64,000 bases of DNA from an uncultured Gammaproteobacteria bacterium (GTDB lineage Bacteria; Patescibacteriota; Microgenomatia; Levybacterales; GWA1-39-11). The stretch lies in contig CAZHDZ010000001.1 in assembly GCA_964531275.1 (NCBI GenBank), positions 68,882 to 132,881 of the forward strand. Direction: 5' to 3'. The position numbers and the translations under genes are program-made. Positions 1 to 64,000 of this stretch are shown one piece after another (position 1 is the first letter of the stretch; every line of letters begins with the position of its first letter). The notes under the pieces were generated by a model. The model did no database searches. It saw nothing but the letters and a program-made list of their open reading frames with translations, and was not told the DNA's origin.

Positions 1-5
1 GAGAT

Positions 6-194
6 ATGCTCAATGAGCGTTTATTTAAGTGGAGTAAGTTCTTGGTTGGTGGTACAGCAGTAGGGATTGCTGCCGCTGCACTTTATCCAGTTTCTGTTCC
101 TCTGGGTATAACAGTTGGAGTTGGGGGTGCTGCCATGGAAGGGGTAGGATACTTTGGAATCGTTGGAAATGTTCTTAAAAGATTTAAAAATTGA
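6..194 (+). CDS. small Gly/Ala-rich hydrophobic protein, function unknown (may be truncated at window edge)
   Basis: ORF at extreme 5' edge; GxxxG-rich hydrophobic core (VGGTAVGIAAAAL...GVGGAAMEGVG) and basic C-terminus; no family recognised. Confidence 0.25.
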   Translation: MLNERLFKWSKFLVGGTAVGIAAAALYPVSVPLGITVGVGGAAMEGVGYFGIVGNVLKRFKN

Positions 195-200
195 ATCACT

Positions 201-530
201 ATGCAACAAACTGATAAAGATCTTCTTCTTAAAATTCTTGATATTATAGACTACTCAAATGACAAAGCTGTGTTTGTTGATAAATTTTCGGAACTAAATA
301 GACAAGAAGCTTTACTTAATTTACTTGAAAGACTTCCTAAGGATGTGCAAGAAAAAATGAGCAGTAGTGAAGATATTGCAGAGGTTAGAAAAGTAATAAG
401 TAGCGAGAGTTATGCCCTCGAACTAGCAACAGTTTCTGCAGAGGCCCTTGGAAGCTTAATAAATAATGTGACTCCTACGTTAAGCGATGATCAAAGAAAT
501 CAAATTACCGCTCTCATAAATCCTCAATAG
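201..530 (+). CDS. hypothetical helical protein
   Basis: 109-aa ORF directly downstream of the small Gly-rich ORF; no recognisable motif. Confidence 0.3.
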   Translation: MQQTDKDLLLKILDIIDYSNDKAVFVDKFSELNRQEALLNLLERLPKDVQEKMSSSEDIAEVRKVISSESYALELATVSAEALGSLINNVTPTLSDDQRNQITALINPQ

Positions 531-555
531 AATTACAAATTGGAGCCAGAACTAA

Positions 556-960
556 CTATAGATGATCTTCAGTGTCTGCTTCTGCTTCTTCTTTTGTCTT
601 ATGTATGGTTCCATCTCTGTGGTGAGACGGGGAATAAACTGTGTATAGCTTTAATTCTGTGGTTGATGATGTATTTATTACATTATGTTCTGTGCCTGCA
701 GGAACTACAATTGCGCTTCCGTCTTTTATTGACTGTTCTTCGCCATTCATGATAACTTTTCCCTCTCCTTTTTCGATTCTCAGAAATTGATCGGTTGTTG
801 GGTGGACTTCCATTCCTATTTCTTCATTCGGAAGGAGCGACATGAGTACGAGTTGTGCGTGTTGACCAGTGTAAACAACTTTTCTAAAGTTATCATTGGA
901 AAGAGTGATATCTTCTATGTTGCCGACAAAACCTGACATAGTCCTAGTATACACCGACAA
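556..960 (-). CDS. cupin-domain protein (cupin_2-like)
   Basis: Small beta-barrel signature (FRKVVYTGQHAQLV...EVHPTTDQF...GEG...VVPAGTEH); clear paralogue of ORF 45560..45934. Confidence 0.6.
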   Translation of the reverse strand: MSVYTRTMSGFVGNIEDITLSNDNFRKVVYTGQHAQLVLMSLLPNEEIGMEVHPTTDQFLRIEKGEGKVIMNGEEQSIKDGSAIVVPAGTEHNVINTSSTTELKLYTVYSPSHHRDGTIHKTKEEAEADTEDHL

Positions 961-1064
961 GATGCATATTCATACAAAAAAAGAGGAGTCTAACTAATAG
1001 AGCTACCTCTTTTAATGTACGAAAACGTTTACATAGGCACCGTATCTGCTGCCTTGCAAGGGAA

Positions 1065-1355
1065 TTACATTGGCATTGCTTCGTAGACCTTAACACTTGT
1101 TATTATTGGACAGTCTTTCAAAAGTCCTTCAACCTCTTCCATGCTAGATGCATTAATAATTGTGTAGCCAGCAATTGCTTGAGGGCCAAATGGCAATACT
1201 TTAGAATCTGATTTTGTTACTTCGTGTCCTTCCCCAAAGGGATTTCCACTATCAACAACTCTTTCTCCAAGTACTTCAAACCACTTAGTCCATCCTGTCA
1301 TGATCTCAGAAGACATCTCAGATGTCCCCACATATAAAAGTACAAATTTTTTCAT
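1065..1355 (-). CDS. YciI-like domain protein
   Basis: About 96 aa starting MKKFVLLY..., size and pattern typical of the YCII-related family; stop/start abuts the ArsR gene. Confidence 0.4.
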   Translation of the reverse strand: MKKFVLLYVGTSEMSSEIMTGWTKWFEVLGERVVDSGNPFGEGHEVTKSDSKVLPFGPQAIAGYTIINASSMEEVEGLLKDCPIITSVKVYEAMPM

Positions 1356-1357
1356 AT

Positions 1358-1720
1358 TTATTTAATTCCACCTCCTTTCTTCTTTTCTTTCGAAACAAAT
1401 TCTAAGTAATTTTCAAATGAATCACTATCATTGCCCCAATATGCGTGATACTGCATTAGCCAGTCCTGAAGCTTTAGTACTGTCTTTTTATTAAGTGCCA
1501 GGAAATTAACTCTACCAACTTTTTTTGTTAGGATGAGATTTGATTCTTCAAGAATTCTTATATGTTTGTGGATTGCCGGGAGAGAAAGATTTCGTTGAGT
1601 TGCGAGACTACTTATAGAGTGGGGTTGAAGACCTAATGCGTAAATAATTTCACGTCGATGTTTATTGCCAAGCGCTTGAAAGATTAGGTCAAGATCAGAT
1701 GTTTCTTTTAAAGTAGACAT
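1358..1720 (-). CDS. ArsR/SmtB-family winged-helix transcriptional regulator
   Basis: HTH region (HRREIIYALGLQPHSISSLATQRNLSLPAIHKHIRILEESNLI) typical of ArsR family; divergent from an AHSA1/SRPBCC gene, a common pairing. Confidence 0.65.
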   Translation of the reverse strand: MSTLKETSDLDLIFQALGNKHRREIIYALGLQPHSISSLATQRNLSLPAIHKHIRILEESNLILTKKVGRVNFLALNKKTVLKLQDWLMQYHAYWGNDSDSFENYLEFVSKEKKKGGGIK

Positions 1721-1770
1721 AATGGTTAACTAATAAGTTAAGTATACTGTAATTTTAAATTAAGTCAAGA

Positions 1771-2208
1771 ATGTGGTACTATAATTTTGAAATGGACAAA
1801 TCCCCTATAACGATTGAAACAGAAATTAAAGCTCCTATTCAAAAGGTATGGAAATACTGGAATGAGCCTTCCCATATCGAGAAATGGGCTTTTGCAGCAG
1901 AGGATTGGGAGGCAAGTGGAGCAGAGAATGATTTAAGGGTCGGAGGTACATTCAAAACAACTATGTCTGCAAAAGATAAAAGTGCCAGTTTTGATTTTGG
2001 CGGAGTGTATAATTCAGTCATAGAAAATGAGCTTATCGAATATGATATGGATGATAGCCGTCACGTATCTGTAAAATTTAGTCAAACGGCAGATGGCACA
2101 AAGATAATTCAGACCTTTGATCCTGAAAATGAGAATCCGGAAGAATTGCAAAAAAGCGGTTGGCAGTCAATTCTTAATAACTTCAAGAACTACGCAGAGA
2201 ACAACTAG
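1771..2208 (+). CDS. SRPBCC / AHSA1-like (activator of Hsp90 ATPase homologue) domain protein
   Basis: 145 aa, pattern IETEIKAPIQKVWKYWNEP...W typical of AHSA1/START-like fold; divergent to ArsR regulator. Confidence 0.55.
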   Translation: MWYYNFEMDKSPITIETEIKAPIQKVWKYWNEPSHIEKWAFAAEDWEASGAENDLRVGGTFKTTMSAKDKSASFDFGGVYNSVIENELIEYDMDDSRHVSVKFSQTADGTKIIQTFDPENENPEELQKSGWQSILNNFKNYAENN

Positions 2209-2232
2209 AGAGTCATTTGTTATACTCTTTGA

Positions 2233-2802
2233 GTGAACATAATATTTATTAGACATTCGAAATCTCTTGTAAATCCAGATGTCCCGATTGCAACATGGGC
2301 ACTTTCGGATGAAGGAGTAGATTTAGCAAAAAAATTGAAAAAAGTCCTTGGTGTCAAATCCATCGAAGTTATTTATTCAAGTCTTCAACCGAAAGCCTTA
2401 GAGACCGCAATCTTAGCAACTAAAGATTTAGGTATACCAATACGTACCCACAAAGACTTAACAGAATCTACATCGTTTACTAATAAATTTGTTAACCTCC
2501 AACAACTAGAGGAGAATACAAGAGAGTATTACAAGAATCCTGATCTTAGTATTAATAATGGTGAAACTTCAAAAGAAGCAGTATTACGTTTTAATACAGC
2601 TATAAATGAAATTGTGAGAATAGAAAAGGGAAGGAAGGTTATTGGAATCGTTAGCCACGGCAGTATTCTTGCAGATTTTTCTGCGCAATACTTTGATAAA
2701 TCTGCATATGAAATAGTACATAAAATGGGACAGCCAGATATTGCTGAATTTAATTTTGAAAAAAAGGAATTTGCAAAGTTCTTCGGGGAAATAAGCTTTT
2801 AA
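2233..2802 (+). CDS. histidine phosphatase superfamily (phosphoglycerate mutase-like) protein
   Basis: N-terminal IFIRHSKS (RHG-type catalytic His motif) and later SHG (VSHGSIL). Confidence 0.55.
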   Translation: MNIIFIRHSKSLVNPDVPIATWALSDEGVDLAKKLKKVLGVKSIEVIYSSLQPKALETAILATKDLGIPIRTHKDLTESTSFTNKFVNLQQLEENTREYYKNPDLSINNGETSKEAVLRFNTAINEIVRIEKGRKVIGIVSHGSILADFSAQYFDKSAYEIVHKMGQPDIAEFNFEKKEFAKFFGEISF

Positions 2803-3656
2803 GGAATTAGGATATTGTTGTCGTAAATATAATTTCCAATCTCCTCTCCGATAAAAGTTATGCCAAGAACGGATGGATGTATATCGTCGGTTGGATTAAT
2901 ATATTTGGTGTTTCCATCTCCATTTTCCGTAAGGGTCTTCTCATATATATTTAAAAGTGGAATATTATGTTTTTTTGCATATTCATTGTGATTCTTCAGG
3001 TATGCAACTCGTTCTTCAGCTTGTTTCTTTCTGTCTTCTAAAGTATTTGTTTTTTGTGTTGATGCCCCAAAGGTTGCAATATTTGGAGCGATAGTTGTGA
3101 TGAATATGATTACTGAGCTTGATTTTTCTTGAGTTAGTTTTGTCATAAGACTATCGAGTGCTTCATTCTGTTTTTTGATCCCCTCATCGATCCCAAATTC
3201 TGAAAGTGGATTATATCCAAAAGACTCAATTAGAATTACATCATAGCTCTCGGCAATAAGTGGACCAAAAATATATTCACTTCTTGTTACTCTTTTATCA
3301 ATTTGTTCACCTACGGAAAGAATATTGCTTGACACAGCATAATTATCAATAATTATCCGTTGAGTAGTTGCGCTGCTTTTATACTTTTCATTCATGAACT
3401 CACTCATGCCTCCTCCATGAGGACCAAGTGCAGCAGTCATTGAATCTCCAATCATCGCAATTTTATATACATCTTTTTGTGGTACCTTATATTGATTGTA
3501 GTTGCTAAAAATATATGGAGTTGGAGTAATAATTTTTTTTGTTTGGATTGGTGGTGAAAGAGTCTCTACTACCTCCGGCTTAATTAAATAAAAGAACAAA
3601 GGAATTGCTAATAGAACAAGCGTATAAAAGAAAAGGATGATTACGTTTTTTCTCAT
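2799..3656 (-). CDS. membrane-anchored SGNH/GDSL-family hydrolase
   Basis: N-terminal TM helix then block I motif IAMIGDSMTA (GDS[L/M]); C-terminal D..H (DDIHPS). Confidence 0.6.
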   Translation of the reverse strand: MRKNVIILFFYTLVLLAIPLFFYLIKPEVVETLSPPIQTKKIITPTPYIFSNYNQYKVPQKDVYKIAMIGDSMTAALGPHGGGMSEFMNEKYKSSATTQRIIIDNYAVSSNILSVGEQIDKRVTRSEYIFGPLIAESYDVILIESFGYNPLSEFGIDEGIKKQNEALDSLMTKLTQEKSSSVIIFITTIAPNIATFGASTQKTNTLEDRKKQAEERVAYLKNHNEYAKKHNIPLLNIYEKTLTENGDGNTKYINPTDDIHPSVLGITFIGEEIGNYIYDNNILIP

Positions 3657-3726
3657 ATCAGAAGTATACCACTCAAGATTGATCTAGATTTTGAATCAAC
3701 CATTCTATGATAGAATTTAAGCATTC

Positions 3727-4299
3727 ATGGAAATTATCTTAAGAGGTCTTGCGATACTTCTTATAGTAGGAAGAATATTATACTGGCTTGTAACTGAAAA
3801 AAGAGCAAATTTAATAAAGCCCAAGCTTAAAAAAGCTACATTCACTGAACACTTTCGAAGACTAGCTTCAACTATAGCTGCTGTGATTATTGTATTGCAA
3901 CTATTTGGGCTACATCTTTTTCCTTTTCCAATAAGCCCTGCATTGCTGTTGACCGGGATGGGACTTTTATTAACCGGCACAATTATAATGGTTGTTGCGA
4001 GAATCGAGTTAGGTAACAACTGGACGCATGCAGCTGATTATCAAATCAGGAAGAATCAAGACTTAGTTACAACTGGCATATATAGCTACATTCGTAATCC
4101 TATCTACTCTGGTGCACTGTTAGTATTTATAGGTGCAGAACTTATTGCTGGCAGCTTTTTAGTGATTCTTTGTGTGCCTATATTTATAGGAGGATATATT
4201 CAAGCAAAAAGAGAAGAAAGGATACTCGAAAGACAGTTTGGCAAAAATTACGAAAAGTATAAGAAAAATTCCAAAATGTTCTTTCCATATATCATCTGA
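3727..4299 (+). CDS. isoprenylcysteine carboxyl methyltransferase (ICMT/PEMT)-family membrane methyltransferase
   Basis: Multi-TM protein with C-terminal RNPIYSGALL...EE..L...FG..Y..Y signature of the ICMT/phospholipid methyltransferase family. Confidence 0.65.
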   Translation: MEIILRGLAILLIVGRILYWLVTEKRANLIKPKLKKATFTEHFRRLASTIAAVIIVLQLFGLHLFPFPISPALLLTGMGLLLTGTIIMVVARIELGNNWTHAADYQIRKNQDLVTTGIYSYIRNPIYSGALLVFIGAELIAGSFLVILCVPIFIGGYIQAKREERILERQFGKNYEKYKKNSKMFFPYII

Positions 4300-4421
4300 G
4301 GGAGGAGTTGGGCGGTTTTTATAAAAAAGTTAGTAATTTCTAAGAAAAATTGAAATTCCAAGGTTTCCTTAAGAAAAAGTTAATAATTATTTAATAATTC
4401 TATTCTATTTTAAGACAACAC

Positions 4422-5090
4422 ATGAAGATCCTTTTGATAGATGATGACCTCCAAATGGCATCAACAATAAAAGATCTGCTCTCCGTTTTCTTTACGGTTG
4501 AGATTTGTTCTGGTGCCACAGATGGGGAGTCGATTATTTATTCCAATGAGTATGATCTTGTTATCCTCGATATTTTGCTAGGTGATGGAAATGGTATTGA
4601 GATATGTAGAAAAATTCGAGAAAACAACTATACCATGCCGATTTTAGTACTAACAGGAAAAATAGAAATTGAATATAAAGTAAGAGCTCTCAACTGCGGC
4701 GCCGATGACTACCTTACAAAGCCTTTTAATACTGAAGAGCTTATAGCAAGAATAAGAGCATTATTACGAAGACAACGAAGCGGATTTGTAACGAATACAT
4801 TAACAATAGGTGACCTAACTTTGGATTTAGAAAAAAGAAAAGTTATACGGGGTAAGAATGTAATTCCTCTAAGACGAAAAGAATTTAGTCTACTTGAGTA
4901 TCTCATACGAAATGCCGGTCGGGTCATGACGAGAGATATGATTCTCGATCATTTATGGGATAGCGATACCGACTCGTTAACAAATCTTGTTGATGTTCAT
5001 ATCAAATATCTTCGAGACCAACTCGACAAGCCCTATAGAAAAAAAATGATAAAAACTGTACACGGTATAGGATACAAAATTGAAGCTTGA
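4422..5090 (+). CDS. two-component response regulator, OmpR/PhoB family
   Basis: REC domain (MKILLIDDD...LVILDILLGDG...K) plus C-terminal winged-helix trans_reg_C (RKEFSLLEYLIRNAGRVMTRDMILDHLW). Confidence 0.85.
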   Translation: MKILLIDDDLQMASTIKDLLSVFFTVEICSGATDGESIIYSNEYDLVILDILLGDGNGIEICRKIRENNYTMPILVLTGKIEIEYKVRALNCGADDYLTKPFNTEELIARIRALLRRQRSGFVTNTLTIGDLTLDLEKRKVIRGKNVIPLRRKEFSLLEYLIRNAGRVMTRDMILDHLWDSDTDSLTNLVDVHIKYLRDQLDKPYRKKMIKTVHGIGYKIEA

Positions 5091-5304
5091 TCTTTAGGCC
5101 AAGAATAAAAGAAAGGAGGTGATTGCCATGAACGCTTTTCTTATTGAAGTCTTAACAAAAAAATCGTCAAGAAAAAAGTCAAATTTAAAGAAAGCAGCAC
5201 TTGCAAGTACTGCTGATACTTTAGTTTGGACTGTTGCTTGAACAAAGTAATGTAAGAATGGATATAATAAGCACATTGTTTCTAGGAAAATTTATTTTTC
5301 TAAG

Positions 5305-6687
5305 ATGTGGAAATTATTTATAGCCCATTTTATTGTCTCGGGCAGCAAGGATAGGGATAGGGCAAGAAGAGAGTTTATTCTTAATATAATTCTCTTTGCG
5401 TTGCTTGTTCTATCGACTACTGCCCTGACTTTTAACTTCTTACAACCGTTGTTATATCCGGCAAGCCGAGGTGGTGAATCAACTGTTGTTGTAGGTATCT
5501 TCTTCTCATTTATCGCATTCTTATATTTGCTATCCAGAGTGGGCAGAGGAAGATTGTCTACATATATCTTGTTGCTATCCTTGTTGGCAATCGCAATATA
5601 CAGGACTCATTACTGGGGTGCGGATACTGCCGTGATGTTATTGCTATTTGCTCTCATCATAACAATGGCAGGAGTACTTCTGGATAGCAAGCATGCTTTT
5701 GTTTTTACTGTTATAAGTGCAATTAGTATATTGAGCTTTACTTATATGGAGGCTAATAAGTTGTATACGCCTCAAAATTATTGGAAACAGGATCCTGTTA
5801 AATTATCTGATACATTCGTTAATGCGATCATCCTTCTTATAATCTCAACAATAACGTGGTTATTTAATAGGGATCTTCAAAAAGCATTAAGGCGCGCCAG
5901 AAGATCTGAAAAAGCGCTTAAGAAAGAAAGAGATAGGTTAGAAATTACCGTCGAAAAAAGAACGGCTGAATTAAAAGCAGTTCAGACCGAAAAAATTGCA
6001 CAGTTGTATCGGTTTGCGGAATTCGGAAGACTTTCCTCTGGTCTTTTTCACGACTTGGTAAATCCTCTTACTATTGTTTCGCTTAATCTAAGGAGTATCT
6101 CAAGTAGCCAGAAAGATATGAAGGAATTAACAGATATGCGCGTTGCATTGGAAAGAGCTATTGAAGGTACAAGACGTCTTGAAGGATTTGTGGAGGCAGC
6201 AAGAAAACAAATACAGAATAGAGATGTTAATGTAAAATTTTCATTAATTAAAGAAACCAACCAAAGTCTCCAAATGCTTGATTATAAGGCAAAAGAGGAA
6301 AAGGTAAAAATATATTTTGAATCCGAAAAGGATATTGCAATTATTGGTAACCCATTCAAATATAGCCAACTAGTTCTGAATCTAGTGTCTAATGCAATAG
6401 ACGCTTATCAAGGATCCAGAAAGAAAAACCGTGCAGTTACCATCAAGCTAGTTAAAGTCGAGAACATCATTAAGCTTTCCATACAAGATTTTGGAAGTGG
6501 TATAGAGAAACAGAATTTAGATAAAATTTTTGATCCTCTTTTTACAACAAAAAGTTTTACAAGAGGTACAGGTATTGGACTTTCAATATCAAAGGAAATT
6601 GTTGAAAGTGGATTATGCGGCAATATTCATGTAGTAAGTTCTAAAGTAGATGGAACTATATTTACTGTCTCATTCCCAGAAGCATGA
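5305..6687 (+). CDS. sensor histidine kinase (membrane-embedded input domain, HisKA + HATPase_c)
   Basis: About 6 N-terminal TM helices, coiled coil, H-box FHDLVNPLT, N/G boxes (LVLNLVSNAIDA, DFGSGI, GTGIGLSIS); adjacent to the response regulator. Confidence 0.8.
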   Translation: MWKLFIAHFIVSGSKDRDRARREFILNIILFALLVLSTTALTFNFLQPLLYPASRGGESTVVVGIFFSFIAFLYLLSRVGRGRLSTYILLLSLLAIAIYRTHYWGADTAVMLLLFALIITMAGVLLDSKHAFVFTVISAISILSFTYMEANKLYTPQNYWKQDPVKLSDTFVNAIILLIISTITWLFNRDLQKALRRARRSEKALKKERDRLEITVEKRTAELKAVQTEKIAQLYRFAEFGRLSSGLFHDLVNPLTIVSLNLRSISSSQKDMKELTDMRVALERAIEGTRRLEGFVEAARKQIQNRDVNVKFSLIKETNQSLQMLDYKAKEEKVKIYFESEKDIAIIGNPFKYSQLVLNLVSNAIDAYQGSRKKNRAVTIKLVKVENIIKLSIQDFGSGIEKQNLDKIFDPLFTTKSFTRGTGIGLSISKEIVESGLCGNIHVVSSKVDGTIFTVSFPEA

Positions 6688-6755
6688 GGCGGGGTGGGAG
6701 GAAGACATTTAATAATTATTTAATATTCAAGCGTTAGTATAGGTACTTAATCCCC

Positions 6756-8687
6756 ATGCCAATTGATAATTCTGTAGAAAAAGCCATATTATTTCTTGCA
6801 AAATCGCAGCAGCCTAACGGATCATTTTTGAGCCTCTCATCTAAAAGTCCTACAAATTTTAAGGAGGCAATTATTTTCCCGTCTGTCTTTTCATCAACCT
6901 TGATACTGTCTAGTCTGGCTAGGATAAACGAGAATGAGACTTTAAAAACAATAAAGGAAAAGCTTGCAAGCTTCTTACTTGCTCAAAGAAGTGACGCATG
7001 GTCATTCAACTACTGGGATAGAGAGGCAGTTGAATATAAAAAAATTCCCTATCCCGATGATCTTGATGACACGTTTTCGGCGCTAGCTGCTTTGCATCTC
7101 TATGATCCAAAAATAATTACTGGCGAAGTACTTGCAAAATCAGTTTCTCTTTTGACTACTCTTGAGGTTGATGAAGGCGGTCCTTATCGCACGTGGCTCG
7201 TTGATGAGAACAGTGAAAGTGCGTGGAAGGATGTTGATTTTGCTGTTAATTCAAACATCGGATACTTTTTGTCTCTAATTGGTGTCAGTCTTCCAAAACA
7301 AATAGATTTCTTGGAGCGACAAATTGCTGAGGATAAAATAGAATCTCCTTATTATCCCAATAGTTATCCGTTAATTTACTTTATTTCACGATTCTACAAA
7401 GGTCCTTATAAGGACAACTTAATTAAAAAAATCCACAGTCTCAGTCCTTCTAACTCATTGGATAATGCTCTTTGCGCGCTTTCTCTAATGAACCTAAATG
7501 AAAAGCACGAGAATATTAAAGATCATGTAGAGTATGTTATTGAAAACCAAATGAACGGGTATTGGGAGGCGGCACCATTTTATACAGGAGTTAACCCAAA
7601 AAGAGACAATAATTATTTTGCAGGAAGTGACGAGCTGACTACAGGATTTTGCATCGAAGCATTATACGCTTTTTCTCAATATACTGCCGTTATTTCACAA
7701 AAAAATATTGAGAAGAAAGGGGAAGAATTAGATAGAAGTATTCTTAATCTGACGAAGAAACGATTCCTAAACACTGGCCGCGGTCTTCAAGAGCAGGCAA
7801 TAGAAGTGATAGATTCTGTAAAGCGAGATGATAAGTCATTTCAAATAACATTGACACCGTTTTATTTTACTTTTTCTTTGGGAAACCACGGTTCTGATGT
7901 TAGCGATGAATTACTTGTTGCCTTGGGAAGTGCAAATTTATATGGGTGGATTGCTTATTCAATTTATGACGATTTCTTGGATGAAGAGGGTGAACTTGCA
8001 AAACTTTCAGTGGCTAACGTGGCATTGAGAGAGTCTTCCGGAATATTCGAAACCATTCTTCCCGGCTCTGGATTTGTGAATCATGCCCGTAAGGTAATTG
8101 ATGCGATTGATTCAGCAAATACTTGGGAGGTAACGATGACAAGGAAAAAAATAAAAAAAGGAGATATGCTCAAAGAAATTGTACTGCCTGATTGGGGGAA
8201 CTTTGAGAAAATTGCTGCAAGATCCTTCGGTCATGCATTAGGTCCGATTGCAATCTTATATTCACTTGGGTTTTATGACCAGTCGTCAGAAGTAAAAAAT
8301 CTTGAAAAGTTTTTTAGGTCATATCTTATTGCAAAACAGTTAAATGATGATGCTCATGATTGGCAGGAAGACCTGCAAAAAGGACATATGACACCTGTTG
8401 TTACACTTTTGTTGCATAGAATGTTAATAAAAAAACCAAATTATGAAGTTATCTCAATGAATATATTGATACAAGATCTTAATGAGATCTTTTGGTATGA
8501 CGTAATTCTTGATACCTGCGAAAATATACTAATGTATGTTAGGAAGGCGAAGAAGTACATTCAAAAAATTCCAATTATTGAAAAGCCAGAAATTCTAGAA
8601 GATCTCTTGATAGGCGTGGAGAATGGTGCTTTAAAGGCCATTAAGGACCGGAAAAAAACAGTCGACTTTCTTAATGTTTATTCTTAA
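6756..8687 (+). CDS. two-domain protein: N-terminal squalene-cyclase/prenyltransferase-like alpha/alpha-toroid domain (DxDDT motif) + C-terminal helical domain with DDxxD and NSE-like motifs (terpene synthase-like?)
   Basis: N-term repeat AILFLAKSQQPNGSF and YPDDLDDTFSALAAL closely resemble squalene-hopene cyclase QxxDGGW repeat and YPDVDDTAVVVWAL active-site region; C-term has IYDDFLDEEGE and about 115 aa later LNDDAHDWQED. Confidence 0.4.
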   Translation: MPIDNSVEKAILFLAKSQQPNGSFLSLSSKSPTNFKEAIIFPSVFSSTLILSSLARINENETLKTIKEKLASFLLAQRSDAWSFNYWDREAVEYKKIPYPDDLDDTFSALAALHLYDPKIITGEVLAKSVSLLTTLEVDEGGPYRTWLVDENSESAWKDVDFAVNSNIGYFLSLIGVSLPKQIDFLERQIAEDKIESPYYPNSYPLIYFISRFYKGPYKDNLIKKIHSLSPSNSLDNALCALSLMNLNEKHENIKDHVEYVIENQMNGYWEAAPFYTGVNPKRDNNYFAGSDELTTGFCIEALYAFSQYTAVISQKNIEKKGEELDRSILNLTKKRFLNTGRGLQEQAIEVIDSVKRDDKSFQITLTPFYFTFSLGNHGSDVSDELLVALGSANLYGWIAYSIYDDFLDEEGELAKLSVANVALRESSGIFETILPGSGFVNHARKVIDAIDSANTWEVTMTRKKIKKGDMLKEIVLPDWGNFEKIAARSFGHALGPIAILYSLGFYDQSSEVKNLEKFFRSYLIAKQLNDDAHDWQEDLQKGHMTPVVTLLLHRMLIKKPNYEVISMNILIQDLNEIFWYDVILDTCENILMYVRKAKKYIQKIPIIEKPEILEDLLIGVENGALKAIKDRKKTVDFLNVYS

Positions 8688-8731
8688 GCCCATCTGTATT
8701 GTCGTGTACTCCTCCTATATAATCTAAGCAA

Positions 8732-10168
8732 TTGATGAGAAATATTCTTGTATTTATCATCTGCCTGACATTATTCCTCTCTTTGTGCATTGGGTTTGAT
8801 TTGTCACCTTATTTAAGGGGACCTGCTCCTTACCCACCAGATTGGCGCTGGGATTATCTATTTGTAAATACCTATGACAAAATATGGTTTCCCCTCGTAG
8901 TCACATTAGTCGCTCTTTTTGCATACATAAAACTTGATGGCAGTAGAAAAAAATGGTCACTTACAAAAGAGGTAAAGACAATTTTAATACTAATTGTCAT
9001 CTCAGTAGTCTTTCAGTTTGCAGTACTTTATTTTAACAGAGCTGGAATCTCAGTACTTCTTCATAGGATAATTAATCCTGATTTGAATGGATATTTTTCA
9101 TCAAGTCTAAGGATAAATGATCTTGGTGCTTTTTTTAGAAATTTTAATGATATTGTCTTAACATTAGATCAGCATGCGCAAGGGCATCCTCCATTTTCTA
9201 TTCTTCTTTTTTGGTTGATAAACAAATTCTTCTTAATAACACCTTTTCTTTATGAAATAGTAGAAAAGATTAATCCTTCACGTGGTGACGTTTTGCAAAT
9301 GTGGAAAGCTCTTCTACCAAATGAAAAATTGGGAGCTCTTTTTTCCACGGTACTTATACCATTCTTGACCTCGTTGATTATTTACCCACTTTATAAAATT
9401 TCTAAGAAATTATATGGGAGAAGTGTGGCATTAAGAACTGGATTCTCATATATATTTATTCCAGGAGTTGTTCTTTTTGTACCTATAAATGATGTTTTTA
9501 TTTCACTATTCCCTCTCTTTTCGTTTTGGATATTTATTGAGGCTATTAGTAGAAGCAGTAAAAAACTGTTCATTCTTTCTGGATTACTATTTTCGGTTGG
9601 GCTTTTCTTTAGTCTTTCTCTTCTTCCATTGCTTGTTGTATTTGTTATGTACAGTGTTCCTTTTCTTTGGAGAAAGTCAGAACTGGTTGGATTTGGCTTT
9701 TTACTTAGTGGTTTTGGATTGTTAGTGATACCGGTTCTATTAAGCTTCTTTGGATTCAATTCAGTTCAAGTTCTTTTTACAATCATGTCCGGGCTTCCTG
9801 AGAATAGGTATTACTTTCCATGGGTATTCTACAATTTATATGACTTTTTTATATTCTTTGGAATTGGATTTAGTTTCATCTACTTCTACATGATCGGAAG
9901 TATGATCAAAAATAGAAAATTGAAAAAACTGGACCTAGTTTTTTTAGGTACATTCACCATGCTATTAGTTCTCGATCTTTCAGGATCTGTTAGGGGGGAA
10001 GTCGGTAGGATATGGATTCCTTTTATGCCCTTTCTTTTGTTGCCAGTTATTAATTTTGTATCAACTAAAAAAGGTCTTAATTTTTCAAGAAACGAATTTG
10101 TGATTTTTATACTTGCCCAATGCGCTTTGCTACTTGTCGTGAATGAATATTGGGTTACCTTGTGGTAA
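8732..10168 (+). CDS. polytopic integral membrane protein, function unknown (possibly GT-C-like)
   Basis: >10 predicted hydrophobic helices across 478 aa; no soluble catalytic motif seen. Confidence 0.4.
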   Translation: MMRNILVFIICLTLFLSLCIGFDLSPYLRGPAPYPPDWRWDYLFVNTYDKIWFPLVVTLVALFAYIKLDGSRKKWSLTKEVKTILILIVISVVFQFAVLYFNRAGISVLLHRIINPDLNGYFSSSLRINDLGAFFRNFNDIVLTLDQHAQGHPPFSILLFWLINKFFLITPFLYEIVEKINPSRGDVLQMWKALLPNEKLGALFSTVLIPFLTSLIIYPLYKISKKLYGRSVALRTGFSYIFIPGVVLFVPINDVFISLFPLFSFWIFIEAISRSSKKLFILSGLLFSVGLFFSLSLLPLLVVFVMYSVPFLWRKSELVGFGFLLSGFGLLVIPVLLSFFGFNSVQVLFTIMSGLPENRYYFPWVFYNLYDFFIFFGIGFSFIYFYMIGSMIKNRKLKKLDLVFLGTFTMLLVLDLSGSVRGEVGRIWIPFMPFLLLPVINFVSTKKGLNFSRNEFVIFILAQCALLLVVNEYWVTLW

Positions 10169-10192
10169 GGAATTTGACATACCTTTCACCTC

Positions 10193-10654
10193 GTGTACAA
10201 TATGCATTGGCCTATGAGAATACTAAAAATTATTGCAATTTCTTGTTTCCTTATACTTTTAAGCACCAACTCTGCCTTTGCAGCTGACGTCTTAATTAAA
10301 GGAAAGATAATTGATGCAAAGGAGCAGCCAGTAGGGCTTAGCTCTATTAAGTTTATAAATCAACAGGGGCAAAGTGTAGCAGATACTTCAACGGATTCAA
10401 ATGGTGCTTATTCCGTAATTATTTCTCAAGGAACCTACACAATTGAGGCGTCCGGACCTGCCGACAGTAAATTTAAAACTACAACCTTGAAAGACCAGGC
10501 TCTAAATAGTGATACAGACAAAAATATAATACTTTCAACGGGTTCTCTTCCAGCAATAGGGTCATTACCTTGGATTCCTATTTTAATAGTTGCAGCAATT
10601 ATCGTTGTAATTATTATCTTTTTTGCAGTCAGACGACGTGGTTCCTCCCTTTAG
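10193..10654 (+). CDS. secreted carboxypeptidase-regulatory-like (transthyretin-like) domain protein with C-terminal membrane anchor
   Basis: Signal peptide (…STNSAFA/AD), beta-sandwich pattern GKIIDAKEQPVGLSSIKFINQQGQ…TDSNGAYSV…GTYTIEASG, then C-terminal TM + RRRG tail. Confidence 0.45.
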   Translation: MYNMHWPMRILKIIAISCFLILLSTNSAFAADVLIKGKIIDAKEQPVGLSSIKFINQQGQSVADTSTDSNGAYSVIISQGTYTIEASGPADSKFKTTTLKDQALNSDTDKNIILSTGSLPAIGSLPWIPILIVAAIIVVIIIFFAVRRRGSSL

Positions 10655-10704
10655 TATTTGTTGACTTCGCTTTTCCCACATGAAACAATCAATTAATTGA
10701 TGTT

Positions 10705-11175
10705 ATGAAAGTAAAAGCTGTTGTCTTTATTTTAGTTTCAATTCTTTTCCTAAACCTTGCAAATGTATCGCTTGCTCAAGAAGCTAAGGTTAGCGGTAAA
10801 GTTGTGGATAGCCAAGGTAGCCCTATTGCAAACAGCAAGGTTAAAGTTACAAATACGGACGGCAAAATCGTTACTGTCGTGACAGACATGGAAGGTACTT
10901 ACACCCTAACAGTTCCGTCTGGTACATATTCAATCGAAGTAGATGGTGCACAAGGCAGCAGTCTTCCTTCAATAAAAACCGCAGGTCAGATCATCTCAGG
11001 TGATACTGTTAAGGATTTTACAATAGAAACAGGTTCTCAAGCTGTAACTGAAGATAAAGCCTCGGGAAAGAATAATACAATCATTTATATACTATTGGGA
11101 GTTTTAATTTTGATCGGGACATTCGGGGTGTATCTTTATATGAAGAATTATAAGAAAAAGAGTTCTATCTCCTAG
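10705..11175 (+). CDS. secreted carboxypeptidase-regulatory-like domain protein with C-terminal membrane anchor (paralogue of preceding gene)
   Basis: Signal peptide (…VSLA/QE), SGKVVDSQGSPIANSKVKVTNTDGK…TDMEGTYTLTVPSGTYSIEVDG, C-terminal TM + KNYKKK tail. Confidence 0.45.
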   Translation: MKVKAVVFILVSILFLNLANVSLAQEAKVSGKVVDSQGSPIANSKVKVTNTDGKIVTVVTDMEGTYTLTVPSGTYSIEVDGAQGSSLPSIKTAGQIISGDTVKDFTIETGSQAVTEDKASGKNNTIIYILLGVLILIGTFGVYLYMKNYKKKSSIS

Positions 11176-14100
11176 TTATTCAGGCGGCTGCCATCCTCCG
11201 GATCTTATCTTGGTACTAAATGCTCCAAGCCAGTAGTCTACAAAATTGATAACCCCATTTTTGTCAAAATCCCAAGATGAGTTATAGACCTTTTGTTGGT
11301 ATGTGATCATATCAAAAACTGAATACCAACTAAGTGGTGGATCAACAATACCAACCTTAGTTGTGCAATCAATTATTCCAGTGTAGGTAGGCCCATTCTT
11401 TTTATCTATTGCTGATGGATTGTACCAATTTGTTATTCTCCAATATACGGTTTTTCCGCAGTTACTTTCGTAAAACACATAACCTGTTGTAAGACTGACA
11501 AATCCTACGTACTTATTGGTAATTTGTCTTAGGGCTGCGTAGCTTTGGTTAAGCGGTGCGTCTTGGGAATAGGCACTTGGAATACCAAAGGAGTTGCTTT
11601 GTTGTGTGTAGTCTCCCGAAAAGTCAGACTTTAAAGATATTTGCATATTCCATCCAGCACCACTTGGCGCAAATCCCGGATGATCGAAGAAGAATACTGC
11701 ATAGTTCTTGAAGAACTTTGTTTGATCGATCTTGTATCCCGGTACTATAGTGTCGTAGTTTATTGGTGGTGTTGTTGGATATGAAGTAGGCGTTGGTGTG
11801 GGTGTTGGAGTTCTGGTTGGGGTTGGAGATGGTGTAGGTGGATTTGTTGGACTTGCTTGCGCTATTCGAACTATTCCATTTGCCGGATTTTCAACAGTTG
11901 TTTGTCCCTGCTTTGCTACCCAGAATTGATACGGATAGTCCTGCGCAAGGAGTCCACTTTGTGGAAGAGAGATTGTTATTGGAATGCTTTTTGTTGCTCC
12001 GGCAGCCAAGGTGAAGCTTGGAGGTACTCCGGCAAGACCCCAGCCCGATGGATATCCATAACTTATTGTGTAGAAAGTAGGGGCACATGTCGGTGTGTTG
12101 TTGTTCTGGATCAAAAGGGTGTTGGAAAGTGTTGCACCAGGTGTCGCTAAAATTATTGGTTGAGAAAGCGTAACTGTCTGCATCGTATCGCAATTGGCAG
12201 CAACGGTTGGCGTTGGAGATATTGTAGAACCTGGAAGTAACACTCGAGTAGTACCATTTACAATTATCGGATCAACAGAAGGTTGTCCTGATGTTGAAAT
12301 CCAGAACTGATAATTATAATCTTGTGCAAGAAGCCCATCAGATGGAAGATAAAGTGTATAGTCGATAATATCTGTAATGCTCGGTAACAATGCACGATAC
12401 ATACCTCTTTGTAAGAGGCCCCATCCGGTGGGAATGCTATAACTCACTGTATAAAAAACAGGACCACATGTAGGAGAAGCATTACTTTTTATTGTCATCT
12501 TACTTTTAATCTTTGTTCCTGGTAAACCCAAAGTTAAAGGCTCGGACAACGTGACAGTTGGTTGTGTTATACATTCGGCAGGTATAGTTGGTGGTGGAGT
12601 AATAGTTGGTGGTGCTCCTGTTACTCTGACGATAGCGTTCAGCCAACCGACCGCTTTTACCCACCAACTAGTATATTCTGAGGATAAATAGGTACCTGCC
12701 GAAAAGTTTGCAACGTAATCTTTATTGGAAAGTCCTACTGAAGGTACATGGATTGTATATGCAAGCTCTTTCGTCTCTCCCGTGCCTAATAGAAATGGAC
12801 CTGAAGGTCCAAATCGACCAGTAGGTCCAGTAACTAACCATGTATCTGGATTTATGTTACCGGGATAAGTATAATTTATTATATATTCAATCGGTTTGCA
12901 AACACCTGTATTATTGTTCTTAAGAACAACCGTAGTTGTAACCTTTGACCCAGGGGTTGCAAGAATCGGGGCGTTATCTTTTAGCGAGATGGTGTGTTGC
13001 TGTGAGCAATTAGGATAAGCTGGGGTGGGAGTTGGCCAAGGAGTCTGAGTGAAATTACTACTACAACCCACCTGAGTATATACTGGTATCGAATTTCCTA
13101 TATAATCTTGACAATAATTTGATGTTTTATCAGACGGTGACAAAATAAAAGATCCATAACAATAAAGCTTTTCACCCTCATAACATATATTACCTAGTGA
13201 AGTGCCTAGTCTGGATACCTTTGTAACTAAATGGTGGTAAGAATCGACTGCATACCCATAAGCAGGATCAGAAGAAATAAGGATATCCCGAGGGGTTGGG
13301 GTGGGAGTCTGAGGCATAGGTGTTGGGGTGGGAGTCTGAGGCATAGGTGTTGGGGTTTGTGTTGGACTTGGAAATACGGTTGGCGTAATTCCTCCTTGAG
13401 GAAGCAAATTAGGAGTTCCCAGTCCTGTAGGGCCATCATAGCCTACACCTGCCATGCATTTGAGCATTCCACCACAGCTTCCATTTGAGCCAATATTTAC
13501 ATCTCTAAATTTATCCTGTTGGGTATATGGGAAAGCAGAACCATCAGTTCCTGATGGTATGCCTCCCTGAAGAGCAATGACTGCTGCATATAGTGGAGAG
13601 GATAGACTAGTGCCTCCAATTATCTTCCATCCTGATCTTCCAAAGCCATTTCCCGAATCATAGACAGCAGCTCCCGTATAGGGACTTGCAACAGCCGAAA
13701 CATCGGAAACTGATTTTTTCGTGCCACATCCAACCGCAGACCAGTTAGGGAGTGAAGTTTGGTAAGTTCCTGCAAGTCGTGTTGCAGAACATCCACTCCC
13801 TGCCCCATTCCATGTTTTCTCACTTGCATATGTATTGTCGGGGAAGAGCGACAATTCTGTTCCTCCTACACCTATAACTTTGGAGTGAGAAGCAGGGAAG
13901 ATTGTTCCGTACCCCCAATCCCCCGATGAAGCTGTAACTGCTATTCCGGGATGGTCGTAGAAAGACTCATATTGAGCATATGAAGGGTACTCATAGTTGC
14001 CATAACTATTGGAAATTACTGTGGCGCCCATTTGTGCCGCTCTGCTTGTTGCAGCCCCTAAATTAGTAAAATAATTATCCTCTGCTTCTACGAGCAATAT

Positions 14101-15225
14101 TTTGCATGTTTGGCATATAGCATGTGCAATTTGTACATCCATTGCTGCTTCTACTGCCCAGGTTGAGTCACGTCCTGAAGGTAGCGGACTCGTTTGGCCG
14201 TTTTGGTTAACAATGGTTAGGCATCCATTTGCTTTAGTGCATGGTGGAAGACCAAATGTTTGAGAGTAAACGGCAAGATCTGCTTCGATGGTTGGGCTAT
14301 GGAATGCAAGTATTACTGCTACTGTTTTTGGTCCAAAGGTTGTGGGAGTATCACATTGCCAATCAATGGTGTTGGCCCCAGGCGTGCAAGGCAAATTGTA
14401 TGCTTTGTGCATTTTTTCAGGTGAAAGTCCGTTTGGAGTAGCGAGGGTCGTGAGTGGAGTACCTTTGGAATCAGTTACGAGATCTGACATGCAGGATGCA
14501 GCCCCATCTTGAGGGTCGCTGCAGACGCTTATTGAAGGACGTTCAACAATTGGCATGGGTTCTTCGGGATTATTTGAGGTCGCGGACGCAAGGTCTGCAT
14601 TGGGGCTCATGATCTCAAAACATTCTTGAGCTTCATTTTTAGTGAAGTCACATATGTAGCAATTGTCGTCCCCGGGACAAGAAGGATTTTTTGCGCCATT
14701 CCTTCCATATATAGCCCTTGGATCACTTTTAAATGTAGACGACTTTGGTTTGTAGCAAAGTGCTACTGACCCACTGCATTCAGTCATGAAAATATCTTTT
14801 GCTTCACTTGAATTGACTGCTTTATTTTGAAGATCTCCACCTTTTGTTAACTCTTGGACACAAGAGGGCATTTGGCTCACTGTATCTTTAGTTGCAAGCT
14901 CATTTCTGCACGAAGAATTATCTGTCCAAGGAGTTTTCTTCTCTGTTGCATAATAATATTTTGTAGCGGATGCTAAATCTTTTGTTACCTGCTGGGCTGC
15001 AACATCTTGGGTTTTGTTAAATGATTCAAGGGGATTAATTGCTATAAGAACTATAGCAAACATAACTGCGAGAATACCCAGTACAATCAAAAGCTCAACC
15101 AAAGTAAAGCCGGTCCTCACTTTTTTCAAAAGCTTAGATCCATTTTGCCCTTTTTGCAAAAGGGTGAATCCTTTGGCAATCTTGTGCCTAATTTTATGAC
15201 GAATAACTTCTATATTTAAAAGCAT
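11176..15225 (-). CDS. type IV pilin-like (class III signal peptide) N-terminus fused to an S53 (sedolisin-family) serine peptidase, three CARDB-like repeat domains, Pro/Thr linkers and a C-terminal dockerin/EF-hand-like motif
   Basis: N-terminal prepilin motif KKVRTG/FTLVELLIVLGILAVMFAIVLIAI. The sedolisin Glu/Asp block is ...WAVEAAMDVQIAHAI. The active-site Asp region is ASSGDWG and the catalytic Ser motif is GGTSLSSPLYAAVIAL. There are PTPTPMPQTPTPTP linkers and three about 115-aa repeats, each starting C…T(V/I)(T/S)L…ATPG… and carrying the conserved motif LLAQDY(N/P)YQFW. The C-terminus carries DFDKNGVINFVDY. Confidence 0.75.
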   Translation of the reverse strand: MLLNIEVIRHKIRHKIAKGFTLLQKGQNGSKLLKKVRTGFTLVELLIVLGILAVMFAIVLIAINPLESFNKTQDVAAQQVTKDLASATKYYYATEKKTPWTDNSSCRNELATKDTVSQMPSCVQELTKGGDLQNKAVNSSEAKDIFMTECSGSVALCYKPKSSTFKSDPRAIYGRNGAKNPSCPGDDNCYICDFTKNEAQECFEIMSPNADLASATSNNPEEPMPIVERPSISVCSDPQDGAASCMSDLVTDSKGTPLTTLATPNGLSPEKMHKAYNLPCTPGANTIDWQCDTPTTFGPKTVAVILAFHSPTIEADLAVYSQTFGLPPCTKANGCLTIVNQNGQTSPLPSGRDSTWAVEAAMDVQIAHAICQTCKILLVEAEDNYFTNLGAATSRAAQMGATVISNSYGNYEYPSYAQYESFYDHPGIAVTASSGDWGYGTIFPASHSKVIGVGGTELSLFPDNTYASEKTWNGAGSGCSATRLAGTYQTSLPNWSAVGCGTKKSVSDVSAVASPYTGAAVYDSGNGFGRSGWKIIGGTSLSSPLYAAVIALQGGIPSGTDGSAFPYTQQDKFRDVNIGSNGSCGGMLKCMAGVGYDGPTGLGTPNLLPQGGITPTVFPSPTQTPTPMPQTPTPTPMPQTPTPTPRDILISSDPAYGYAVDSYHHLVTKVSRLGTSLGNICYEGEKLYCYGSFILSPSDKTSNYCQDYIGNSIPVYTQVGCSSNFTQTPWPTPTPAYPNCSQQHTISLKDNAPILATPGSKVTTTVVLKNNNTGVCKPIEYIINYTYPGNINPDTWLVTGPTGRFGPSGPFLLGTGETKELAYTIHVPSVGLSNKDYVANFSAGTYLSSEYTSWWVKAVGWLNAIVRVTGAPPTITPPPTIPAECITQPTVTLSEPLTLGLPGTKIKSKMTIKSNASPTCGPVFYTVSYSIPTGWGLLQRGMYRALLPSITDIIDYTLYLPSDGLLAQDYNYQFWISTSGQPSVDPIIVNGTTRVLLPGSTISPTPTVAANCDTMQTVTLSQPIILATPGATLSNTLLIQNNNTPTCAPTFYTISYGYPSGWGLAGVPPSFTLAAGATKSIPITISLPQSGLLAQDYPYQFWVAKQGQTTVENPANGIVRIAQASPTNPPTPSPTPTRTPTPTPTPTSYPTTPPINYDTIVPGYKIDQTKFFKNYAVFFFDHPGFAPSGAGWNMQISLKSDFSGDYTQQSNSFGIPSAYSQDAPLNQSYAALRQITNKYVGFVSLTTGYVFYESNCGKTVYWRITNWYNPSAIDKKNGPTYTGIIDCTTKVGIVDPPLSWYSVFDMITYQQKVYNSSWDFDKNGVINFVDYWLGAFSTKIRSGGWQPPE
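13296..13360. repeat. 27-bp tandem direct repeat (about 2.5 copies) inside the pilin-peptidase gene, encoding PTPTPMPQT linker units
   Basis: gttggggtgggagtctgaggcataggt appears twice back-to-back followed by a partial third copy; in frame. Confidence 0.7.
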
Positions 15226-15242
15226 ACTCTAGTATTTTTACG

Positions 15243-15272
15243 TTGACAATATTTTGAGAATATACATATAAA
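15243..15272 (+). promoter_or_regulatory. candidate sigma70-type promoter for the DUF5684 gene
   Basis: TTGACA (15243-15248), 18-nt spacer, TATAAA (15267-15272), a few nt upstream of ORF start at 15278. Confidence 0.3.
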
Positions 15273-15277
15273 TAGAG

Positions 15278-15745
15278 GTGGACTACAAAGAATTAAGTAC
15301 TTTTGACACCTCCGGTATACCAGCTGTTGATATAGGTGTAATTTGGATTATTGGTGCAATAGTTGCTGTAATATCTGTACTGGTTTTTCTGTTAATTCTT
15401 TTTGCAACTTGGAGAATATTTTCAAAAGCAGGTAGGCCGGGGTGGTATGCGTTAATACCCATTTTTAATGTTTATGTAATGCTTCAAATTGTCAAAAAAC
15501 CTACATGGTTAACGCTTCTTTTCTTTATTCCCTATGTACAGCTAATTCCGCAAATCATTATTTCGATCGAGCTTGGTAAGGCATTTGGCAAAAGTTCCGC
15601 GTTCTCCGCAATTTTTATACTCATCTTGCCTTTGGGGTACTTTATTATTGCATTTGATGATAGTAAGTATCTCTATGGGGTAAATTCAAATCCCCCCGAT
15701 CCTCTGGTTCCTCCACCAGTTACACCTCCCGATGCGTACGTTTAG
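15278..15745 (+). CDS. DUF5684-like small membrane protein
   Basis: Pattern WRIFSKAGRPGWYALIPIFNVYVMLQIV typical of the widespread DUF5684 family; Pro-rich C-terminus; apparent GTG start. Confidence 0.5.
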   Translation: MDYKELSTFDTSGIPAVDIGVIWIIGAIVAVISVLVFLLILFATWRIFSKAGRPGWYALIPIFNVYVMLQIVKKPTWLTLLFFIPYVQLIPQIIISIELGKAFGKSSAFSAIFILILPLGYFIIAFDDSKYLYGVNSNPPDPLVPPPVTPPDAYV

Positions 15746-16049
15746 TGTTGCTTTTTAATTTTAAGAACATTCTCCCGTACCCGAATACAATAATAATACC
15801 TCCGATCAAAATCCCTGAGCCAACAATTTGGATGGACAACTCTTGCTGCAAGGGGACTTTGTACGTCGCAGAGAACAGGGTGCAAATATTCTCTTTTTCC
15901 TTTACGCAGTCTCTTTTTTGGATATATCCGCCTTGCGATTGAGGCAGTAAGTAAAAATAAAGAATGATTGCAGCAATTATGCTTAGAAGCACCCAATAGA
16001 AGATAATATAAAAAGGATAATAATTGATTTTCGATGGTGTTAATTTCAT
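15720..16049 (-). CDS. small membrane protein, unknown function
   Basis: Two/three hydrophobic helices; ATGA start/stop overlap with upstream Excalibur gene suggests co-translation; alternative-frame ORF 15742..16128 considered a shadow. Confidence 0.3.
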   Translation of the reverse strand: MKLTPSKINYYPFYIIFYWVLLSIIAAIILYFYLLPQSQGGYIQKRDCVKEKENICTLFSATYKVPLQQELSIQIVGSGILIGGIIIVFGYGRMFLKLKSNTKRTHREV

Positions 16050-16312
16050 GGTAAATTCTCACATACCAAGCCATCCTTATCATTGTCCAGCTGCTTTGAA
16101 TCCGAAATGGAATACTTATAGAGAACATAGAATTCCTGAGCTTCGCTTTGGGTTATAAATAATGAGCATGTTGGTGAATCTCCATCGGAAAGGGTCGGTT
16201 TAACAAAGCGATGCTTATTGTAAGAGGGTACTAGAGCAAAAAAGTAGTAAATAGCGAGACATAACTCTGCCAAGAATGTAACAACAGCAACCCCACCAGA
16301 TAAAAATTTCAC
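16046..16312 (-). CDS. Excalibur (extracellular calcium-binding) domain protein
   Basis: C-terminal DNDKDGLVCE matches the Excalibur DxDxDGxxCE motif; N-terminal hydrophobic segment. Confidence 0.5.
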   Translation of the reverse strand: MKFLSGGVAVVTFLAELCLAIYYFFALVPSYNKHRFVKPTLSDGDSPTCSLFITQSEAQEFYVLYKYSISDSKQLDNDKDGLVCENLP

Positions 16313-16446
16313 AAATCCAAGATAGACAAAAATTATGAACTATTTATTAAATTCAGACGTTAAAATCCCTCTCGCATTCTTGATTTTTTGCAGTTATAAT
16401 TATGTAATTCATCAGCTTCTGGGGTTCGAATTTATCTTCCAAAGAA

Positions 16447-16475
16447 TTGACAGTTAGCAATTAATTTGCTAAACT
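16447..16475 (+). promoter_or_regulatory. candidate lon promoter (-35 TTGACA, 17-nt spacer, -10 TAAACT) with embedded palindromic operator TTAGCAA-TTAAT-TTGCTAA
   Basis: TTGACA 16447-16452; perfect 7-bp inverted repeat 16454-16472; -10-like TAAACT 16470-16475; AGGA RBS before ATG 16488. Confidence 0.4.
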
Positions 16476-16487
16476 GCTAAAGGAATT

Positions 16488-18890
16488 ATGGCAAACGATT
16501 ACGATAATTACAACGAAAAAATGATACCGGTAATTCCAATAAGGGATGGTATCGTTTTTCCCCACACAGAATCTATCCTAACCTTTGGGCGACCACGAAG
16601 CTTAGCCGCTCTTGAATCTGCTTTTTCGGGTGAGAGGGTCGTTTGTTTTGTGCTCCAAAAGAATCCCCGTCAAGAAGATCCAGATGTATCAGACCTATAC
16701 CAGATGGGTACGGTTGCTCACATTGAGAGAATGATCAGATCTGATGGTGAGGTTAACGCCTTGGTAAGAGGTCTTTCCAGAGCTCAAATCGTGAGCTTTT
16801 CTCAATCGACTCAATACATGCAAGCTGTAGTTCATGAAATAGATGATTTTGAAGCTGATAATCCTGAGTTGAGGGCTCTTATGAATCATTTGACTGCTTC
16901 ATTTAAGAAAGCGTTAAGCCTTGGAAAGCAGGCAGACTTTTTAGTCTTTATGAATATCATGTCGGATATTTCTGCCTCAGAACTTGCTGATCAAATTGCT
17001 TCAACATTAGACATAAAAGGATCTGAAAGACAAGAAATTCTTGAGACAGTGAATGTCAAAAAAAGACTTGAAAAGGTTAGCGAATATTTAGACAAAGAAG
17101 TAAAAGTTCTTGAATTAGAGCGAAAAATTGCCTCAAAAACTCAGGAGCAACTCGAAAAATCGACAAAAGACGCAATTCTAAGAGAAAGACTTAAAACAAT
17201 CGAAAAGGAATTGGGTGAAACAGAAGATGGAGGAGAAATAAAGGAGCTTTCAGATAAGATCAAAAAGGCGGGAATGCCAAAAGATATTGAAGAAAAAATG
17301 ATGAAGGAGCTTAAAAAGCTTCAACAGCTTACTCCTTATAATCCAGAATCAGGATACCTGAGAAATTATCTTGAATGGATGGTTTCGATTCCTTGGAGTA
17401 AAAAAACCGAAAGCAAGATTGATATAAAAAGTGCTGAAAAAATTCTAGACGAAGGGCACTATGGACTCCAAAAGGTTAAAGAAAGGGTCATTGAGTACTT
17501 GGCCGTACATAAACTGTCCGGAAAAATGAAGGGTCCAATTCTTTGTTTTGCCGGGCCTCCAGGTGTAGGTAAGACATCTATTGGAAAAAGTATCGCAAAG
17601 TCTTTGGGACGAGAATTTGTAAAAGTATCGCTTGGTGGTATCCGAGACGAAGCTGAAATTAGAGGACATAGAAGAACATACGTTGGCGCACTTCCTGGGA
17701 GAATTATTCAGGGAATTAAAGATTCAGGTACTAAGAATCCAGTATTTATGTTGGATGAAATCGATAAGGTTGGAGCTGATTTTAGAGGGGACCCCTCATC
17801 TGCGCTCCTTGAGGCTTTGGATCCAGAGCAGAATGGCGGATTTTCAGATCATTATCTTGAAGTTCCTTTTGACCTTTCTGATGTTATGTTTATAACAACA
17901 GCAAATAGGCTTGACACTATTCCTCCGGCCTTAAGAGATAGACTTGAAATCATTACTTTCGCAGGGTATACACAGGATGAGAAATTCCATATCGCAAAAG
18001 ACTTTCTAGTTAAAAAGCAACTTGCAATGCACGGGTTGAAAGCATCTCAGGCAAAAATTTCAGACGCAGCCCTTTCTCATGTAATTAATAGGTATACACG
18101 AGAAGCTGGAGTAAGGAATTTGGAAAGACAAATAGCAACCATTGATAGAAAAATTGCTAGAAAAGTTGCTGAAGGTCAGAAGGAAAAGATTGTTGTTACC
18201 GATAAGACCGTTACAAAATTCTTAGGTCCTGAGAAATACTCATCGACCATTGCTGAGCGTAAAAATGAGGTTGGAATTGCTACTGGGCTTGCTTGGACTG
18301 AGGTTGGCGGAGACATACTTTTCATTGAAGTAGCACTTATGCCAGGAAAAGGTCAACTGATAATCACGGGTCAGTTGGGAGACGTCATGAAAGAATCATG
18401 TCAGGCTGCGATGACTTATGTCAGAGCAAGAGCAAAGAAATTTGGACTTTCAGAAGATTTTTACAAGACACTGGATATACATATCCATGTTCCTGAAGGT
18501 GCTGTGCCTAAGGATGGTCCTTCTGCGGGGGACACCATAACAACAGCCTTAGTTTCTGCTTTGACAAAGATTCCAACAAATCACTTAGTTGGTATGACCG
18601 GAGAAGTAACTATCAGAGGAAAAATACTAGAAATTGGAGGAGTGAAGGAGAAGGTTATTGCAGCGCATAGAGCTGGTCTTAGGACAATTATTATGCCTAA
18701 GGAGAACAGAAAAGATCTTGAAGAAATTCCAAAGGAGGTCGCAAAAGACATCAGATTTGTCTTTGTATCTCACATGGACGAAGTATTAAAAGTAGCGCTA
18801 ACAAAACCCTTGCAGGGATTTAAAGAAATAAAGGGAGAGAAAGAAAAGAAGCACAATCTAACAGCCCCTACCCCAACCCTTGCTGACTAG
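16488..18890 (+). CDS. lon: ATP-dependent Lon protease (LonA)
   Basis: N-terminal LON domain, Walker A GPPGVGKTS, Walker B VFMLDEIDK, proteolytic Ser motif DGPSAGDT and catalytic Lys region GGVKEKVIAAHRAG; 800 aa. Confidence 0.95.
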   Translation: MANDYDNYNEKMIPVIPIRDGIVFPHTESILTFGRPRSLAALESAFSGERVVCFVLQKNPRQEDPDVSDLYQMGTVAHIERMIRSDGEVNALVRGLSRAQIVSFSQSTQYMQAVVHEIDDFEADNPELRALMNHLTASFKKALSLGKQADFLVFMNIMSDISASELADQIASTLDIKGSERQEILETVNVKKRLEKVSEYLDKEVKVLELERKIASKTQEQLEKSTKDAILRERLKTIEKELGETEDGGEIKELSDKIKKAGMPKDIEEKMMKELKKLQQLTPYNPESGYLRNYLEWMVSIPWSKKTESKIDIKSAEKILDEGHYGLQKVKERVIEYLAVHKLSGKMKGPILCFAGPPGVGKTSIGKSIAKSLGREFVKVSLGGIRDEAEIRGHRRTYVGALPGRIIQGIKDSGTKNPVFMLDEIDKVGADFRGDPSSALLEALDPEQNGGFSDHYLEVPFDLSDVMFITTANRLDTIPPALRDRLEIITFAGYTQDEKFHIAKDFLVKKQLAMHGLKASQAKISDAALSHVINRYTREAGVRNLERQIATIDRKIARKVAEGQKEKIVVTDKTVTKFLGPEKYSSTIAERKNEVGIATGLAWTEVGGDILFIEVALMPGKGQLIITGQLGDVMKESCQAAMTYVRARAKKFGLSEDFYKTLDIHIHVPEGAVPKDGPSAGDTITTALVSALTKIPTNHLVGMTGEVTIRGKILEIGGVKEKVIAAHRAGLRTIIMPKENRKDLEEIPKEVAKDIRFVFVSHMDEVLKVALTKPLQGFKEIKGEKEKKHNLTAPTPTLAD

Positions 18891-18951
18891 CGCGTATGCG
18901 CCAAGCTCTGCTTAACAATGGCAAGCTTTGCTTACCCTTGTTGACTAGTTT

Positions 18952-20295
18952 TTAACGCTCAGTAAGCATTTTCTCTATAATTTCATGAGCTTTTTCGCCT
19001 TCTTCTTTTAGTAAATATTTTGAAATCAATTTATCTACATCGATTTTGCTTTCTTTTGCAATCTCACTGTACAGATGTGCACTGCGTCTGAGCTTTCTCT
19101 CACCTGTTATTGGGTTATTATCGATAAGCCCAAAGTCCTTTGTGTATCCCAAGATCCATTCAAGATTGTCTACAGTTGACCAGTGGAGATATTGTTCTAT
19201 CTTTGCTCCTTCCTGCATTGCCCTCCAAACTGCAACCAGATGGGTAAGTATATAAAAAGATCTTCTCTTGTCCTCTTTGTCAGCCAAGCCATTTTCTGTG
19301 ATTATAATAGGAAGATTGAATGTTCTATGTAAATAGCGTAATACCTCCAAGAAGAAATCAGGGACAATGGGCCATCCATAGTCTGATTTGTATGAGGCTG
19401 GCTCCCGAGTTTCGCCAAAAAGCAATGTTTTGGCGGTAACTTTGTCAGTATGTCTTGCCCTGAATTTAAGCTTTCTAATGTCTAAATTGAGATAATACCC
19501 CGTGTAGTAATTGCATCCTATGAAATCCATATATTTCTTAGTGGCCTCCACATAACTCCCAACGCTAATATGATTAACAAGTTGTGCGTACCATTTATCA
19601 AGTACAAAGTTCTCATGCTCTGGAAGATTCCACCGGAATGCAAATGTCATACCAACCCTAGACATGGGACTTATGTATTTCAGTTTTCTATACGCTCTCT
19701 TATGTGCTTCAATCATATTCCATCGGGCAACGCTTGCTGATAGAATGTTATTTTTTGCAGGCGGATAGTATTTGGAAAAATAACCCAGAATAACTAATAT
19801 GTTTGGCTCGTTAAGAGTTAGCCAATATTTTACTTCGGGAAATTCAAGGGCTGCAAACTTTACAAAATGCTCAAAATGCCCAATTGTTCTCTTGTTATTC
19901 CAGCTTCCTTCTCGAGCAACCCATTGTGGAAGAACATAATGATTTAGAGTTATCATGGGTATCATGCCGCTATCTATTATTTTTTTGATAACCTCTTTAT
20001 ATCGGGCAACGGCTTCCAGGTTAATATTTCCTTTTTGAGGTTCAATTCGGCCCCACGATACTCCAATTCTTTGAACTTTCATGCCCAAATTGGCCATTGT
20101 TTGGATATCATGTTCTGCACGGCCGGGCTTCCACCATTCTGGCCCCTTTTCGTGCATATTTATGATTTCAGGATACTGCTTCATAAATACATCCCAGTCA
20201 GTGTTTCTCTCACCTTCATTGCCCTCTACCTGATGGGCAGCTGTTGCACTTCCAAATAGGAATTCTTTTGGAAATTCTAAAATCTTTTTCTCCAT
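18952..20295 (-). CDS. glycoside hydrolase family 1 beta-glucosidase/beta-galactosidase
   Basis: GH1 signatures FGSATAAHQVEG (N-term), acid/base LNEPN, nucleophile ITENG; 447 aa. Confidence 0.9.
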   Translation of the reverse strand: MEKKILEFPKEFLFGSATAAHQVEGNEGERNTDWDVFMKQYPEIINMHEKGPEWWKPGRAEHDIQTMANLGMKVQRIGVSWGRIEPQKGNINLEAVARYKEVIKKIIDSGMIPMITLNHYVLPQWVAREGSWNNKRTIGHFEHFVKFAALEFPEVKYWLTLNEPNILVILGYFSKYYPPAKNNILSASVARWNMIEAHKRAYRKLKYISPMSRVGMTFAFRWNLPEHENFVLDKWYAQLVNHISVGSYVEATKKYMDFIGCNYYTGYYLNLDIRKLKFRARHTDKVTAKTLLFGETREPASYKSDYGWPIVPDFFLEVLRYLHRTFNLPIIITENGLADKEDKRRSFYILTHLVAVWRAMQEGAKIEQYLHWSTVDNLEWILGYTKDFGLIDNNPITGERKLRRSAHLYSEIAKESKIDVDKLISKYLLKEEGEKAHEIIEKMLTER

Positions 20296-20516
20296 ACATT
20301 AATATTGAAGAACTGAGGTCTAAAAGTCAAAGTAAAGTCTTTCCGATTTCTTTCAATTTTCTTGTCAAAATACAAATTTTGATAAGTAGAATGACAATAT
20401 GATAAAAGAATTAGGAAAAGTGCTTGGGTTATTCTTTATATTAGTTGCGGTAGCAATAATTTCCTCAATAACATTAAGTTCTCAAAAAGTATCAGCTGTA
20501 GACCATTTTCAGGGAA

Positions 20517-21182
20517 TTAACTCTCTGAGGTGAGTGAAAGAATATAATTAGCTGCTTCTACAAACGTTGTTGCAAAGTAGTCGACAGGTATGCCTTTGAA
20601 GTCATTTTTTACTCTTACGCCGCTTTCAAGAACTGCAACGAAATGAAGCCCTGCACCTTTTGCAGCAACGGCATCACTTACAGCATCTCCAACGTAGACA
20701 ACTTCTTGCGGTTGAAGTTTGAAATCCCTTAGGACTTTTATAAAAACTCTTGGGTCAGGTTTTAGAAAGTCTGAGTTTTCTTTGTAATAAAATTTTTCCA
20801 TTCGGGAATTAAAGGGGTGAAGGTTGTGCAGTAGATGCTTTGCTTCCCCAATAGATCGTGAAGTAAGTAGTGCTAGCTTGATATTTCTGCTTAATAACGC
20901 ATCCAATGTATTTAAGTTGCGTAAGGGAACATGATCAGCTACACCTTGTGCAACGGCTTCTTCGTGAGCAATATAAAGTTTTTGTATAAATTCTTCAACA
21001 TTTATTCCTGGAAATCTTTGCAGTGCTGCAGTTTCTAGATCTACGCCCCAGTTCTTTTTATGCGCACTACGCGTCATTGGTTTATGACCCATTTGCGTAG
21101 CAACTTTATTCTCAATGAGAAAAGTAGCTTCCTCAGTCATGCTTAACGTGCCGTCAAAATCAATAGCAACGAGTTTTATCAT
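20517..21182 (-). CDS. HAD-superfamily hydrolase (beta-phosphoglucomutase/phosphatase-like)
   Basis: Motif I VAIDFDGTL, motif II LTSRS, motif IV GDAVSD. Confidence 0.75.
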   Translation of the reverse strand: MIKLVAIDFDGTLSMTEEATFLIENKVATQMGHKPMTRSAHKKNWGVDLETAALQRFPGINVEEFIQKLYIAHEEAVAQGVADHVPLRNLNTLDALLSRNIKLALLTSRSIGEAKHLLHNLHPFNSRMEKFYYKENSDFLKPDPRVFIKVLRDFKLQPQEVVYVGDAVSDAVAAKGAGLHFVAVLESGVRVKNDFKGIPVDYFATTFVEAANYILSLTSES

Positions 21183-21218
21183 TGATTAACTTGTATTTCT
21201 GTTCTCCATTCACAAAAA

Positions 21219-22298
21219 TTATATCAGACGATACCCAAGCTTTTTATGATTTTCGATAGTGTAACCTTTGGTTTTGAATGCGTTGTTTCGACGGAGTCTA
21301 TAGATCAACGCGTCAAGAGCCCAATCAGAAGCATTCGTACTTTCGATACCCCAAACAGCAATAAATATATCATCCTTAGAGACAACTTTATTTTTATTTG
21401 TTTTGAGAATTTTTAGTAATGCAGCTTCTTTTTTAGGAAGCTTCGTAAACTTTTGGGAAAGAACAAATTCATCAAATAATGGTGAGAATGTTCTATATTT
21501 ATCACCAACTTTCGTTATAAGACCTGTCTCAATAAGGTAACTGTCTGGTTCATTGTTAAATGTGTTTGAGACAATTTTCTTAACAATGCTTTTTTGTAAG
21601 TAAGATAAATGTGAGTAAATTGTTGAAAGACTAACCTTAATGTACGGATCTGTCGAGGATCCTGTTACTTTTTCAGCTTGCAGTAGGAGTTGGAATAGTT
21701 GGAAATGTCCACCCGAAAGACCAAGATATTTTTCTAGATCACTATTATTTATATCTCTTGTTGGACCATACATTTCGTGAAGAGCAAGTAAATCTTCTTT
21801 TGGATATGGCTTTATGTAAAGTGTATTTGCAAACATACTAAGATCTATATCTATTGCATCCTCAGGAATAAGAGACTCTATTCTTTTGCATATTCCGAAA
21901 ATAAATACGATATTTTCTCTATTAACAGCTCTTAATGCTTTTAGGCTTTTAAATATATTTTTTTTAAATTCAAGGTGGAGTTGATCGAATCCACCAAAGC
22001 AAATTACAACCTTTTTACTTTTTGTTACCTCTGAAAGTATTTTTTGACATTCGTATAATCCGCCTTGTCGCGTCCCGCCTAACTGCATATATAGATGCTC
22101 GAAAAGCAATTTTTCACTGGGTTTTGGAAGGGAAAAAATATCAACATAAATATACTGCGCAGATTTAAAAGTAATATTTTTTAGAAAAACAGATATTCCA
22201 ACCCCTGGTATCCCAAGTAGTGAAAAAGACTCCGAATTTTGCACAAAACGCTCAGCATTCTGAGCAAGCTTTTTTGATTGTTGCGAACTTAGGTTCAT
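21219..22298 (-). CDS. regulator with N-terminal P-loop-like ATPase domain (degenerate Walker A) and C-terminal OmpR/PhoB-type winged-helix DNA-binding domain
   Basis: GIPGVGIS (Walker A-like lacking Lys) near N-term; C-terminal LLKILKTNKNKVVSKDDIFIAVWG…ALDALIYRLRR matches trans_reg_C pattern. Confidence 0.5.
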   Translation of the reverse strand: MNLSSQQSKKLAQNAERFVQNSESFSLLGIPGVGISVFLKNITFKSAQYIYVDIFSLPKPSEKLLFEHLYMQLGGTRQGGLYECQKILSEVTKSKKVVICFGGFDQLHLEFKKNIFKSLKALRAVNRENIVFIFGICKRIESLIPEDAIDIDLSMFANTLYIKPYPKEDLLALHEMYGPTRDINNSDLEKYLGLSGGHFQLFQLLLQAEKVTGSSTDPYIKVSLSTIYSHLSYLQKSIVKKIVSNTFNNEPDSYLIETGLITKVGDKYRTFSPLFDEFVLSQKFTKLPKKEAALLKILKTNKNKVVSKDDIFIAVWGIESTNASDWALDALIYRLRRNNAFKTKGYTIENHKKLGYRLI

Positions 22299-22363
22299 AA
22301 ACGTCAGTATTATAACAGTATTTAGTCAAGCTTGCAAATATATTAGCGCTTACAATACGGAAT

Positions 22364-23053
22364 ATGAATAAAGAAATTTCGTTAGCAAATAAAAACATGG
22401 TTGTTGTTGGGGCATCAAGCGGATTGGGATACGAGGTTGCAAGACAACTATCTTCCGAAGGTAGCAATGTGTTTGCTTTATCACGCAAAATTGAAGACCA
22501 ACAATTAGGTTTTACGGCAACAAGAATAAATTGTAATTTAAGAAAACCTGAAGAAATTGTCGAAGCCTTTGAAAGGATTGATAAAGCTGGGGATCTTGAT
22601 GCCCTAATTAACTGTGCAGGTATTGGTCTTACTAAGGACTTTGATTCTACAACACATGAGGAGATTATGGACGTCTTAGGAACCAATTTGAAAGGCTCTA
22701 TATACACAAGCCTAGAGGCATATAAGCGTATGAAAGTTCTTAAGGCAGGGCACATAGTGAATGTTTCATCGACCTCAGGGCTAGTAGGGCGAGACAATGA
22801 AGCGGTATACGCTGCAAGTAAATGGGGCCTCAGGGGTTTTACCGAGAGCCTGAGGCTTGAAGGGGTGAAGAATAAAGTAAGAGTTACCAGTGTCTGTCCA
22901 GGTGGTATGAATTCTGCTTTTTGGAGTGATTTTCCGGATAAAGATTTATCTGCATATATGAATCCAGAAGATGTAGCAGGTCAAATCGTTCATGTACTTA
23001 AATCTCCCAGTGGCATTTCTCCAGCTGAAATAGTTATACAGAGGGGAGTCTGA
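22364..23053 (+). CDS. short-chain dehydrogenase/reductase (SDR) family oxidoreductase
   Basis: Cofactor motif VVVGASSGLGYEVA (TGxxxGxG-type), NAG-like NCAG, catalytic YAASK. Confidence 0.8.
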   Translation: MNKEISLANKNMVVVGASSGLGYEVARQLSSEGSNVFALSRKIEDQQLGFTATRINCNLRKPEEIVEAFERIDKAGDLDALINCAGIGLTKDFDSTTHEEIMDVLGTNLKGSIYTSLEAYKRMKVLKAGHIVNVSSTSGLVGRDNEAVYAASKWGLRGFTESLRLEGVKNKVRVTSVCPGGMNSAFWSDFPDKDLSAYMNPEDVAGQIVHVLKSPSGISPAEIVIQRGV

Positions 23054-24038
23054 GGTTTGTAATAATATTTGTAATTAACATTTCTTTTAAAGATTCAGTA
23101 ATTGTGACGATTACTGCTCCCTCATTCTTTAGTCCATAGATAACTATTGATTCTAGAGGTGCAAAAAGCATTGCGGGGAGTGCGAGTAGATCTTCCTCTC
23201 CATGAATTTCAAGTGAGAATTTGTTATGAGTATTAATACTTTCTTGGATAAAATTTTCAATTTTAAGTGCTGTTGTGCAGTTAATGGTGCCGGGCTCATT
23301 TTCTAATTCTACTGAATTTTTCGGAAGACTTGTAAGAATATGACTGTCTGTTATTTTCTTTCTATTTGATATTTTGTCAAAAATACTGAGATTTGGAATT
23401 AAATCATGTTGCAGTAAATTCGAAACAACAATATCTCCAACCGCGATCGTAAATTTGTTTTGCAAATTCTTAATGTCCATGGTCTTTACAGTCTCTCCGA
23501 AAGGCTCTTTGAGTTGTTCTCTTAAAGAATTAGGGAGAGTAAGTGACGTGTTTTTTGGAAAAAAGTCAGAGTACATATTCCCTCTTCGATCAATTTGCCC
23601 TAGTCTAATTGCGGTTGAGGAGATTCTTTTATTCCTATTGATATCTATAGTTGGTACATCCACAATCTCAAGTTCTTTCAGTCCCAGGCTTTGCCGCTTT
23701 TCATTTACTTTTTTAGCACCACCGTAAGTATCTGAAATAACATATATTGCCTCCAAAGAATTGTCACTAACACTTGGTCCGTAGATATCATCAATTTTAA
23801 AGATTGTAGTTCTTTCGGAATATCCCTTTTGTGATAAAAAGTCTTTGATGGATTGTTCTCTTTTTGCGTAAGGTTCAATTGCGCTTTGCCGTGGTTTGTC
23901 TTGAAGCATTTCATCGGAAGTAATTCCTATAGTGAGTTTTGCTGACTCTAAAAGCGCGGCGTTAATGAAATTTTCATGTCCTTTATGGAAATGATCAAAT
24001 GTGCCACCTAGAACAGAATGATTATATTTGTAATACAT
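23034..24038 (-). CDS. archaeal/eukaryotic-type phosphopantetheine adenylyltransferase (PPAT) fused to a C-terminal about 180-aa domain (possibly DUF359-like dephospho-CoA kinase)
   Basis: N-term VLGGTFDHFHKGH, IGITSDEM, LEAIYVISDTYGGA…LEIVDVPTI align with the archaeal PPAT (COG1019) pattern; C-terminal domain has VGDIVV and GEEDLLALP blocks. Confidence 0.6.
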   Translation of the reverse strand: MYYKYNHSVLGGTFDHFHKGHENFINAALLESAKLTIGITSDEMLQDKPRQSAIEPYAKREQSIKDFLSQKGYSERTTIFKIDDIYGPSVSDNSLEAIYVISDTYGGAKKVNEKRQSLGLKELEIVDVPTIDINRNKRISSTAIRLGQIDRRGNMYSDFFPKNTSLTLPNSLREQLKEPFGETVKTMDIKNLQNKFTIAVGDIVVSNLLQHDLIPNLSIFDKISNRKKITDSHILTSLPKNSVELENEPGTINCTTALKIENFIQESINTHNKFSLEIHGEEDLLALPAMLFAPLESIVIYGLKNEGAVIVTITESLKEMLITNIITNLRLPSV

Positions 24039-24084
24039 AGAGTAAATTTTATTGTATTTTTAGCGTAAAGCAAAGTTGAATAGA

Positions 24085-24121
24085 GGCGTCGCCCCGGAAG
24101 TGAGACTTCCGAGGAGACGCC
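24085..24121 (-). terminator. GC-rich hairpin terminator immediately downstream of the FabG-like gene
   Basis: GGCGTCGCCCCGGAAGT-GAG-ACTTCCGAGGAGACGCC, 17-bp stem with 2 mismatches, followed on the minus strand by a moderately U-rich tract. Confidence 0.45.
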
Positions 24122-24137
24122 AAGAGAACCACTGGGA

Positions 24138-24911
24138 CTAGCCCATGAACAGGCCGCCATCCGCACCGAACACCTTGCCGGTGATGTAGGAAGCGCCAGG
24201 GCCTGCAAGGAAAGCAACGACTGGTGCCACATCCTCGGGCTCACCGAGTTTGTCGGCAGCCCGCCTGTCGCGGACGAGCGGAATATGGCTGTTGACGGTT
24301 TGGGTCGCATCATCAGGCATTTCCGCAATGATGTCCGTCCGGATGAATCCGGGTGAGACTGCGTTGACGGTGATGTTGTTGCGGCCAAGTTCCTTAGCGA
24401 GAGCGAGGGTCATGCCGATCATGCCAGCCTTGGAAGCCGCGTAGTTAACCTGCCCCAGGTTGCCCATTTGGCCGACAACGCTTGTGATATTGATGACACG
24501 GCCATGCTTGGCTTTCTGCAGCGGCCTAACGGCCGCTTTGACCATCAAGAACGCCCCTCGAAGGTTAGTGTTGTGGACAGCATCCCAATCTTCGAGGGTC
24601 ATCCGAAGGAGGGGCCCATCACGGGTTATTCCTGCGTTATTGACGAGGATGTTGAGGCCGCCATATCGTGCGGTGACTGCATCGACGAGGTTTTCGGCAT
24701 CAGCCTGTATGGAGACGTCGCCTCTGATGGCAAACGCTTCGCCTCCCATGTTGATGATTTGTGCGACGACCCCATTTGCAGCGGTCTCGCTTGTGTTGTA
24801 GTTCACCCCGACCTTTGCTCCCTGAGAAGCGAGTTCGCGGCAAATTGCTGCGCCGATCCCTTTTGACCCTCCGGTCACAAGGGCGACTAGGCCGTCTAAC
24901 GGTCCGGACAA
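24138..24911 (-). CDS. fabG: 3-oxoacyl-[ACP] reductase (FabG)-type SDR, encoded in a high-GC island
   Basis: [11 protein letters not shown] cofactor motif, NNAG, catalytic NYAASKAG and PGFIRTD; about 63% GC versus about 35-40% flanks; TTG start with GGAGA RBS. Confidence 0.85.
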
Positions 24912-25169
24912 TAGAAATCTCCAGTAGTGTGTCTGCTAATTTGCGCGATGCGCAAAAACCCTGTATCCTCCTTTCGTTTTTCCTACAGTGGTTGCAGCTT
25001 TTTAAAGACAATAGATGTATCCCCAAAAAGCCGCAACCAAATAATTTCCAGTGGTTTGTTAATGTACAAAGCGTGATAGATCCAAGCAAAAGGATCATCT
25101 AACTTCATAGTGGAGAATTATACAGTATTTAGGTACAAAATGAGAAATAATGCGTGATACAATCAAGTA

Positions 25170-26048
25170 ATGAAAAGTACAGAAGGGCATATACAAGTTA
25201 AAGGCGGAAAGATTTGGTATAAGGTCTTTCTCAGTGAAAAGAATACAACTCCTCTCATGGTCTTGCATGGTGGACCTGGATCCTCTTCTCATTCAATGCA
25301 GACTTTAAGTGAATTCTCAAAAGATAGGACTGTGGTTTTTTATGACCAGCTAGGATCGGGTCATTCTGATAGACCGCAAGATACAAAATTGTGGAAGAAA
25401 GAACGATTTGTTGAAGAGCTAGAGACGCTGCGAAAGCATTTAGGATTTGAGGAGGTATATCTATGGGGACAATCATGGGGGACAATGCTTGCAGTAATGT
25501 ATACATTAAAATTTCCAGAAAGAGTAAAAAGCATTCTTTTTTCAGGACCTTTCTTTAGTAGCAAGAGATGGATCGAGGACGCAAATAAACTCAAGGAGAC
25601 TTTGCCAAAAAAAGTTGTAGAGGTAATTGATAGGAATGAAAAAAATAAAACTTATGACTCGAAAGACTATGAGAGAGCAACTTTAGAATTTTATAAGAAA
25701 TATTTTTGCCGAATTTATCCATATCCAAAACCACTGCAGGAAGGGCAGAAGCTTATGGGGCTTGATGTCTATAACACAATGTGGGGATCGACAGAATTTC
25801 ATTGTACAGGTAATCTAAAAGATGCGGATTATATAGATCGTCTGCATGAGATAAATATCCCTGTATTTCTGATTTGTGGGAAATACGATATGGCAACACC
25901 ATCAACAACAAAATTTTACACAGACAAATTCCCTAATGCAAAAATGAAAATTCTAGATAAAAGTGCACACGCAATGTTCCTTGAAGAGAAAGAATTATTT
26001 CTGAAAAGTGGTATGGAATTTTTTAAAGAAGTAGATCAAAAGATCTAA
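25170..26048 (+). CDS. alpha/beta hydrolase, proline iminopeptidase-like (S33)
   Basis: HGGPGSSS oxyanion motif, GQSWGT nucleophile elbow, C-terminal D and H (SAHAMF). Confidence 0.7.
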   Translation: MKSTEGHIQVKGGKIWYKVFLSEKNTTPLMVLHGGPGSSSHSMQTLSEFSKDRTVVFYDQLGSGHSDRPQDTKLWKKERFVEELETLRKHLGFEEVYLWGQSWGTMLAVMYTLKFPERVKSILFSGPFFSSKRWIEDANKLKETLPKKVVEVIDRNEKNKTYDSKDYERATLEFYKKYFCRIYPYPKPLQEGQKLMGLDVYNTMWGSTEFHCTGNLKDADYIDRLHEINIPVFLICGKYDMATPSTTKFYTDKFPNAKMKILDKSAHAMFLEEKELFLKSGMEFFKEVDQKI

Positions 26049-26124
26049 CAAAATTCACAGATTCCGATTCACGTTTTGACCTTGATAAGGTTTAAATCTA
26101 AAAAACCATATGGTAATATGATGA

Positions 26125-26730
26125 ATGGAAAGCATCGTATTTGTTCTGGATAAAGTTGGCATATTTGCTTTTGCTTTCGTTGGAGTAAGCCACGGAGTTA
26201 AGAAAAAGCTAGATATTTTTGGACTGGTTATCTCGGGTGCAATTACTGCTGTTGGCGGCGGAGTAATACGAGACATATGTCTTGGAAGAATTCCATATGC
26301 CTTGTCACACAGCGAATATCTATTAATTGCGATCTCAGCAAGCGCCTTATCAATTCTCTTTTACAGATACCGACTTAAAATTCCCACAACACTAGTTCTT
26401 ATTGCGGACACGTTAGGGCTTGCTGCATTTGCTATTTCTGGTGCGAATGTTGCAATTGGTGCTGATCTTGGTGTGCTTGTAGTAGTTTTCTTTGCAATAC
26501 TTACAGCGGCTGGAGGAGGCTTACTAAGAGAGATTATTCTTAATGAAATACCCTTTATATTTAGACGTGAAATATACGCAACAGCCGCAGCAATTGGTGC
26601 TTTATTTTTCTACCTTTTAGTGGTCATTGGTCTTGAAATAGATCTTGCCAGTGGGTTCGCCTTAGTGTCGATAATTGCGATTAGATTTTTTTCAATTAGT
26701 AAAAACATTCATCTTCCGGTCATACGATAA
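26125..26730 (+). CDS. UPF0126 / TRIC-like (YadS/YicG family) membrane protein
   Basis: Two internal repeats each with Gly-rich motif (TAVGGGVIRD; TAAGGGLLRE) characteristic of UPF0126/glycine-transporter domain. Confidence 0.6.
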   Translation: MESIVFVLDKVGIFAFAFVGVSHGVKKKLDIFGLVISGAITAVGGGVIRDICLGRIPYALSHSEYLLIAISASALSILFYRYRLKIPTTLVLIADTLGLAAFAISGANVAIGADLGVLVVVFFAILTAAGGGLLREIILNEIPFIFRREIYATAAAIGALFFYLLVVIGLEIDLASGFALVSIIAIRFFSISKNIHLPVIR

Positions 26731-26741
26731 AGCAAGAAAAT

Positions 26742-27005
26742 TTACTTTACAGTAAGAGTGTGTGTTGTTGTGGAGCCGCCGTTCCCATTAAGATTGTGAC
26801 GAGTTATTGGCGTAAAAGAAACAGTTTGATCAACAAATAATTGTTGCCCTTCTGGTATCGGCAGAAGTGCTTTTGATATCTCGCCAATATCAGGTCTTTC
26901 ATACTCAATAACTGCAATATTTCTACCCTTCGAATCAAGAGGATCTTTTATCTCTATCAGTGTCCCGCATTTAGGAGTGCCAATTGTGAATAATATCTCT
27001 GTCAT
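26742..27005 (-). CDS. hypothetical small beta-rich protein
   Basis: 87-aa ORF, no recognisable motif. Confidence 0.3.
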   Translation of the reverse strand: MTEILFTIGTPKCGTLIEIKDPLDSKGRNIAVIEYERPDIGEISKALLPIPEGQQLFVDQTVSFTPITRHNLNGNGGSTTTHTLTVK

Positions 27006-27137
27006 GCAGCGATTATAGCATAGGACTATTACTCATACTAGAACATACTGTATCTGTTATAGTTATAGATAGGAATTACTTCTTACACTCCTAGTTCCTT
27101 TTCTGCATTTATCCGCACGCGTTCCTAAAGACATTGT

Positions 27138-28346
27138 ATGAACATTCTTTTTATTAGTCCTAATTCACCTTTTGAAAGCATCGGTGGAATTGAAAGATAT
27201 GTAATTAATCTTATTAATTTTTATAAAAATAGAAAAGAAGATGAGGTGCACTTGATCCTTCCAACAAAAGAAAAAAGCAACATAGTCAAGGAAGGTAGTA
27301 TGACTATTTATTATGATACAAGCCTTTTTGTTTCGGGAGATATGACACGGTCGCAGACAGAAATAGTTGATAAGGCACATTTATTTGCTTCACTTGTAGA
27401 AAAAATTATTAAAGACGAAAAAATTGATATTATCTGTGCAGAAAATATTATGTTCAGTACTCCCCCTTCCTTCAGTCTTTTGCTTAATATGGTTGCCAAT
27501 ATACACAAGATTCCTCTTGTTCTGCGACTTCATATGTATCCAGCCTCAGATCTTCAGATTGCATTAACCACACAACTTTTATGGAATAAAATTAGTTGCG
27601 TTAGTAGAAGTGTTGTTGGGGATTGTTTTGAAAAAGGCGCAAACATAGATAAATTATCTACGGATTATTTAGGAGTAAATCTTGATAATTTTAATACGGT
27701 TCGTGATCCAAAATATCAACTGAGAAAAAAACTAAATCTTTCAGAAGACAAAAAGATAATTCTAACGGCAAGTCGGATTATCAGGGGTTCTAAAAATATC
27801 TTGCAGGAAAAGGGAATAATTAATCTCATTCAAGCTTTTTCAAAACTCGCTTTAAGATATCCAGACTTACACCTCGTGATTGGTGTTGGAAAAGCGTCTG
27901 AAAATTTAAAAAACCATTTCAATAGTGCTTATGAAATGCTTCTGGGATATATAAAAATTCACAATATAGAATCCCAGACGTCAGTTAAGATGTTTGAGCT
28001 CGATGAAATGCCAGATGTCTATAGAGAATCAGATGTATTTGTCCTTGCTGCAGAGCGCAATGAAACTTTCGGACAGGTGTTTATCGAAGCAATGGCATGC
28101 GGGCTCCCAGTAATAGGTGCAAATACAGGAGGAATTCCTGAAATTATTAGTGATTCATATAATGGGTATTTGGTTCCTGCAGATGACTCAAGTGTTCTTG
28201 CCCAACGAATAGAAAGTTTGGTGAAGGATGATGTAATAAGAAGTGATTTTATTAAGGCGGGTATAAAGACTATTGAGGAGAAATTTACTTCTGAAGATCA
28301 ATTCCTGAGTTTTAATAAAATGTTAAGAAACATTCAGCTAAGCTAG
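27138..28346 (+). CDS. glycosyltransferase family 4 (GT-B, retaining)
   Basis: C-terminal ETFGQVFIEAMACGLPVIGANTGGIPEII (EX7E motif). Confidence 0.8.
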   Translation: MNILFISPNSPFESIGGIERYVINLINFYKNRKEDEVHLILPTKEKSNIVKEGSMTIYYDTSLFVSGDMTRSQTEIVDKAHLFASLVEKIIKDEKIDIICAENIMFSTPPSFSLLLNMVANIHKIPLVLRLHMYPASDLQIALTTQLLWNKISCVSRSVVGDCFEKGANIDKLSTDYLGVNLDNFNTVRDPKYQLRKKLNLSEDKKIILTASRIIRGSKNILQEKGIINLIQAFSKLALRYPDLHLVIGVGKASENLKNHFNSAYEMLLGYIKIHNIESQTSVKMFELDEMPDVYRESDVFVLAAERNETFGQVFIEAMACGLPVIGANTGGIPEIISDSYNGYLVPADDSSVLAQRIESLVKDDVIRSDFIKAGIKTIEEKFTSEDQFLSFNKMLRNIQLS

Positions 28347-28949
28347 TAAAAGCATTAGCACTGCAAGAGCTGCCATCCCAAAATCTTCAATTAATGTAAC
28401 TTTAGTCAAAGGAACTTTTAAGAATGTGCCCAGACAAACGCATTGGAATTTTTCACCTTTCATAATTTTTTGGAGAACTCCTATTCCTGAAAAAGTCATA
28501 ACAATGATTTCAAGAATTAGTATCTGAGTTGTCCATAGACCAACTATCATCGCAAGGCCAAAAAACAGTTCTATAAAAGGATAAACATATCCATATTGGT
28601 ACCATTTCTTGGCAAGCAGATCATATGTAAAATATCCATCTGCAAAGCCTTTCAGATCAATAAGTTTAAATCCGGCGAAGACAATAAAAAAGCCTGCCAT
28701 GAAGCTTTGCAGTATTGATTTTAGATTAACCGAGTTTTGATTAAATGAAATTGCAAGTGATGTTAAAAGAATTAGACCTACAATAATAAATAAGGGGGTG
28801 TAATTTTTTAAGTCAGAATCTTTTTTAACATGATGCGCGCTGTGAGATTTAGCTTCTCCCTCCAGAACTAACCTCATGCCGCAGATAGAGCAATTCCCAG
28901 GCTTTTGCTGTCTAATCTCAGAATGCATCGGGCAAACGTAAAATTTCAT
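28338..28949 (-). CDS. membrane protein with N-terminal heavy-metal-binding zinc-ribbon domain (YxCPMHxE…CxxCGM) and DoxX/MauE-like TM domain
   Basis: N-term FYVCPMHSEIRQQKPGNCSICGMRL then 4 TM helices. Confidence 0.5.
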   Translation of the reverse strand: MKFYVCPMHSEIRQQKPGNCSICGMRLVLEGEAKSHSAHHVKKDSDLKNYTPLFIIVGLILLTSLAISFNQNSVNLKSILQSFMAGFFIVFAGFKLIDLKGFADGYFTYDLLAKKWYQYGYVYPFIELFFGLAMIVGLWTTQILILEIIVMTFSGIGVLQKIMKGEKFQCVCLGTFLKVPLTKVTLIEDFGMAALAVLMLLLA

Positions 28950-28992
28950 ATATTCTATTATACCAGTCAGTCAATCCTTGATATAGCAGTAT

Positions 28993-29043
28993 GCTTATTA
29001 AAGCCGCAGGCTTATTAAAGCTGCAAGCTTATTAAAGCTATTT
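28993..29043. repeat. 17-bp tandem repeat x3 (GCTTATTAAAGC[CT]GCA[GA]) in divergent intergenic region
   Basis: Three consecutive copies at 28993, 29010, 29027; each unit has inverted arms GCTT…AAGC; lies between divergently transcribed metal-binding membrane protein and chromate-transporter genes. Confidence 0.6.
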
Positions 29044-29066
29044 TGGCTTTGATATAATTTAATGTT

Positions 29067-29630
29067 TTGAAAAAAGAAAAAGACTTTTCATATAAAGATT
29101 TATTCATTGCCTTCTTCAAAACAGGTAGTGTTTTTGGAGGAGGACTTGGAGTTCTTTCGTCATTGCGTGAGCAATTTGTCAAAAATTTAAAGATTGTTGA
29201 GAATGATGAATTTATGGCTATTTGGGGAATTGCTCGTATTGTTCCTGGCGGAACGATTGGTGCAATTGCGATTGCGATTGGTTATAAGAGCAAGAAGATA
29301 TTGGGTGCTCTTATTGCAATTACAGCACTTACATTGCCCGGATTTTCAGTTGCCTTAATACTTTCAATGCTCTATTTACCCCTGAAGGGTACTCCCTTTT
29401 TTGGGTACATGAATGATGCGGTTCTTCCTGCAGCCTTGGGGCTTATCGTTCTGGCAATCATAAATTTAGGTAAGGATGTATTTACTTCTAAGATTTTAGT
29501 AGCATTTTCTATTTGTTCCTTCATTTCTTCGTTTTTTCTTAACCTTAATCCGACATTTGTCCTTTTAGTTGGGGGAGTGCTCGCTGCAGGAATCTTAATG
29601 AGAAGGGGGAAGAAAAGTGTCACTACTTGA
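29067..29630 (+). CDS. chromate transporter ChrA family, short-chain half (N-terminal-type)
   Basis: CHR-family pattern FFKTGSVFGGGLGVL…RIVPGGTIGA; 187 aa; overlaps partner gene. Confidence 0.7.
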   Translation: MKKEKDFSYKDLFIAFFKTGSVFGGGLGVLSSLREQFVKNLKIVENDEFMAIWGIARIVPGGTIGAIAIAIGYKSKKILGALIAITALTLPGFSVALILSMLYLPLKGTPFFGYMNDAVLPAALGLIVLAIINLGKDVFTSKILVAFSICSFISSFFLNLNPTFVLLVGGVLAAGILMRRGKKSVTT

Positions 29631-30138
29631 TCTATTAAGCGTATTTCTTTTCTATACAATTATTACTTTTGGAAATGCCTTGGTAATGTTCCCAATACTT
29701 CGTGAAGAGCTGGTTATTAATCGTCACGTTATCACAAGTGAACAATTGCTATACGCATTTGCTGTGGCTCGCGTGACGCCTGGTCTCTTCAATTTGTATG
29801 TGACATCTATTGGGTATATGTTGTATGGAATAGTGGGCGCGACACTATCTACAATTGTGATAGCTCTTCCCGCGTTCATAATTATTCCTTTTCACAAACT
29901 GTATGAAAAAATAAAAAAGAATTCTTTTGTTGCAAATTTCGTAATCGGAATGACTGCAGTATCAGTAGGTCTTATCTTTTCAGCAGTTGCTGATATGGCA
30001 AAGCTAACACTTACCGGTACAATTCCTTGGATAGTTTTTATTGCGGTGTTGGTGCTTTCAAGAATAATCAAAAAAAACACATTCTATTGTTTTGTGATAG
30101 CAAGTCTTCTTGGGATCGTTCTAAAATTTTTGTCCTAA
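29617..30138 (+). CDS. chromate transporter ChrA family, short-chain half (C-terminal-type)
   Basis: IITFGNALVMFPILREELV…ARVTPGLFNLYV; 173 aa; overlaps upstream ChrA half by 14 nt. Confidence 0.7.
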   Translation: MSLLDLLSVFLFYTIITFGNALVMFPILREELVINRHVITSEQLLYAFAVARVTPGLFNLYVTSIGYMLYGIVGATLSTIVIALPAFIIIPFHKLYEKIKKNSFVANFVIGMTAVSVGLIFSAVADMAKLTLTGTIPWIVFIAVLVLSRIIKKNTFYCFVIASLLGIVLKFLS

Positions 30139-30165
30139 GAAAATTTAAAAGCAAAAGACACAAAA

Positions 30166-32148
30166 TTAAAGTTCTATTGAGTGTCCATCTTCTTGTATTA
30201 CGTGCCTAATGGCTCTTCTCTGGTAATTCTCAGTAACTGTAGGATATGCTTTTGCAGTTTCAGCAATTTCGCTTTTGTTTTTGGTTATATATTTGTTCTG
30301 CATAGCTCTTACTTCGGCAATAGCATCTTTAAATGTAGGTTGTATAAAAATTTTCTCAACATTATCCAGATAATCTATAACTGCATACGATGTGAAAAGA
30401 CGCGCATGGAGCAGTTGGTAGCGTTCTTCTATTATCTCTTCTTTTGCGATGCCAAAGTATTTTCTCAGAAGAGGATATCTAATTATGGTTCTTTTTAGTC
30501 TCAGTAATCTTTTTCTGTATGAATGGTTGGTTTCAATAAATCCATCTTGATCTACCAAACGCCCTTTTGGCATATTTGGATGCTCTAGGGCGTCGAGCTG
30601 CATGTCCAATTCTGTCTCGAATAGAAAGTGAACATTCTCATCAAATCTTCCTTCATGGAATAATTTATCTGAGGTTGTGCGCTCAATTTCTAAAGCCTGA
30701 ATTTTTAGACTATGAAGAAACGCAAAATAATCAGAGGTTTGGTCTAGTCTATCCCTTAATACTTTGGCCTTTTTGTCCAGACGGCCCATTGTTTCATTTA
30801 TAATTTCAGGAGAAAACTCACGTTTGGAAAGCTCTGCTAATTTATTCTTTCTGTTTTGAATTGAGAACAATTTCATTTCATCTGTAATAATTTTTTCTTC
30901 AGAGCTTGGCAGGTGTAGTCTTAGCTTAACCAAAAGCCATTTAATCGTGAGACCATTAAATAGAAGTGTGAATAGTAGAGTCCCAAGTGTAAAGCTTAAT
31001 ATCGTGTCTTTATAAATAAAACTATCGGGGAGTGAGTACACCAAAACTAAAGGAATAACTCCACGAAGACCGCTCCAATTGAGGATGTGCTGCCATGAGA
31101 GAGGTATATTAGGTTCGTCTCTGAAGAACGGTGTGTAATTGGTTATGAACGCTGAAAGATAAACAGATACAGCTCGTCCAATAAGAACTGCTCCAGCCGC
31201 AATAAGGACTCCAGTCATATTACCTATGAACATTGAAAAATTCAGATTGAATGTTGCAAAGAAAAATACCAGTGACACTGCTACAAAACCCCAGAAAGCC
31301 CAGAATTCTTCTATAAAATGTATAGCTTGAATAGAAAGTTTGTTTCTGCCAATATTACCCATTGTTATGCCTGCCATAACGGTTGCTATTACGCCTGACA
31401 CATGGAGATAGTGTTCTGCTGTTATAAAAGATCCAAGTGCAAGAGCAGCGGTAACTGTATTTACCAGAATTCTGTCATTTTTAACTAAAGGAACAATTCT
31501 TGATGCTATATATCCAAGAACAGTTCCATAAATCAGACTTCCAAAAAATACCCATGAAAAATCAATAACCCCGGTAAAAAGTTTGCCTGCTTCAAAAGCC
31601 GTACCTCCCAAAACAAAAACCGATACTATGCGAAATGCTATAACTCCGGTAGCGTCATTGAACATGCTTTCTCCATCAGCAAGCAATGCAAGGCGTTTTG
31701 GGGCACCTAATGTTTTGAAGAGTGACAGAACGGCAATCGGGTCAGTTGCTGATATCAACGCGCCAAACAGAAGAGCGGGACCAAGAGGCATGTTGAGGGC
31801 AAAAGCTACTAGAAATCCCACAACAAACATTGATATTAGAAGCCCAAATGTTGCAAAAAATGAGATTGTTTTGAACTGAAGACGAAATTGATGGATATTT
31901 ATGTGCAGTGCTGCTTCAAAAAGAAGAACCGGCAGTAAAACAAAAAATATAACATCTGTGCTTAGGACCAGTTGGATATTGAGTCCAAGAAAATTATTTA
32001 CAACTTGCACAAGGAAGCCACTTAGTAAAAGTGCCACAGTATAAGGGAATGTTGATTTCTCTGAAATGCGTTGAATTACTGCTATTATGCAAAAGAAAAA
32101 CGCACTAAATAAAATAATTGATTGGACTATGTTGTGTTCCATTGCCAA
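30166..32148 (-). CDS. Na+/H+ (cation:proton) antiporter, CPA1/NhaP-type, with C-terminal cytoplasmic domain
   Basis: About 12 TM N-terminal transporter domain with ATDPIAVLSLFK (CPA1 motif) followed by about 250-aa soluble tail. Confidence 0.8.
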   Translation of the reverse strand: MAMEHNIVQSIILFSAFFFCIIAVIQRISEKSTFPYTVALLLSGFLVQVVNNFLGLNIQLVLSTDVIFFVLLPVLLFEAALHINIHQFRLQFKTISFFATFGLLISMFVVGFLVAFALNMPLGPALLFGALISATDPIAVLSLFKTLGAPKRLALLADGESMFNDATGVIAFRIVSVFVLGGTAFEAGKLFTGVIDFSWVFFGSLIYGTVLGYIASRIVPLVKNDRILVNTVTAALALGSFITAEHYLHVSGVIATVMAGITMGNIGRNKLSIQAIHFIEEFWAFWGFVAVSLVFFFATFNLNFSMFIGNMTGVLIAAGAVLIGRAVSVYLSAFITNYTPFFRDEPNIPLSWQHILNWSGLRGVIPLVLVYSLPDSFIYKDTILSFTLGTLLFTLLFNGLTIKWLLVKLRLHLPSSEEKIITDEMKLFSIQNRKNKLAELSKREFSPEIINETMGRLDKKAKVLRDRLDQTSDYFAFLHSLKIQALEIERTTSDKLFHEGRFDENVHFLFETELDMQLDALEHPNMPKGRLVDQDGFIETNHSYRKRLLRLKRTIIRYPLLRKYFGIAKEEIIEERYQLLHARLFTSYAVIDYLDNVEKIFIQPTFKDAIAEVRAMQNKYITKNKSEIAETAKAYPTVTENYQRRAIRHVIQEDGHSIEL

Positions 32149-32273
32149 GAAAAAACCTCACTTCTTGTGAGGTTCATATATTCTACCAAAAAAATTCTTG
32201 TATGGCATTTACATTTTGGACGTTTTAAGTTGAAATAATAGCTTCACATTGATATACTTCGACACACTTATAT

Positions 32274-32765
32274 ATGGATAGTACTGTGGGTCAAAATCTT
32301 ACTGATCAACAACGCTTAAAGCAGGCATGGGGTCAACTCGGAATCCTTGGAAAATCTCTTGCAATCATGCTTCTTCTTTTACCTATTCTTCCGTTTGTAA
32401 AACTTCCTAGCTTCAATGATGAGAAAATAGTAAATACAGTTCCTAAAAAAAATGCAAACAACAGTATAGTTGTCACAAAAGTCTCTCCAACTCCCACACA
32501 TGTTGTGAAGGTTATGGTTTCGCCAACTCCATCTGCTGTTACACCAACTCCTGAAGTAATCGTTAAAGAAATAGTAGTTGAGCCCTCACCGAAAGGGCAG
32601 ACTTCCCCTACTTCGAAACCACAGATAAATCCAACAATAACTCCTACTGAGGAACCAAAAGATCCAGGCAAAAAAGAAGAAAAGAAGGAAGAAAATAAGC
32701 CTGGTGTAGTAGGTAAAGTCCTTGCAAATATCGGAGAGTTAAAGCTTGTTAGGGTAGGCAATTAG
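32274..32765 (+). CDS. Pro/Thr-rich low-complexity membrane-anchored protein
   Basis: N-terminal TM helix then PTPT/SPTP low-complexity region and K/E-rich segment. Confidence 0.35.
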   Translation: MDSTVGQNLTDQQRLKQAWGQLGILGKSLAIMLLLLPILPFVKLPSFNDEKIVNTVPKKNANNSIVVTKVSPTPTHVVKVMVSPTPSAVTPTPEVIVKEIVVEPSPKGQTSPTSKPQINPTITPTEEPKDPGKKEEKKEENKPGVVGKVLANIGELKLVRVGN

Positions 32766-32792
32766 AGTGGTATAATAATACTAAATTCACGC

Positions 32793-34340
32793 ATGCTAGA
32801 TTTTGTGAAAACAAAAGTACCTGTCTCCTCTTTTATCCTTAGTGTTGTTGTAGCTTGGTCCCTCATCCCAATCCCAAGTGGATTTCCCTTTGTAGCATTC
32901 TCAATTCTTTTTATATTTCTTGGAACACTTGTATACATTTTAAGGAAAGATAAAAGTTGGTTTGATGCCCTTTTATATATAGGTATAGTAGTGCTGTCAA
33001 TTTTCGAAATGGTCTATGCCAATGATGTTGTTCAATTCATCAACTTTATGTTTATTATCCTATTTGGGTCTCTTCTTGTCCTTCCAATTGCTAAAGGCCA
33101 TACCTTGGTAAATCTTTTTCTGACACCATTCTCCTTATTCAATCAAATAGTATCTGGAAAAAGTATTTTTCCTTATTCTTTAAGTGCTTTTAAAGGATCC
33201 AATAAAGTAGGAATTGTCAAAAAATATGTACCGTCCCTTATTGTAACTGCAATTTTTCTTGCGATTACCATTCCGCTTCTTTCTTCTGCAAATCCCTTCT
33301 TTAATCAGTTGATGCAAAGTATTTTTAAGTTCTTTAACCTAGAACAAATTACGAAATTTATATTAGGAGACGAGCCTATATTTTGGTTAATAAGATTGAT
33401 ATTCTTTGTAATTATTGCGGCAATTATTCCCAGAATTCTGACGGTAAGTGCAACGGGAGTGAAGATAAAAGAAATGAATTTTTACATTTCTGTTAATTAT
33501 CTTTTTCCAAAAGTTGCAATGGGAATTCTTCTTATAATATTCTTCATAACTCAAGCTCAGCTTTATTTTGCGAGTCCTGATCTTTTATGGAAAATGGGTT
33601 ATACAAATTCTCGTCTTACAAATGAAGTATTTTTCCAGGTAACTGTTGTGGCTTTTATTATATTCTTCCTTGCTTATGTAGATCGCAAGAGAGAAAAGTG
33701 GGATAGACTTCTTTCATACTTCTTGATTTTAGAGGCATTTTTCTTAGTAGGTATCGCATTCAAAAGTGTAATTGATTACAGTATTCTTTGGGGTCTTACT
33801 CAAAAAAGACTTTGGGGATATGCAACAATGTCATGGCTTACAGGTGCACTTCTTCTTTTTGTATATTTTTATAGTAAAAAAATACTGTTACTTTCTTTCT
33901 TCAGATATATAATTTCATTTACAATACTAGTACTTATCTCTATAAATATTGCAAATTTTGATTATTTAATTGCTCATTATTCAAATGCTAGAACCCAGGC
34001 TGGAATTGACAATACGTATCTTGCAAAGCTTTCACCAGATGGTGCTTACTACAGAGAGACATTGAATGGCTTGGTTGTAGAAATAGAAAAGAGCAATACG
34101 AGGGACTTTTTCAAATCAAATGCAGCATACTATTTACTTGCCCGGATAGATGATCTTAAAAGAAAAAATACAGATAAAGGTTCTTTTAATAGCTTTAATC
34201 TCTCTGATTACAATGAGTATCAGGATATAAAGGACATAAATACAGAAGCATATCGGGCAAAAATCTCAGCTATTGATCAGAAATTGATAAAAGAAGAAGA
34301 ACTTCGTTCTAAAGTGATTGATGCGAGCAAGAAAGAATAA
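32793..34340 (+). CDS. polytopic integral membrane protein with C-terminal soluble domain, function unknown
   Basis: About 12 hydrophobic helices, charged C-terminal 120 aa. Confidence 0.4.
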   Translation: MLDFVKTKVPVSSFILSVVVAWSLIPIPSGFPFVAFSILFIFLGTLVYILRKDKSWFDALLYIGIVVLSIFEMVYANDVVQFINFMFIILFGSLLVLPIAKGHTLVNLFLTPFSLFNQIVSGKSIFPYSLSAFKGSNKVGIVKKYVPSLIVTAIFLAITIPLLSSANPFFNQLMQSIFKFFNLEQITKFILGDEPIFWLIRLIFFVIIAAIIPRILTVSATGVKIKEMNFYISVNYLFPKVAMGILLIIFFITQAQLYFASPDLLWKMGYTNSRLTNEVFFQVTVVAFIIFFLAYVDRKREKWDRLLSYFLILEAFFLVGIAFKSVIDYSILWGLTQKRLWGYATMSWLTGALLLFVYFYSKKILLLSFFRYIISFTILVLISINIANFDYLIAHYSNARTQAGIDNTYLAKLSPDGAYYRETLNGLVVEIEKSNTRDFFKSNAAYYLLARIDDLKRKNTDKGSFNSFNLSDYNEYQDIKDINTEAYRAKISAIDQKLIKEEELRSKVIDASKKE

Positions 34341-34442
34341 TCTTTTCCGATTGAATTTCAAAACAACCTCACATTGCGTGGGGTCGTTTTTTATTAACCC
34401 ATAGTTAATTTTTGACTCTGAAGGTGGTATAATTCGCCAAAT

Positions 34443-36065
34443 ATGCCAGAGCGACCATTCCTATTTTTAGATGTTCCGGATAGATACATAGAACAGCCTA
34501 TTGGCCAAAATGTAGGTGTGTCTGTTGTTGTGCCAATGTATAAGGAGTTTGGCAATGGAAACATCTTTCGACTGATAGACACATTCTCGAGCCAGACAGT
34601 GGCTAGTGATAGTTTTGAGGTTTTATGTGTTATCAATAATCCAAAAAAAGATGCAGAGGAAGAATCTCCTGCCTTTTTAGAAAACCAGCAAGTTCTTAAG
34701 GTTGCACAATACTTGAAGGAAGGAGCGGAGATACCTGAAAGTTACACTCCATATCAACAAAGAGTGATACGAAACGCTCAGCAATATGGCCTATCCATGC
34801 ACATGATTGATGTAACAGCGGGAGGTGTAGAAAGAAATATGGGAAGAGCGAGACAAGTTGGTGTTATTGAGGCATCAAAGAGGGCTCAACAGACAGAAAA
34901 GAAAGATGAATCAATAATTGCCCATATGGATGCAGACACGGTTGTCGAGAAGAGATATATAGAAAAATTGGTCGAATTTTTCAAGACCACAGGTGTTGAA
35001 TCAACAGCATTGCACTATGACTACGTAATGCCACATGGTGACAAAAGACTTTTTCAAACTTCGCAGGAATACGATAGAAGAAATTGGTACTATCGGCTTT
35101 CTGGTCTGCTTGCTGGAATCCCGACTGTATCAACGCCACAAATTGCAGCCACAGTTGGAGCGCATAAAAAAATTGGAGGAGTACCAATAAGGCCGGTAGG
35201 TGAAGACGTTACTCTTTTTGATTTGTTACGAAATAAAACAAATTTTTCTTCAGCCCCGCACATAACAGTATTTGCCGCTGATCGCGCAAGGGTCGAGAGC
35301 TTTGATGGAAGCGGTAGATATCATTCCTTGGATAATATCAAGGAAGCTGTTTGTTCAAATCCTTCAATTGATCTTGTCAGAAAAGCCGTTGCGTTAATGA
35401 AATACCAACAACCAGGGGAGTTGCCGCGGCTTGATTTCGTTACAGAAATGCTTGAAAAATTTGATCTTTCTATTGACCACGAAGAGCTAGTGCAGTTATT
35501 TACTCAAGAATACCCAAGTGCAGAGGCCTTCTTTAGAAAAGTAGACGATTTTATTAGAAGTGGCCAAGGTAATTTAGATTTTAAACCTACAATTACTCCT
35601 ATCGAATATGCAACAAAATTAATTACAATTTTTTCGAACTGGTCAAATCCTCAAGAGAAAACTCTTCTGGACGATTTGTTAAGAAGAGAGGAGAGAACTC
35701 AGAAGATGCGTCATTCATTTAGAAAAGACGTAGTTAGAACAGTATTAACTGAATATTATAGAACAGGAGATGCTTCAACAGTATCTGCTATAAATCCTGA
35801 TTACGGAGAATTTCTAGCTCAGAACCCTTGGATGGTAGATGAGCTTAGTGCATTATTTAATAAAGGATTTAGTTGCGAGGAAGCGTTCGATATATTGACG
35901 AGCTCATTTCCAGGATTTTTAGGAGAATGGAGTGAAGATCTCCAAGGCTGTACAGCCAAATTCAAAGGGCTTATCAATTTTGTAATGAAATGTAAGCACA
36001 GCAGGGAAGAATTTCCAGATGTTCATCGAGCAATAAATTACTTTTCCTCACCGTTAGTGCTTTAG
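34443..36065 (+). CDS. GT2-like glycosyltransferase N-terminal domain with long C-terminal extension
   Basis: VSVVVPMYKE (GT2 start pattern) and DxD-like AHMDADT; remaining 300 aa unassigned. Confidence 0.35.
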   Translation: MPERPFLFLDVPDRYIEQPIGQNVGVSVVVPMYKEFGNGNIFRLIDTFSSQTVASDSFEVLCVINNPKKDAEEESPAFLENQQVLKVAQYLKEGAEIPESYTPYQQRVIRNAQQYGLSMHMIDVTAGGVERNMGRARQVGVIEASKRAQQTEKKDESIIAHMDADTVVEKRYIEKLVEFFKTTGVESTALHYDYVMPHGDKRLFQTSQEYDRRNWYYRLSGLLAGIPTVSTPQIAATVGAHKKIGGVPIRPVGEDVTLFDLLRNKTNFSSAPHITVFAADRARVESFDGSGRYHSLDNIKEAVCSNPSIDLVRKAVALMKYQQPGELPRLDFVTEMLEKFDLSIDHEELVQLFTQEYPSAEAFFRKVDDFIRSGQGNLDFKPTITPIEYATKLITIFSNWSNPQEKTLLDDLLRREERTQKMRHSFRKDVVRTVLTEYYRTGDASTVSAINPDYGEFLAQNPWMVDELSALFNKGFSCEEAFDILTSSFPGFLGEWSEDLQGCTAKFKGLINFVMKCKHSREEFPDVHRAINYFSSPLVL

Positions 36066-36102
36066 AGAAGATGGTAATAAAAAAACCTCATGTATTGTTG
36101 AT

Positions 36103-37173
36103 ATGCGATATACTGATTCTATGGAAGAGTCTTCAGTTGAAGTTGCACCACCTGTAAGAAGAATTGTTAGGAGAAGTGGTGGCGGCGTAGTCCCAATACA
36201 GAAAGGTCCTTCTGCATTATCCAGAATTGCCAGCAAGGTTGTCCCAGTTGTTCTTGCGGCCTCTGCAATAGGAGGTAGTGCTGGCTTGGTGCATGAAAGT
36301 ATGAATTCAGATAGTGACAATAGGGGAGCTACGGTGACATTCATACCAAAAGTAGAGGCGAGTGAAGAAGCCATGATTCAGGAAAGTGATGGCATTTTTG
36401 ATATGGTTTTCCATGGGTCAGATAATGCCCAAAAGACTGAGGCACGACAGGAAGTAGATATGTATAAAAGCAAAATTGCAGCAAAGCCAGGATACGTACA
36501 AGAGCACCAAGTGATTCCATTAAAGTATGAACGTCAAATAGAACAGACCGCAATGGCATACGGAATTTCCAAAGATACTTTGATGGGGATTGTTTCTGTA
36601 GAAAATGGTGGGGGTGTGGATATAACAAATAAATCCTCAGGTGCCCGTGGGGTCACACAATTTTTGCCGGATACAGCAAGGCAATATGGATTGCGAGTTA
36701 ATTCTGAATTTGATGAACGTACAAATCCAGATAAAAGTATCGCTGCAACAGGTAAGTATCTGGAGCAGAATAAAGCACTTTTTGGTGGTGATGAAGGGCT
36801 TGCCATATGGTCGTATCATGCAGGAGCAGGAATAGTATTTCGGGCGTTAAGGACTTATTTCCTGGATACCAACAATGTAGATATTGGGGATTATGTTGAT
36901 GCAATTGTTACAAATAATCCAGCAGCCCGGGAAAGCGTAGAGGAAAAGACTAAAGAATTAATGAAAAAAGACGGATTGGATATTTACAAGCTTCTTAAAA
37001 ATGAAGCTGTCCAAAAAAATGTTGTCGAGGGTCTTGATGATTTTTCAGGTAGTTACCCGTTTCAAGTTCTTGCTGCCGGTGAATTATTGAATGAAAGATC
37101 TAACAATGTTGTTGCTTCTCAGGAGGAACAAAAACCAATTCTTGCAAGCGCAACCGGCAATACTTCTCGATAA
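36103..37173 (+). CDS. membrane-anchored lytic transglycosylase (SLT / GH23-like domain)
   Basis: Cytoplasmic N-tail, one TM, then GIVSVENGGG…ARGVTQFLPDTARQYGL…AYHAG pattern of SLT catalytic domain. Confidence 0.55.
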   Translation: MRYTDSMEESSVEVAPPVRRIVRRSGGGVVPIQKGPSALSRIASKVVPVVLAASAIGGSAGLVHESMNSDSDNRGATVTFIPKVEASEEAMIQESDGIFDMVFHGSDNAQKTEARQEVDMYKSKIAAKPGYVQEHQVIPLKYERQIEQTAMAYGISKDTLMGIVSVENGGGVDITNKSSGARGVTQFLPDTARQYGLRVNSEFDERTNPDKSIAATGKYLEQNKALFGGDEGLAIWSYHAGAGIVFRALRTYFLDTNNVDIGDYVDAIVTNNPAARESVEEKTKELMKKDGLDIYKLLKNEAVQKNVVEGLDDFSGSYPFQVLAAGELLNERSNNVVASQEEQKPILASATGNTSR

Positions 37174-37286
37174 TTTATGTATTAGAGAGAGGTTACAAAG
37201 TGGAGGGTTAGAATATCACCCTGGGGGTGGGAGTGGTCAGCCATGCTTTAGTTGTGCACCCGCAAAATATTAGTGTCAAATAGAAT

Positions 37287-38144
37287 TTATCTTAGCATCT
37301 GCATTGCAATGCGAGTTCTTGAAAAATCATTTGGTTCTTCATGACCACCCGGTACAACTTCATAGTGCTTAAAAGGGAAAGCATGTCCTCCATCTTTTAG
37401 ATCCTTTAAGGCAGCTTCCATTTCGCTGTACCTAAAGAGATTGTCCTCTTGAGCAACGATTGCCGAAACACCTACACCTTTCTTGTTTAATTTTAAAATT
37501 ACATCAATTAAATTTGCTTTAGCTATGCCTCGAATTTCACCAACTCGGCAGGGAATATTCCTTCTCAGATAGTGTGCAACCTCTCCTGTATTTGCGCCTT
37601 CCAGACCCCACCCATTTTGTTTGAGGGCCTGAAGCTTATCCAGACTCCACCGTGCTACTACAACGTGCGGCGGTAATTCAACGGCTCCTGGACTTCCCAG
37701 CACTATATGGTCAAAACTATCTGAAATAAGAGCTGCCATTGCGAGATCAAGTGCCCCACCTGAAATTCCATATCCTTTTCCACCTTGGAGTCCATATTCT
37801 TTGGCAACATTCGCAAGTATAGTAGATCTCATTAAGATCTCGGGGGTAAAGTTGTTGTAATAACCTTTATTGTCCCTTTTAACTCCACGACCCTTAGCAA
37901 CATCAATAGCAGGAGTAATTGCTCTTATTCTATTACTTGCAATTACCTCACTTCGTCCTACAACTGGATTGAAAATTCCAAATCCTTGAGCAACCAAAAG
38001 TGGTTGGCCTATAGCATTTGGAGGAGTTATATCGTGTACAATAGCTGCACCTTCCGGGTAACTGTGAGTCGTTCTACTATAAGAACCAAGTCCCTCAAAG
38101 GCAGCCTCGGGTAATTGGAATGATCCTTCCTTAAAAGGTGGCAC
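37287..38144 (-). CDS. alpha/beta-hydrolase fold protein (esterase/lipase-like)
   Basis: Nucleophile elbow GISGGALDLAMAAL; C-terminal D/H candidates. Confidence 0.45.
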   Translation of the reverse strand: MPPFKEGSFQLPEAAFEGLGSYSRTTHSYPEGAAIVHDITPPNAIGQPLLVAQGFGIFNPVVGRSEVIASNRIRAITPAIDVAKGRGVKRDNKGYYNNFTPEILMRSTILANVAKEYGLQGGKGYGISGGALDLAMAALISDSFDHIVLGSPGAVELPPHVVVARWSLDKLQALKQNGWGLEGANTGEVAHYLRRNIPCRVGEIRGIAKANLIDVILKLNKKGVGVSAIVAQEDNLFRYSEMEAALKDLKDGGHAFPFKHYEVVPGGHEEPNDFSRTRIAMQMLR

Positions 38145-38908
38145 CTAGAATTATAGCCACACAATCTTTGAAAAGTGAAGAATGGATGCATTCGATTGCC
38201 CCCGACGTGCGATTTAACACAAAATCCACTATAATTGTCATCCGTATGAGCGAAAGAGAAGGTACTCAGCCAACACAAGGATCTCCTGCAGAATTTTCTG
38301 CACCAGCTGGAGATTACGGCAAGAGTAGAGTTCTTGGAATACTGTTTGCGCGCGAACTGGGAGAACAATTGGTGGGTACAAACCCAGAAGTTGCTGAGTT
38401 ATATATAGCAACAGGTTTAAGCTACAGTGATATTGCTCGTCAGGTTATTCCTGGCATTGCTTCAAGTTTTCCAAGAGTTGCAGAAGTTGCAGTGGGTAAT
38501 GCTGTCAGGGGCATTATTCCTCCAGAAGAGCTCGGACCAATAGTTGCAAGAAAAAGAGCGGCTGCAATGGAAGCATTAGTCGCAAGCAGGAGTGCAGATG
38601 AGCAAAGAGAGCACCAAAGTGCAGCTGGAAAAAGAAGACAGAAGCTCCACGGGCCCAATGTAGAAGCAATGGTTAGGGGACGAGGAAGAACAATGTGGAG
38701 TGAGAATGAGAAGAGTCTTGCTGTAGCATTGAGTAGATTTCCTGAATTTCAATCAAAAAGCCCACATCATAAAGGGGAAGCAAACCATGAAGATATTGCT
38801 CTAGCACTGAATGAGCTTTTTCATGACGGTAGGGAAGTTAGGCGAAAAGGTGGTGTGAATAAGACAGTTAATGCCTTAAAGCGAAAGCAGGCTGAACAGG
38901 AAAAATAA
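38138..38908 (+). CDS. hypothetical Ala/Arg/Glu-rich protein
   Basis: 256-aa ORF; start overlaps the divergent upstream gene start by 7 nt, so one of the two start sites is probably mis-set. Confidence 0.35.
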   Translation: MAPRIIATQSLKSEEWMHSIAPDVRFNTKSTIIVIRMSEREGTQPTQGSPAEFSAPAGDYGKSRVLGILFARELGEQLVGTNPEVAELYIATGLSYSDIARQVIPGIASSFPRVAEVAVGNAVRGIIPPEELGPIVARKRAAAMEALVASRSADEQREHQSAAGKRRQKLHGPNVEAMVRGRGRTMWSENEKSLAVALSRFPEFQSKSPHHKGEANHEDIALALNELFHDGREVRRKGGVNKTVNALKRKQAEQEK

Positions 38909-38937
38909 TATTCAAAGACATAGAAGCACTGCAGATA

Positions 38938-40575
38938 CTAGTCTTTATCAAAGTTAACTATCCTGTATGCTTTTGTACCATCAAATCTAGTAACTATTGT
39001 TTGGCTTGTTGTACCTTTCTTGTCTGAGCAATCACCATTCTCTATTATGAGAGAATTTGGTTGTAGGACAAGAGTGCCATCCATTATCCGGTTGGATATA
39101 CACGGATCATCGATAAAGACTAGATTGTCTATTGTGTCTGCCTTGAACTTACTTTTAATTAGACCATCCGGTAACAGCTCAAATCGCCTTGCATAGAACA
39201 AATAGTACAGTGGAATATCATCAATCATTGGGAGATAAATGGTGGTATAGTTTTTTTGATTAGCAAGCACATATTCTATTAACTCCTTTTCTCCTTGATT
39301 TCTAAAAAAAGGTTTGTACGACTTACTATGAACAGAGTATTGGTGAATAAAAAATACTAGTTCGAGTGTTAAAAATAAAGTCATAATACATGTGAAGTAT
39401 AATTTTTTTCTTTTGCCCAATTCTTCCCAGAAAGCTAAAGAGCCAATAGAAAGCATGATAACAATTGGCAATATCATTAGCATGCTCCTGTGAATATTTG
39501 GTGAGTCTTCGTACGTTAGAGCAGCAGGAAGAGCAGCCAACAAAAATAGATACAGTAAATACCACGCAAATTTATTCGTTCGTTGATATTGGAGGAAGAA
39601 AAAGAAAAAAAGCAAAAGTAATGGAATAAAACTGTAGTACAAAATCCCTTGTCCAGGGACTACATATCTATCAGGAAGCCCTTTGTCCTCGAACAGAAAG
39701 TCAAAAGAATAGTAGGAAATATATTGTCCGATAAAGCCACGAGCATACACCACGGCTTTATTGTGGAATAAACGCGCTTCAAAAATATGGTTTTGTCCTT
39801 CGCCTATGGTAAATTGTTGAATTGTATTATTGAGGATTTCATTTTTATAAAATGCTACTTGGCTAAATCTTCCACTTCCGGCGCCGGTAAGACCAAGAAG
39901 AGCAGTTATTGCAAATAAAATTGTGATGAATGCAGCAATCGTAATTTTTATCTTATTTGCTTTTGCGAAAAGAGGTAGCGGAAGAAAAATGAATGGGATG
40001 AGGAGTCTATATACGTGATAGAAAAAATATGTTGTTGCACAAAGCACAAATGCATATATTAGATATCGTATTTTTCCGGTTCTTAAATATACGAAGCCAA
40101 AATAAAGCGAGAAAATCAGAAAAAATAATCCAATAATTCCTTCAGAGGTAGAGCGGGATAGTACTACATGCCATGGAAGTATTGCAAGAAAGAATGATGC
40201 TACAAGTGCAACTTTTGGTTTTTTAAATAATTCGATAAGTAGAAGGTAGAGGGGGAAAACTGTTAGTGCTCCAAATAACGAAGAGGGAAGGCGTGTGGCA
40301 AATTCATTCACCCCAAATATAAAAGTGAATATTCCAGAGAGCCAAAAAATTCCTATCGGTCTGAAATCGCCAAATTTATCAAAGAACAGAGGGAAAGCAT
40401 TTCCATATATATCCTGTCCATGAAGAAAAATATATCTTCCAATATATCCTGCCGCCAATTCGTCTGTGTGAAAGCTTTGAGGTACAACTTCTAAGTTATA
40501 TACTCGCAGAACTAATGCAAAGAGAAAAATAAGAGTGAGCACAATGTACTTATTTTTCAAAATTGAGATAGTCAT
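38938..40575 (-). CDS. GT-C membrane glycosyltransferase, ArnT/PMT (GT39/GT83, COG1807) family
   Basis: First extracytoplasmic loop SFHTDELAAGY (D-E motif) after TM1, about 11 TM, C-terminal soluble domain. Confidence 0.75.
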   Translation of the reverse strand: MTISILKNKYIVLTLIFLFALVLRVYNLEVVPQSFHTDELAAGYIGRYIFLHGQDIYGNAFPLFFDKFGDFRPIGIFWLSGIFTFIFGVNEFATRLPSSLFGALTVFPLYLLLIELFKKPKVALVASFFLAILPWHVVLSRSTSEGIIGLFFLIFSLYFGFVYLRTGKIRYLIYAFVLCATTYFFYHVYRLLIPFIFLPLPLFAKANKIKITIAAFITILFAITALLGLTGAGSGRFSQVAFYKNEILNNTIQQFTIGEGQNHIFEARLFHNKAVVYARGFIGQYISYYSFDFLFEDKGLPDRYVVPGQGILYYSFIPLLLLFFFFFLQYQRTNKFAWYLLYLFLLAALPAALTYEDSPNIHRSMLMILPIVIMLSIGSLAFWEELGKRKKLYFTCIMTLFLTLELVFFIHQYSVHSKSYKPFFRNQGEKELIEYVLANQKNYTTIYLPMIDDIPLYYLFYARRFELLPDGLIKSKFKADTIDNLVFIDDPCISNRIMDGTLVLQPNSLIIENGDCSDKKGTTSQTIVTRFDGTKAYRIVNFDKD

Positions 40576-40763
40576 TAATAAATTATAGCATTCAGGTGGC
40601 TAGCGAATTTAAGCTAAATAGATTTAACACTCCGAATAACAAATTGAGGCTATTTTCCTTTCTTTTCATGCTACGATTGAGTATTAGAATCGGTGCTATA
40701 ATTTCAGTAACGACTAAAAACTACTTGTGAATCATTGATGTCTAAAAAAGATTAAGGAATTCT

Positions 40764-42272
40764 ATGGAAGACGCAACAATTAAAAAAAACAAAGAACAGG
40801 CCAGGGAGATTTTCCCCATCTCCTACTTAAGAAAAAATCGTTATACAAAAGCACTGACTCATATTAAATTAGGAACACTATTATCCCTTTTTTTTGTTTT
40901 CTTTACTACTTATATTGCATTTTATAACTTAGGAAAGGCGCCTTTGGATAACTGGGATGAAGCTTGGTATGCGGAAGTGACAAAGCAGATGCTCAGAACA
41001 AAGGAATTTGTGATACTCAACTGGAATGGGGGAGTTTGGTTAGATAAGCCCCCAATGTATATGTGGCTTTCTGCTCTAATCTCAAGTGTGATTGGATTGT
41101 CGGAATTTTCAGTACGACTGACTTCTGCGCTAAGTGGACTTATTGCTATCATGCTCGTTGTTTGGCACTCAAAAAAAGAATACGGTATTGTTCCGGCAAT
41201 ATTAGCATTTTCCACTTTAGCATTAAATAATATCTTTGTTTGGCGGATGAGAAGCGGCAATATAGACATTTTTGTTACTTTTCTGATTTTGCTCACCTAC
41301 TTTGTTCTCATAGGTAAAAATAAGTATAGATATCCTTTGCTTGGGCTACTATTTAGTTTTATTTTCTTAACAAAGGCTTCGCTTATTATGTTTCCTCTGA
41401 GCATCTTTCTGGTACACGAAATTCTTTTTCAAAGAAAGAATATTTTCAAACAATTTAAAGAATACCTAAAGTTTGTTGGAGCACTTTTATTACTTCCTGG
41501 GTTATGGCTTCTAATCGGCTATTTAAAAATAGGATTGGCTTTCCCTATCTACTACTTATTCACATCTGATCAGGGTGTAGCAAGTGTATCACTTGCCAAA
41601 TTTAACACTGACTATATCATGCATACATATTATTCTCTTCAAAGAAGATTTTCATTTGTATTTATTGCTGGAATAGTATTTGCGCTAAGGCATATCAGAG
41701 ACGCTAAGATTTTTCTCCTATTATTGTATGCGACTGCATTGCTCATTCAGTTAAGTTTTACAGATAGAAATAATAACTGGTACTTAATTCCCTCGATGCC
41801 TTTCTGGTCTCTTCTTGTTGCCTTTGCGACATATCACATTATTAATATATTCAGAAAAAATAAATTTATCATCGGAATAATAATTCTATTGACTCTTTAT
41901 ATATCTTATAGAACATTTACCATCAACATACTTCCTATTCTCGACACATCTTCTTCAATTAAGCAAACTGAAAGTAGTAAGTTGTTGAATAAAATAGCGA
42001 AAAGTGATGATGTTATTGTTAGGCTTGATCACTTATATCCTGCGACCATCTACTATACGAATAGGAAAGTATTAGCTTCGCCAAAGGACACTGTAGAAAC
42101 TAAAAAAATATGGATAAATAGAAACGATTTGATAACAGCAATTCAGAAGAAAAACATTCGTTGGATTGTTGGGGAGAATAGCGAGGTTGAAAATTTTGTA
42201 AAGCAAGCTGCCGAAATCCAATTCCGACAAATAAAAGTGAATGATGTAGAAACCATTGCTGAGGCTCTGTAA
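40764..42272 (+). CDS. GT-C membrane glycosyltransferase, ArnT/PMT (COG1807) family
   Basis: APLDNWDEAWYAEVTKQM loop-1 motif (classic ArnT/PMT DE motif), polytopic, C-terminal soluble domain. Confidence 0.75.
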   Translation: MEDATIKKNKEQAREIFPISYLRKNRYTKALTHIKLGTLLSLFFVFFTTYIAFYNLGKAPLDNWDEAWYAEVTKQMLRTKEFVILNWNGGVWLDKPPMYMWLSALISSVIGLSEFSVRLTSALSGLIAIMLVVWHSKKEYGIVPAILAFSTLALNNIFVWRMRSGNIDIFVTFLILLTYFVLIGKNKYRYPLLGLLFSFIFLTKASLIMFPLSIFLVHEILFQRKNIFKQFKEYLKFVGALLLLPGLWLLIGYLKIGLAFPIYYLFTSDQGVASVSLAKFNTDYIMHTYYSLQRRFSFVFIAGIVFALRHIRDAKIFLLLLYATALLIQLSFTDRNNNWYLIPSMPFWSLLVAFATYHIINIFRKNKFIIGIIILLTLYISYRTFTINILPILDTSSSIKQTESSKLLNKIAKSDDVIVRLDHLYPATIYYTNRKVLASPKDTVETKKIWINRNDLITAIQKKNIRWIVGENSEVENFVKQAAEIQFRQIKVNDVETIAEAL

Positions 42273-42324
42273 GTAAAAAAAGGAGTCTTTCTTTACATAG
42301 TAACCAGATTCAAGCCTGTATAAA

Positions 42325-42963
42325 TTAGAATCGTGAATCCTGATCTAAAGACACCACATCAGCAATGTGCCGATTTTTCCTTATTCCATTTGTGTGTACT
42401 CCAATAAGCGACACTGGTAGAAGATGGTTATCTACTCCCTTAGTCTTTGCCCTCTTTATTCCGATTGGGACCCGCCGATTCAGAAGAAAAGAGCCCCAGA
42501 GCTTATAGTCCCAAGGGCAATATATATTGGAAACTTTGAGAGAAGAATTCTTTGATAAATTTTCTAACAAATTATCGGGAATATCTGCTTGAACAAAAAA
42601 TATGTGCTTAATATATTTGGGTAATGAGTGTGTTTTTAAGTAGTTCAAGAATAAATATGCTCCTAGTGAATGACAGACAATTGTAGATGGTCGGGCCACT
42701 TGCAATTGTCTATCTAGGCTACTAAGTAAATCTTTTGATTTAGCAAGATTCTTCTCATCTTTATATAAAGTAATTGTTTTGAGGGGGTTAAGTTGTTCTG
42801 TGAGGGTGAAATGTCTTCTGATTCCCCAATCAAATACTTGAGCACGCTTTTGTTTTATTAGATCCGAGAAAATTAAGAATCCACCATCACTGATCAGGGT
42901 CTTATAGAAGAGGGGAGCGGTTCTTTTTATTCCATACCCATGAATCAGAAGTGACGTATCCAC
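42325..42963 (-). CDS. alpha/beta hydrolase (esterase/lipase-like)
   Basis: Nucleophile elbow IVCHSLGAYL (GxSxG-type with H-S-L-G). Confidence 0.45.
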   Translation of the reverse strand: MDTSLLIHGYGIKRTAPLFYKTLISDGGFLIFSDLIKQKRAQVFDWGIRRHFTLTEQLNPLKTITLYKDEKNLAKSKDLLSSLDRQLQVARPSTIVCHSLGAYLFLNYLKTHSLPKYIKHIFFVQADIPDNLLENLSKNSSLKVSNIYCPWDYKLWGSFLLNRRVPIGIKRAKTKGVDNHLLPVSLIGVHTNGIRKNRHIADVVSLDQDSRF

Positions 42964-42982
42964 ATGAAGATTATAGCTTTTA

Positions 42983-43012
42983 AACTATAAAAAATCCTGC
43001 AGGACGCAGGAT
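42983..43012 (-). terminator. intrinsic terminator hairpin (AATCCTGC-AGGAC-GCAGGATT + T-run on minus strand)
   Basis: Perfect 8-bp stem/5-nt loop followed on the minus strand by UUUUUAUAGUUU. Confidence 0.5.
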
Positions 43013-43177
43013 TATGTGACCCAGATGTTTTTGAATTGTCCGCCTGCAACGCTTATTGCTTAACAACTGCGGCCAGGGAACCAGATTCGAAGCTCTTTGC
43101 AGCAGTGGAATCGAGTATTGCGTCCCGACCTAAACCCAATAACCTCAACTAATTGCGGGAATTAGAATCAAAACATT
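43013..43177 (-). ncRNA. candidate structured small RNA (unclassified) between the small membrane-protein gene and the terminator
   Basis: About 165-nt ORF-free stretch, noticeably GC-richer (about 50%) than flanks, ending in a strong intrinsic terminator; contains GCAGCAG/GGAA-type motifs but no family could be assigned. Confidence 0.2.
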
Positions 43178-43363
43178 CTATTGTTTCAGCCATGTAAGAA
43201 TTGTCATCGTTGTTGCAGCTATAAAGACTGTAACTAGCAGAGTCAACATCTCTGATATGATCTCTGGGAATACAACAGCAAGGATCATTCCGAAAGAAAT
43301 CGCGGCAATTTTAAATATTGCTGCTTGGAACCACGTTAACTTGAAAGTTTTGAGTATGTTCAT
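43178..43363 (-). CDS. small two-helix membrane protein
   Basis: 61 aa, hydrophobic; last gene of a tightly packed minus-strand operon. Confidence 0.3.
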   Translation of the reverse strand: MNILKTFKLTWFQAAIFKIAAISFGMILAVVFPEIISEMLTLLVTVFIAATTMTILTWLKQ

Positions 43364-43371
43364 GTTACTAT

Positions 43372-43938
43372 CTACCTCCCCTTTGCTTTTTTAATATCTT
43401 TTTGATTTGGATGCACTGTAAATACGGGACAGGCTGCTTGGTGAATAATTTGTTCTGCAACTGAACCGATTAATACCTTTTTAAGTCCAGTTCTTCCGTG
43501 GGTAGACATCATAATAAGATCTATTTTTTCTCGCTGCGCAATATAGAGGATTATTTCAGGTGGATACCCCTCAACAACTTTGGTTGTTATTTTCTTTACG
43601 CCTGCACTTAGCAATTCTTCCTTAACTTTTTTTAAGTCTGCTATGGCAGATTCTTTTATTCTTTTTGTCATATCTTGTAAGAATTGATGGTATGTGTCTG
43701 AAGATGAAGGAGTCCCTATGTCATATAAACCACTGTAGCTGAACTCATGAACATATGGAGTTGTGACATGTAGCAAAATAATTTCAGCATGCGAACTTTT
43801 GGCAATTGACGCTGCATGCGGAAGAATTATTGATGCACATTCCGATCCATCATGTGGCAGAAGAATTTTCTTGAAATTTATTGTTTTCATATCTATTTTA
43901 TACACCTCAATCAATTTCAAGTCATTGATACCAGTCAC
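43372..43938 (-). CDS. universal stress protein (UspA family)
   Basis: ILLPHDGSECAS…IILLHV…MSTHGRTGLKKVLIGSVAEQIIHQAACPVFTV matches UspA ATP-binding fold. Confidence 0.75.
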   Translation of the reverse strand: MTGINDLKLIEVYKIDMKTINFKKILLPHDGSECASIILPHAASIAKSSHAEIILLHVTTPYVHEFSYSGLYDIGTPSSSDTYHQFLQDMTKRIKESAIADLKKVKEELLSAGVKKITTKVVEGYPPEIILYIAQREKIDLIMMSTHGRTGLKKVLIGSVAEQIIHQAACPVFTVHPNQKDIKKAKGR

Positions 43939-43973
43939 ACAAAGGTTTTGATTTGGATCACGTGAAAGATAAA

Positions 43974-44573
43974 TTAGAGGTTGTCTTCTTCAGGTTCTAG
44001 TATGTGCTCTCGGAGTGCTATTTTTGATTTGTCAGCTTCAGGCAATAATTCTTCCATGATGTGAAGATATTTCATAGGATTATGTATCAAGTAAAGATAT
44101 ATGTATTTCTCTTTAGTCCAATTGAAAAGCTTAAGCGTTCCAAAATTAAAGATTCTCCCAAATAATCCTTGCTCTAGGGTAATTGATCCAATATGTTGAA
44201 GTAAATATCTCTCTTCTTTTTTTAAGATTAGCCCTTTCCTATAAACAATATCTTTTGTAGTAATTTCATAGTATTCATTGAGCCATTGTATAATGACAAA
44301 AATCGTAGTTATGGTTTTTAGTACTACAAGAATAATAAAAAGAGGGATGTTAAAAATAAGAATATCATCTCCAACTAGCTGTCTTATATCACTTCTAAGA
44401 ATTAGTGTATGAAAGACAATTGTTGCAACTGCTGCCACGATTTCGATTGAAAGAAGTCGAAGAAGAAGAAAGGAAATGCTTTGACGAATAGTTACATGCG
44501 TTATAACAATATTCTTACCATTCTCACCATGGATAACTCCCATTAACTTTTCTTTATAATCTAAATTAGCCAT
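43974..44573 (-). CDS. bacterial PH-domain (bPH_2, YdbS/YdbT-like) membrane protein
   Basis: Two N-terminal TM helices followed by YYEITTKDIVYRKGLILKKEERYLLQHIGSITLEQGLFGRIFNFGTL. Confidence 0.55.
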   Translation of the reverse strand: MANLDYKEKLMGVIHGENGKNIVITHVTIRQSISFLLLRLLSIEIVAAVATIVFHTLILRSDIRQLVGDDILIFNIPLFIILVVLKTITTIFVIIQWLNEYYEITTKDIVYRKGLILKKEERYLLQHIGSITLEQGLFGRIFNFGTLKLFNWTKEKYIYLYLIHNPMKYLHIMEELLPEADKSKIALREHILEPEEDNL

Positions 44574-44576
44574 AAC

Positions 44577-44906
44577 CTATTGTATGTTGAAGAAAATCAA
44601 AATGGCAATCACCAGTATGAAATTAATGGTTGTACCGATTTTGGCATCAAGCCAAAATCTAACAATGAGAGACTGCGAAAGCAGCACTGAAATAATTGCC
44701 ATATATACCCACCAAGCTTGATCAAGCAGAAATCCTATGCCTGAGGATAAAAACAATATGCTCGCAATAAACCAAACAACACCGTATGGTTTGGATATAG
44801 ATTCACTGAATTGATCAAGCTCTGCAATATTAAAGCCCTTCGCAAAACCTAAAAGATGTATCATCCCATGAATTATCAGTATCCCAATAATAATTTCTTT
44901 AATCAT
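44577..44906 (-). CDS. small integral membrane protein (3-4 TM)
   Basis: Hydrophobic 109-aa ORF overlapping neighbours by a few nt. Confidence 0.35.
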   Translation of the reverse strand: MIKEIIIGILIIHGMIHLLGFAKGFNIAELDQFSESISKPYGVVWFIASILFLSSGIGFLLDQAWWVYMAIISVLLSQSLIVRFWLDAKIGTTINFILVIAILIFFNIQ

Positions 44907-45285
44907 ATTTTCTTCTTAGTAAGAACATAACTAAAATCAAAACTATAATTGAAAGTGCAGAGTAGAGTAATTGCAACCAATGTGGGTACTGAACGATATA
45001 TAACTCAGAAATCTCGAATATAAGCATCCCAAGCGCAGCAGTTACAGCGAGCTCATACTGAAATTTGTGATGAATAAATAACAACCAGATAGCGCTTAAG
45101 CTGATAGCGCCCACTAAAAAAAGTATAAGCCCAGGAACTGTAAAGGAGTGGAAGTACCCATGTAACTGAGGAACTGTAGCTCCTAAGCCATTAGTTATTA
45201 TTAGGCTCACGCCACCAAAGATAGCAGTAATACCAACGAATAACAAAATTCCAATTACCAAATTCTTAATTAAGTACGAACTCAT
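44899..45285 (-). CDS. small integral membrane protein (4 TM)
   Basis: Hydrophobic 128-aa ORF, overlapping neighbours. Confidence 0.35.
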   Translation of the reverse strand: MSSYLIKNLVIGILLFVGITAIFGGVSLIITNGLGATVPQLHGYFHSFTVPGLILFLVGAISLSAIWLLFIHHKFQYELAVTAALGMLIFEISELYIVQYPHWLQLLYSALSIIVLILVMFLLRRKYD

Positions 45286-45560
45286 TTATCCTCCCTTTCA
45301 ACTGAGATTGTGCATTCTCCAATGAGTGCTGCTATTGCTCCGACGGCTGCAAGGACAGGAGCAAGCACTGCTCCAACGACGCCTACTGTAAGCGGAAATG
45401 CTATCAATTCTTTTCCGTCTTTATCTTTTATTGTTATTCTTCGTACATTTCCTTCGTTAATAATCTCCTTAACTTTTCTGAGTAAGTCTTCTCCATTTGC
45501 GCTAAATGATTCTTCTTTCTTCTCTTTCATAATAACCACCTCCATTTCAAAGCAGAGCAT
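45282..45560 (-). CDS. DUF4342-like small protein
   Basis: …GNVRRITIKDKDGKELIAFPLTVGVVGAVLAPVLAAVGAIAALIGECTISVERE pattern matches my recollection of the DUF4342 family. Confidence 0.4.
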   Translation of the reverse strand: MLCFEMEVVIMKEKKEESFSANGEDLLRKVKEIINEGNVRRITIKDKDGKELIAFPLTVGVVGAVLAPVLAAVGAIAALIGECTISVEREDK

Positions 45561-45934
45561 TAATGCTCTGCTTTTTGTGCATCTTCTCTTGTTGTATGTA
45601 CGGTCCCATCTGGATGCTCAGGTGGTGCGTATACAGTGAAAAGTTTTAAATCTTCATCCCCAACATTTTGAAAGTTGTGTTTTGATCCCAATGGTACGAA
45701 GACAACATCATGCTCCCCAATCCTTCTTGCCTCACCATCGATGATTGCCTCGCCTTCTCCATCGATAATAAAAATTATTTGATCAGTATTTGGGTGAACT
45801 TCTTCCCCAATATCTTGATTAACAGGAATACACATTGCAACAATTTGACTGTGTTGACCTGTATATAGAACTTTTCTAAAATTCGTATTTTCTTTTGTTA
45901 GTTTTTTAATATCTTCAGCAAACATTTTTTTCAC
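45560..45934 (-). CDS. cupin-domain protein (paralogue of 556..960)
   Basis: FRKVLYTGQHSQIV…EVHPNTDQI…DGEGEA…FVPLGSKHN; same motif order as the other cupin. Confidence 0.6.
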   Translation of the reverse strand: MKKMFAEDIKKLTKENTNFRKVLYTGQHSQIVAMCIPVNQDIGEEVHPNTDQIIFIIDGEGEAIIDGEARRIGEHDVVFVPLGSKHNFQNVGDEDLKLFTVYAPPEHPDGTVHTTREDAQKAEH

Positions 45935-46037
45935 CCCCTCTTATAAATAGTTTTAATAATATAGGTAGTATACTAAGGAAGATCTGGGGAGTCATTGATC
46001 ATACTCACGCAGGAATTGTGATATTGATCAATAATTA

Positions 46038-48497
46038 TTAGTGGGATAGTGAGTCTTCTACTTCTTTCACTTTTATAGCTGTTTTAAGAACTGAATCAGG
46101 GTTTAATGATATCGAATCGATTCCTTCTTTTACTAAAAATTCTGCAAGCTCTGGAAAATCAGATGGACCTTGTCCGCATATTCCGACTTTCAATCCTTTT
46201 TCATGGGCCTTTTTGATAAGTTGAGAAATCATTATGTGTACTGCTTTATTATTTTCGTTGCCAATGTGGGCTATAAGTTTTGAGTCTCTATCTAATCCTA
46301 ATGTCAATTGTGTTAGATCATTGGATCCAATAGAAAAACCATCAAAAATTTCTGCGAAATCTTCTACAAGCAGGATGTTTGATGGTATTTCAGCCATTAC
46401 CCAGACATGGAGATTCTCATCCAGTTGAGAGGTATTAAGCATATTTTTTGCCTTATCGTGAGAAAGGCCATTTTTGGACATTTCCTCAAGAACTTTGCGT
46501 CCTTCCTCGGGGGTTCTGCAGAAAGGAATCATAACCTGCAAGTTGTATAGTCCCATTTCATTTCTAACTTTCTTAATTGCTTCACATTCAAGAGCAAATG
46601 CACGATTAAATTGTGGATCAGTATATCTACTTGCTCCACGCCATCCGATCATTGGATTTTCTTCATGTGGTTCATATAGATTGCCACCAATAAGCCCTGC
46701 GTATTCATTAGACTTAAAATCACTAAATCTTAGCAAGACCTCATTAGGGTAAAATGCAGCGGCTATCAATGCAATTCCGTAAGAAAGTTTCTCAATGTAA
46801 TAATCTACTTTATTTTCATAACCGCTCGTTGCAGCATCGATTTGTCTTTTTACCTCCAGATCTTCCAATTTATCGTAATCAAATAGTGCATTAGGATGAA
46901 TTTTTATAAAATTGGAGATAATAAATTCCTCACGGGCTAATCCAACTCCTTTATTAGGTATAAAGGCATAGTTGAAAACTAAATCTGGACTTGCCACTAT
47001 CATTTTGATCTCCGTTTTTGGTAATTCAAAATTTGTTAAATCAGTTTGGTCTATCCTAAATTTTAGTAATCCAGCATAAACATTGCCTAGTTCACCGTCC
47101 GCACAGCTGACAGTCACTTCCTGACCAGAAGCTATTGCAGTTGTGGCATTTCCACAACCAACTATTGCTGGTATGCCAAGTTCTCGAGATACAATTGCGG
47201 CATGGCTAGTTCTTCCTCCGGAATTTGTGACAATGGCACTCGCAATTTTCATAATAGGTTCCCAATCCGGATCCGTTATTTCCGCGACGAGTACTTCCCC
47301 CTGCTTGAATTCCGAGAGCTCGCTTGGGTCCTTGATAAAATGCGCTTTTCCTTGTCCGATTTTTCTACCAACTGATGCGCCACTTGTAAGTATTTCTGTT
47401 TTTTCTTCGAGTATATAATCTTCAAGAATTGTTTTGCTTTTTTTCGCTTGCACTGTTTCAGGACGTGCCTGCACGATATAGAGCTGATTATCTATTCCAT
47501 CATATGCCCACTCGATATCCATGGGCTTTTGATAATGATCTTCAATCATCATCCCCCACTGTGCAAGTCTGATAACAAACTCCTCTGAAAGTGCAAACAT
47601 CGCGCGCTCATTTGGTGACACCTGAACTTCTTTTGTGGCTGATGTACCATCTGTTGCATAAATGAGTTTTTTTTCTTTGCTTCCCAGCTTTTTACTAATA
47701 ATTGATCTGTATCCTTTTTTGAGTGTTGGCTTGAAGAGTACAAATTCATCGGGAGTAACAATACCTTTAACAATATATTCACCAAGACCCCATGAGCCAT
47801 TTATTAGTATTACGTCACGAAAGCCACTATCGGAGTCAAGTGTAAACATTACACCGCTTGCGCCTCTGTCAGATCGGGCCATTTTTTGCACGGAGACGGA
47901 GAGTGCAACTTTAAAGTGGTCAAAGTGTTGGTCAACTCTATATGAAATAGCTCTATTGGTAAAAAGTGAAGCAAACGCATTCTTGATTGCTTCAAGAACT
48001 TCATGCTGCCCATGTACATTTAAGTATGATTCTTGTTGACCGGCAAAGGAGGCATCCGGTAAGTCTTCTGCAGTAGCGGAGGAGCGAACAGCAACGTCTA
48101 CATCGCCTTGGATTGACAAGCGTCTTGCAAGCTCTTGATAAGCGCCGCAGATTGCAGTTGCCAATTCTTCTGGGAATGGGGCAGAGGTAATTAATTCCCT
48201 TACTTTACGTCCTGCTTCTTCAAGCGATTTAATATCACTTGTATCTAGACCTTCAAGGGCTTGATGAATTTTCTGATCGAGAGCATTTTTTTCAATGAAG
48301 TATTGATACGAGTATGCTGTAACGGCAAATCCATAAGGCACGCGAATTTTTTCACCGGGAAAAACTTCACTGGTAGTCTGGGAGAGGTTCTGATACATTT
48401 CGCCCAAGTTTGCGTTCTTGCCACCAACGAGTGGAATGTCATTCTTATTTATTTCATCAAACCAGAGAATATAATATTTCGATTTGTCATTTTCCAT
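46038..48497 (-). CDS. ppsA: phosphoenolpyruvate synthase (pyruvate, water dikinase)
   Basis: N-terminal ATP-grasp (VGGKNANLGEM), central phospho-His domain GGRTSHAAIVSRELGIPAIVG, C-terminal PEP-utilising TIM barrel; 819 aa. Confidence 0.85.
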   Translation of the reverse strand: MENDKSKYYILWFDEINKNDIPLVGGKNANLGEMYQNLSQTTSEVFPGEKIRVPYGFAVTAYSYQYFIEKNALDQKIHQALEGLDTSDIKSLEEAGRKVRELITSAPFPEELATAICGAYQELARRLSIQGDVDVAVRSSATAEDLPDASFAGQQESYLNVHGQHEVLEAIKNAFASLFTNRAISYRVDQHFDHFKVALSVSVQKMARSDRGASGVMFTLDSDSGFRDVILINGSWGLGEYIVKGIVTPDEFVLFKPTLKKGYRSIISKKLGSKEKKLIYATDGTSATKEVQVSPNERAMFALSEEFVIRLAQWGMMIEDHYQKPMDIEWAYDGIDNQLYIVQARPETVQAKKSKTILEDYILEEKTEILTSGASVGRKIGQGKAHFIKDPSELSEFKQGEVLVAEITDPDWEPIMKIASAIVTNSGGRTSHAAIVSRELGIPAIVGCGNATTAIASGQEVTVSCADGELGNVYAGLLKFRIDQTDLTNFELPKTEIKMIVASPDLVFNYAFIPNKGVGLAREEFIISNFIKIHPNALFDYDKLEDLEVKRQIDAATSGYENKVDYYIEKLSYGIALIAAAFYPNEVLLRFSDFKSNEYAGLIGGNLYEPHEENPMIGWRGASRYTDPQFNRAFALECEAIKKVRNEMGLYNLQVMIPFCRTPEEGRKVLEEMSKNGLSHDKAKNMLNTSQLDENLHVWVMAEIPSNILLVEDFAEIFDGFSIGSNDLTQLTLGLDRDSKLIAHIGNENNKAVHIMISQLIKKAHEKGLKVGICGQGPSDFPELAEFLVKEGIDSISLNPDSVLKTAIKVKEVEDSLSH

Positions 48498-48553
48498 AGC
48501 TATATAAGTTTAAACATTTTTTCGTAAGAAATTAAAGAGTTCTTTTCTATATC

Positions 48554-48961
48554 TTAAGGATGCTTTCTGCTAATGACTAGAGCAGTGATAAAAACCGAAA
48601 TCATAATTAGTTGACACCCGATGCAAATTGGACAAATGACATGTAGTTGAAATAATTCTTTGTATGCAATCCACAGGCAAAATCCCAGCCCAAGGGCAGA
48701 AGTTATAAGAAGCATTTTCCTCTTTTTAAGAATAGTTGAGAGGAAAATTACGAAATATCCAATAAGCCCATAAAGTGGAGTTGGAAGGCCAAAAGTATTG
48801 GCTACTTCACCGCTGATAACCGCATCGCAATTGATAAAACTATTTATAGTACAAGGGGGTATTGCTGGTTGAGTTGCTTGTTCCCAAAGAAGATAAATAG
48901 CTAGAATTATGCCTCCGACAGAAAGTGCCCTTATAATTCTAAATAGCGTTAGCGTTTGCAT
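48554..48961 (-). CDS. vitamin K epoxide reductase (VKOR)-family membrane protein
   Basis: Loop Cys pair (CTINSFINCDAV) plus TM CxxC (CPICIGC). Confidence 0.6.
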   Translation of the reverse strand: MQTLTLFRIIRALSVGGIILAIYLLWEQATQPAIPPCTINSFINCDAVISGEVANTFGLPTPLYGLIGYFVIFLSTILKKRKMLLITSALGLGFCLWIAYKELFQLHVICPICIGCQLIMISVFITALVISRKHP

Positions 48962-48963
48962 AG

Positions 48964-49449
48964 TTAGTGAAGTGCCTTTTCTAGTCTTTCGACTTCTTTT
49001 TTGTTCTCGATCTTTTCTATTTCACCAAAGGCAAGATCAATTATTTTTTTATTCGGTATTTTTAGTTCTGTTATGAAATTACCAACAACTTTCTTTGAAA
49101 GAGTAACAGGAAGATGCTGATTTATTTTCGAGAATAATGGTTTGTGCCCACCAATCAAGACCCCACTGATTCCTTCTCCTTTTACAAATTGCGCGGCTTC
49201 ACTTGCAGAATGCTTCAGATGTCTATGTAAATGATCTTCTATGTGCCTAAATATTTTATCTTGAGAATCCCAAGCATCGTCACCGTGTTTTACTTTTTTG
49301 GGTACATAATCTTTCTCAACCTTTTTTTCTGCTATGAGGTGATTGTCACTAACCAGAAGTAGTTTTGTATGCTCTCTATCTACAAGTAGTAAAAGGTATT
49401 TTTTTATTGCCATACAGTGATGGTATAGCATTATAGATACAGGTGACAT
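48964..49449 (-). CDS. host-attachment-protein-like (baeRF/eRF1-domain-like) protein
   Basis: N-term KKYLLLLVDREHTKLLLV and C-term GVLIGGHKPLFSKINQHL…KIIDLAFGEIE resemble the PF10116 pattern as I recall it. Confidence 0.3.
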   Translation of the reverse strand: MSPVSIMLYHHCMAIKKYLLLLVDREHTKLLLVSDNHLIAEKKVEKDYVPKKVKHGDDAWDSQDKIFRHIEDHLHRHLKHSASEAAQFVKGEGISGVLIGGHKPLFSKINQHLPVTLSKKVVGNFITELKIPNKKIIDLAFGEIEKIENKKEVERLEKALH

Positions 49450-49513
49450 TGATTTTCATCAATAATTATTTGTGATCTACATCACGGAAGAAGGCAACTA
49501 ATATATATAGAAT

Positions 49514-49870
49514 GTGAGGATGATAAAACTTATTGATAATGGGCTATATAGTCTTATACAAACTCATAATCAAACTAAAATAATTCGGATCGGTAAAAAG
49601 ACTTTTGCATGGGTCGTAGCTGGAAAAATTGGCGAGATTTTAGTTGCTACACACAAAAAACATGAGATAGATCACATTCTTGCGTTGGGAAATTACAGAA
49701 TGTATGAAGTGGAAGATGAACCTGATCTTGTAGATCTAATCCATCTCGAGTTATTTGTAGGGGAGGGACAATGGCAGGGATATTTGTTACCAACTGGATT
49801 GCCCAGTGATGGGAAGAAAAGAAGCGAAATTATTCCAACAGGTGAAATAATAACAAGGGCAACTCATTAA
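49514..49870 (+). CDS. hypothetical protein
   Basis: 118-aa ORF, no motif recognised. Confidence 0.3.
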   Translation: MRMIKLIDNGLYSLIQTHNQTKIIRIGKKTFAWVVAGKIGEILVATHKKHEIDHILALGNYRMYEVEDEPDLVDLIHLELFVGEGQWQGYLLPTGLPSDGKKRSEIIPTGEIITRATH

Positions 49871-49872
49871 AT

Positions 49873-50520
49873 CTAAATTCCTTCGCCTAATTGATCCTCG
49901 AGCTTTTGCATGCCCGGAATTAAAAGAATATTTTTTGAAAAGGTAACAAGCCCTCTATCTTTGAGTATCCTCATTTCTCTGCTTACTGTTTCTCTTGTCA
50001 TCCCACTTTGTGCCGCTAAATCTTTTTCACTAGTTTTTACTTCAATCCCGTTATCTTGTTTTTTTCCAAATCTTTTAGCTTGAATAATAATTTCTGTTAT
50101 AAGTCTTCCATTTGCATTTCCAGCCATAAGATACGTCATGCGTGTCAGAATTCCTTCCGTTCCTTTATACACTCGGCTTAATAGATCGTACATTACATCC
50201 GGTTCTCTTTTGATGAACTTATTGACGTCGTCACCAGGTGCTCGATACACATTGAGATTTGTCAAAGCTTCATAAAAATATGCGTTTGGAGTTTTATTTA
50301 TTGCCCATGACATCGGGAAAAAAGAGACAGATTTAAAAACATTTACTATCATCTCGTCACCTTTTCTGGAGATCGCGTATTTTTTTACTACACCTTCTTT
50401 TAAGTAAAATATTCCTGAAGGATCATCACCAGCCCTAACCAGAATTTCTCCCTTTTTATATTTCTGCTGCTTGTACTGTAAGAAAAAATTATCAATCTTT
50501 TTTGCAACGGAATTATCCAT
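49873..50520 (-). CDS. Crp/Fnr-family transcriptional regulator
   Basis: cNMP-binding beta-barrel (GEILVRAGDDPSGIFYLKEGVVK) and C-terminal HTH (RETVSREMRILKDRGLV). Confidence 0.75.
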   Translation of the reverse strand: MDNSVAKKIDNFFLQYKQQKYKKGEILVRAGDDPSGIFYLKEGVVKKYAISRKGDEMIVNVFKSVSFFPMSWAINKTPNAYFYEALTNLNVYRAPGDDVNKFIKREPDVMYDLLSRVYKGTEGILTRMTYLMAGNANGRLITEIIIQAKRFGKKQDNGIEVKTSEKDLAAQSGMTRETVSREMRILKDRGLVTFSKNILLIPGMQKLEDQLGEGI

Positions 50521-50598
50521 ATGGCTATTATACTCTCATACCTTATCGAGTATATATTTGAGCAGAAAAATTTACATCTTAGGTAGTATACTATTATC

Positions 50599-51063
50599 AT
50601 GAACAAGGCTGACCTAATTCAAATTCTCAAAAAAGAGCAGATTGCAGTTCTTTCCACAAATGATTCAGATAATAATGTACACGGCTCAACAATTTTCTTT
50701 ATTCATGATAAGAATTTAAACTTCTTTTTTTTAACTAAAGCAAACACACGAAAATATGAAAATATAACAGCAAATAAAAGAGGAGCCTTAACGGTAATTT
50801 TCTCAAATGAGCAAAAAACCGTACAGGCTGAGGGTGTTATTGAAGAAATCCCAAGAGGAGCAGAGGAATACCATAATGCAATTCTTCAGATGTCGGAAAA
50901 GAACGCAAAGCAAGGAGGTATATCCTGGCCACCACCAGTGTCAAAGTTGCCGGAAGCAGATATTGTTATATATAAATTGGTTGTAGATTGGCTAAGGTAT
51001 AGCGATTATTCTGGACAAGACACTGAAGTGTCTTATCAAATTATTCCCGATCAAAGTATTTAA
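50599..51063 (+). CDS. pyridoxamine 5'-phosphate oxidase-like FMN-binding split-barrel protein
   Basis: Size and N-terminal pattern (IAVLSTNDSDNNVHGSTIFFI) consistent with PNPOx-like family. Confidence 0.5.
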   Translation: MNKADLIQILKKEQIAVLSTNDSDNNVHGSTIFFIHDKNLNFFFLTKANTRKYENITANKRGALTVIFSNEQKTVQAEGVIEEIPRGAEEYHNAILQMSEKNAKQGGISWPPPVSKLPEADIVIYKLVVDWLRYSDYSGQDTEVSYQIIPDQSI

Positions 51064-51064
51064 T

Positions 51065-51742
51065 TTACTCCGACAGCTTTGCTATTAAATCATATGTATC
51101 CTTATGGTCGAGGTGAAAAAAGTTATGGCCGTATATTTGAATTATGTGTGAAGGTATTCCTTCAAGTATGCTATTTTTGAGTGGAATAAATTCATCATGT
51201 GATGCTGAAAGTGTAACCATCTTATTCTTTGGTATGGATCTCTGAGAAAGATTTTGAATAAGCTGGCTATGAGGGGTCATCTCACGTCCTTTTTTTGTAA
51301 AGCAGATAAGCCATGCAGCAGGAGTCCCACGAAGTGGTCCTCCAACGCTTATGAATTTTTTTATAGATTTCCATTTTTCAAACCGGGTGAGGTATTCCAA
51401 GCATACTATTGCGCCAGTGCTAATTCCAACAAGAGAAAAATTCTTTATTCCTAAGCTTTCAATTTGGAGATTAAGCTTCTTTGCGGTCGATTCAAAGCCT
51501 TCGTCCATGTCATTGAAGCTTAAAAGGTACGTTTGGAAGCCTTTCTTTTCCAGATAGTTTTGCCATAGTGCATGATACGCATTCGATTGAAACCAGCATT
51601 CTACTATTACTATTGTTCCTTTGGAATGTTGTAGGGTAGAAGGCTTTTTTGGGAATTTTAGAAAATTTATGATTGGATACGTAAAAAAATAATGTAGTTC
51701 TTTAAGTGGATAAATATAACGATCAAATAGGAAAGACTTCAT
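51065..51742 (-). CDS. alpha/beta hydrolase (lipase/esterase-like)
   Basis: Nucleophile elbow LVGISTGAIV, C-terminal SHDEF/H candidates. Confidence 0.5.
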   Translation of the reverse strand: MKSFLFDRYIYPLKELHYFFTYPIINFLKFPKKPSTLQHSKGTIVIVECWFQSNAYHALWQNYLEKKGFQTYLLSFNDMDEGFESTAKKLNLQIESLGIKNFSLVGISTGAIVCLEYLTRFEKWKSIKKFISVGGPLRGTPAAWLICFTKKGREMTPHSQLIQNLSQRSIPKNKMVTLSASHDEFIPLKNSILEGIPSHIIQIYGHNFFHLDHKDTYDLIAKLSE

Positions 51743-51862
51743 TGCTGAAGTATATCACGAGCAAATATTAGTCTTTTAAAAAAGTAAAAGGTGTGACCCA
51801 AATGATTTTGCCATAAGAACAAGTAGCGAACAGGCTTATTAGGATTACTGTATAATTACCTC

Positions 51863-53107
51863 ATGAAATTTTTGCATTTACGACTAATACTTCCTTTCCT
51901 TCTGTTGCTCGCTTTCGGGTGGGTACTTCTCAACTTAACAGGTGCGGGTTTTAAGATAGATAAATTTTTTAGAGAAAATTTTCTCTCAAAGAACAATGAA
52001 GAAATTCTGCTTGCTTCCTTTCAATTTCCAGGTAGCGAGGGCTTTTATGCAAATGGGCTCATTGCTGATGGGGTCGTATGGTCTGTCGATGGGGCAACAG
52101 GGAAAATATTGAGCAGTTTTGATCTTGCAACCCAACAAGAAAAGAAGATAACTTTATCTCATGGGCCAGCGATAATTTGTGCAACTTCACGGGAATTTCT
52201 AATTGTCACTTCTATGAATTCTAGTATGGCTAGACAAATATATCTTCTTGATTCCAAAGATGGCGCTATAAAGTGGCAAATTGAAGATAAGGATTTTAAT
52301 TGTTCGGGAGCAATAATAAGTGACAATGAAGTCTTGTCGATCAATTCTTCAAGTCTTTCTTCCACGATATACAGCATCCTAGAAAGAATAGATTTGAGGG
52401 ATGGATCAGTTAAGAAAATAGATTTGGGTAACAATCGTGTCCCTATTCTGCGAGGTGGTCTCGGTAGTGTCTCTAATGTCGTGTCTGTAAATGGAAATAA
52501 ATATTTTATGGTAGAGAATTGGGAAGTTAAGGAGAGAAGTCAGAAATATATTGAGCAAAGCGTGATCGGATTAGACCCATCCGGTAAAGTTATTCTAGAT
52601 CGTCCCGGTGCTTATTCATCTCAAATTGTTGCAAAGGACAATGTCATATACTACAACGAACAATTCGGAGAGCAGCACGAAGAAGAGTATTTGATAGCTT
52701 TTGATGTGCAATCCAACAAAGAACTATGGAGGCAGAAAAGTAATGGTCGCACCAGATTCTTAGCAATACAGGGTAATTATATAATTCAGGGGGATAACCG
52801 CATCTCTTCGCGTTCACTTACCAACGGAACAGTATCTTGGTCAAGGAGCATTATCAATATTATCAATAATCCATTCATTACTAACGCTATAGTTGTGGGG
52901 GATAAGATAGGTATTGTCTATACGGTGGTCGAAGTGCCGGGAATGTATCCTAAAATGTCTTACAATTTCGAGTTGATGAATGATCAGGGCAAAACACTTT
53001 ACACTTTAGTAGGCTTTGCTAAAGATCCTGAACCTAATATCCTTCTTACAAGTGAGAAGAATAATCTCTACTTAGCAGGTAAAGGGAATAAGGTTTATAA
53101 GTTTTAA
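51863..53107 (+). CDS. secreted protein with PQQ-like beta-propeller repeats
   Basis: Signal peptide, recurring G.IKW/ELWR repeat motifs (DGAIKWQIEDKD; NKELWRQKSNG). Confidence 0.4.
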   Translation: MKFLHLRLILPFLLLLAFGWVLLNLTGAGFKIDKFFRENFLSKNNEEILLASFQFPGSEGFYANGLIADGVVWSVDGATGKILSSFDLATQQEKKITLSHGPAIICATSREFLIVTSMNSSMARQIYLLDSKDGAIKWQIEDKDFNCSGAIISDNEVLSINSSSLSSTIYSILERIDLRDGSVKKIDLGNNRVPILRGGLGSVSNVVSVNGNKYFMVENWEVKERSQKYIEQSVIGLDPSGKVILDRPGAYSSQIVAKDNVIYYNEQFGEQHEEEYLIAFDVQSNKELWRQKSNGRTRFLAIQGNYIIQGDNRISSRSLTNGTVSWSRSIINIINNPFITNAIVVGDKIGIVYTVVEVPGMYPKMSYNFELMNDQGKTLYTLVGFAKDPEPNILLTSEKNNLYLAGKGNKVYKF

Positions 53108-53200
53108 TTAACTTAAATGTGACGGCACGGAATTTAGTAATCCCCGTGCTTATTAAAATGTACAAGCTATTTGGTCAACAATAATCGCATCATAAAACAT

Positions 53201-53842
53201 TTATAGCGCAGGTTCCTCTCTAGAGATGGTTCTTGTAGACCCGTCTATTTGTAAATCCTCTATAGGACCTTGGTAAATACTTTTGAAATTTGTATTGCTT
53301 TCTTGATCAAATCCAGTACGAAATACTGCTAATTCATATCCTCCGCTTGAAATATTTGCTTGAAGATATTTGGCAAGTATCATTGCATTTCCTTCTGTAG
53401 TTGTTTGTTTGCAAAATATTTCCATGCTAGGCTTATTCTCTACATATGTATGAAGCTCTGCCATAACAACATCATCCATTAACGCTTCTCCTGCTAAAGT
53501 TTCATGACTTGAGACATCAGACGACCAGCGGAGGACGCCATCCGGATAAAGTAAGGCGCGAACTGGGGACGAGTTGAGTTTTCTTGCGTGGCCAGCAAAA
53601 ACATCCCATATTGGCGCTGCATCATTTTCAAATATGTTTTGGGTATAAACTGTGTATTTTTTAGATCTATCACCATCTCCGGTTGGAGAAATAGTTTCTG
53701 CTGTTATTCCGTAATTGGTAAGTAATTCTTCTTCCTTTTGTAGACTTCGGGATAAGGCTCTTTCTCGAAGACGCCTAACAGTACCCATTATTTTGTACTT
53801 GAATGCCTGACTCTCGCCATTTTCCACAATATATCCTATCAT
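53201..53842 (-). CDS. hypothetical protein (accessory, next to GIY-YIG gene and tRNA)
   Basis: 213-aa ORF, no motif recognised. Confidence 0.3.
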   Translation of the reverse strand: MIGYIVENGESQAFKYKIMGTVRRLRERALSRSLQKEEELLTNYGITAETISPTGDGDRSKKYTVYTQNIFENDAAPIWDVFAGHARKLNSSPVRALLYPDGVLRWSSDVSSHETLAGEALMDDVVMAELHTYVENKPSMEIFCKQTTTEGNAMILAKYLQANISSGGYELAVFRTGFDQESNTNFKSIYQGPIEDLQIDGSTRTISREEPAL

Positions 53843-53929
53843 ACAATGAGTCTAGAATATTTGGACTAATATGAACTTAAAAATAAGAAGAAGTGACCCT
53901 ACCGGAATGGTTAGACCATGCTCACCATC

Positions 53930-54229
53930 TTATCGAAGATTATCCTTAGACAAGCTCCAGGATTTACTTAGCTGCTTTAATAGCTCTAAATTACCTTCAA
54001 TGAGGGCTTTCTTTTTTGCTACCGTCCAACGTTTTAATTGTAGTTCTCTTTTTTCTGCTTCTTTTCTTGTTTTGTATTCTTCCGTAAAGACTAATTCAAG
54101 ATAAGAAAACTCTTTCGTTGCAATGTTTTGTTTTGACTTGTGAGAATTTAGTCGTTGTTCAATATCATGAGTAAGACCAATGTAGTAAGTTTTCTTATCA
54201 CAAAAAAGAATATAAACAAACCAGCGCAT
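53930..54229 (-). CDS. GIY-YIG nuclease-domain protein (UPF0213-like)
   Basis: WFVYILFCDKKTYYIGLTHDIEQRLNSH…EEYKTRKEAEKRELQLKRW is the canonical GIY-YIG core. Confidence 0.8.
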   Translation of the reverse strand: MRWFVYILFCDKKTYYIGLTHDIEQRLNSHKSKQNIATKEFSYLELVFTEEYKTRKEAEKRELQLKRWTVAKKKALIEGNLELLKQLSKSWSLSKDNLR

Positions 54230-54266
54230 ACATTAATAATAAATGTAAAACCCTGAGCTTGTCGAA

Positions 54267-54340
54267 GGGTGACCCTACCGGAATTCGAATCCGGGTTTCT
54301 TGGATGAGAACCAAGTGTCCTAACCGCTAGACTATAGGGC
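54267..54340 (-). tRNA. tRNA-Glu (anticodon CUC)
   Basis: Reverse complement folds as a cloverleaf: acceptor GGCCCTA/TAGGGTC, D-arm GTCT…GGAC, anticodon stem CTTGG/CCAAG with loop TTCTCAT, T-arm CCGGA-TTCGAAT-TCCGG, discriminator A; CCA not encoded (ACCC). Confidence 0.8.
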
Positions 54341-54424
54341 CGAAATTAAAGCCCCTGAATTTATTCATAGGGCCGCAAGATTTCTATTATACTAAAATCC
54401 GACTTTGAACTCAATTTTACATTT

Positions 54425-55000
54425 TTGTTAATCCGGGTCAAAGTATTTGCTATACTTTCTTTAATGCTTAAAAAAATTCTTCTTGACAGCACAGAATTCC
54501 ACTTTAGCGATTCACACCTTCCAGCACTTATCCACGGGAAAGAAAATGAAGGATCTTCTCTCTTTACCATTAGTATGCTCGCTGATTTGCATAGCCAGGG
54601 ATTAAATGTTGTTGCACTTACAGGATTCGCTATGGCAAGTGATGAGCTCTACAAGCAAATTGGTGAAGAAGGAAAAGACAGGGTAGCAGTTTTTGTAAAA
54701 GAACAAACTCGAGAGTTTTTAGATTTTATTCAAAAACAAAATGATACACATAAAAGAGTAGTGTTGGTACAAAATATAGAGCTATTCGAAAAAGAAGTAC
54801 TCGATGCTGTAAGGGATTTTGAAAAGCTAGTAATAGCAGGAGATATTAGTAAGTGTTCATACAAAGAATCGCTTTTAAGTATTAATTTTGCTACTAAAAT
54901 TTATTTCTCTAAGTTGGATCAATCCCTACCGCCACTTCAGCAGTATGAGGGATATTTAAGTTCTACAAATACCAAAGGCACAATTTCAGTAGAAGTGTAA
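54425..55000 (+). CDS. hypothetical protein
   Basis: 191-aa ORF; true start may be an internal Met; no motif recognised. Confidence 0.3.
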   Translation: MLIRVKVFAILSLMLKKILLDSTEFHFSDSHLPALIHGKENEGSSLFTISMLADLHSQGLNVVALTGFAMASDELYKQIGEEGKDRVAVFVKEQTREFLDFIQKQNDTHKRVVLVQNIELFEKEVLDAVRDFEKLVIAGDISKCSYKESLLSINFATKIYFSKLDQSLPPLQQYEGYLSSTNTKGTISVEV

Positions 55001-55005
55001 AGCTA

Positions 55006-55575
55006 TTACCAGAGTTTGTCTGTCGGGATTTCAATATCTCCATTCTTAGATAAAATCTTTTCTAGAGTGCCATTCTCAGTATCTTGATAAAAATTTAATT
55101 GTCCATCTTGATTTCTTATATCTAAGCCATTATTTTTGAATACAAATCTTTTTCCACAATCAGTATTAATTGCAAAGCCGCATTTCTCATAAAAGCCTGC
55201 ATTTTTTGGCATGCAGTAGCCCAGTCCAATCTCACTATTTTCTATTAGCCAATTTCTAATTGCAGTCATAACTTCTTTTCCATAACCTTCACCTTTCTTA
55301 TTTGAAACAACTTCAATTACGCCAAATATTTTTAATCTTTGATCCTCAAAGAGAACTGGTTTTACTTCAAAGAGTCCTCCCATAGCCAATATATTCTCCA
55401 CATCTTTTAAGAGAAAGAACGTCTTTTTATTAAGATCATTGCCATCAAATTCAACACCAAATTCCCGAAGGATTGACCCGCGCATCTGAGAAAGTTCTGT
55501 GTCTTGTAATTCTGTACCATTCTTTATTTCTAACATTTCTAAATTATAACAGTCTGGTATACTGACATTATGCAA
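55006..55575 (-). CDS. GNAT-family N-acetyltransferase
   Basis: Acetyl-CoA motif region VVSNKKGEGYGKEVMTAI (Q/RxxGxG/A-like). Confidence 0.55.
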   Translation of the reverse strand: MHNVSIPDCYNLEMLEIKNGTELQDTELSQMRGSILREFGVEFDGNDLNKKTFFLLKDVENILAMGGLFEVKPVLFEDQRLKIFGVIEVVSNKKGEGYGKEVMTAIRNWLIENSEIGLGYCMPKNAGFYEKCGFAINTDCGKRFVFKNNGLDIRNQDGQLNFYQDTENGTLEKILSKNGDIEIPTDKLW

Positions 55576-55992
55576 AATAGAAAAGCTGCGCCAGGTTATC
55601 TTCTTCGCCTTGAATTAGGTGAGAAATTCAATGAAACTCTTTTGTCTTTTTGTGAAAAAGAAGGAATAAATGCTGCTCACTTTACAGCAGTAGGAGCGGT
55701 CGAGCAGGTGGAGTTGGGATTTTATGACCTTCCAAGCAAAACATACTCATTCAGGCTTTTTACAACACCGATGGAGCTGGTAAGTATGACTGGGAATATT
55801 TCTTTAGTTGAAGGGAAGCCATTTATTCACGCGCACGGAGTATTTTCAGATGAGAAATTTGCAACTTTCGGGGGGCATGTAAAAGATGCTATCGCTGGGC
55901 CAACTATTGAAATATTTTTAACCTCTCTTGAAGGCGAGATTTCCCGAAAAATGGATGAAGAAATGGGATTGAAGCTTTTAGATCTTAGTTAA
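55570..55992 (+). CDS. PPC/PCC (DUF296) domain DNA-binding protein
   Basis: …GKPFIHAHGVFSDEKFATFGGHVKDAIAGPTIEIFLT matches DUF296/PCC pattern. Confidence 0.5.
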   Translation: MQNRKAAPGYLLRLELGEKFNETLLSFCEKEGINAAHFTAVGAVEQVELGFYDLPSKTYSFRLFTTPMELVSMTGNISLVEGKPFIHAHGVFSDEKFATFGGHVKDAIAGPTIEIFLTSLEGEISRKMDEEMGLKLLDLS

Positions 55993-56560
55993 AATATCCT
56001 ACCTCGGCAAGAAATTTCTTTGTAAGGCGCATTGGAAGTCCTGTTAAGCTGTCCATATCTCCACGAAGCTCACGAATATAAGGGGTGAGAAGTGGATCCT
56101 CAGCGATACAAGCACCAGCAGTCCGTAAAATTCTTCCTTGAGAGATCAATTTCTCTATTACATCATCAGGGATAGGGTCAAAAAATACATCAACAATATC
56201 TACGCCTTCAACTTGCTTGCCGCTTTTTGTATCTGTGACAACTACTGAAGTAATTGCTTTTGAAGGGTGCAGTGAGTAACTCTCAAGCCAGCTTCTTGCT
56301 TCATTTTCATCTTTTGGTTTTTCCCTAAGCTCCCCATTACATACAACAACTTGATCTGAGGTTATGAGAACCGCATCATCCTTGATTGTTGGCAGTAAAG
56401 CCTTCGTTTTAGCTCTTGCTATTAAAAGAGGGAGTAACTCGAAGTTGTCATTTCTGATCGCTTTTTCATCAATATCGGCGACCATTACGTCAAAATGGAA
56501 TCCTGCAGCAGTTAGTACTTCTTTTCTGCCAATGGATTGTGAGCCTAATATTAATTTCAT
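55985..56560 (-). CDS. maf: Maf-like nucleoside triphosphate pyrophosphatase
   Basis: N-term LILGSQSIGRKEVLTAAGFHFDVMVADIDE typical of Maf/YhdE. Confidence 0.8.
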   Translation of the reverse strand: MKLILGSQSIGRKEVLTAAGFHFDVMVADIDEKAIRNDNFELLPLLIARAKTKALLPTIKDDAVLITSDQVVVCNGELREKPKDENEARSWLESYSLHPSKAITSVVVTDTKSGKQVEGVDIVDVFFDPIPDDVIEKLISQGRILRTAGACIAEDPLLTPYIRELRGDMDSLTGLPMRLTKKFLAEVGYFN

Positions 56561-56688
56561 GCCATTATTATACTTTATCTAATCTGAAAGAATGAAAAGT
56601 TTGTTCAGTCTTTTATATGCCTTCAGGAAGGAGAAAATGTCCTCAGTCTTTACAAGATGTGGCTTAGATCTTGTATAATTAATAACAT

Positions 56689-57447
56689 ATGAGCAGCATA
56701 TATCTTTCAGTCGTGATTCCTTCCTACAACGAAATGGGCAATCTTCGTAAGGGCACACTTTCTAAGGTTCAAAAGTATCTAGAGAAGCAAAAATTTGGTT
56801 ACGAGGTAATTATTGTTGATGATGGTTCTACGGATGGAAGTCTAGAATTCGTAAAAGATTATGCAAAGGATGAAAAGACCTTTCGGGTTATTCAAAATTC
56901 GCATTCAGGCAAAGCTGGGGCAGTAACTTCAGGCATGTTGGACGCAAGGGGAGATTATGTTCTATTTGCAGATATGGATCAGGCAACTCCAATAGAAGAG
57001 CTTGAAAAAGTACTTCCATATATAAAGGAAGGATACGACGTTGTTATTGGCTCAAGAAGTTCAAATAGAAAAGGCGCTCCAATGACTCGCAAGGTTATGG
57101 CAAAGGGCATGATGATGTTGCGTTCGGCGATAGTGGGGCTCCCGGAGATACAGGATACGCAATGTGGGTTTAAGTTATTTTCCAAGAAAGCGTCGCAGGA
57201 TGTATTTAATAATGTTAAGACTAGCCACAATGGATTTAAAACAATACATGGCTCATCAGTTACCGCTGGTTTCGACATTGAGATACTATATGTGGCAAAA
57301 GCGAAGGGCTACAAGATAAAAGAAGTCCCGGTAGATTGGTTGTATGTTGAGACGAGAAGAGTAAGTCCTATTAAAGATTCTGTAGAAGGTTTTTTTGAAT
57401 TATTTAAGATTAGAAAAAAGATTTCATCCGGCAAGTACGGTATATGA
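56689..57447 (+). CDS. GT2 polyprenyl-phosphate glycosyltransferase (Dpm1/GtrB/ArnC-like)
   Basis: LSVVIPSYNE, IIVDDGSTDGS, DxD (FADMDQ), about 250 aa soluble GT-A. Confidence 0.8.
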   Translation: MSSIYLSVVIPSYNEMGNLRKGTLSKVQKYLEKQKFGYEVIIVDDGSTDGSLEFVKDYAKDEKTFRVIQNSHSGKAGAVTSGMLDARGDYVLFADMDQATPIEELEKVLPYIKEGYDVVIGSRSSNRKGAPMTRKVMAKGMMMLRSAIVGLPEIQDTQCGFKLFSKKASQDVFNNVKTSHNGFKTIHGSSVTAGFDIEILYVAKAKGYKIKEVPVDWLYVETRRVSPIKDSVEGFFELFKIRKKISSGKYGI

Positions 57448-57476
57448 CATTCTGTCTTAAAGAATAGGGTTTAACA

Positions 57477-58625
57477 ATGAAAAAATTATTTATTCCCTTG
57501 TGGATATCCGGAAGTTTGTTACTATTCCTTTATTCATATACACAGGTTGATTTGTCTCTAACTCTTTCCAGAGCATCTTTTCTTCAGGTAATCCAGAAAG
57601 CTTTTCAATATGTAGGATGGTTCAATAGGCCGTTATCTACAGTTTTATATATAGGACTGTTTGTTTTTCTTTTCTTTTTGTATTTCTGGACATTAAAATT
57701 GGTTTCAAAGAACCAAATAAATGCGAAGAAATTATGGTTCGGAATATTGTTAGTTACCGGAATTGCGGTTCTTTCATACAATGCATTTTCATACGATCTT
57801 TTTAATTATATTTTTGATGCAAAAATTATAACTTTTTATAATCAAAATCCCTACGTTCATAAAGCTTTGGATTTTCCCGGTGACCCGATGCTATCTTTCA
57901 TGAGATGGACGCATAGGGTGTATCCATATGGACCGCTTTGGCTTGCAATTACTGTCCCACTGAGCTTTATTGGCAATCAAATTTTTGTTGTTACCTTTTT
58001 CCTTTTCAAGCTTCTGATGGGAGGCTTTTTCCTTATCACGGCATGGTCAATTGGAAAAATTGCCGAGAGATTAAAATTAAAGAATTATTTACTACCTATT
58101 GCTGCTTTTGCTTTCAATCCATTTATTCTCGTTGAGTCATTGGTTTCTGCCCATAATGATATTGTTATGATGGGCTTGGGAATGCTTGGTGTGTATTTCC
58201 TGCTGAAGAAAGAATATATCCAGGGGGGCTTGCTCCTTGTATTGTCGATTGGCGTAAAATTTGTGACCCTGCTTTCTGCAGTGCTTTTTATTATCCTCAG
58301 TCTCTTTAAGAAACAACGATATTTTATTGGGGGATCAATAATACTTATGATCCTGGGAGTAATTCTTGCTTCATATAGGACTAATTTCCAACCATGGTAT
58401 CTTCTTTATGTATTTCCATTTGCTGTTCTTATGATTGAGAAGAGATTTGTGCGGTATCCTTTATTCATTTTTTCTATTGGTAATATTATTTACTATATTC
58501 CGTATTTATATACCGGAAATTGGGATGCTCCCATTCCTCTCATTCTCAACTCAATAATAATTGGGTCAGCAGTACTATCTATTTTAGTAAGCCTTTTTTA
58601 TTATGTAACCAAAGGTAAGTCTTAG
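57477..58625 (+). CDS. polytopic membrane protein, putative GT-C-fold glycosyltransferase (DUF2029/GT87-like)
   Basis: About 10 TM helices, aromatic-rich loop YNAFSYDLFNYIFDAKII…PYGPLW; located inside the glycosyltransferase cluster. Confidence 0.35.
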   Translation: MKKLFIPLWISGSLLLFLYSYTQVDLSLTLSRASFLQVIQKAFQYVGWFNRPLSTVLYIGLFVFLFFLYFWTLKLVSKNQINAKKLWFGILLVTGIAVLSYNAFSYDLFNYIFDAKIITFYNQNPYVHKALDFPGDPMLSFMRWTHRVYPYGPLWLAITVPLSFIGNQIFVVTFFLFKLLMGGFFLITAWSIGKIAERLKLKNYLLPIAAFAFNPFILVESLVSAHNDIVMMGLGMLGVYFLLKKEYIQGGLLLVLSIGVKFVTLLSAVLFIILSLFKKQRYFIGGSIILMILGVILASYRTNFQPWYLLYVFPFAVLMIEKRFVRYPLFIFSIGNIIYYIPYLYTGNWDAPIPLILNSIIIGSAVLSILVSLFYYVTKGKS

Positions 58626-58645
58626 TTTTTTGATACAATTGCAGT

Positions 58646-60208
58646 ATGAAAATCTTTAAAAAGTTCATCTTAGAAATAGTAGTGGGTGTTATTCTTGCAG
58701 TCATTTTCTTTGTTACAAGGCTTGTTAACATAACATCTCTGCCGATCTTTACTGATGAGGCAATATATACAAGGTGGGCGCAAATTGCTAGATTTGATTC
58801 AAATTGGAGGTTTATTTCACTAACCGATGGCAAGAACCCTTCTTTTATATGGGCGGATAGCATAATGATGAAGCTTGTTGATGACCCTTTGTTTGCCGGA
58901 CGTTTGGTTTCTGTTTTTTCTGGATTTTTAGTTTGTATTGGTATTTATTTTTTAACAAGAGAAATTTTCAAATCAAAAGAAAAAAATGGTGTACGTATGA
59001 TTTCTCTGATTGCAGTAGTCCTTACAGTTCTATTTCCGTTCCTTTTGGTTTATGACAGATTGGCAATTTACGAAAGTCTAACAGCAGCATTTTTTGTTTG
59101 GACTTTATATTTTCAAATCTTGGTAGTAAGACATATGAGATTGGATCTTGCTATGATCTTAGGCTTTGTGCTTGGTGGATCAGTTCTGACAAAGTCTTCA
59201 GGTTTTCTTTCTTTATATCTCACACCCGCGCTTCTCTTATTGTTCAATTTCTCTGAGAAATTAAGAAAAAAAAGAATAGCAAAATTTGTGATTTTAGTTA
59301 TCGTAAGTGCAGGTATTGCTTACGGGATGTATTCTATTCAACGACTTTCACCGTTCTTTCACATTATCGCAGAAAAAAATACAATTTTTGTCCATCCAAT
59401 AGGTGAGTGGTTGAAGCTACAACCAATGGACAAGGTAGCAAATTTTCAACGTAATTTCATGGGGCTTTGGGATTGGTTTTTGATTTATTTCACACCTCCA
59501 TATATTTTGCTTGCAGTTCTTTCATTCTTCGTATCAAAACGCTTTTTAAAAGAAAAAATATTGCTAGTTGCTTGGTTTGTTATTCCTTTCTTGGGGCTTT
59601 GTGTATTGGGAAAAACACTGTATCCACGGTACATACTATTTATGACCATTCCGTTAATACCATTAGTTGCGTATTCTATCTATAAATTATTTACTCGTTA
59701 TAAAAATGTAGTCTTAAGAGCTATTTTTATTCTTATAATTGCAGCACTGCCATTGAGGATGATGTATTTCATTATCTTTGATTTTGCGAATGCACCTATT
59801 CCCAGACTAGATCTTGAGCAATTTATAAATGGTTGGCCGGCAGGCGGGGGAATCCGTGAAAGTGTAGATTTCTTTAATAAAGAATCAGAAAAAGGTCCGA
59901 TTTATGTTGCAACCCAAGGCACATTCGGGCTCCTGCCACATGCATACGAAATTTATTTTCTTAATAATTCCAATATAACCCTTAAAGGTTACTGGCCAAC
60001 GAATGAAACAATTGATGAAGAGATGTTAAAAGAGGCAGAAACAAAGCCTGTGTATGTTGTTTTTTATCAGGACTGCATGCACTGTGAGCTTCCAGGGATA
60101 GGGCCTACCACATGGCCAATGGATAAGATTGCAAGTTACAAAAAGGGAATAGGCAATACCACGCTTACTATTTATAAAGTAAAAACTCCTAATGCAAAGA
60201 GTGAATAA
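58646..60208 (+). CDS. GT-C membrane glycosyltransferase, ArnT/PMT (COG1807) family
   Basis: Loop-1 PIFTDEAIYTRWAQ (DE motif), polytopic, C-terminal soluble domain. Confidence 0.7.
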   Translation: MKIFKKFILEIVVGVILAVIFFVTRLVNITSLPIFTDEAIYTRWAQIARFDSNWRFISLTDGKNPSFIWADSIMMKLVDDPLFAGRLVSVFSGFLVCIGIYFLTREIFKSKEKNGVRMISLIAVVLTVLFPFLLVYDRLAIYESLTAAFFVWTLYFQILVVRHMRLDLAMILGFVLGGSVLTKSSGFLSLYLTPALLLLFNFSEKLRKKRIAKFVILVIVSAGIAYGMYSIQRLSPFFHIIAEKNTIFVHPIGEWLKLQPMDKVANFQRNFMGLWDWFLIYFTPPYILLAVLSFFVSKRFLKEKILLVAWFVIPFLGLCVLGKTLYPRYILFMTIPLIPLVAYSIYKLFTRYKNVVLRAIFILIIAALPLRMMYFIIFDFANAPIPRLDLEQFINGWPAGGGIRESVDFFNKESEKGPIYVATQGTFGLLPHAYEIYFLNNSNITLKGYWPTNETIDEEMLKEAETKPVYVVFYQDCMHCELPGIGPTTWPMDKIASYKKGIGNTTLTIYKVKTPNAKSE

Positions 60209-61841
60209 GATTTTCACAAACCTTCAGATAGGCTTAATTATTTCCATTTTTTTTATTGGTATTTTCTTTAGATTCTATGGGCTAGGAATGACTCCTTCTG
60301 GCCTTTCAAATGATGAAGTTGACATAGGTTATGACGCATACTCAATTCTTAAAACTGGCAAGGATCAATGGGGTGAAGCACAGCCAGCGCCATATCTCAA
60401 AGGTTTTGGAGACTATAGACCCTCCCTCTACACCTATCTGGTTATCCCTTCGGTAGCCGTCTTTGATCTAAATGCCTATGCAGTAAGATTTCCCGCAGCT
60501 TTAATTGGGTCACTTACAATTTTGCTTGTTGGTGTTCTCTCTTATCTCCTATGGAAAAAACCGTGGATAAGTATAACCTCAATGTTCTTTCTAGCGGTTA
60601 ACCCCTGGCATGTCGGCATGAGTAGGATTGGTATAGAATCTACCGTTGGAGTTTTTATCGCTGCTTTGGCTCTTATTTTCTTTATATCTGGGTTGAGAAG
60701 AGCTAAATTACTTTACCTATCCGCAATTGTATTTGCATTGCTTGTTTATACCTATGCTGCCTATACGATCTTCGCTCCAATACTTATTACTATATCTTTA
60801 ATTGCTTTTAGAAAAGAAATTTCTCGCAAGAATATTGCTATAGCTCTTGCCATTTTTGTTGCCGTTCTACTTCCTTTAATAATTTTTGGTGGCCTTAAGA
60901 CTGCCGGAACTAGATCTTCTCAAGTAAATTTGACAAGAGATTCCGGAACCTTAAATGTTGTAAATGACCAAAGGGGCGAATGCCAAAAAATGATTAGTCC
61001 TATCATCTGCAAAATATTTGTTAACAAACAGTCTATCTTTATAGTTAAATTTGCAACCAATTATATTAGCCATTTTTCACCAGAACTGCTTGCCATTAAT
61101 GGAACTTCTACTCAATATTCAACACTTCCTCAAAGAGGGCTGTTGCATTTGGTTGAATATATCGCCTTTATACTTGGAGTTGTTGTCTTACTTCTTGAAA
61201 AGGGTAAAAGTAACACACTTCTTTTATTATGGATTATTCTTTCCCCCATTCCGGATAGTATAACTGGGGGTGGTCACTATTCTCGATATTTGCTATTGCT
61301 TCCTGCAGTTCAATTAGCAGCAGGTTTTTCACTGCAATTCTTAATTGAAAAAATCCAGTCAAAGAAGCTTTTACTCTTGTTTCCTTTAGGATTTTTACTA
61401 TATGAGGCAGTATTTTTTGGGCTTACTTATTTTTCTTATTTCAGAATTTTCTATGCTAGAAATACCATGTCAGGTTATCAAGAAGCAATGGAATATATTA
61501 AAACCGAAAAAGACAATTACGAAAAAATTGTTATTTCTAGTAGAGTTAATGATACAAAACAATATGCATATTATTTGTTCTTTGCAAAGTATGATCCAGG
61601 ACTTTATCAATCTGGCAAGACCAAAGAGTTAACAATGGAAAGTGACAATTGGATACGAGTAAAAAGAATAGAGAATATTTATTTTCTTAATAAGATTCCA
61701 GACAATATCAATTTACAAAAGACGTTGTTCTTGGCAGCTCCAAAAGAAGTACCAAGACGAGTTAATGTAATTCGTGAAATAAAAGATCTAAAAGGAGATG
61801 TGCTTTTTGTTGTATTTACGCCTAAGGTTGTGACTCGATGA
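60192..61841 (+). CDS. GT-C membrane glycosyltransferase, ArnT/PMT (GT39-like) family
   Basis: Loop-1 LSNDEVDIGYDAYSILKTGKDQWGE; paralogue of 38938..40575 and 61822..63543. Confidence 0.7.
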   Translation: MQRVNKIFTNLQIGLIISIFFIGIFFRFYGLGMTPSGLSNDEVDIGYDAYSILKTGKDQWGEAQPAPYLKGFGDYRPSLYTYLVIPSVAVFDLNAYAVRFPAALIGSLTILLVGVLSYLLWKKPWISITSMFFLAVNPWHVGMSRIGIESTVGVFIAALALIFFISGLRRAKLLYLSAIVFALLVYTYAAYTIFAPILITISLIAFRKEISRKNIAIALAIFVAVLLPLIIFGGLKTAGTRSSQVNLTRDSGTLNVVNDQRGECQKMISPIICKIFVNKQSIFIVKFATNYISHFSPELLAINGTSTQYSTLPQRGLLHLVEYIAFILGVVVLLLEKGKSNTLLLLWIILSPIPDSITGGGHYSRYLLLLPAVQLAAGFSLQFLIEKIQSKKLLLLFPLGFLLYEAVFFGLTYFSYFRIFYARNTMSGYQEAMEYIKTEKDNYEKIVISSRVNDTKQYAYYLFFAKYDPGLYQSGKTKELTMESDNWIRVKRIENIYFLNKIPDNINLQKTLFLAAPKEVPRRVNVIREIKDLKGDVLFVVFTPKVVTR

Positions 61842-63543
61842 GAAGATACGCTTCTTCTTCAATAGGATATCTCATGAGTTCTTGTCCTTTATTAAAGACC
61901 ACTGGACGATTGGGGTACGTAATAGTCTTCAGTATTCCTACATCAGCTTTTTTGCCTTCCGGAGTTGTAATGAGAAGTTGATTTGGTATCTTGGGATCCG
62001 TCTCCCAATTAATAGGACGAATTTCTATATTTGAGAATTTAGTAGGGTATGAAAAACCCTCAGAGTCATCGGGAGACCACACAGCCTCTTTAACAAATTT
62101 TTCCGGAGGGTATAGAAGTTCTGCAAGCAGTATTGAATAGTTAATGCTTGCATCGCGTTCAATAATAATTTTATTGTAGTTACTCCCATTTGCCTTAATA
62201 AATTGTGCAACTTCTCGATCTCCGATATTCCAATATTTAGCATAAAAAATTGGAAATCTTACAAAATAAGATGCCAAGAAATAGAAAATACTGTAAAGAC
62301 AGAACATTGCTGTAACAGCAAGAGCCGTGTATTTTAACTTTGAGCTTTTTTGTTTTAAAAGAAAGCAGACTGCTGCCACTAGTCCAATGCTTGATAAGAA
62401 ACTAATAGGAAAAAGTATGAAAAAGGTTCTAGTTCCTTGAGGTGGATCTCTGGTTATGCTGCTTACTAAAATAAGTTCTACGATCCATGCCAGTATAATG
62501 AATGACTCTTTAGTTTTGGTTCTGAATAATAGTATTCCGCCAAGAACTATAAGAGGTAATTCAAAAATATACCACTGGCCAATATTTCCAGAAGTAGAGC
62601 TTCCAAGAATATCTCCATTCACAAAATAATAGCTTACTGATAAATGCGAAACAATATTATTGATATAAAGCCAGAACGTCATGAAGTAGTAGTTAAATAA
62701 CAGCTTTGAAAGTAATGGATTTATTTCTATAAAATAACTTCTAAATTCCTGCAGTGGTGCTTGAATTTTTGCGCTGGTAAATATTAAAGTGCCCAGCGTT
62801 GAATCGGCACCTCCTTTTGTTATGGCTCCAAAAATGAACGGTAGTAGACAAGCACCAAATGTTAGAAGTAGCGTTGCTGCTTGTTTTGGCACTATGGAGT
62901 GTTTGTTTTTCCAAAGAAAAAACACAAGAGATAGTATGAAGAGCGGCACGAAAAGACGAGCAATGTTATATGTATAGACTGAAAGTGCAAATAGGATTCC
63001 TGAAAGAATAAAGTAAAGCATCCTCTTATCAGAGGTAGCTTTTAATAATAAAAATACCCCAGTGACAATAAATAGGTTTGCGAGGGTGACTTCAAATGCT
63101 GATCTTGAGAAAAAGATAAGCCATGGATTTAACGCCAAAAGAAGTGAGATTCCGATTGGTCCCCATTCATAAAGTGGGTCGTTGTCCTTTTTGTATTTCT
63201 TTAATAATTCTTTTGAAAGAAAGAAGGAAACAACAACTATTAAAAAGCCTGAAAAAGCTGATACAAATCGGATACCAAAAGCATTTAATCCAAATATTGC
63301 AATTGAGGGAACGGTTGCATAAACATATCCAGGAAGCTTATATTCTCCAAACGCCTTAAAATTTTGGGGGTATGTATTGCCATGTTCATCCATGCCGGTT
63401 TTTAGTATTGAATATGCATTGTAGCCAATGGAGGTTTCATCTTCTCGGTATCCATTTGGAATTTCATTAAGCTTATAAAAGCGAAGTGCAAATGCAAGAA
63501 GAAAGATCGCAAGAAATATGATGATTTTACTTTTTCGTAACAT
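61822..63543 (-). CDS. GT-C membrane glycosyltransferase, ArnT/PMT (GT39-like) family
   Basis: Loop-1 YREDETSIGYNAYSILKTGMDEHGN; polytopic; C-terminal soluble domain. Confidence 0.7.
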   Translation of the reverse strand: MLRKSKIIIFLAIFLLAFALRFYKLNEIPNGYREDETSIGYNAYSILKTGMDEHGNTYPQNFKAFGEYKLPGYVYATVPSIAIFGLNAFGIRFVSAFSGFLIVVVSFFLSKELLKKYKKDNDPLYEWGPIGISLLLALNPWLIFFSRSAFEVTLANLFIVTGVFLLLKATSDKRMLYFILSGILFALSVYTYNIARLFVPLFILSLVFFLWKNKHSIVPKQAATLLLTFGACLLPFIFGAITKGGADSTLGTLIFTSAKIQAPLQEFRSYFIEINPLLSKLLFNYYFMTFWLYINNIVSHLSVSYYFVNGDILGSSTSGNIGQWYIFELPLIVLGGILLFRTKTKESFIILAWIVELILVSSITRDPPQGTRTFFILFPISFLSSIGLVAAVCFLLKQKSSKLKYTALAVTAMFCLYSIFYFLASYFVRFPIFYAKYWNIGDREVAQFIKANGSNYNKIIIERDASINYSILLAELLYPPEKFVKEAVWSPDDSEGFSYPTKFSNIEIRPINWETDPKIPNQLLITTPEGKKADVGILKTITYPNRPVVFNKGQELMRYPIEEEAYLLIESQP

Positions 63544-64000
63544 ATAGTAATTTTACTGTACAAAGTGCAGCAATTGCCAGACTAATAATTGTTAAGACAA
63601 GTCCGTATTGAAATGTCTTGGGCTCGTATTTAAATTCAATAGTGTGTTCTCCAGAAGGTACCTTAATAGCTCTAAATGCATAATTTGCTTTCAGAATTGG
63701 AGTATTTACCTTGTCGATATAAGCATTCCATCCTGGATAGTATGTGTCAGATAAGTACATAAGAGAATCTGAATCTGTTGTTGTTGCAACTGAAACAGTT
63801 GAAGAAGAGTATTTTGTGACCTTGAGTTGTTGTTTGACCAGTGGTTTGCTAGAAAGATTAGGGTCCGATTCCAGAAGCACACTTTTTGAAGGGTTAAATG
63901 TATCCTTTTCGAATGTATTCTTGAAATCCTGGAAGTTAGAATAAACCATGTACGATTTTGTTAAGAATACCCGAGAGGAGGAGGATAAATTCTCCTGTAC
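63527..64000 (-). CDS. C-terminal part of a YfhO-like/GT-C membrane protein (gene continues beyond window end)
   Basis: YYPGWNAYIDKVNTPILKANYAFRAIKVPSGEHTIEFKYEP + terminal TM resembles the YfhO-family C-terminal domain; no in-window N-terminus. Confidence 0.35.
   Translation of the reverse strand, partial: VQENLSSSSRVFLTKSYMVYSNFQDFKNTFEKDTFNPSKSVLLESDPNLSSKPLVKQQLKVTKYSSSTVSVATTTDSDSLMYLSDTYYPGWNAYIDKVNTPILKANYAFRAIKVPSGEHTIEFKYEPKTFQYGLVLTIISLAIAALCTVKLLYVTKK

Follow-up and report, generated by a model that had tools for sequence, protein, structure and literature searches.

A Levybacteria glycosylation locus encoding one predicted lipid-linked sugar donor synthase and five different membrane glycosyltransferases

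In Firmicutes, a three-component scheme consisting of a cytoplasmic GT2 glycosyltransferase, a flippase, and a GT-C enzyme such as YfhO has been established experimentally (PMC7389260). In systems such as CsbB/GtcA/YfhO and GtlA/GtlB, the GT2 makes a C55-P-sugar on the inside, and YfhO or another GT-C enzyme transfers the sugar on the outside (PMC7389260). The locus described here resembles the CsbB/GtcA/YfhO glycosylation of teichoic acids in that it includes both a GT2 and a gene of the YfhO family. In contrast, it has five GT-C genes in the window (the whole 64-kb stretch of DNA that was analysed), its GT2 has no membrane anchor, and the window contains no GtrA/GtcA flippase. Flippases of any other type and priming phosphoglycosyltransferases were also absent from the window.

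The synthesis of lipomannan and LAM and the O-mannosylation of proteins in Corynebacteriales employ several GT-Cs, each adding one linkage outside the membrane. The locus is similar to the Ppm1, MptA/MptB/MptC, and Pmt set of these bacteria in combining a Dpm1-like GT2, a GT-C of the MptA/B family, and a PMT-type GT-C. However, the MptA and MptB scores are below cut-off here, the YfhO and PTPS_related proteins have no counterpart there, and the mycobacterial Ppm1/Mpt/Pmt genes are dispersed rather than gathered in one operon, whereas the genes are clustered here. To our knowledge, no mannan has been described from this CPR organism. The Streptococcus mutans Pgf system for protein O-glycosylation (PgfS, PgfM1, PgfM2, and PgfE) is similar in having a GT2 and more than one YfhO-type GT-C per cluster. 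Unlike Pgf, the locus has no visible epimerase, contains additional GT87, PMT_2, and GT39-like members, and scores far below the equivalog cut-offs (81.8 vs 500 and 42.7 vs 1400). The likeness to ArnC/ArnT is at the superfamily level only: the GT2 and a second GT2 of the cluster in relatives (GT2b) match ArnC structures, and the profile of the GT39-like proteins P4 and P5 matches ArnT (5ezm). No Arn pathway genes are present, and as far as we know lipid A is not expected in a CPR monoderm. The lumenal assembly in the eukaryotic ER (DPM1/ALG5 with ALG3, ALG9, ALG12, ALG6, ALG8, ALG10, and PIG-M) is analogous in logic and fold only, with 11-18% identity.

All six open reading frames that a preliminary description had placed at 56689-64000 were recovered, and the region is a genuine glycosylation locus with one predicted lipid-sugar donor synthase and five different membrane sugar-transferases. 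The GT2, the GT87-like gene, P3, and P4 lie on the plus strand, but P5 and the YfhO gene, listed in series with them in the preliminary description, are both on the minus strand. The region thus consists of two convergent operons, and their last genes, P4 and P5, overlap by 20 bp at the 3' ends. The spacing fits operons: neighbouring genes lie 29 and 20 bp apart or overlap by 17 bp, as do the end of P3 and the start of P4. Every GT-C reading frame of the window, P3, P4, and P5 included, has at least nine hydrophobic segments, and Pfam, profile, or fold evidence places the five membrane proteins among the GT-C enzymes. No protein of the locus reaches an NCBIfam equivalog cut-off, and homology therefore cannot tell the sugar or the acceptor. 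Against the closest relative (L006), gene-wide dN/dS is 0.02-0.09 with saturated dS (1.6 or more); dN lies far below dS, which indicates real genes under purifying selection.

The GT2 (56689..57447, plus strand, 252 aa) has a PF00535 match of 102.9 bits in the Pfam search. Its top seven PDB matches are DPMS, GtrB, and ArnC structures (1.6e-18 to 9.5e-13), led by the Dol-P-Man synthase of P. furiosus (5mlz, 1.6e-18); chondroitin synthase and the other PDB matches are at 1e-9 or weaker. The VDDGS motif and the DxD motif D95-M-D97 align with VDDDS and DAD of the P. furiosus enzyme. By PF00535 and the DxD motif, the protein is classed as the catalytic GT-A domain of a polyprenyl-phosphate glycosyltransferase (Dpm1/GtrB/ArnC/CsbB class), and by the structures matched its closest characterised relatives are lipid-monophosphate sugar synthases, not polysaccharide synthases. 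The earlier reading as a polyprenyl-phosphate sugar synthase is thereby upheld as a prediction, with activity expected at the cytoplasmic face. The GT2 has no transmembrane helix, as its maximum 19-residue hydropathy is 1.11, and the C-terminal helices of the GtrB/ArnC/archaeal DPMS subtype are missing; within this class, only the anchor-less DPM1/Ppm1 subtype would fit. The best NCBIfam match is PgfS (5e-23), with the score of 81.8 bits given above, and ArnC, DPMS, PpgS, and the other named equivalogs are all far below cut-off. The orthologue in L006 is 94% identical.

The next gene (57477..58625, plus strand, 382 aa) encodes a GT87/MptA-B-like membrane glycosyltransferase of the GT-C_B type, in agreement with its first assignment as DUF2029/GT87-like. 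The PF09594 match is marginal (25.5 vs a cut-off of 25.0), and the precomputed annotation PF26314 (MptA_B_family) falls on exactly this protein. It is below the NCBIfam cut-offs for MptB (NF038066, 37.1 vs 40) and MptA (TIGR03459, 59.6 vs 439), and some of its orthologues carry the name MptB. The protein has the GT-C_B fold, and all 43 sequences compared have the acidic residue D25 of the first outer loop, directly after TM1. Its nearest relatives are the chain-extending enzymes MptA/B, ALG3, PimE, and GPI-MT-I, which use Dol-P-Man or polyprenyl-P-Man. It has no sequence relation to P3, P4, or P5.

P3 (58646..60208, plus strand, 520 aa) is a PMT_2 (GT39/GT83-like) GT-C, with a PF13231 score of 45.3 bits (cut-off 26.1) and orthologues that are 62% (L001) and 86% (L006) identical. 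P4 (60192..61841, plus strand, 549 aa) and P5 (61822..63543, minus strand, 573 aa) reach no Pfam cut-off by their sequences alone; many orthologues of both carry PF02366/PF13231. Both are GT39-like GT-Cs, P5 by profile and AF2 fold and P4 by the profile it shares with P5. The only PDB sequence match of the P5 profile is ArnT 5ezm (7.8e-5), which uses a lipid-monophosphate donor. The AF2 model of P5 (pLDDT 93.4) has predicted GT-C_A architecture, combining numerous membrane-spanning helices with a beta-rich C-terminal domain on the outside; Foldseek places STT3, AglB, ArnT, ALG12, Pmt4, and PglB at the top, and all significant matches are GT-C proteins. A Pfam search found no MIR domain in P3, P4, or P5, and they are not PMT proper. 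The first outer loops carry an Asp-Glu pair in P3 (D37-E38), P4 (D41-E42), and P5 (D35-E36, both invariant in 82 sequences).

The sixth gene (63527..64000, minus strand) is represented by its 3' end, the last 157 codons. PF09586 matches at 62.7 bits against 28.5, over the C-terminal 85 profile positions only (751-835). The fragment and the C-terminal end of the YfhO protein of L001 (784 aa) share 48% identity; orthologues in L001, L004, and L006 have 778-803 aa and are Pfam-assigned to YfhO. The C-termini of PgfM1 and PgfM2 match it at 2e-11 and 4.6e-9. The preliminary description was right about the family and the open end, the frame being open to base 64000, and wrong about the orientation: the gene starts beyond the window and ends inside it.

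Loci from 80 species-representative genomes were compared for gene order. The recurring order is GT2-GT87-P3-PTPS-YfhO-P5-PTPS-PTPS-GT2, found as an exact nine-gene run in 10 of the 80 loci, and all seven families lie within 10 kb in 20. GT2, GT87, and P3 are contiguous, with the GT2 directly upstream, in 30 of the 80 genomes, which together with the nearest relatives of the GT2 and the five GT-C assignments bears out the proposed pairing of a donor synthase with GT-C transferases. YfhO is immediately upstream of P5 in 35 of 49 loci. P5 closes the PTPS-YfhO-P5 block, and this middle block is inverted in the lineage of the window. Going by a relative with 76% identity in P5, the window most likely holds the left half of a larger Levybacteria cluster that continues past base 64000 and probably contains nine GT-Cs in all, of five families. 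In one fully annotated relative, the genes share a strand, and a Wzx-like flippase, three further GT2s, and a second YfhO come after them. Relatives have GT2b, another enzyme of the GT2 class, at the far end of their clusters, which hints at a second lipid-linked donor; in the closest relative, it likewise matches ArnC, DPMS, and GtrB.

From these comparisons, it is fairly probable that the cluster is a conserved operon system of Levybacteria (Microgenomates, candidate phyla radiation) that carries out glycosylation on the outer side of the cytoplasmic membrane and in which the GT-Cs cooperate to build or decorate one surface glycoconjugate. The soluble or peripheral GT2 would use a nucleotide sugar to load polyprenyl phosphate with one sugar at the cytoplasmic face, and the lipid-linked sugar would then be flipped across the membrane. 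The sole flippase candidate found is the Wzx-like Polysacc_synt protein encoded beside GT2b in two relatives (L001/L002 and L086). On the outer face, the GT87/MptA-B-like protein, P3, P4, P5, and YfhO, most likely followed by the three PTPS_related proteins beyond the window, would pass sugars to acceptors by means of the acidic residues of the first outer loop; fold and motifs are observed, and activity is presumed from them. Since the GT-Cs fall into five families with their own orthogroups in a fixed order, they most likely perform distinct, non-redundant steps on this glycoconjugate. The product would be a lipoglycan or the glycan of a glycoprotein, and the scheme is comparable to the assembly of mycobacterial lipomannan or the lumenal steps of eukaryotic N-glycans; our best guess is mannose for at least one donor.

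A single assembly line for a single glycan rests on conserved co-location only. In some genomes, GT2-GT87-P3, PTPS-YfhO-P5, and PTPS-PTPS-GT2b occur as separate blocks, as in L004/L007 vs L037 of one Levybacteria genome, and so separate pathways also fit. It is accordingly possible, though we give it clearly less credence, that all the GT-Cs draw on one or two common lipid-linked monosaccharides and each serve a different acceptor, such as a teichoic acid-like polymer, peptidoglycan, pilins, or other secreted proteins, in the manner of CsbB/YfhO, GtlA/GtlB, and Ppm1/Pmt. Such sharing of one GT2 donor by several GT-Cs with different acceptors occurs in known bacteria (PMC7389260). It would agree with the resemblance of P3, P4, and P5 to the protein and lipid A transferases PMT and ArnT, and with the match of the YfhO fragment to the protein glycosylation enzymes PgfM1 and PgfM2. 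On the other hand, many genomes keep the seven families grouped and in constant order, the GT87-like protein is nearest to chain extenders, and the co-linear Wzx-like flippase and cytoplasmic GT2s of one relative are what is expected of a single multi-step pathway.

The locus can also be read in a third way, which we regard as unlikely: the GT2, having no membrane helices, might act on a lipid-linked oligosaccharide as an ordinary cytoplasmic transferase that extends a lipid-pyrophosphate intermediate, and the GT-Cs would be mainly polymerases, ligases, or en-bloc transferases comparable to O-antigen ligases and oligosaccharyltransferases. The oligosaccharyltransferases STT3 and AglB are the best Foldseek matches of P5, the extended cluster of one relative has a Wzx-like flippase and three more GT2s, and the GT2 reaches no equivalog cut-off. 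However, human DPM1 and mycobacterial Ppm1 also have no membrane helices, and only lipid-monophosphate sugar synthases are among the nearest solved relatives of GT2 and GT2b. Moreover, the donors used by ArnT and by the nearest enzymes to the GT87-like protein are lipid-monophosphate sugars.

P3, P4, and P5 had been called three ArnT/PMT-like paralogues. The family labels hold, as PMT_2 for P3 and GT39-like GT-C for P4 and P5, but the relatedness was overstated. In BLAST, P4 and P5 are 32% identical over 462 aa and P3 and P5 24% over 131 aa, while P3 and P4 have no significant match. P3 aligns with the P4/P5 profile over its N-terminal 160 residues (hhalign, 94% probability), which points to a remote relation only. 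The supposedly common loop motif [DE]E..GY[DN]AYSILKTG.D..G occurs in P4, which reads GYDAYSILKTG, and in P5, but P3 has TDEAIYTRWAQ in its place. It is found in 109 of 120 P5-type and 99 of 120 P4-type homologues and therefore marks the subfamily, not a local event.

P4 and P5 each have about 100 or more orthologues in other Microgenomates, with 40-77% identity. Those of P5 (40-77%) are in Levy-, Gottesman-, and Woesebacteria, and members of the P4 orthogroup are 40-68% identical. The homologues fall cleanly to one type in 120/120 and 98/120 cases, and orthologues elsewhere are far closer to each locus gene than any paralogue in the locus. That the genes arose by duplication in place and are diversifying for surface glycan or antigenic variety, as first proposed, is very improbable. 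In its favour, P4 and P5 lie side by side and have a subfamily and its loop motif in common, only some relatives have P4, and related genes form tandem runs elsewhere. Against it, orthologues are closer than paralogues and contradict such an array here, the convergent P4|P5 pair already exists in a Levybacteria genome with proteins ~52% identical to those of the window, Levybacteria as a group keep the gene order, and neither P3 nor the GT87-like protein nor YfhO is of the P4/P5 family. The gene-wide dN/dS, read with its saturated dS, gives no sign of diversification. The targets first suggested, pilins or the S-layer, are putative. By these comparisons, the locus genes appear old and individually conserved rather than recently duplicated. 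Presence/absence variation among relatives is confined to P4, an accessory gene of the cluster that many of them lack and that adjoins P5 in only 3 of 49 loci. In other Microgenomates, tandem runs of 4-7 related GT39-like genes were observed.

Six long ORFs lie between positions 56689 and 64000, as the preliminary description had it, but strands were not recorded there and the layout is that of two convergent operons. The plus-strand operon consists of GT2, a glycosyltransferase of the Dpm1/GtrB/ArnC class (56689-57447, 252 aa); a GT87-like protein, which is an MptA/B-like member of the polytopic GT-C glycosyltransferases (57477-58625, 382 aa); the PMT_2 GT-C P3 (58646-60208, 520 aa); and the GT39-like GT-C P4 (60192-61841, 549 aa). 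The packing is operon-like, with gaps of 29 and 20 bp or an overlap of 17 bp from GT2 to P4. The minus-strand operon contains P5, also a GT39-like GT-C (61822-63543, 573 aa), and the 3' end of a YfhO-family gene (63527-64000), whose frame is open to the window edge. The first 17 bp of P5 lie within the YfhO gene, which, being on the minus strand, begins outside the window and ends within it. The 3' ends of P4 and P5 share 20 bp (61822-61841), and the same convergent pair shows a 3' overlap of 11 bp in L006, the locus of the closest relative (L006 11700-11710). This overlap leaves the two operons no intervening space for a terminator, and thus their transcripts would be mutually antisense at the ends. 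A consensus promoter scan gave no enrichment over shuffles, and the terminator scan was uninformative, as terminator-like sites were only marginally more frequent (8 vs 4.9 ± 2.2 in shuffles).

The family-level annotation of the locus is correct but ordinary. GT2 matches PF00535 with 102.9 bits, and its nearest solved structures are Pyrococcus (P.) furiosus dolichyl-phosphate mannose synthase (1.6e-18), GtrB, and ArnC, with which the nucleotide-sugar and DxD motifs align. It contains no hydrophobic segment and reaches no NCBIfam equivalog cut-off, the top model being PgfS (81.8 vs 500). The GT87-like protein passes PF09594 marginally (25.5 vs 25.0) and matches the MptA and MptB models at scores under their cut-offs. 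The precomputed annotation of this exact protein lists PF09594 and PF26314 (MptA_B_family), and some of its orthologues are named MptB by NCBI. P3 belongs to PMT_2 (45.3 bits vs a cut-off of 26.1). Neither P4 nor P5 reaches a Pfam cut-off; PF02366/PF13231 are carried by many of their orthologues, and a P4/P5 profile of 82 sequences has ArnT as its sole match in the PDB (7.8e-5). The structure model of P5 (pLDDT 93.4, pTM 0.93) gives significant Foldseek matches that are all of the GT-C family, with STT3, AglB, ArnT, ALG12, Pmt4, and PglB ranked at the top. Single-sequence PDB searches with P5, P3, and the GT87-like protein returned zero matches, and only profiles and models were informative. 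The YfhO fragment matches the final 85 positions of PF09586 (62.7 bits). Each of the four complete GT-Cs has at least nine hydrophobic segments. All components fall in known superfamilies, and none is an NCBIfam equivalog of a characterised enzyme.

The locus belongs to a larger conserved cluster. For annotation, 80 species-representative loci, all selected for containing a P5 or P4 relative, were compared by BLAST with reference proteins for every gene type. Where the source records name a lineage, it is Levybacteria/Levyibacteriota, Gottesman-, Woese-, Roizman-, or Daviesbacteria, all of them Microgenomates of the candidate phyla radiation (CPR). A recurrent co-linear order was GT2, GT87, P3, PTPS_related(a), YfhO, P5, PTPS_related(b), PTPS_related(c), and a second GT2 (GT2b). 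A P5-type gene is present in 49 of the 80 loci, YfhO lies directly upstream of P5 in 35, the run GT2-GT87-P3 occurs in 30, and PTPS(a)-YfhO-P5 in 26. All seven families are found within 10 kb in 20/80 loci and the exact nine-gene order in 10/80, while a P4-type gene (at least 45% identity) adjoins P5 in 3/80. The number of GT-C-like ORFs per ~20-kb locus has a median of 7 and a maximum of 12 in this set picked for a P5 or P4 relative. The called genes of a 617-kb Levyibacteriota contig (L086, JACOXU010000001.1) repeat the nine-gene series on a single strand. PTPS_related (PF10131) is functionally uncharacterised; PMC7801869 includes it with the Pfam families that show homology to GT-C enzymes. 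In the closest relatives of the window, L006, L009, and L001, the middle block is inverted: GT2b, PTPSc, PTPSb, and a GT39-like gene read leftward, PTPSa, YfhO, and P5 rightward, and P3, GT87, and GT2 leftward again. A leftward P4 stands between P5 and P3 in L006 and is missing from L001 and L009. Judging from these relatives, which supply the part past base 64000, the window would cover about the first half of a cluster of 11 genes. The GT2b of L006 is nearest to ArnC, DPMS, and GtrB, which suggests a second lipid-linked donor. Many of the related records, L006, L009, L011, and L013 among them, are titled 'uncultured Gammaproteobacteria bacterium'; their genes are nearest to Levybacteria and other Microgenomates, and the titles look like generic placeholder taxonomy.

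In Firmicutes, a cytoplasmic GT2 that makes a polyprenyl-phosphate sugar, a flippase, and a GT-C that transfers the sugar outside have been demonstrated for CsbB/GtcA/YfhO and GtlA/GtlB (PMC7389260). The best-supported reading of the present locus is this three-component logic multiplied across five GT-C families, and the donor-synthase and GT-C scheme proposed earlier agrees with the families, folds, conserved loop acids, and synteny. GT2 would make a polyprenyl-phosphate sugar in the cytoplasm, presumably a lipid-monophosphate donor; a flippase would move the lipid-linked sugar across the membrane; and the GT-C enzymes would transfer it to a putative acceptor outside. The sugar may be mannose, a guess from the affinities of the GT87-like protein to MptA/B, ALG3, PIG-M, and PimE and of GT2 to DPMS. 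The sole flippase candidate is a Wzx-like gene of the relatives, and in a screen of the window for a GtrA/GtcA-type flippase, the small ORFs among those of at least 120 aa with at least three hydrophobic segments gave no Pfam match to any flippase family. A 128-aa ORF with four TM segments at 44899-45285 has no family match. In L086, a Polysacc_synt (Wzx-like) gene, three GT2 genes, and a second YfhO follow the nine-gene core 3' on the same strand (15698-21731), which hints at cytoplasmic synthesis of a lipid-linked oligosaccharide as well.

One stepwise glycan pathway is favoured, since the families remain clustered and their order is fixed. The alternative, in which the GT-Cs decorate several acceptors in parallel, stays substantial, as the three cluster blocks lie apart in some genomes. 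Candidatus Levybacteria RIFCSPHIGHO2_01_FULL_36_15 (L007 and L037) carries two P5-type genes on separate contigs, one with PTPS-YfhO and a convergent P4 and the other between GT2-GT87-P3 and PTPS-PTPS-GT2b; thus the blocks are separable and P5 can be duplicated. Beyond the preferred single pathway, we entertain as a tentative and rather improbable proposal that Levybacteria and related Microgenomates possess a complex envelope glycoconjugate new to science, e.g., a lipomannan-like lipoglycan or a heavily glycosylated surface protein, built outside the membrane by seven to nine GT-Cs fed by two lipid-linked donors. If true, a single operon in a genome of about 1 Mb would encode a bacterial equivalent of ER-lumenal or mycobacterial assembly logic, and the glycoconjugate could be important for attachment to host cells.

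The view that the GT-C genes arose by duplication in situ and then diversified fares poorly. All-against-all BLAST aligns P4 with P5 at 32% identity over 462 residues (6e-54), whereas database orthologues are 40-77% identical to P5 and 40-68% to P4. P3 aligns with P5 at 24% over 131 residues; P3 with P4, and the GT87-like protein or GT2 with the rest, gave no significant match. Profile comparison by hhalign links P3 remotely to P4/P5, with 94% probability across the N-terminal 160 residues. Sequence kinship of the GT87-like protein with P4/P5 was rejected (hhalign probability 14%), the relation being at the fold level only. The loop motif said to be common to the paralogues is present in P4 (NDEVDIGYDAYSILKTGKDQWG) and P5 (EDETSIGYNAYSILKTGMDEHG) and absent from P3, which has TDEAIYTRWAQ at that place. 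It is also found in 109/120 P5-type and 99/120 P4-type homologues of other organisms and includes the invariant D35-E36 of the first outer loop of P5; it is therefore read as a predicted catalytic-loop signature of the subfamily and no trace of a local event. P5 is the closest window copy for 120/120 of the P5 homologues and P4 for 98/120 of the P4 homologues, the others being nearest to a third GT39-like type. The convergent P4/P5 pair is found again in the RIFCSPHIGHO2_01_FULL_36_15 genome, with both proteins only ~52% identical to those of the window, which makes the duplication an old one. In Woese-, Gottesman-, and Daviesbacteria (L048, L050, L054, L073, L078, and L085; also L051, L057, and L070), 4-7 GT39-like genes of the third type, which best match a 542-aa L001 protein, stand in tandem on one strand, and the idea of tandem expansion may apply to them.

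Diversification is likewise not borne out. Amino acid identity between the window and L006 orthologues falls from 94% for GT2 through 86% for P3, 81% for the GT87-like protein, about 76-77% for P5, and 67% for P4 to 58% for the YfhO C-terminus. The Nei-Gojobori dN/dS values against L006 are 0.02-0.09, rough ratios as dS is saturated (at least 1.6) even against this closest genome, and the supportable statement is that dN lies far below dS; the genes are under purifying selection, with no sign of gene-wide diversification. P4 and P5, at their 32% identity, are too diverged for dN/dS. Transporter identity was rejected for the six genes, none of which matches any transporter family in Pfam or NCBIfam.

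The nearest functional analogues of the cluster are CsbB/YfhO teichoic-acid glycosylation, the S. mutans Pgf system, Ppm1 with MptA/B and Pmt in Corynebacteriales, and ArnC/ArnT; the ER-lumenal ALG enzymes are analogous by logic only. The cluster differs from these systems in how many GT-Cs, and how diverse, a single conserved operon holds in an organism whose genome is very small. Most CPR bacteria have never been cultured; their genomes are very small, and to our knowledge their envelope chemistry is almost unknown. A search of the literature on CPR, Patescibacteria, or Microgenomates with GT-C, GT39, or YfhO returned nothing relevant and no description of such a cluster. The cluster is a lead into CPR envelope chemistry, neither a categorically new system nor a diversifying paralogue array, and what is added here is the conserved larger architecture and the rejection of duplication and diversification. 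Within ~17-25 kb it packs seven to nine GT-Cs of five families, two lipid-sugar synthases, and a flippase candidate. That it is conserved across Levybacteria suggests a defined surface glycan of importance to them. Moreover, the cluster supplies assayable genes (GT2 could reveal the donor, and the MptA/B-like enzyme could be tried in Corynebacterium by complementation) and a marker set for finding CPR lineages with the same envelope feature.

Other envelope-related genes are present in the window. A divergent GT-C pair outside the locus encodes a 545-aa PMT_2/PMT protein (38938-40575, minus strand), which shares ~29% identity with P4 and whose DE..GY loop is degenerate, and a 502-aa PMT_2 protein weakly similar to ArnT (40764-42272, plus strand); this brings the 64-kb window to at least seven GT-C genes. 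Three plus-strand genes encode a 540-aa protein with a partial GT2 match (34443-36065), a GT1/GT4-type glycosyltransferase (27138-28346), and an SLT lytic transglycosylase (36103-37173). Apart from a prepilin-type N-terminal methylation motif (residues 35-60), a 1349-aa protein (11176-15225, minus strand) has no recognised domain; it is a giant pilin-like surface protein and conceivably a glycosylation target. The adjacent plus-strand ORFs at 6756-8687 (643 aa) and 8732-10168 (478 aa) have no Pfam or NCBIfam match, and the latter, with ~13 hydrophobic segments, could be another polytopic envelope enzyme or transporter. Finally, a tRNA-Glu(CTC) gene (54268-54341, minus strand) adjoins a 99-aa ORF (53930-54229, minus strand), which looks like a putative nuclease, as its N-terminus WFVYILFCDKKTYYIGLT resembles the GIY-YIG nuclease motif.
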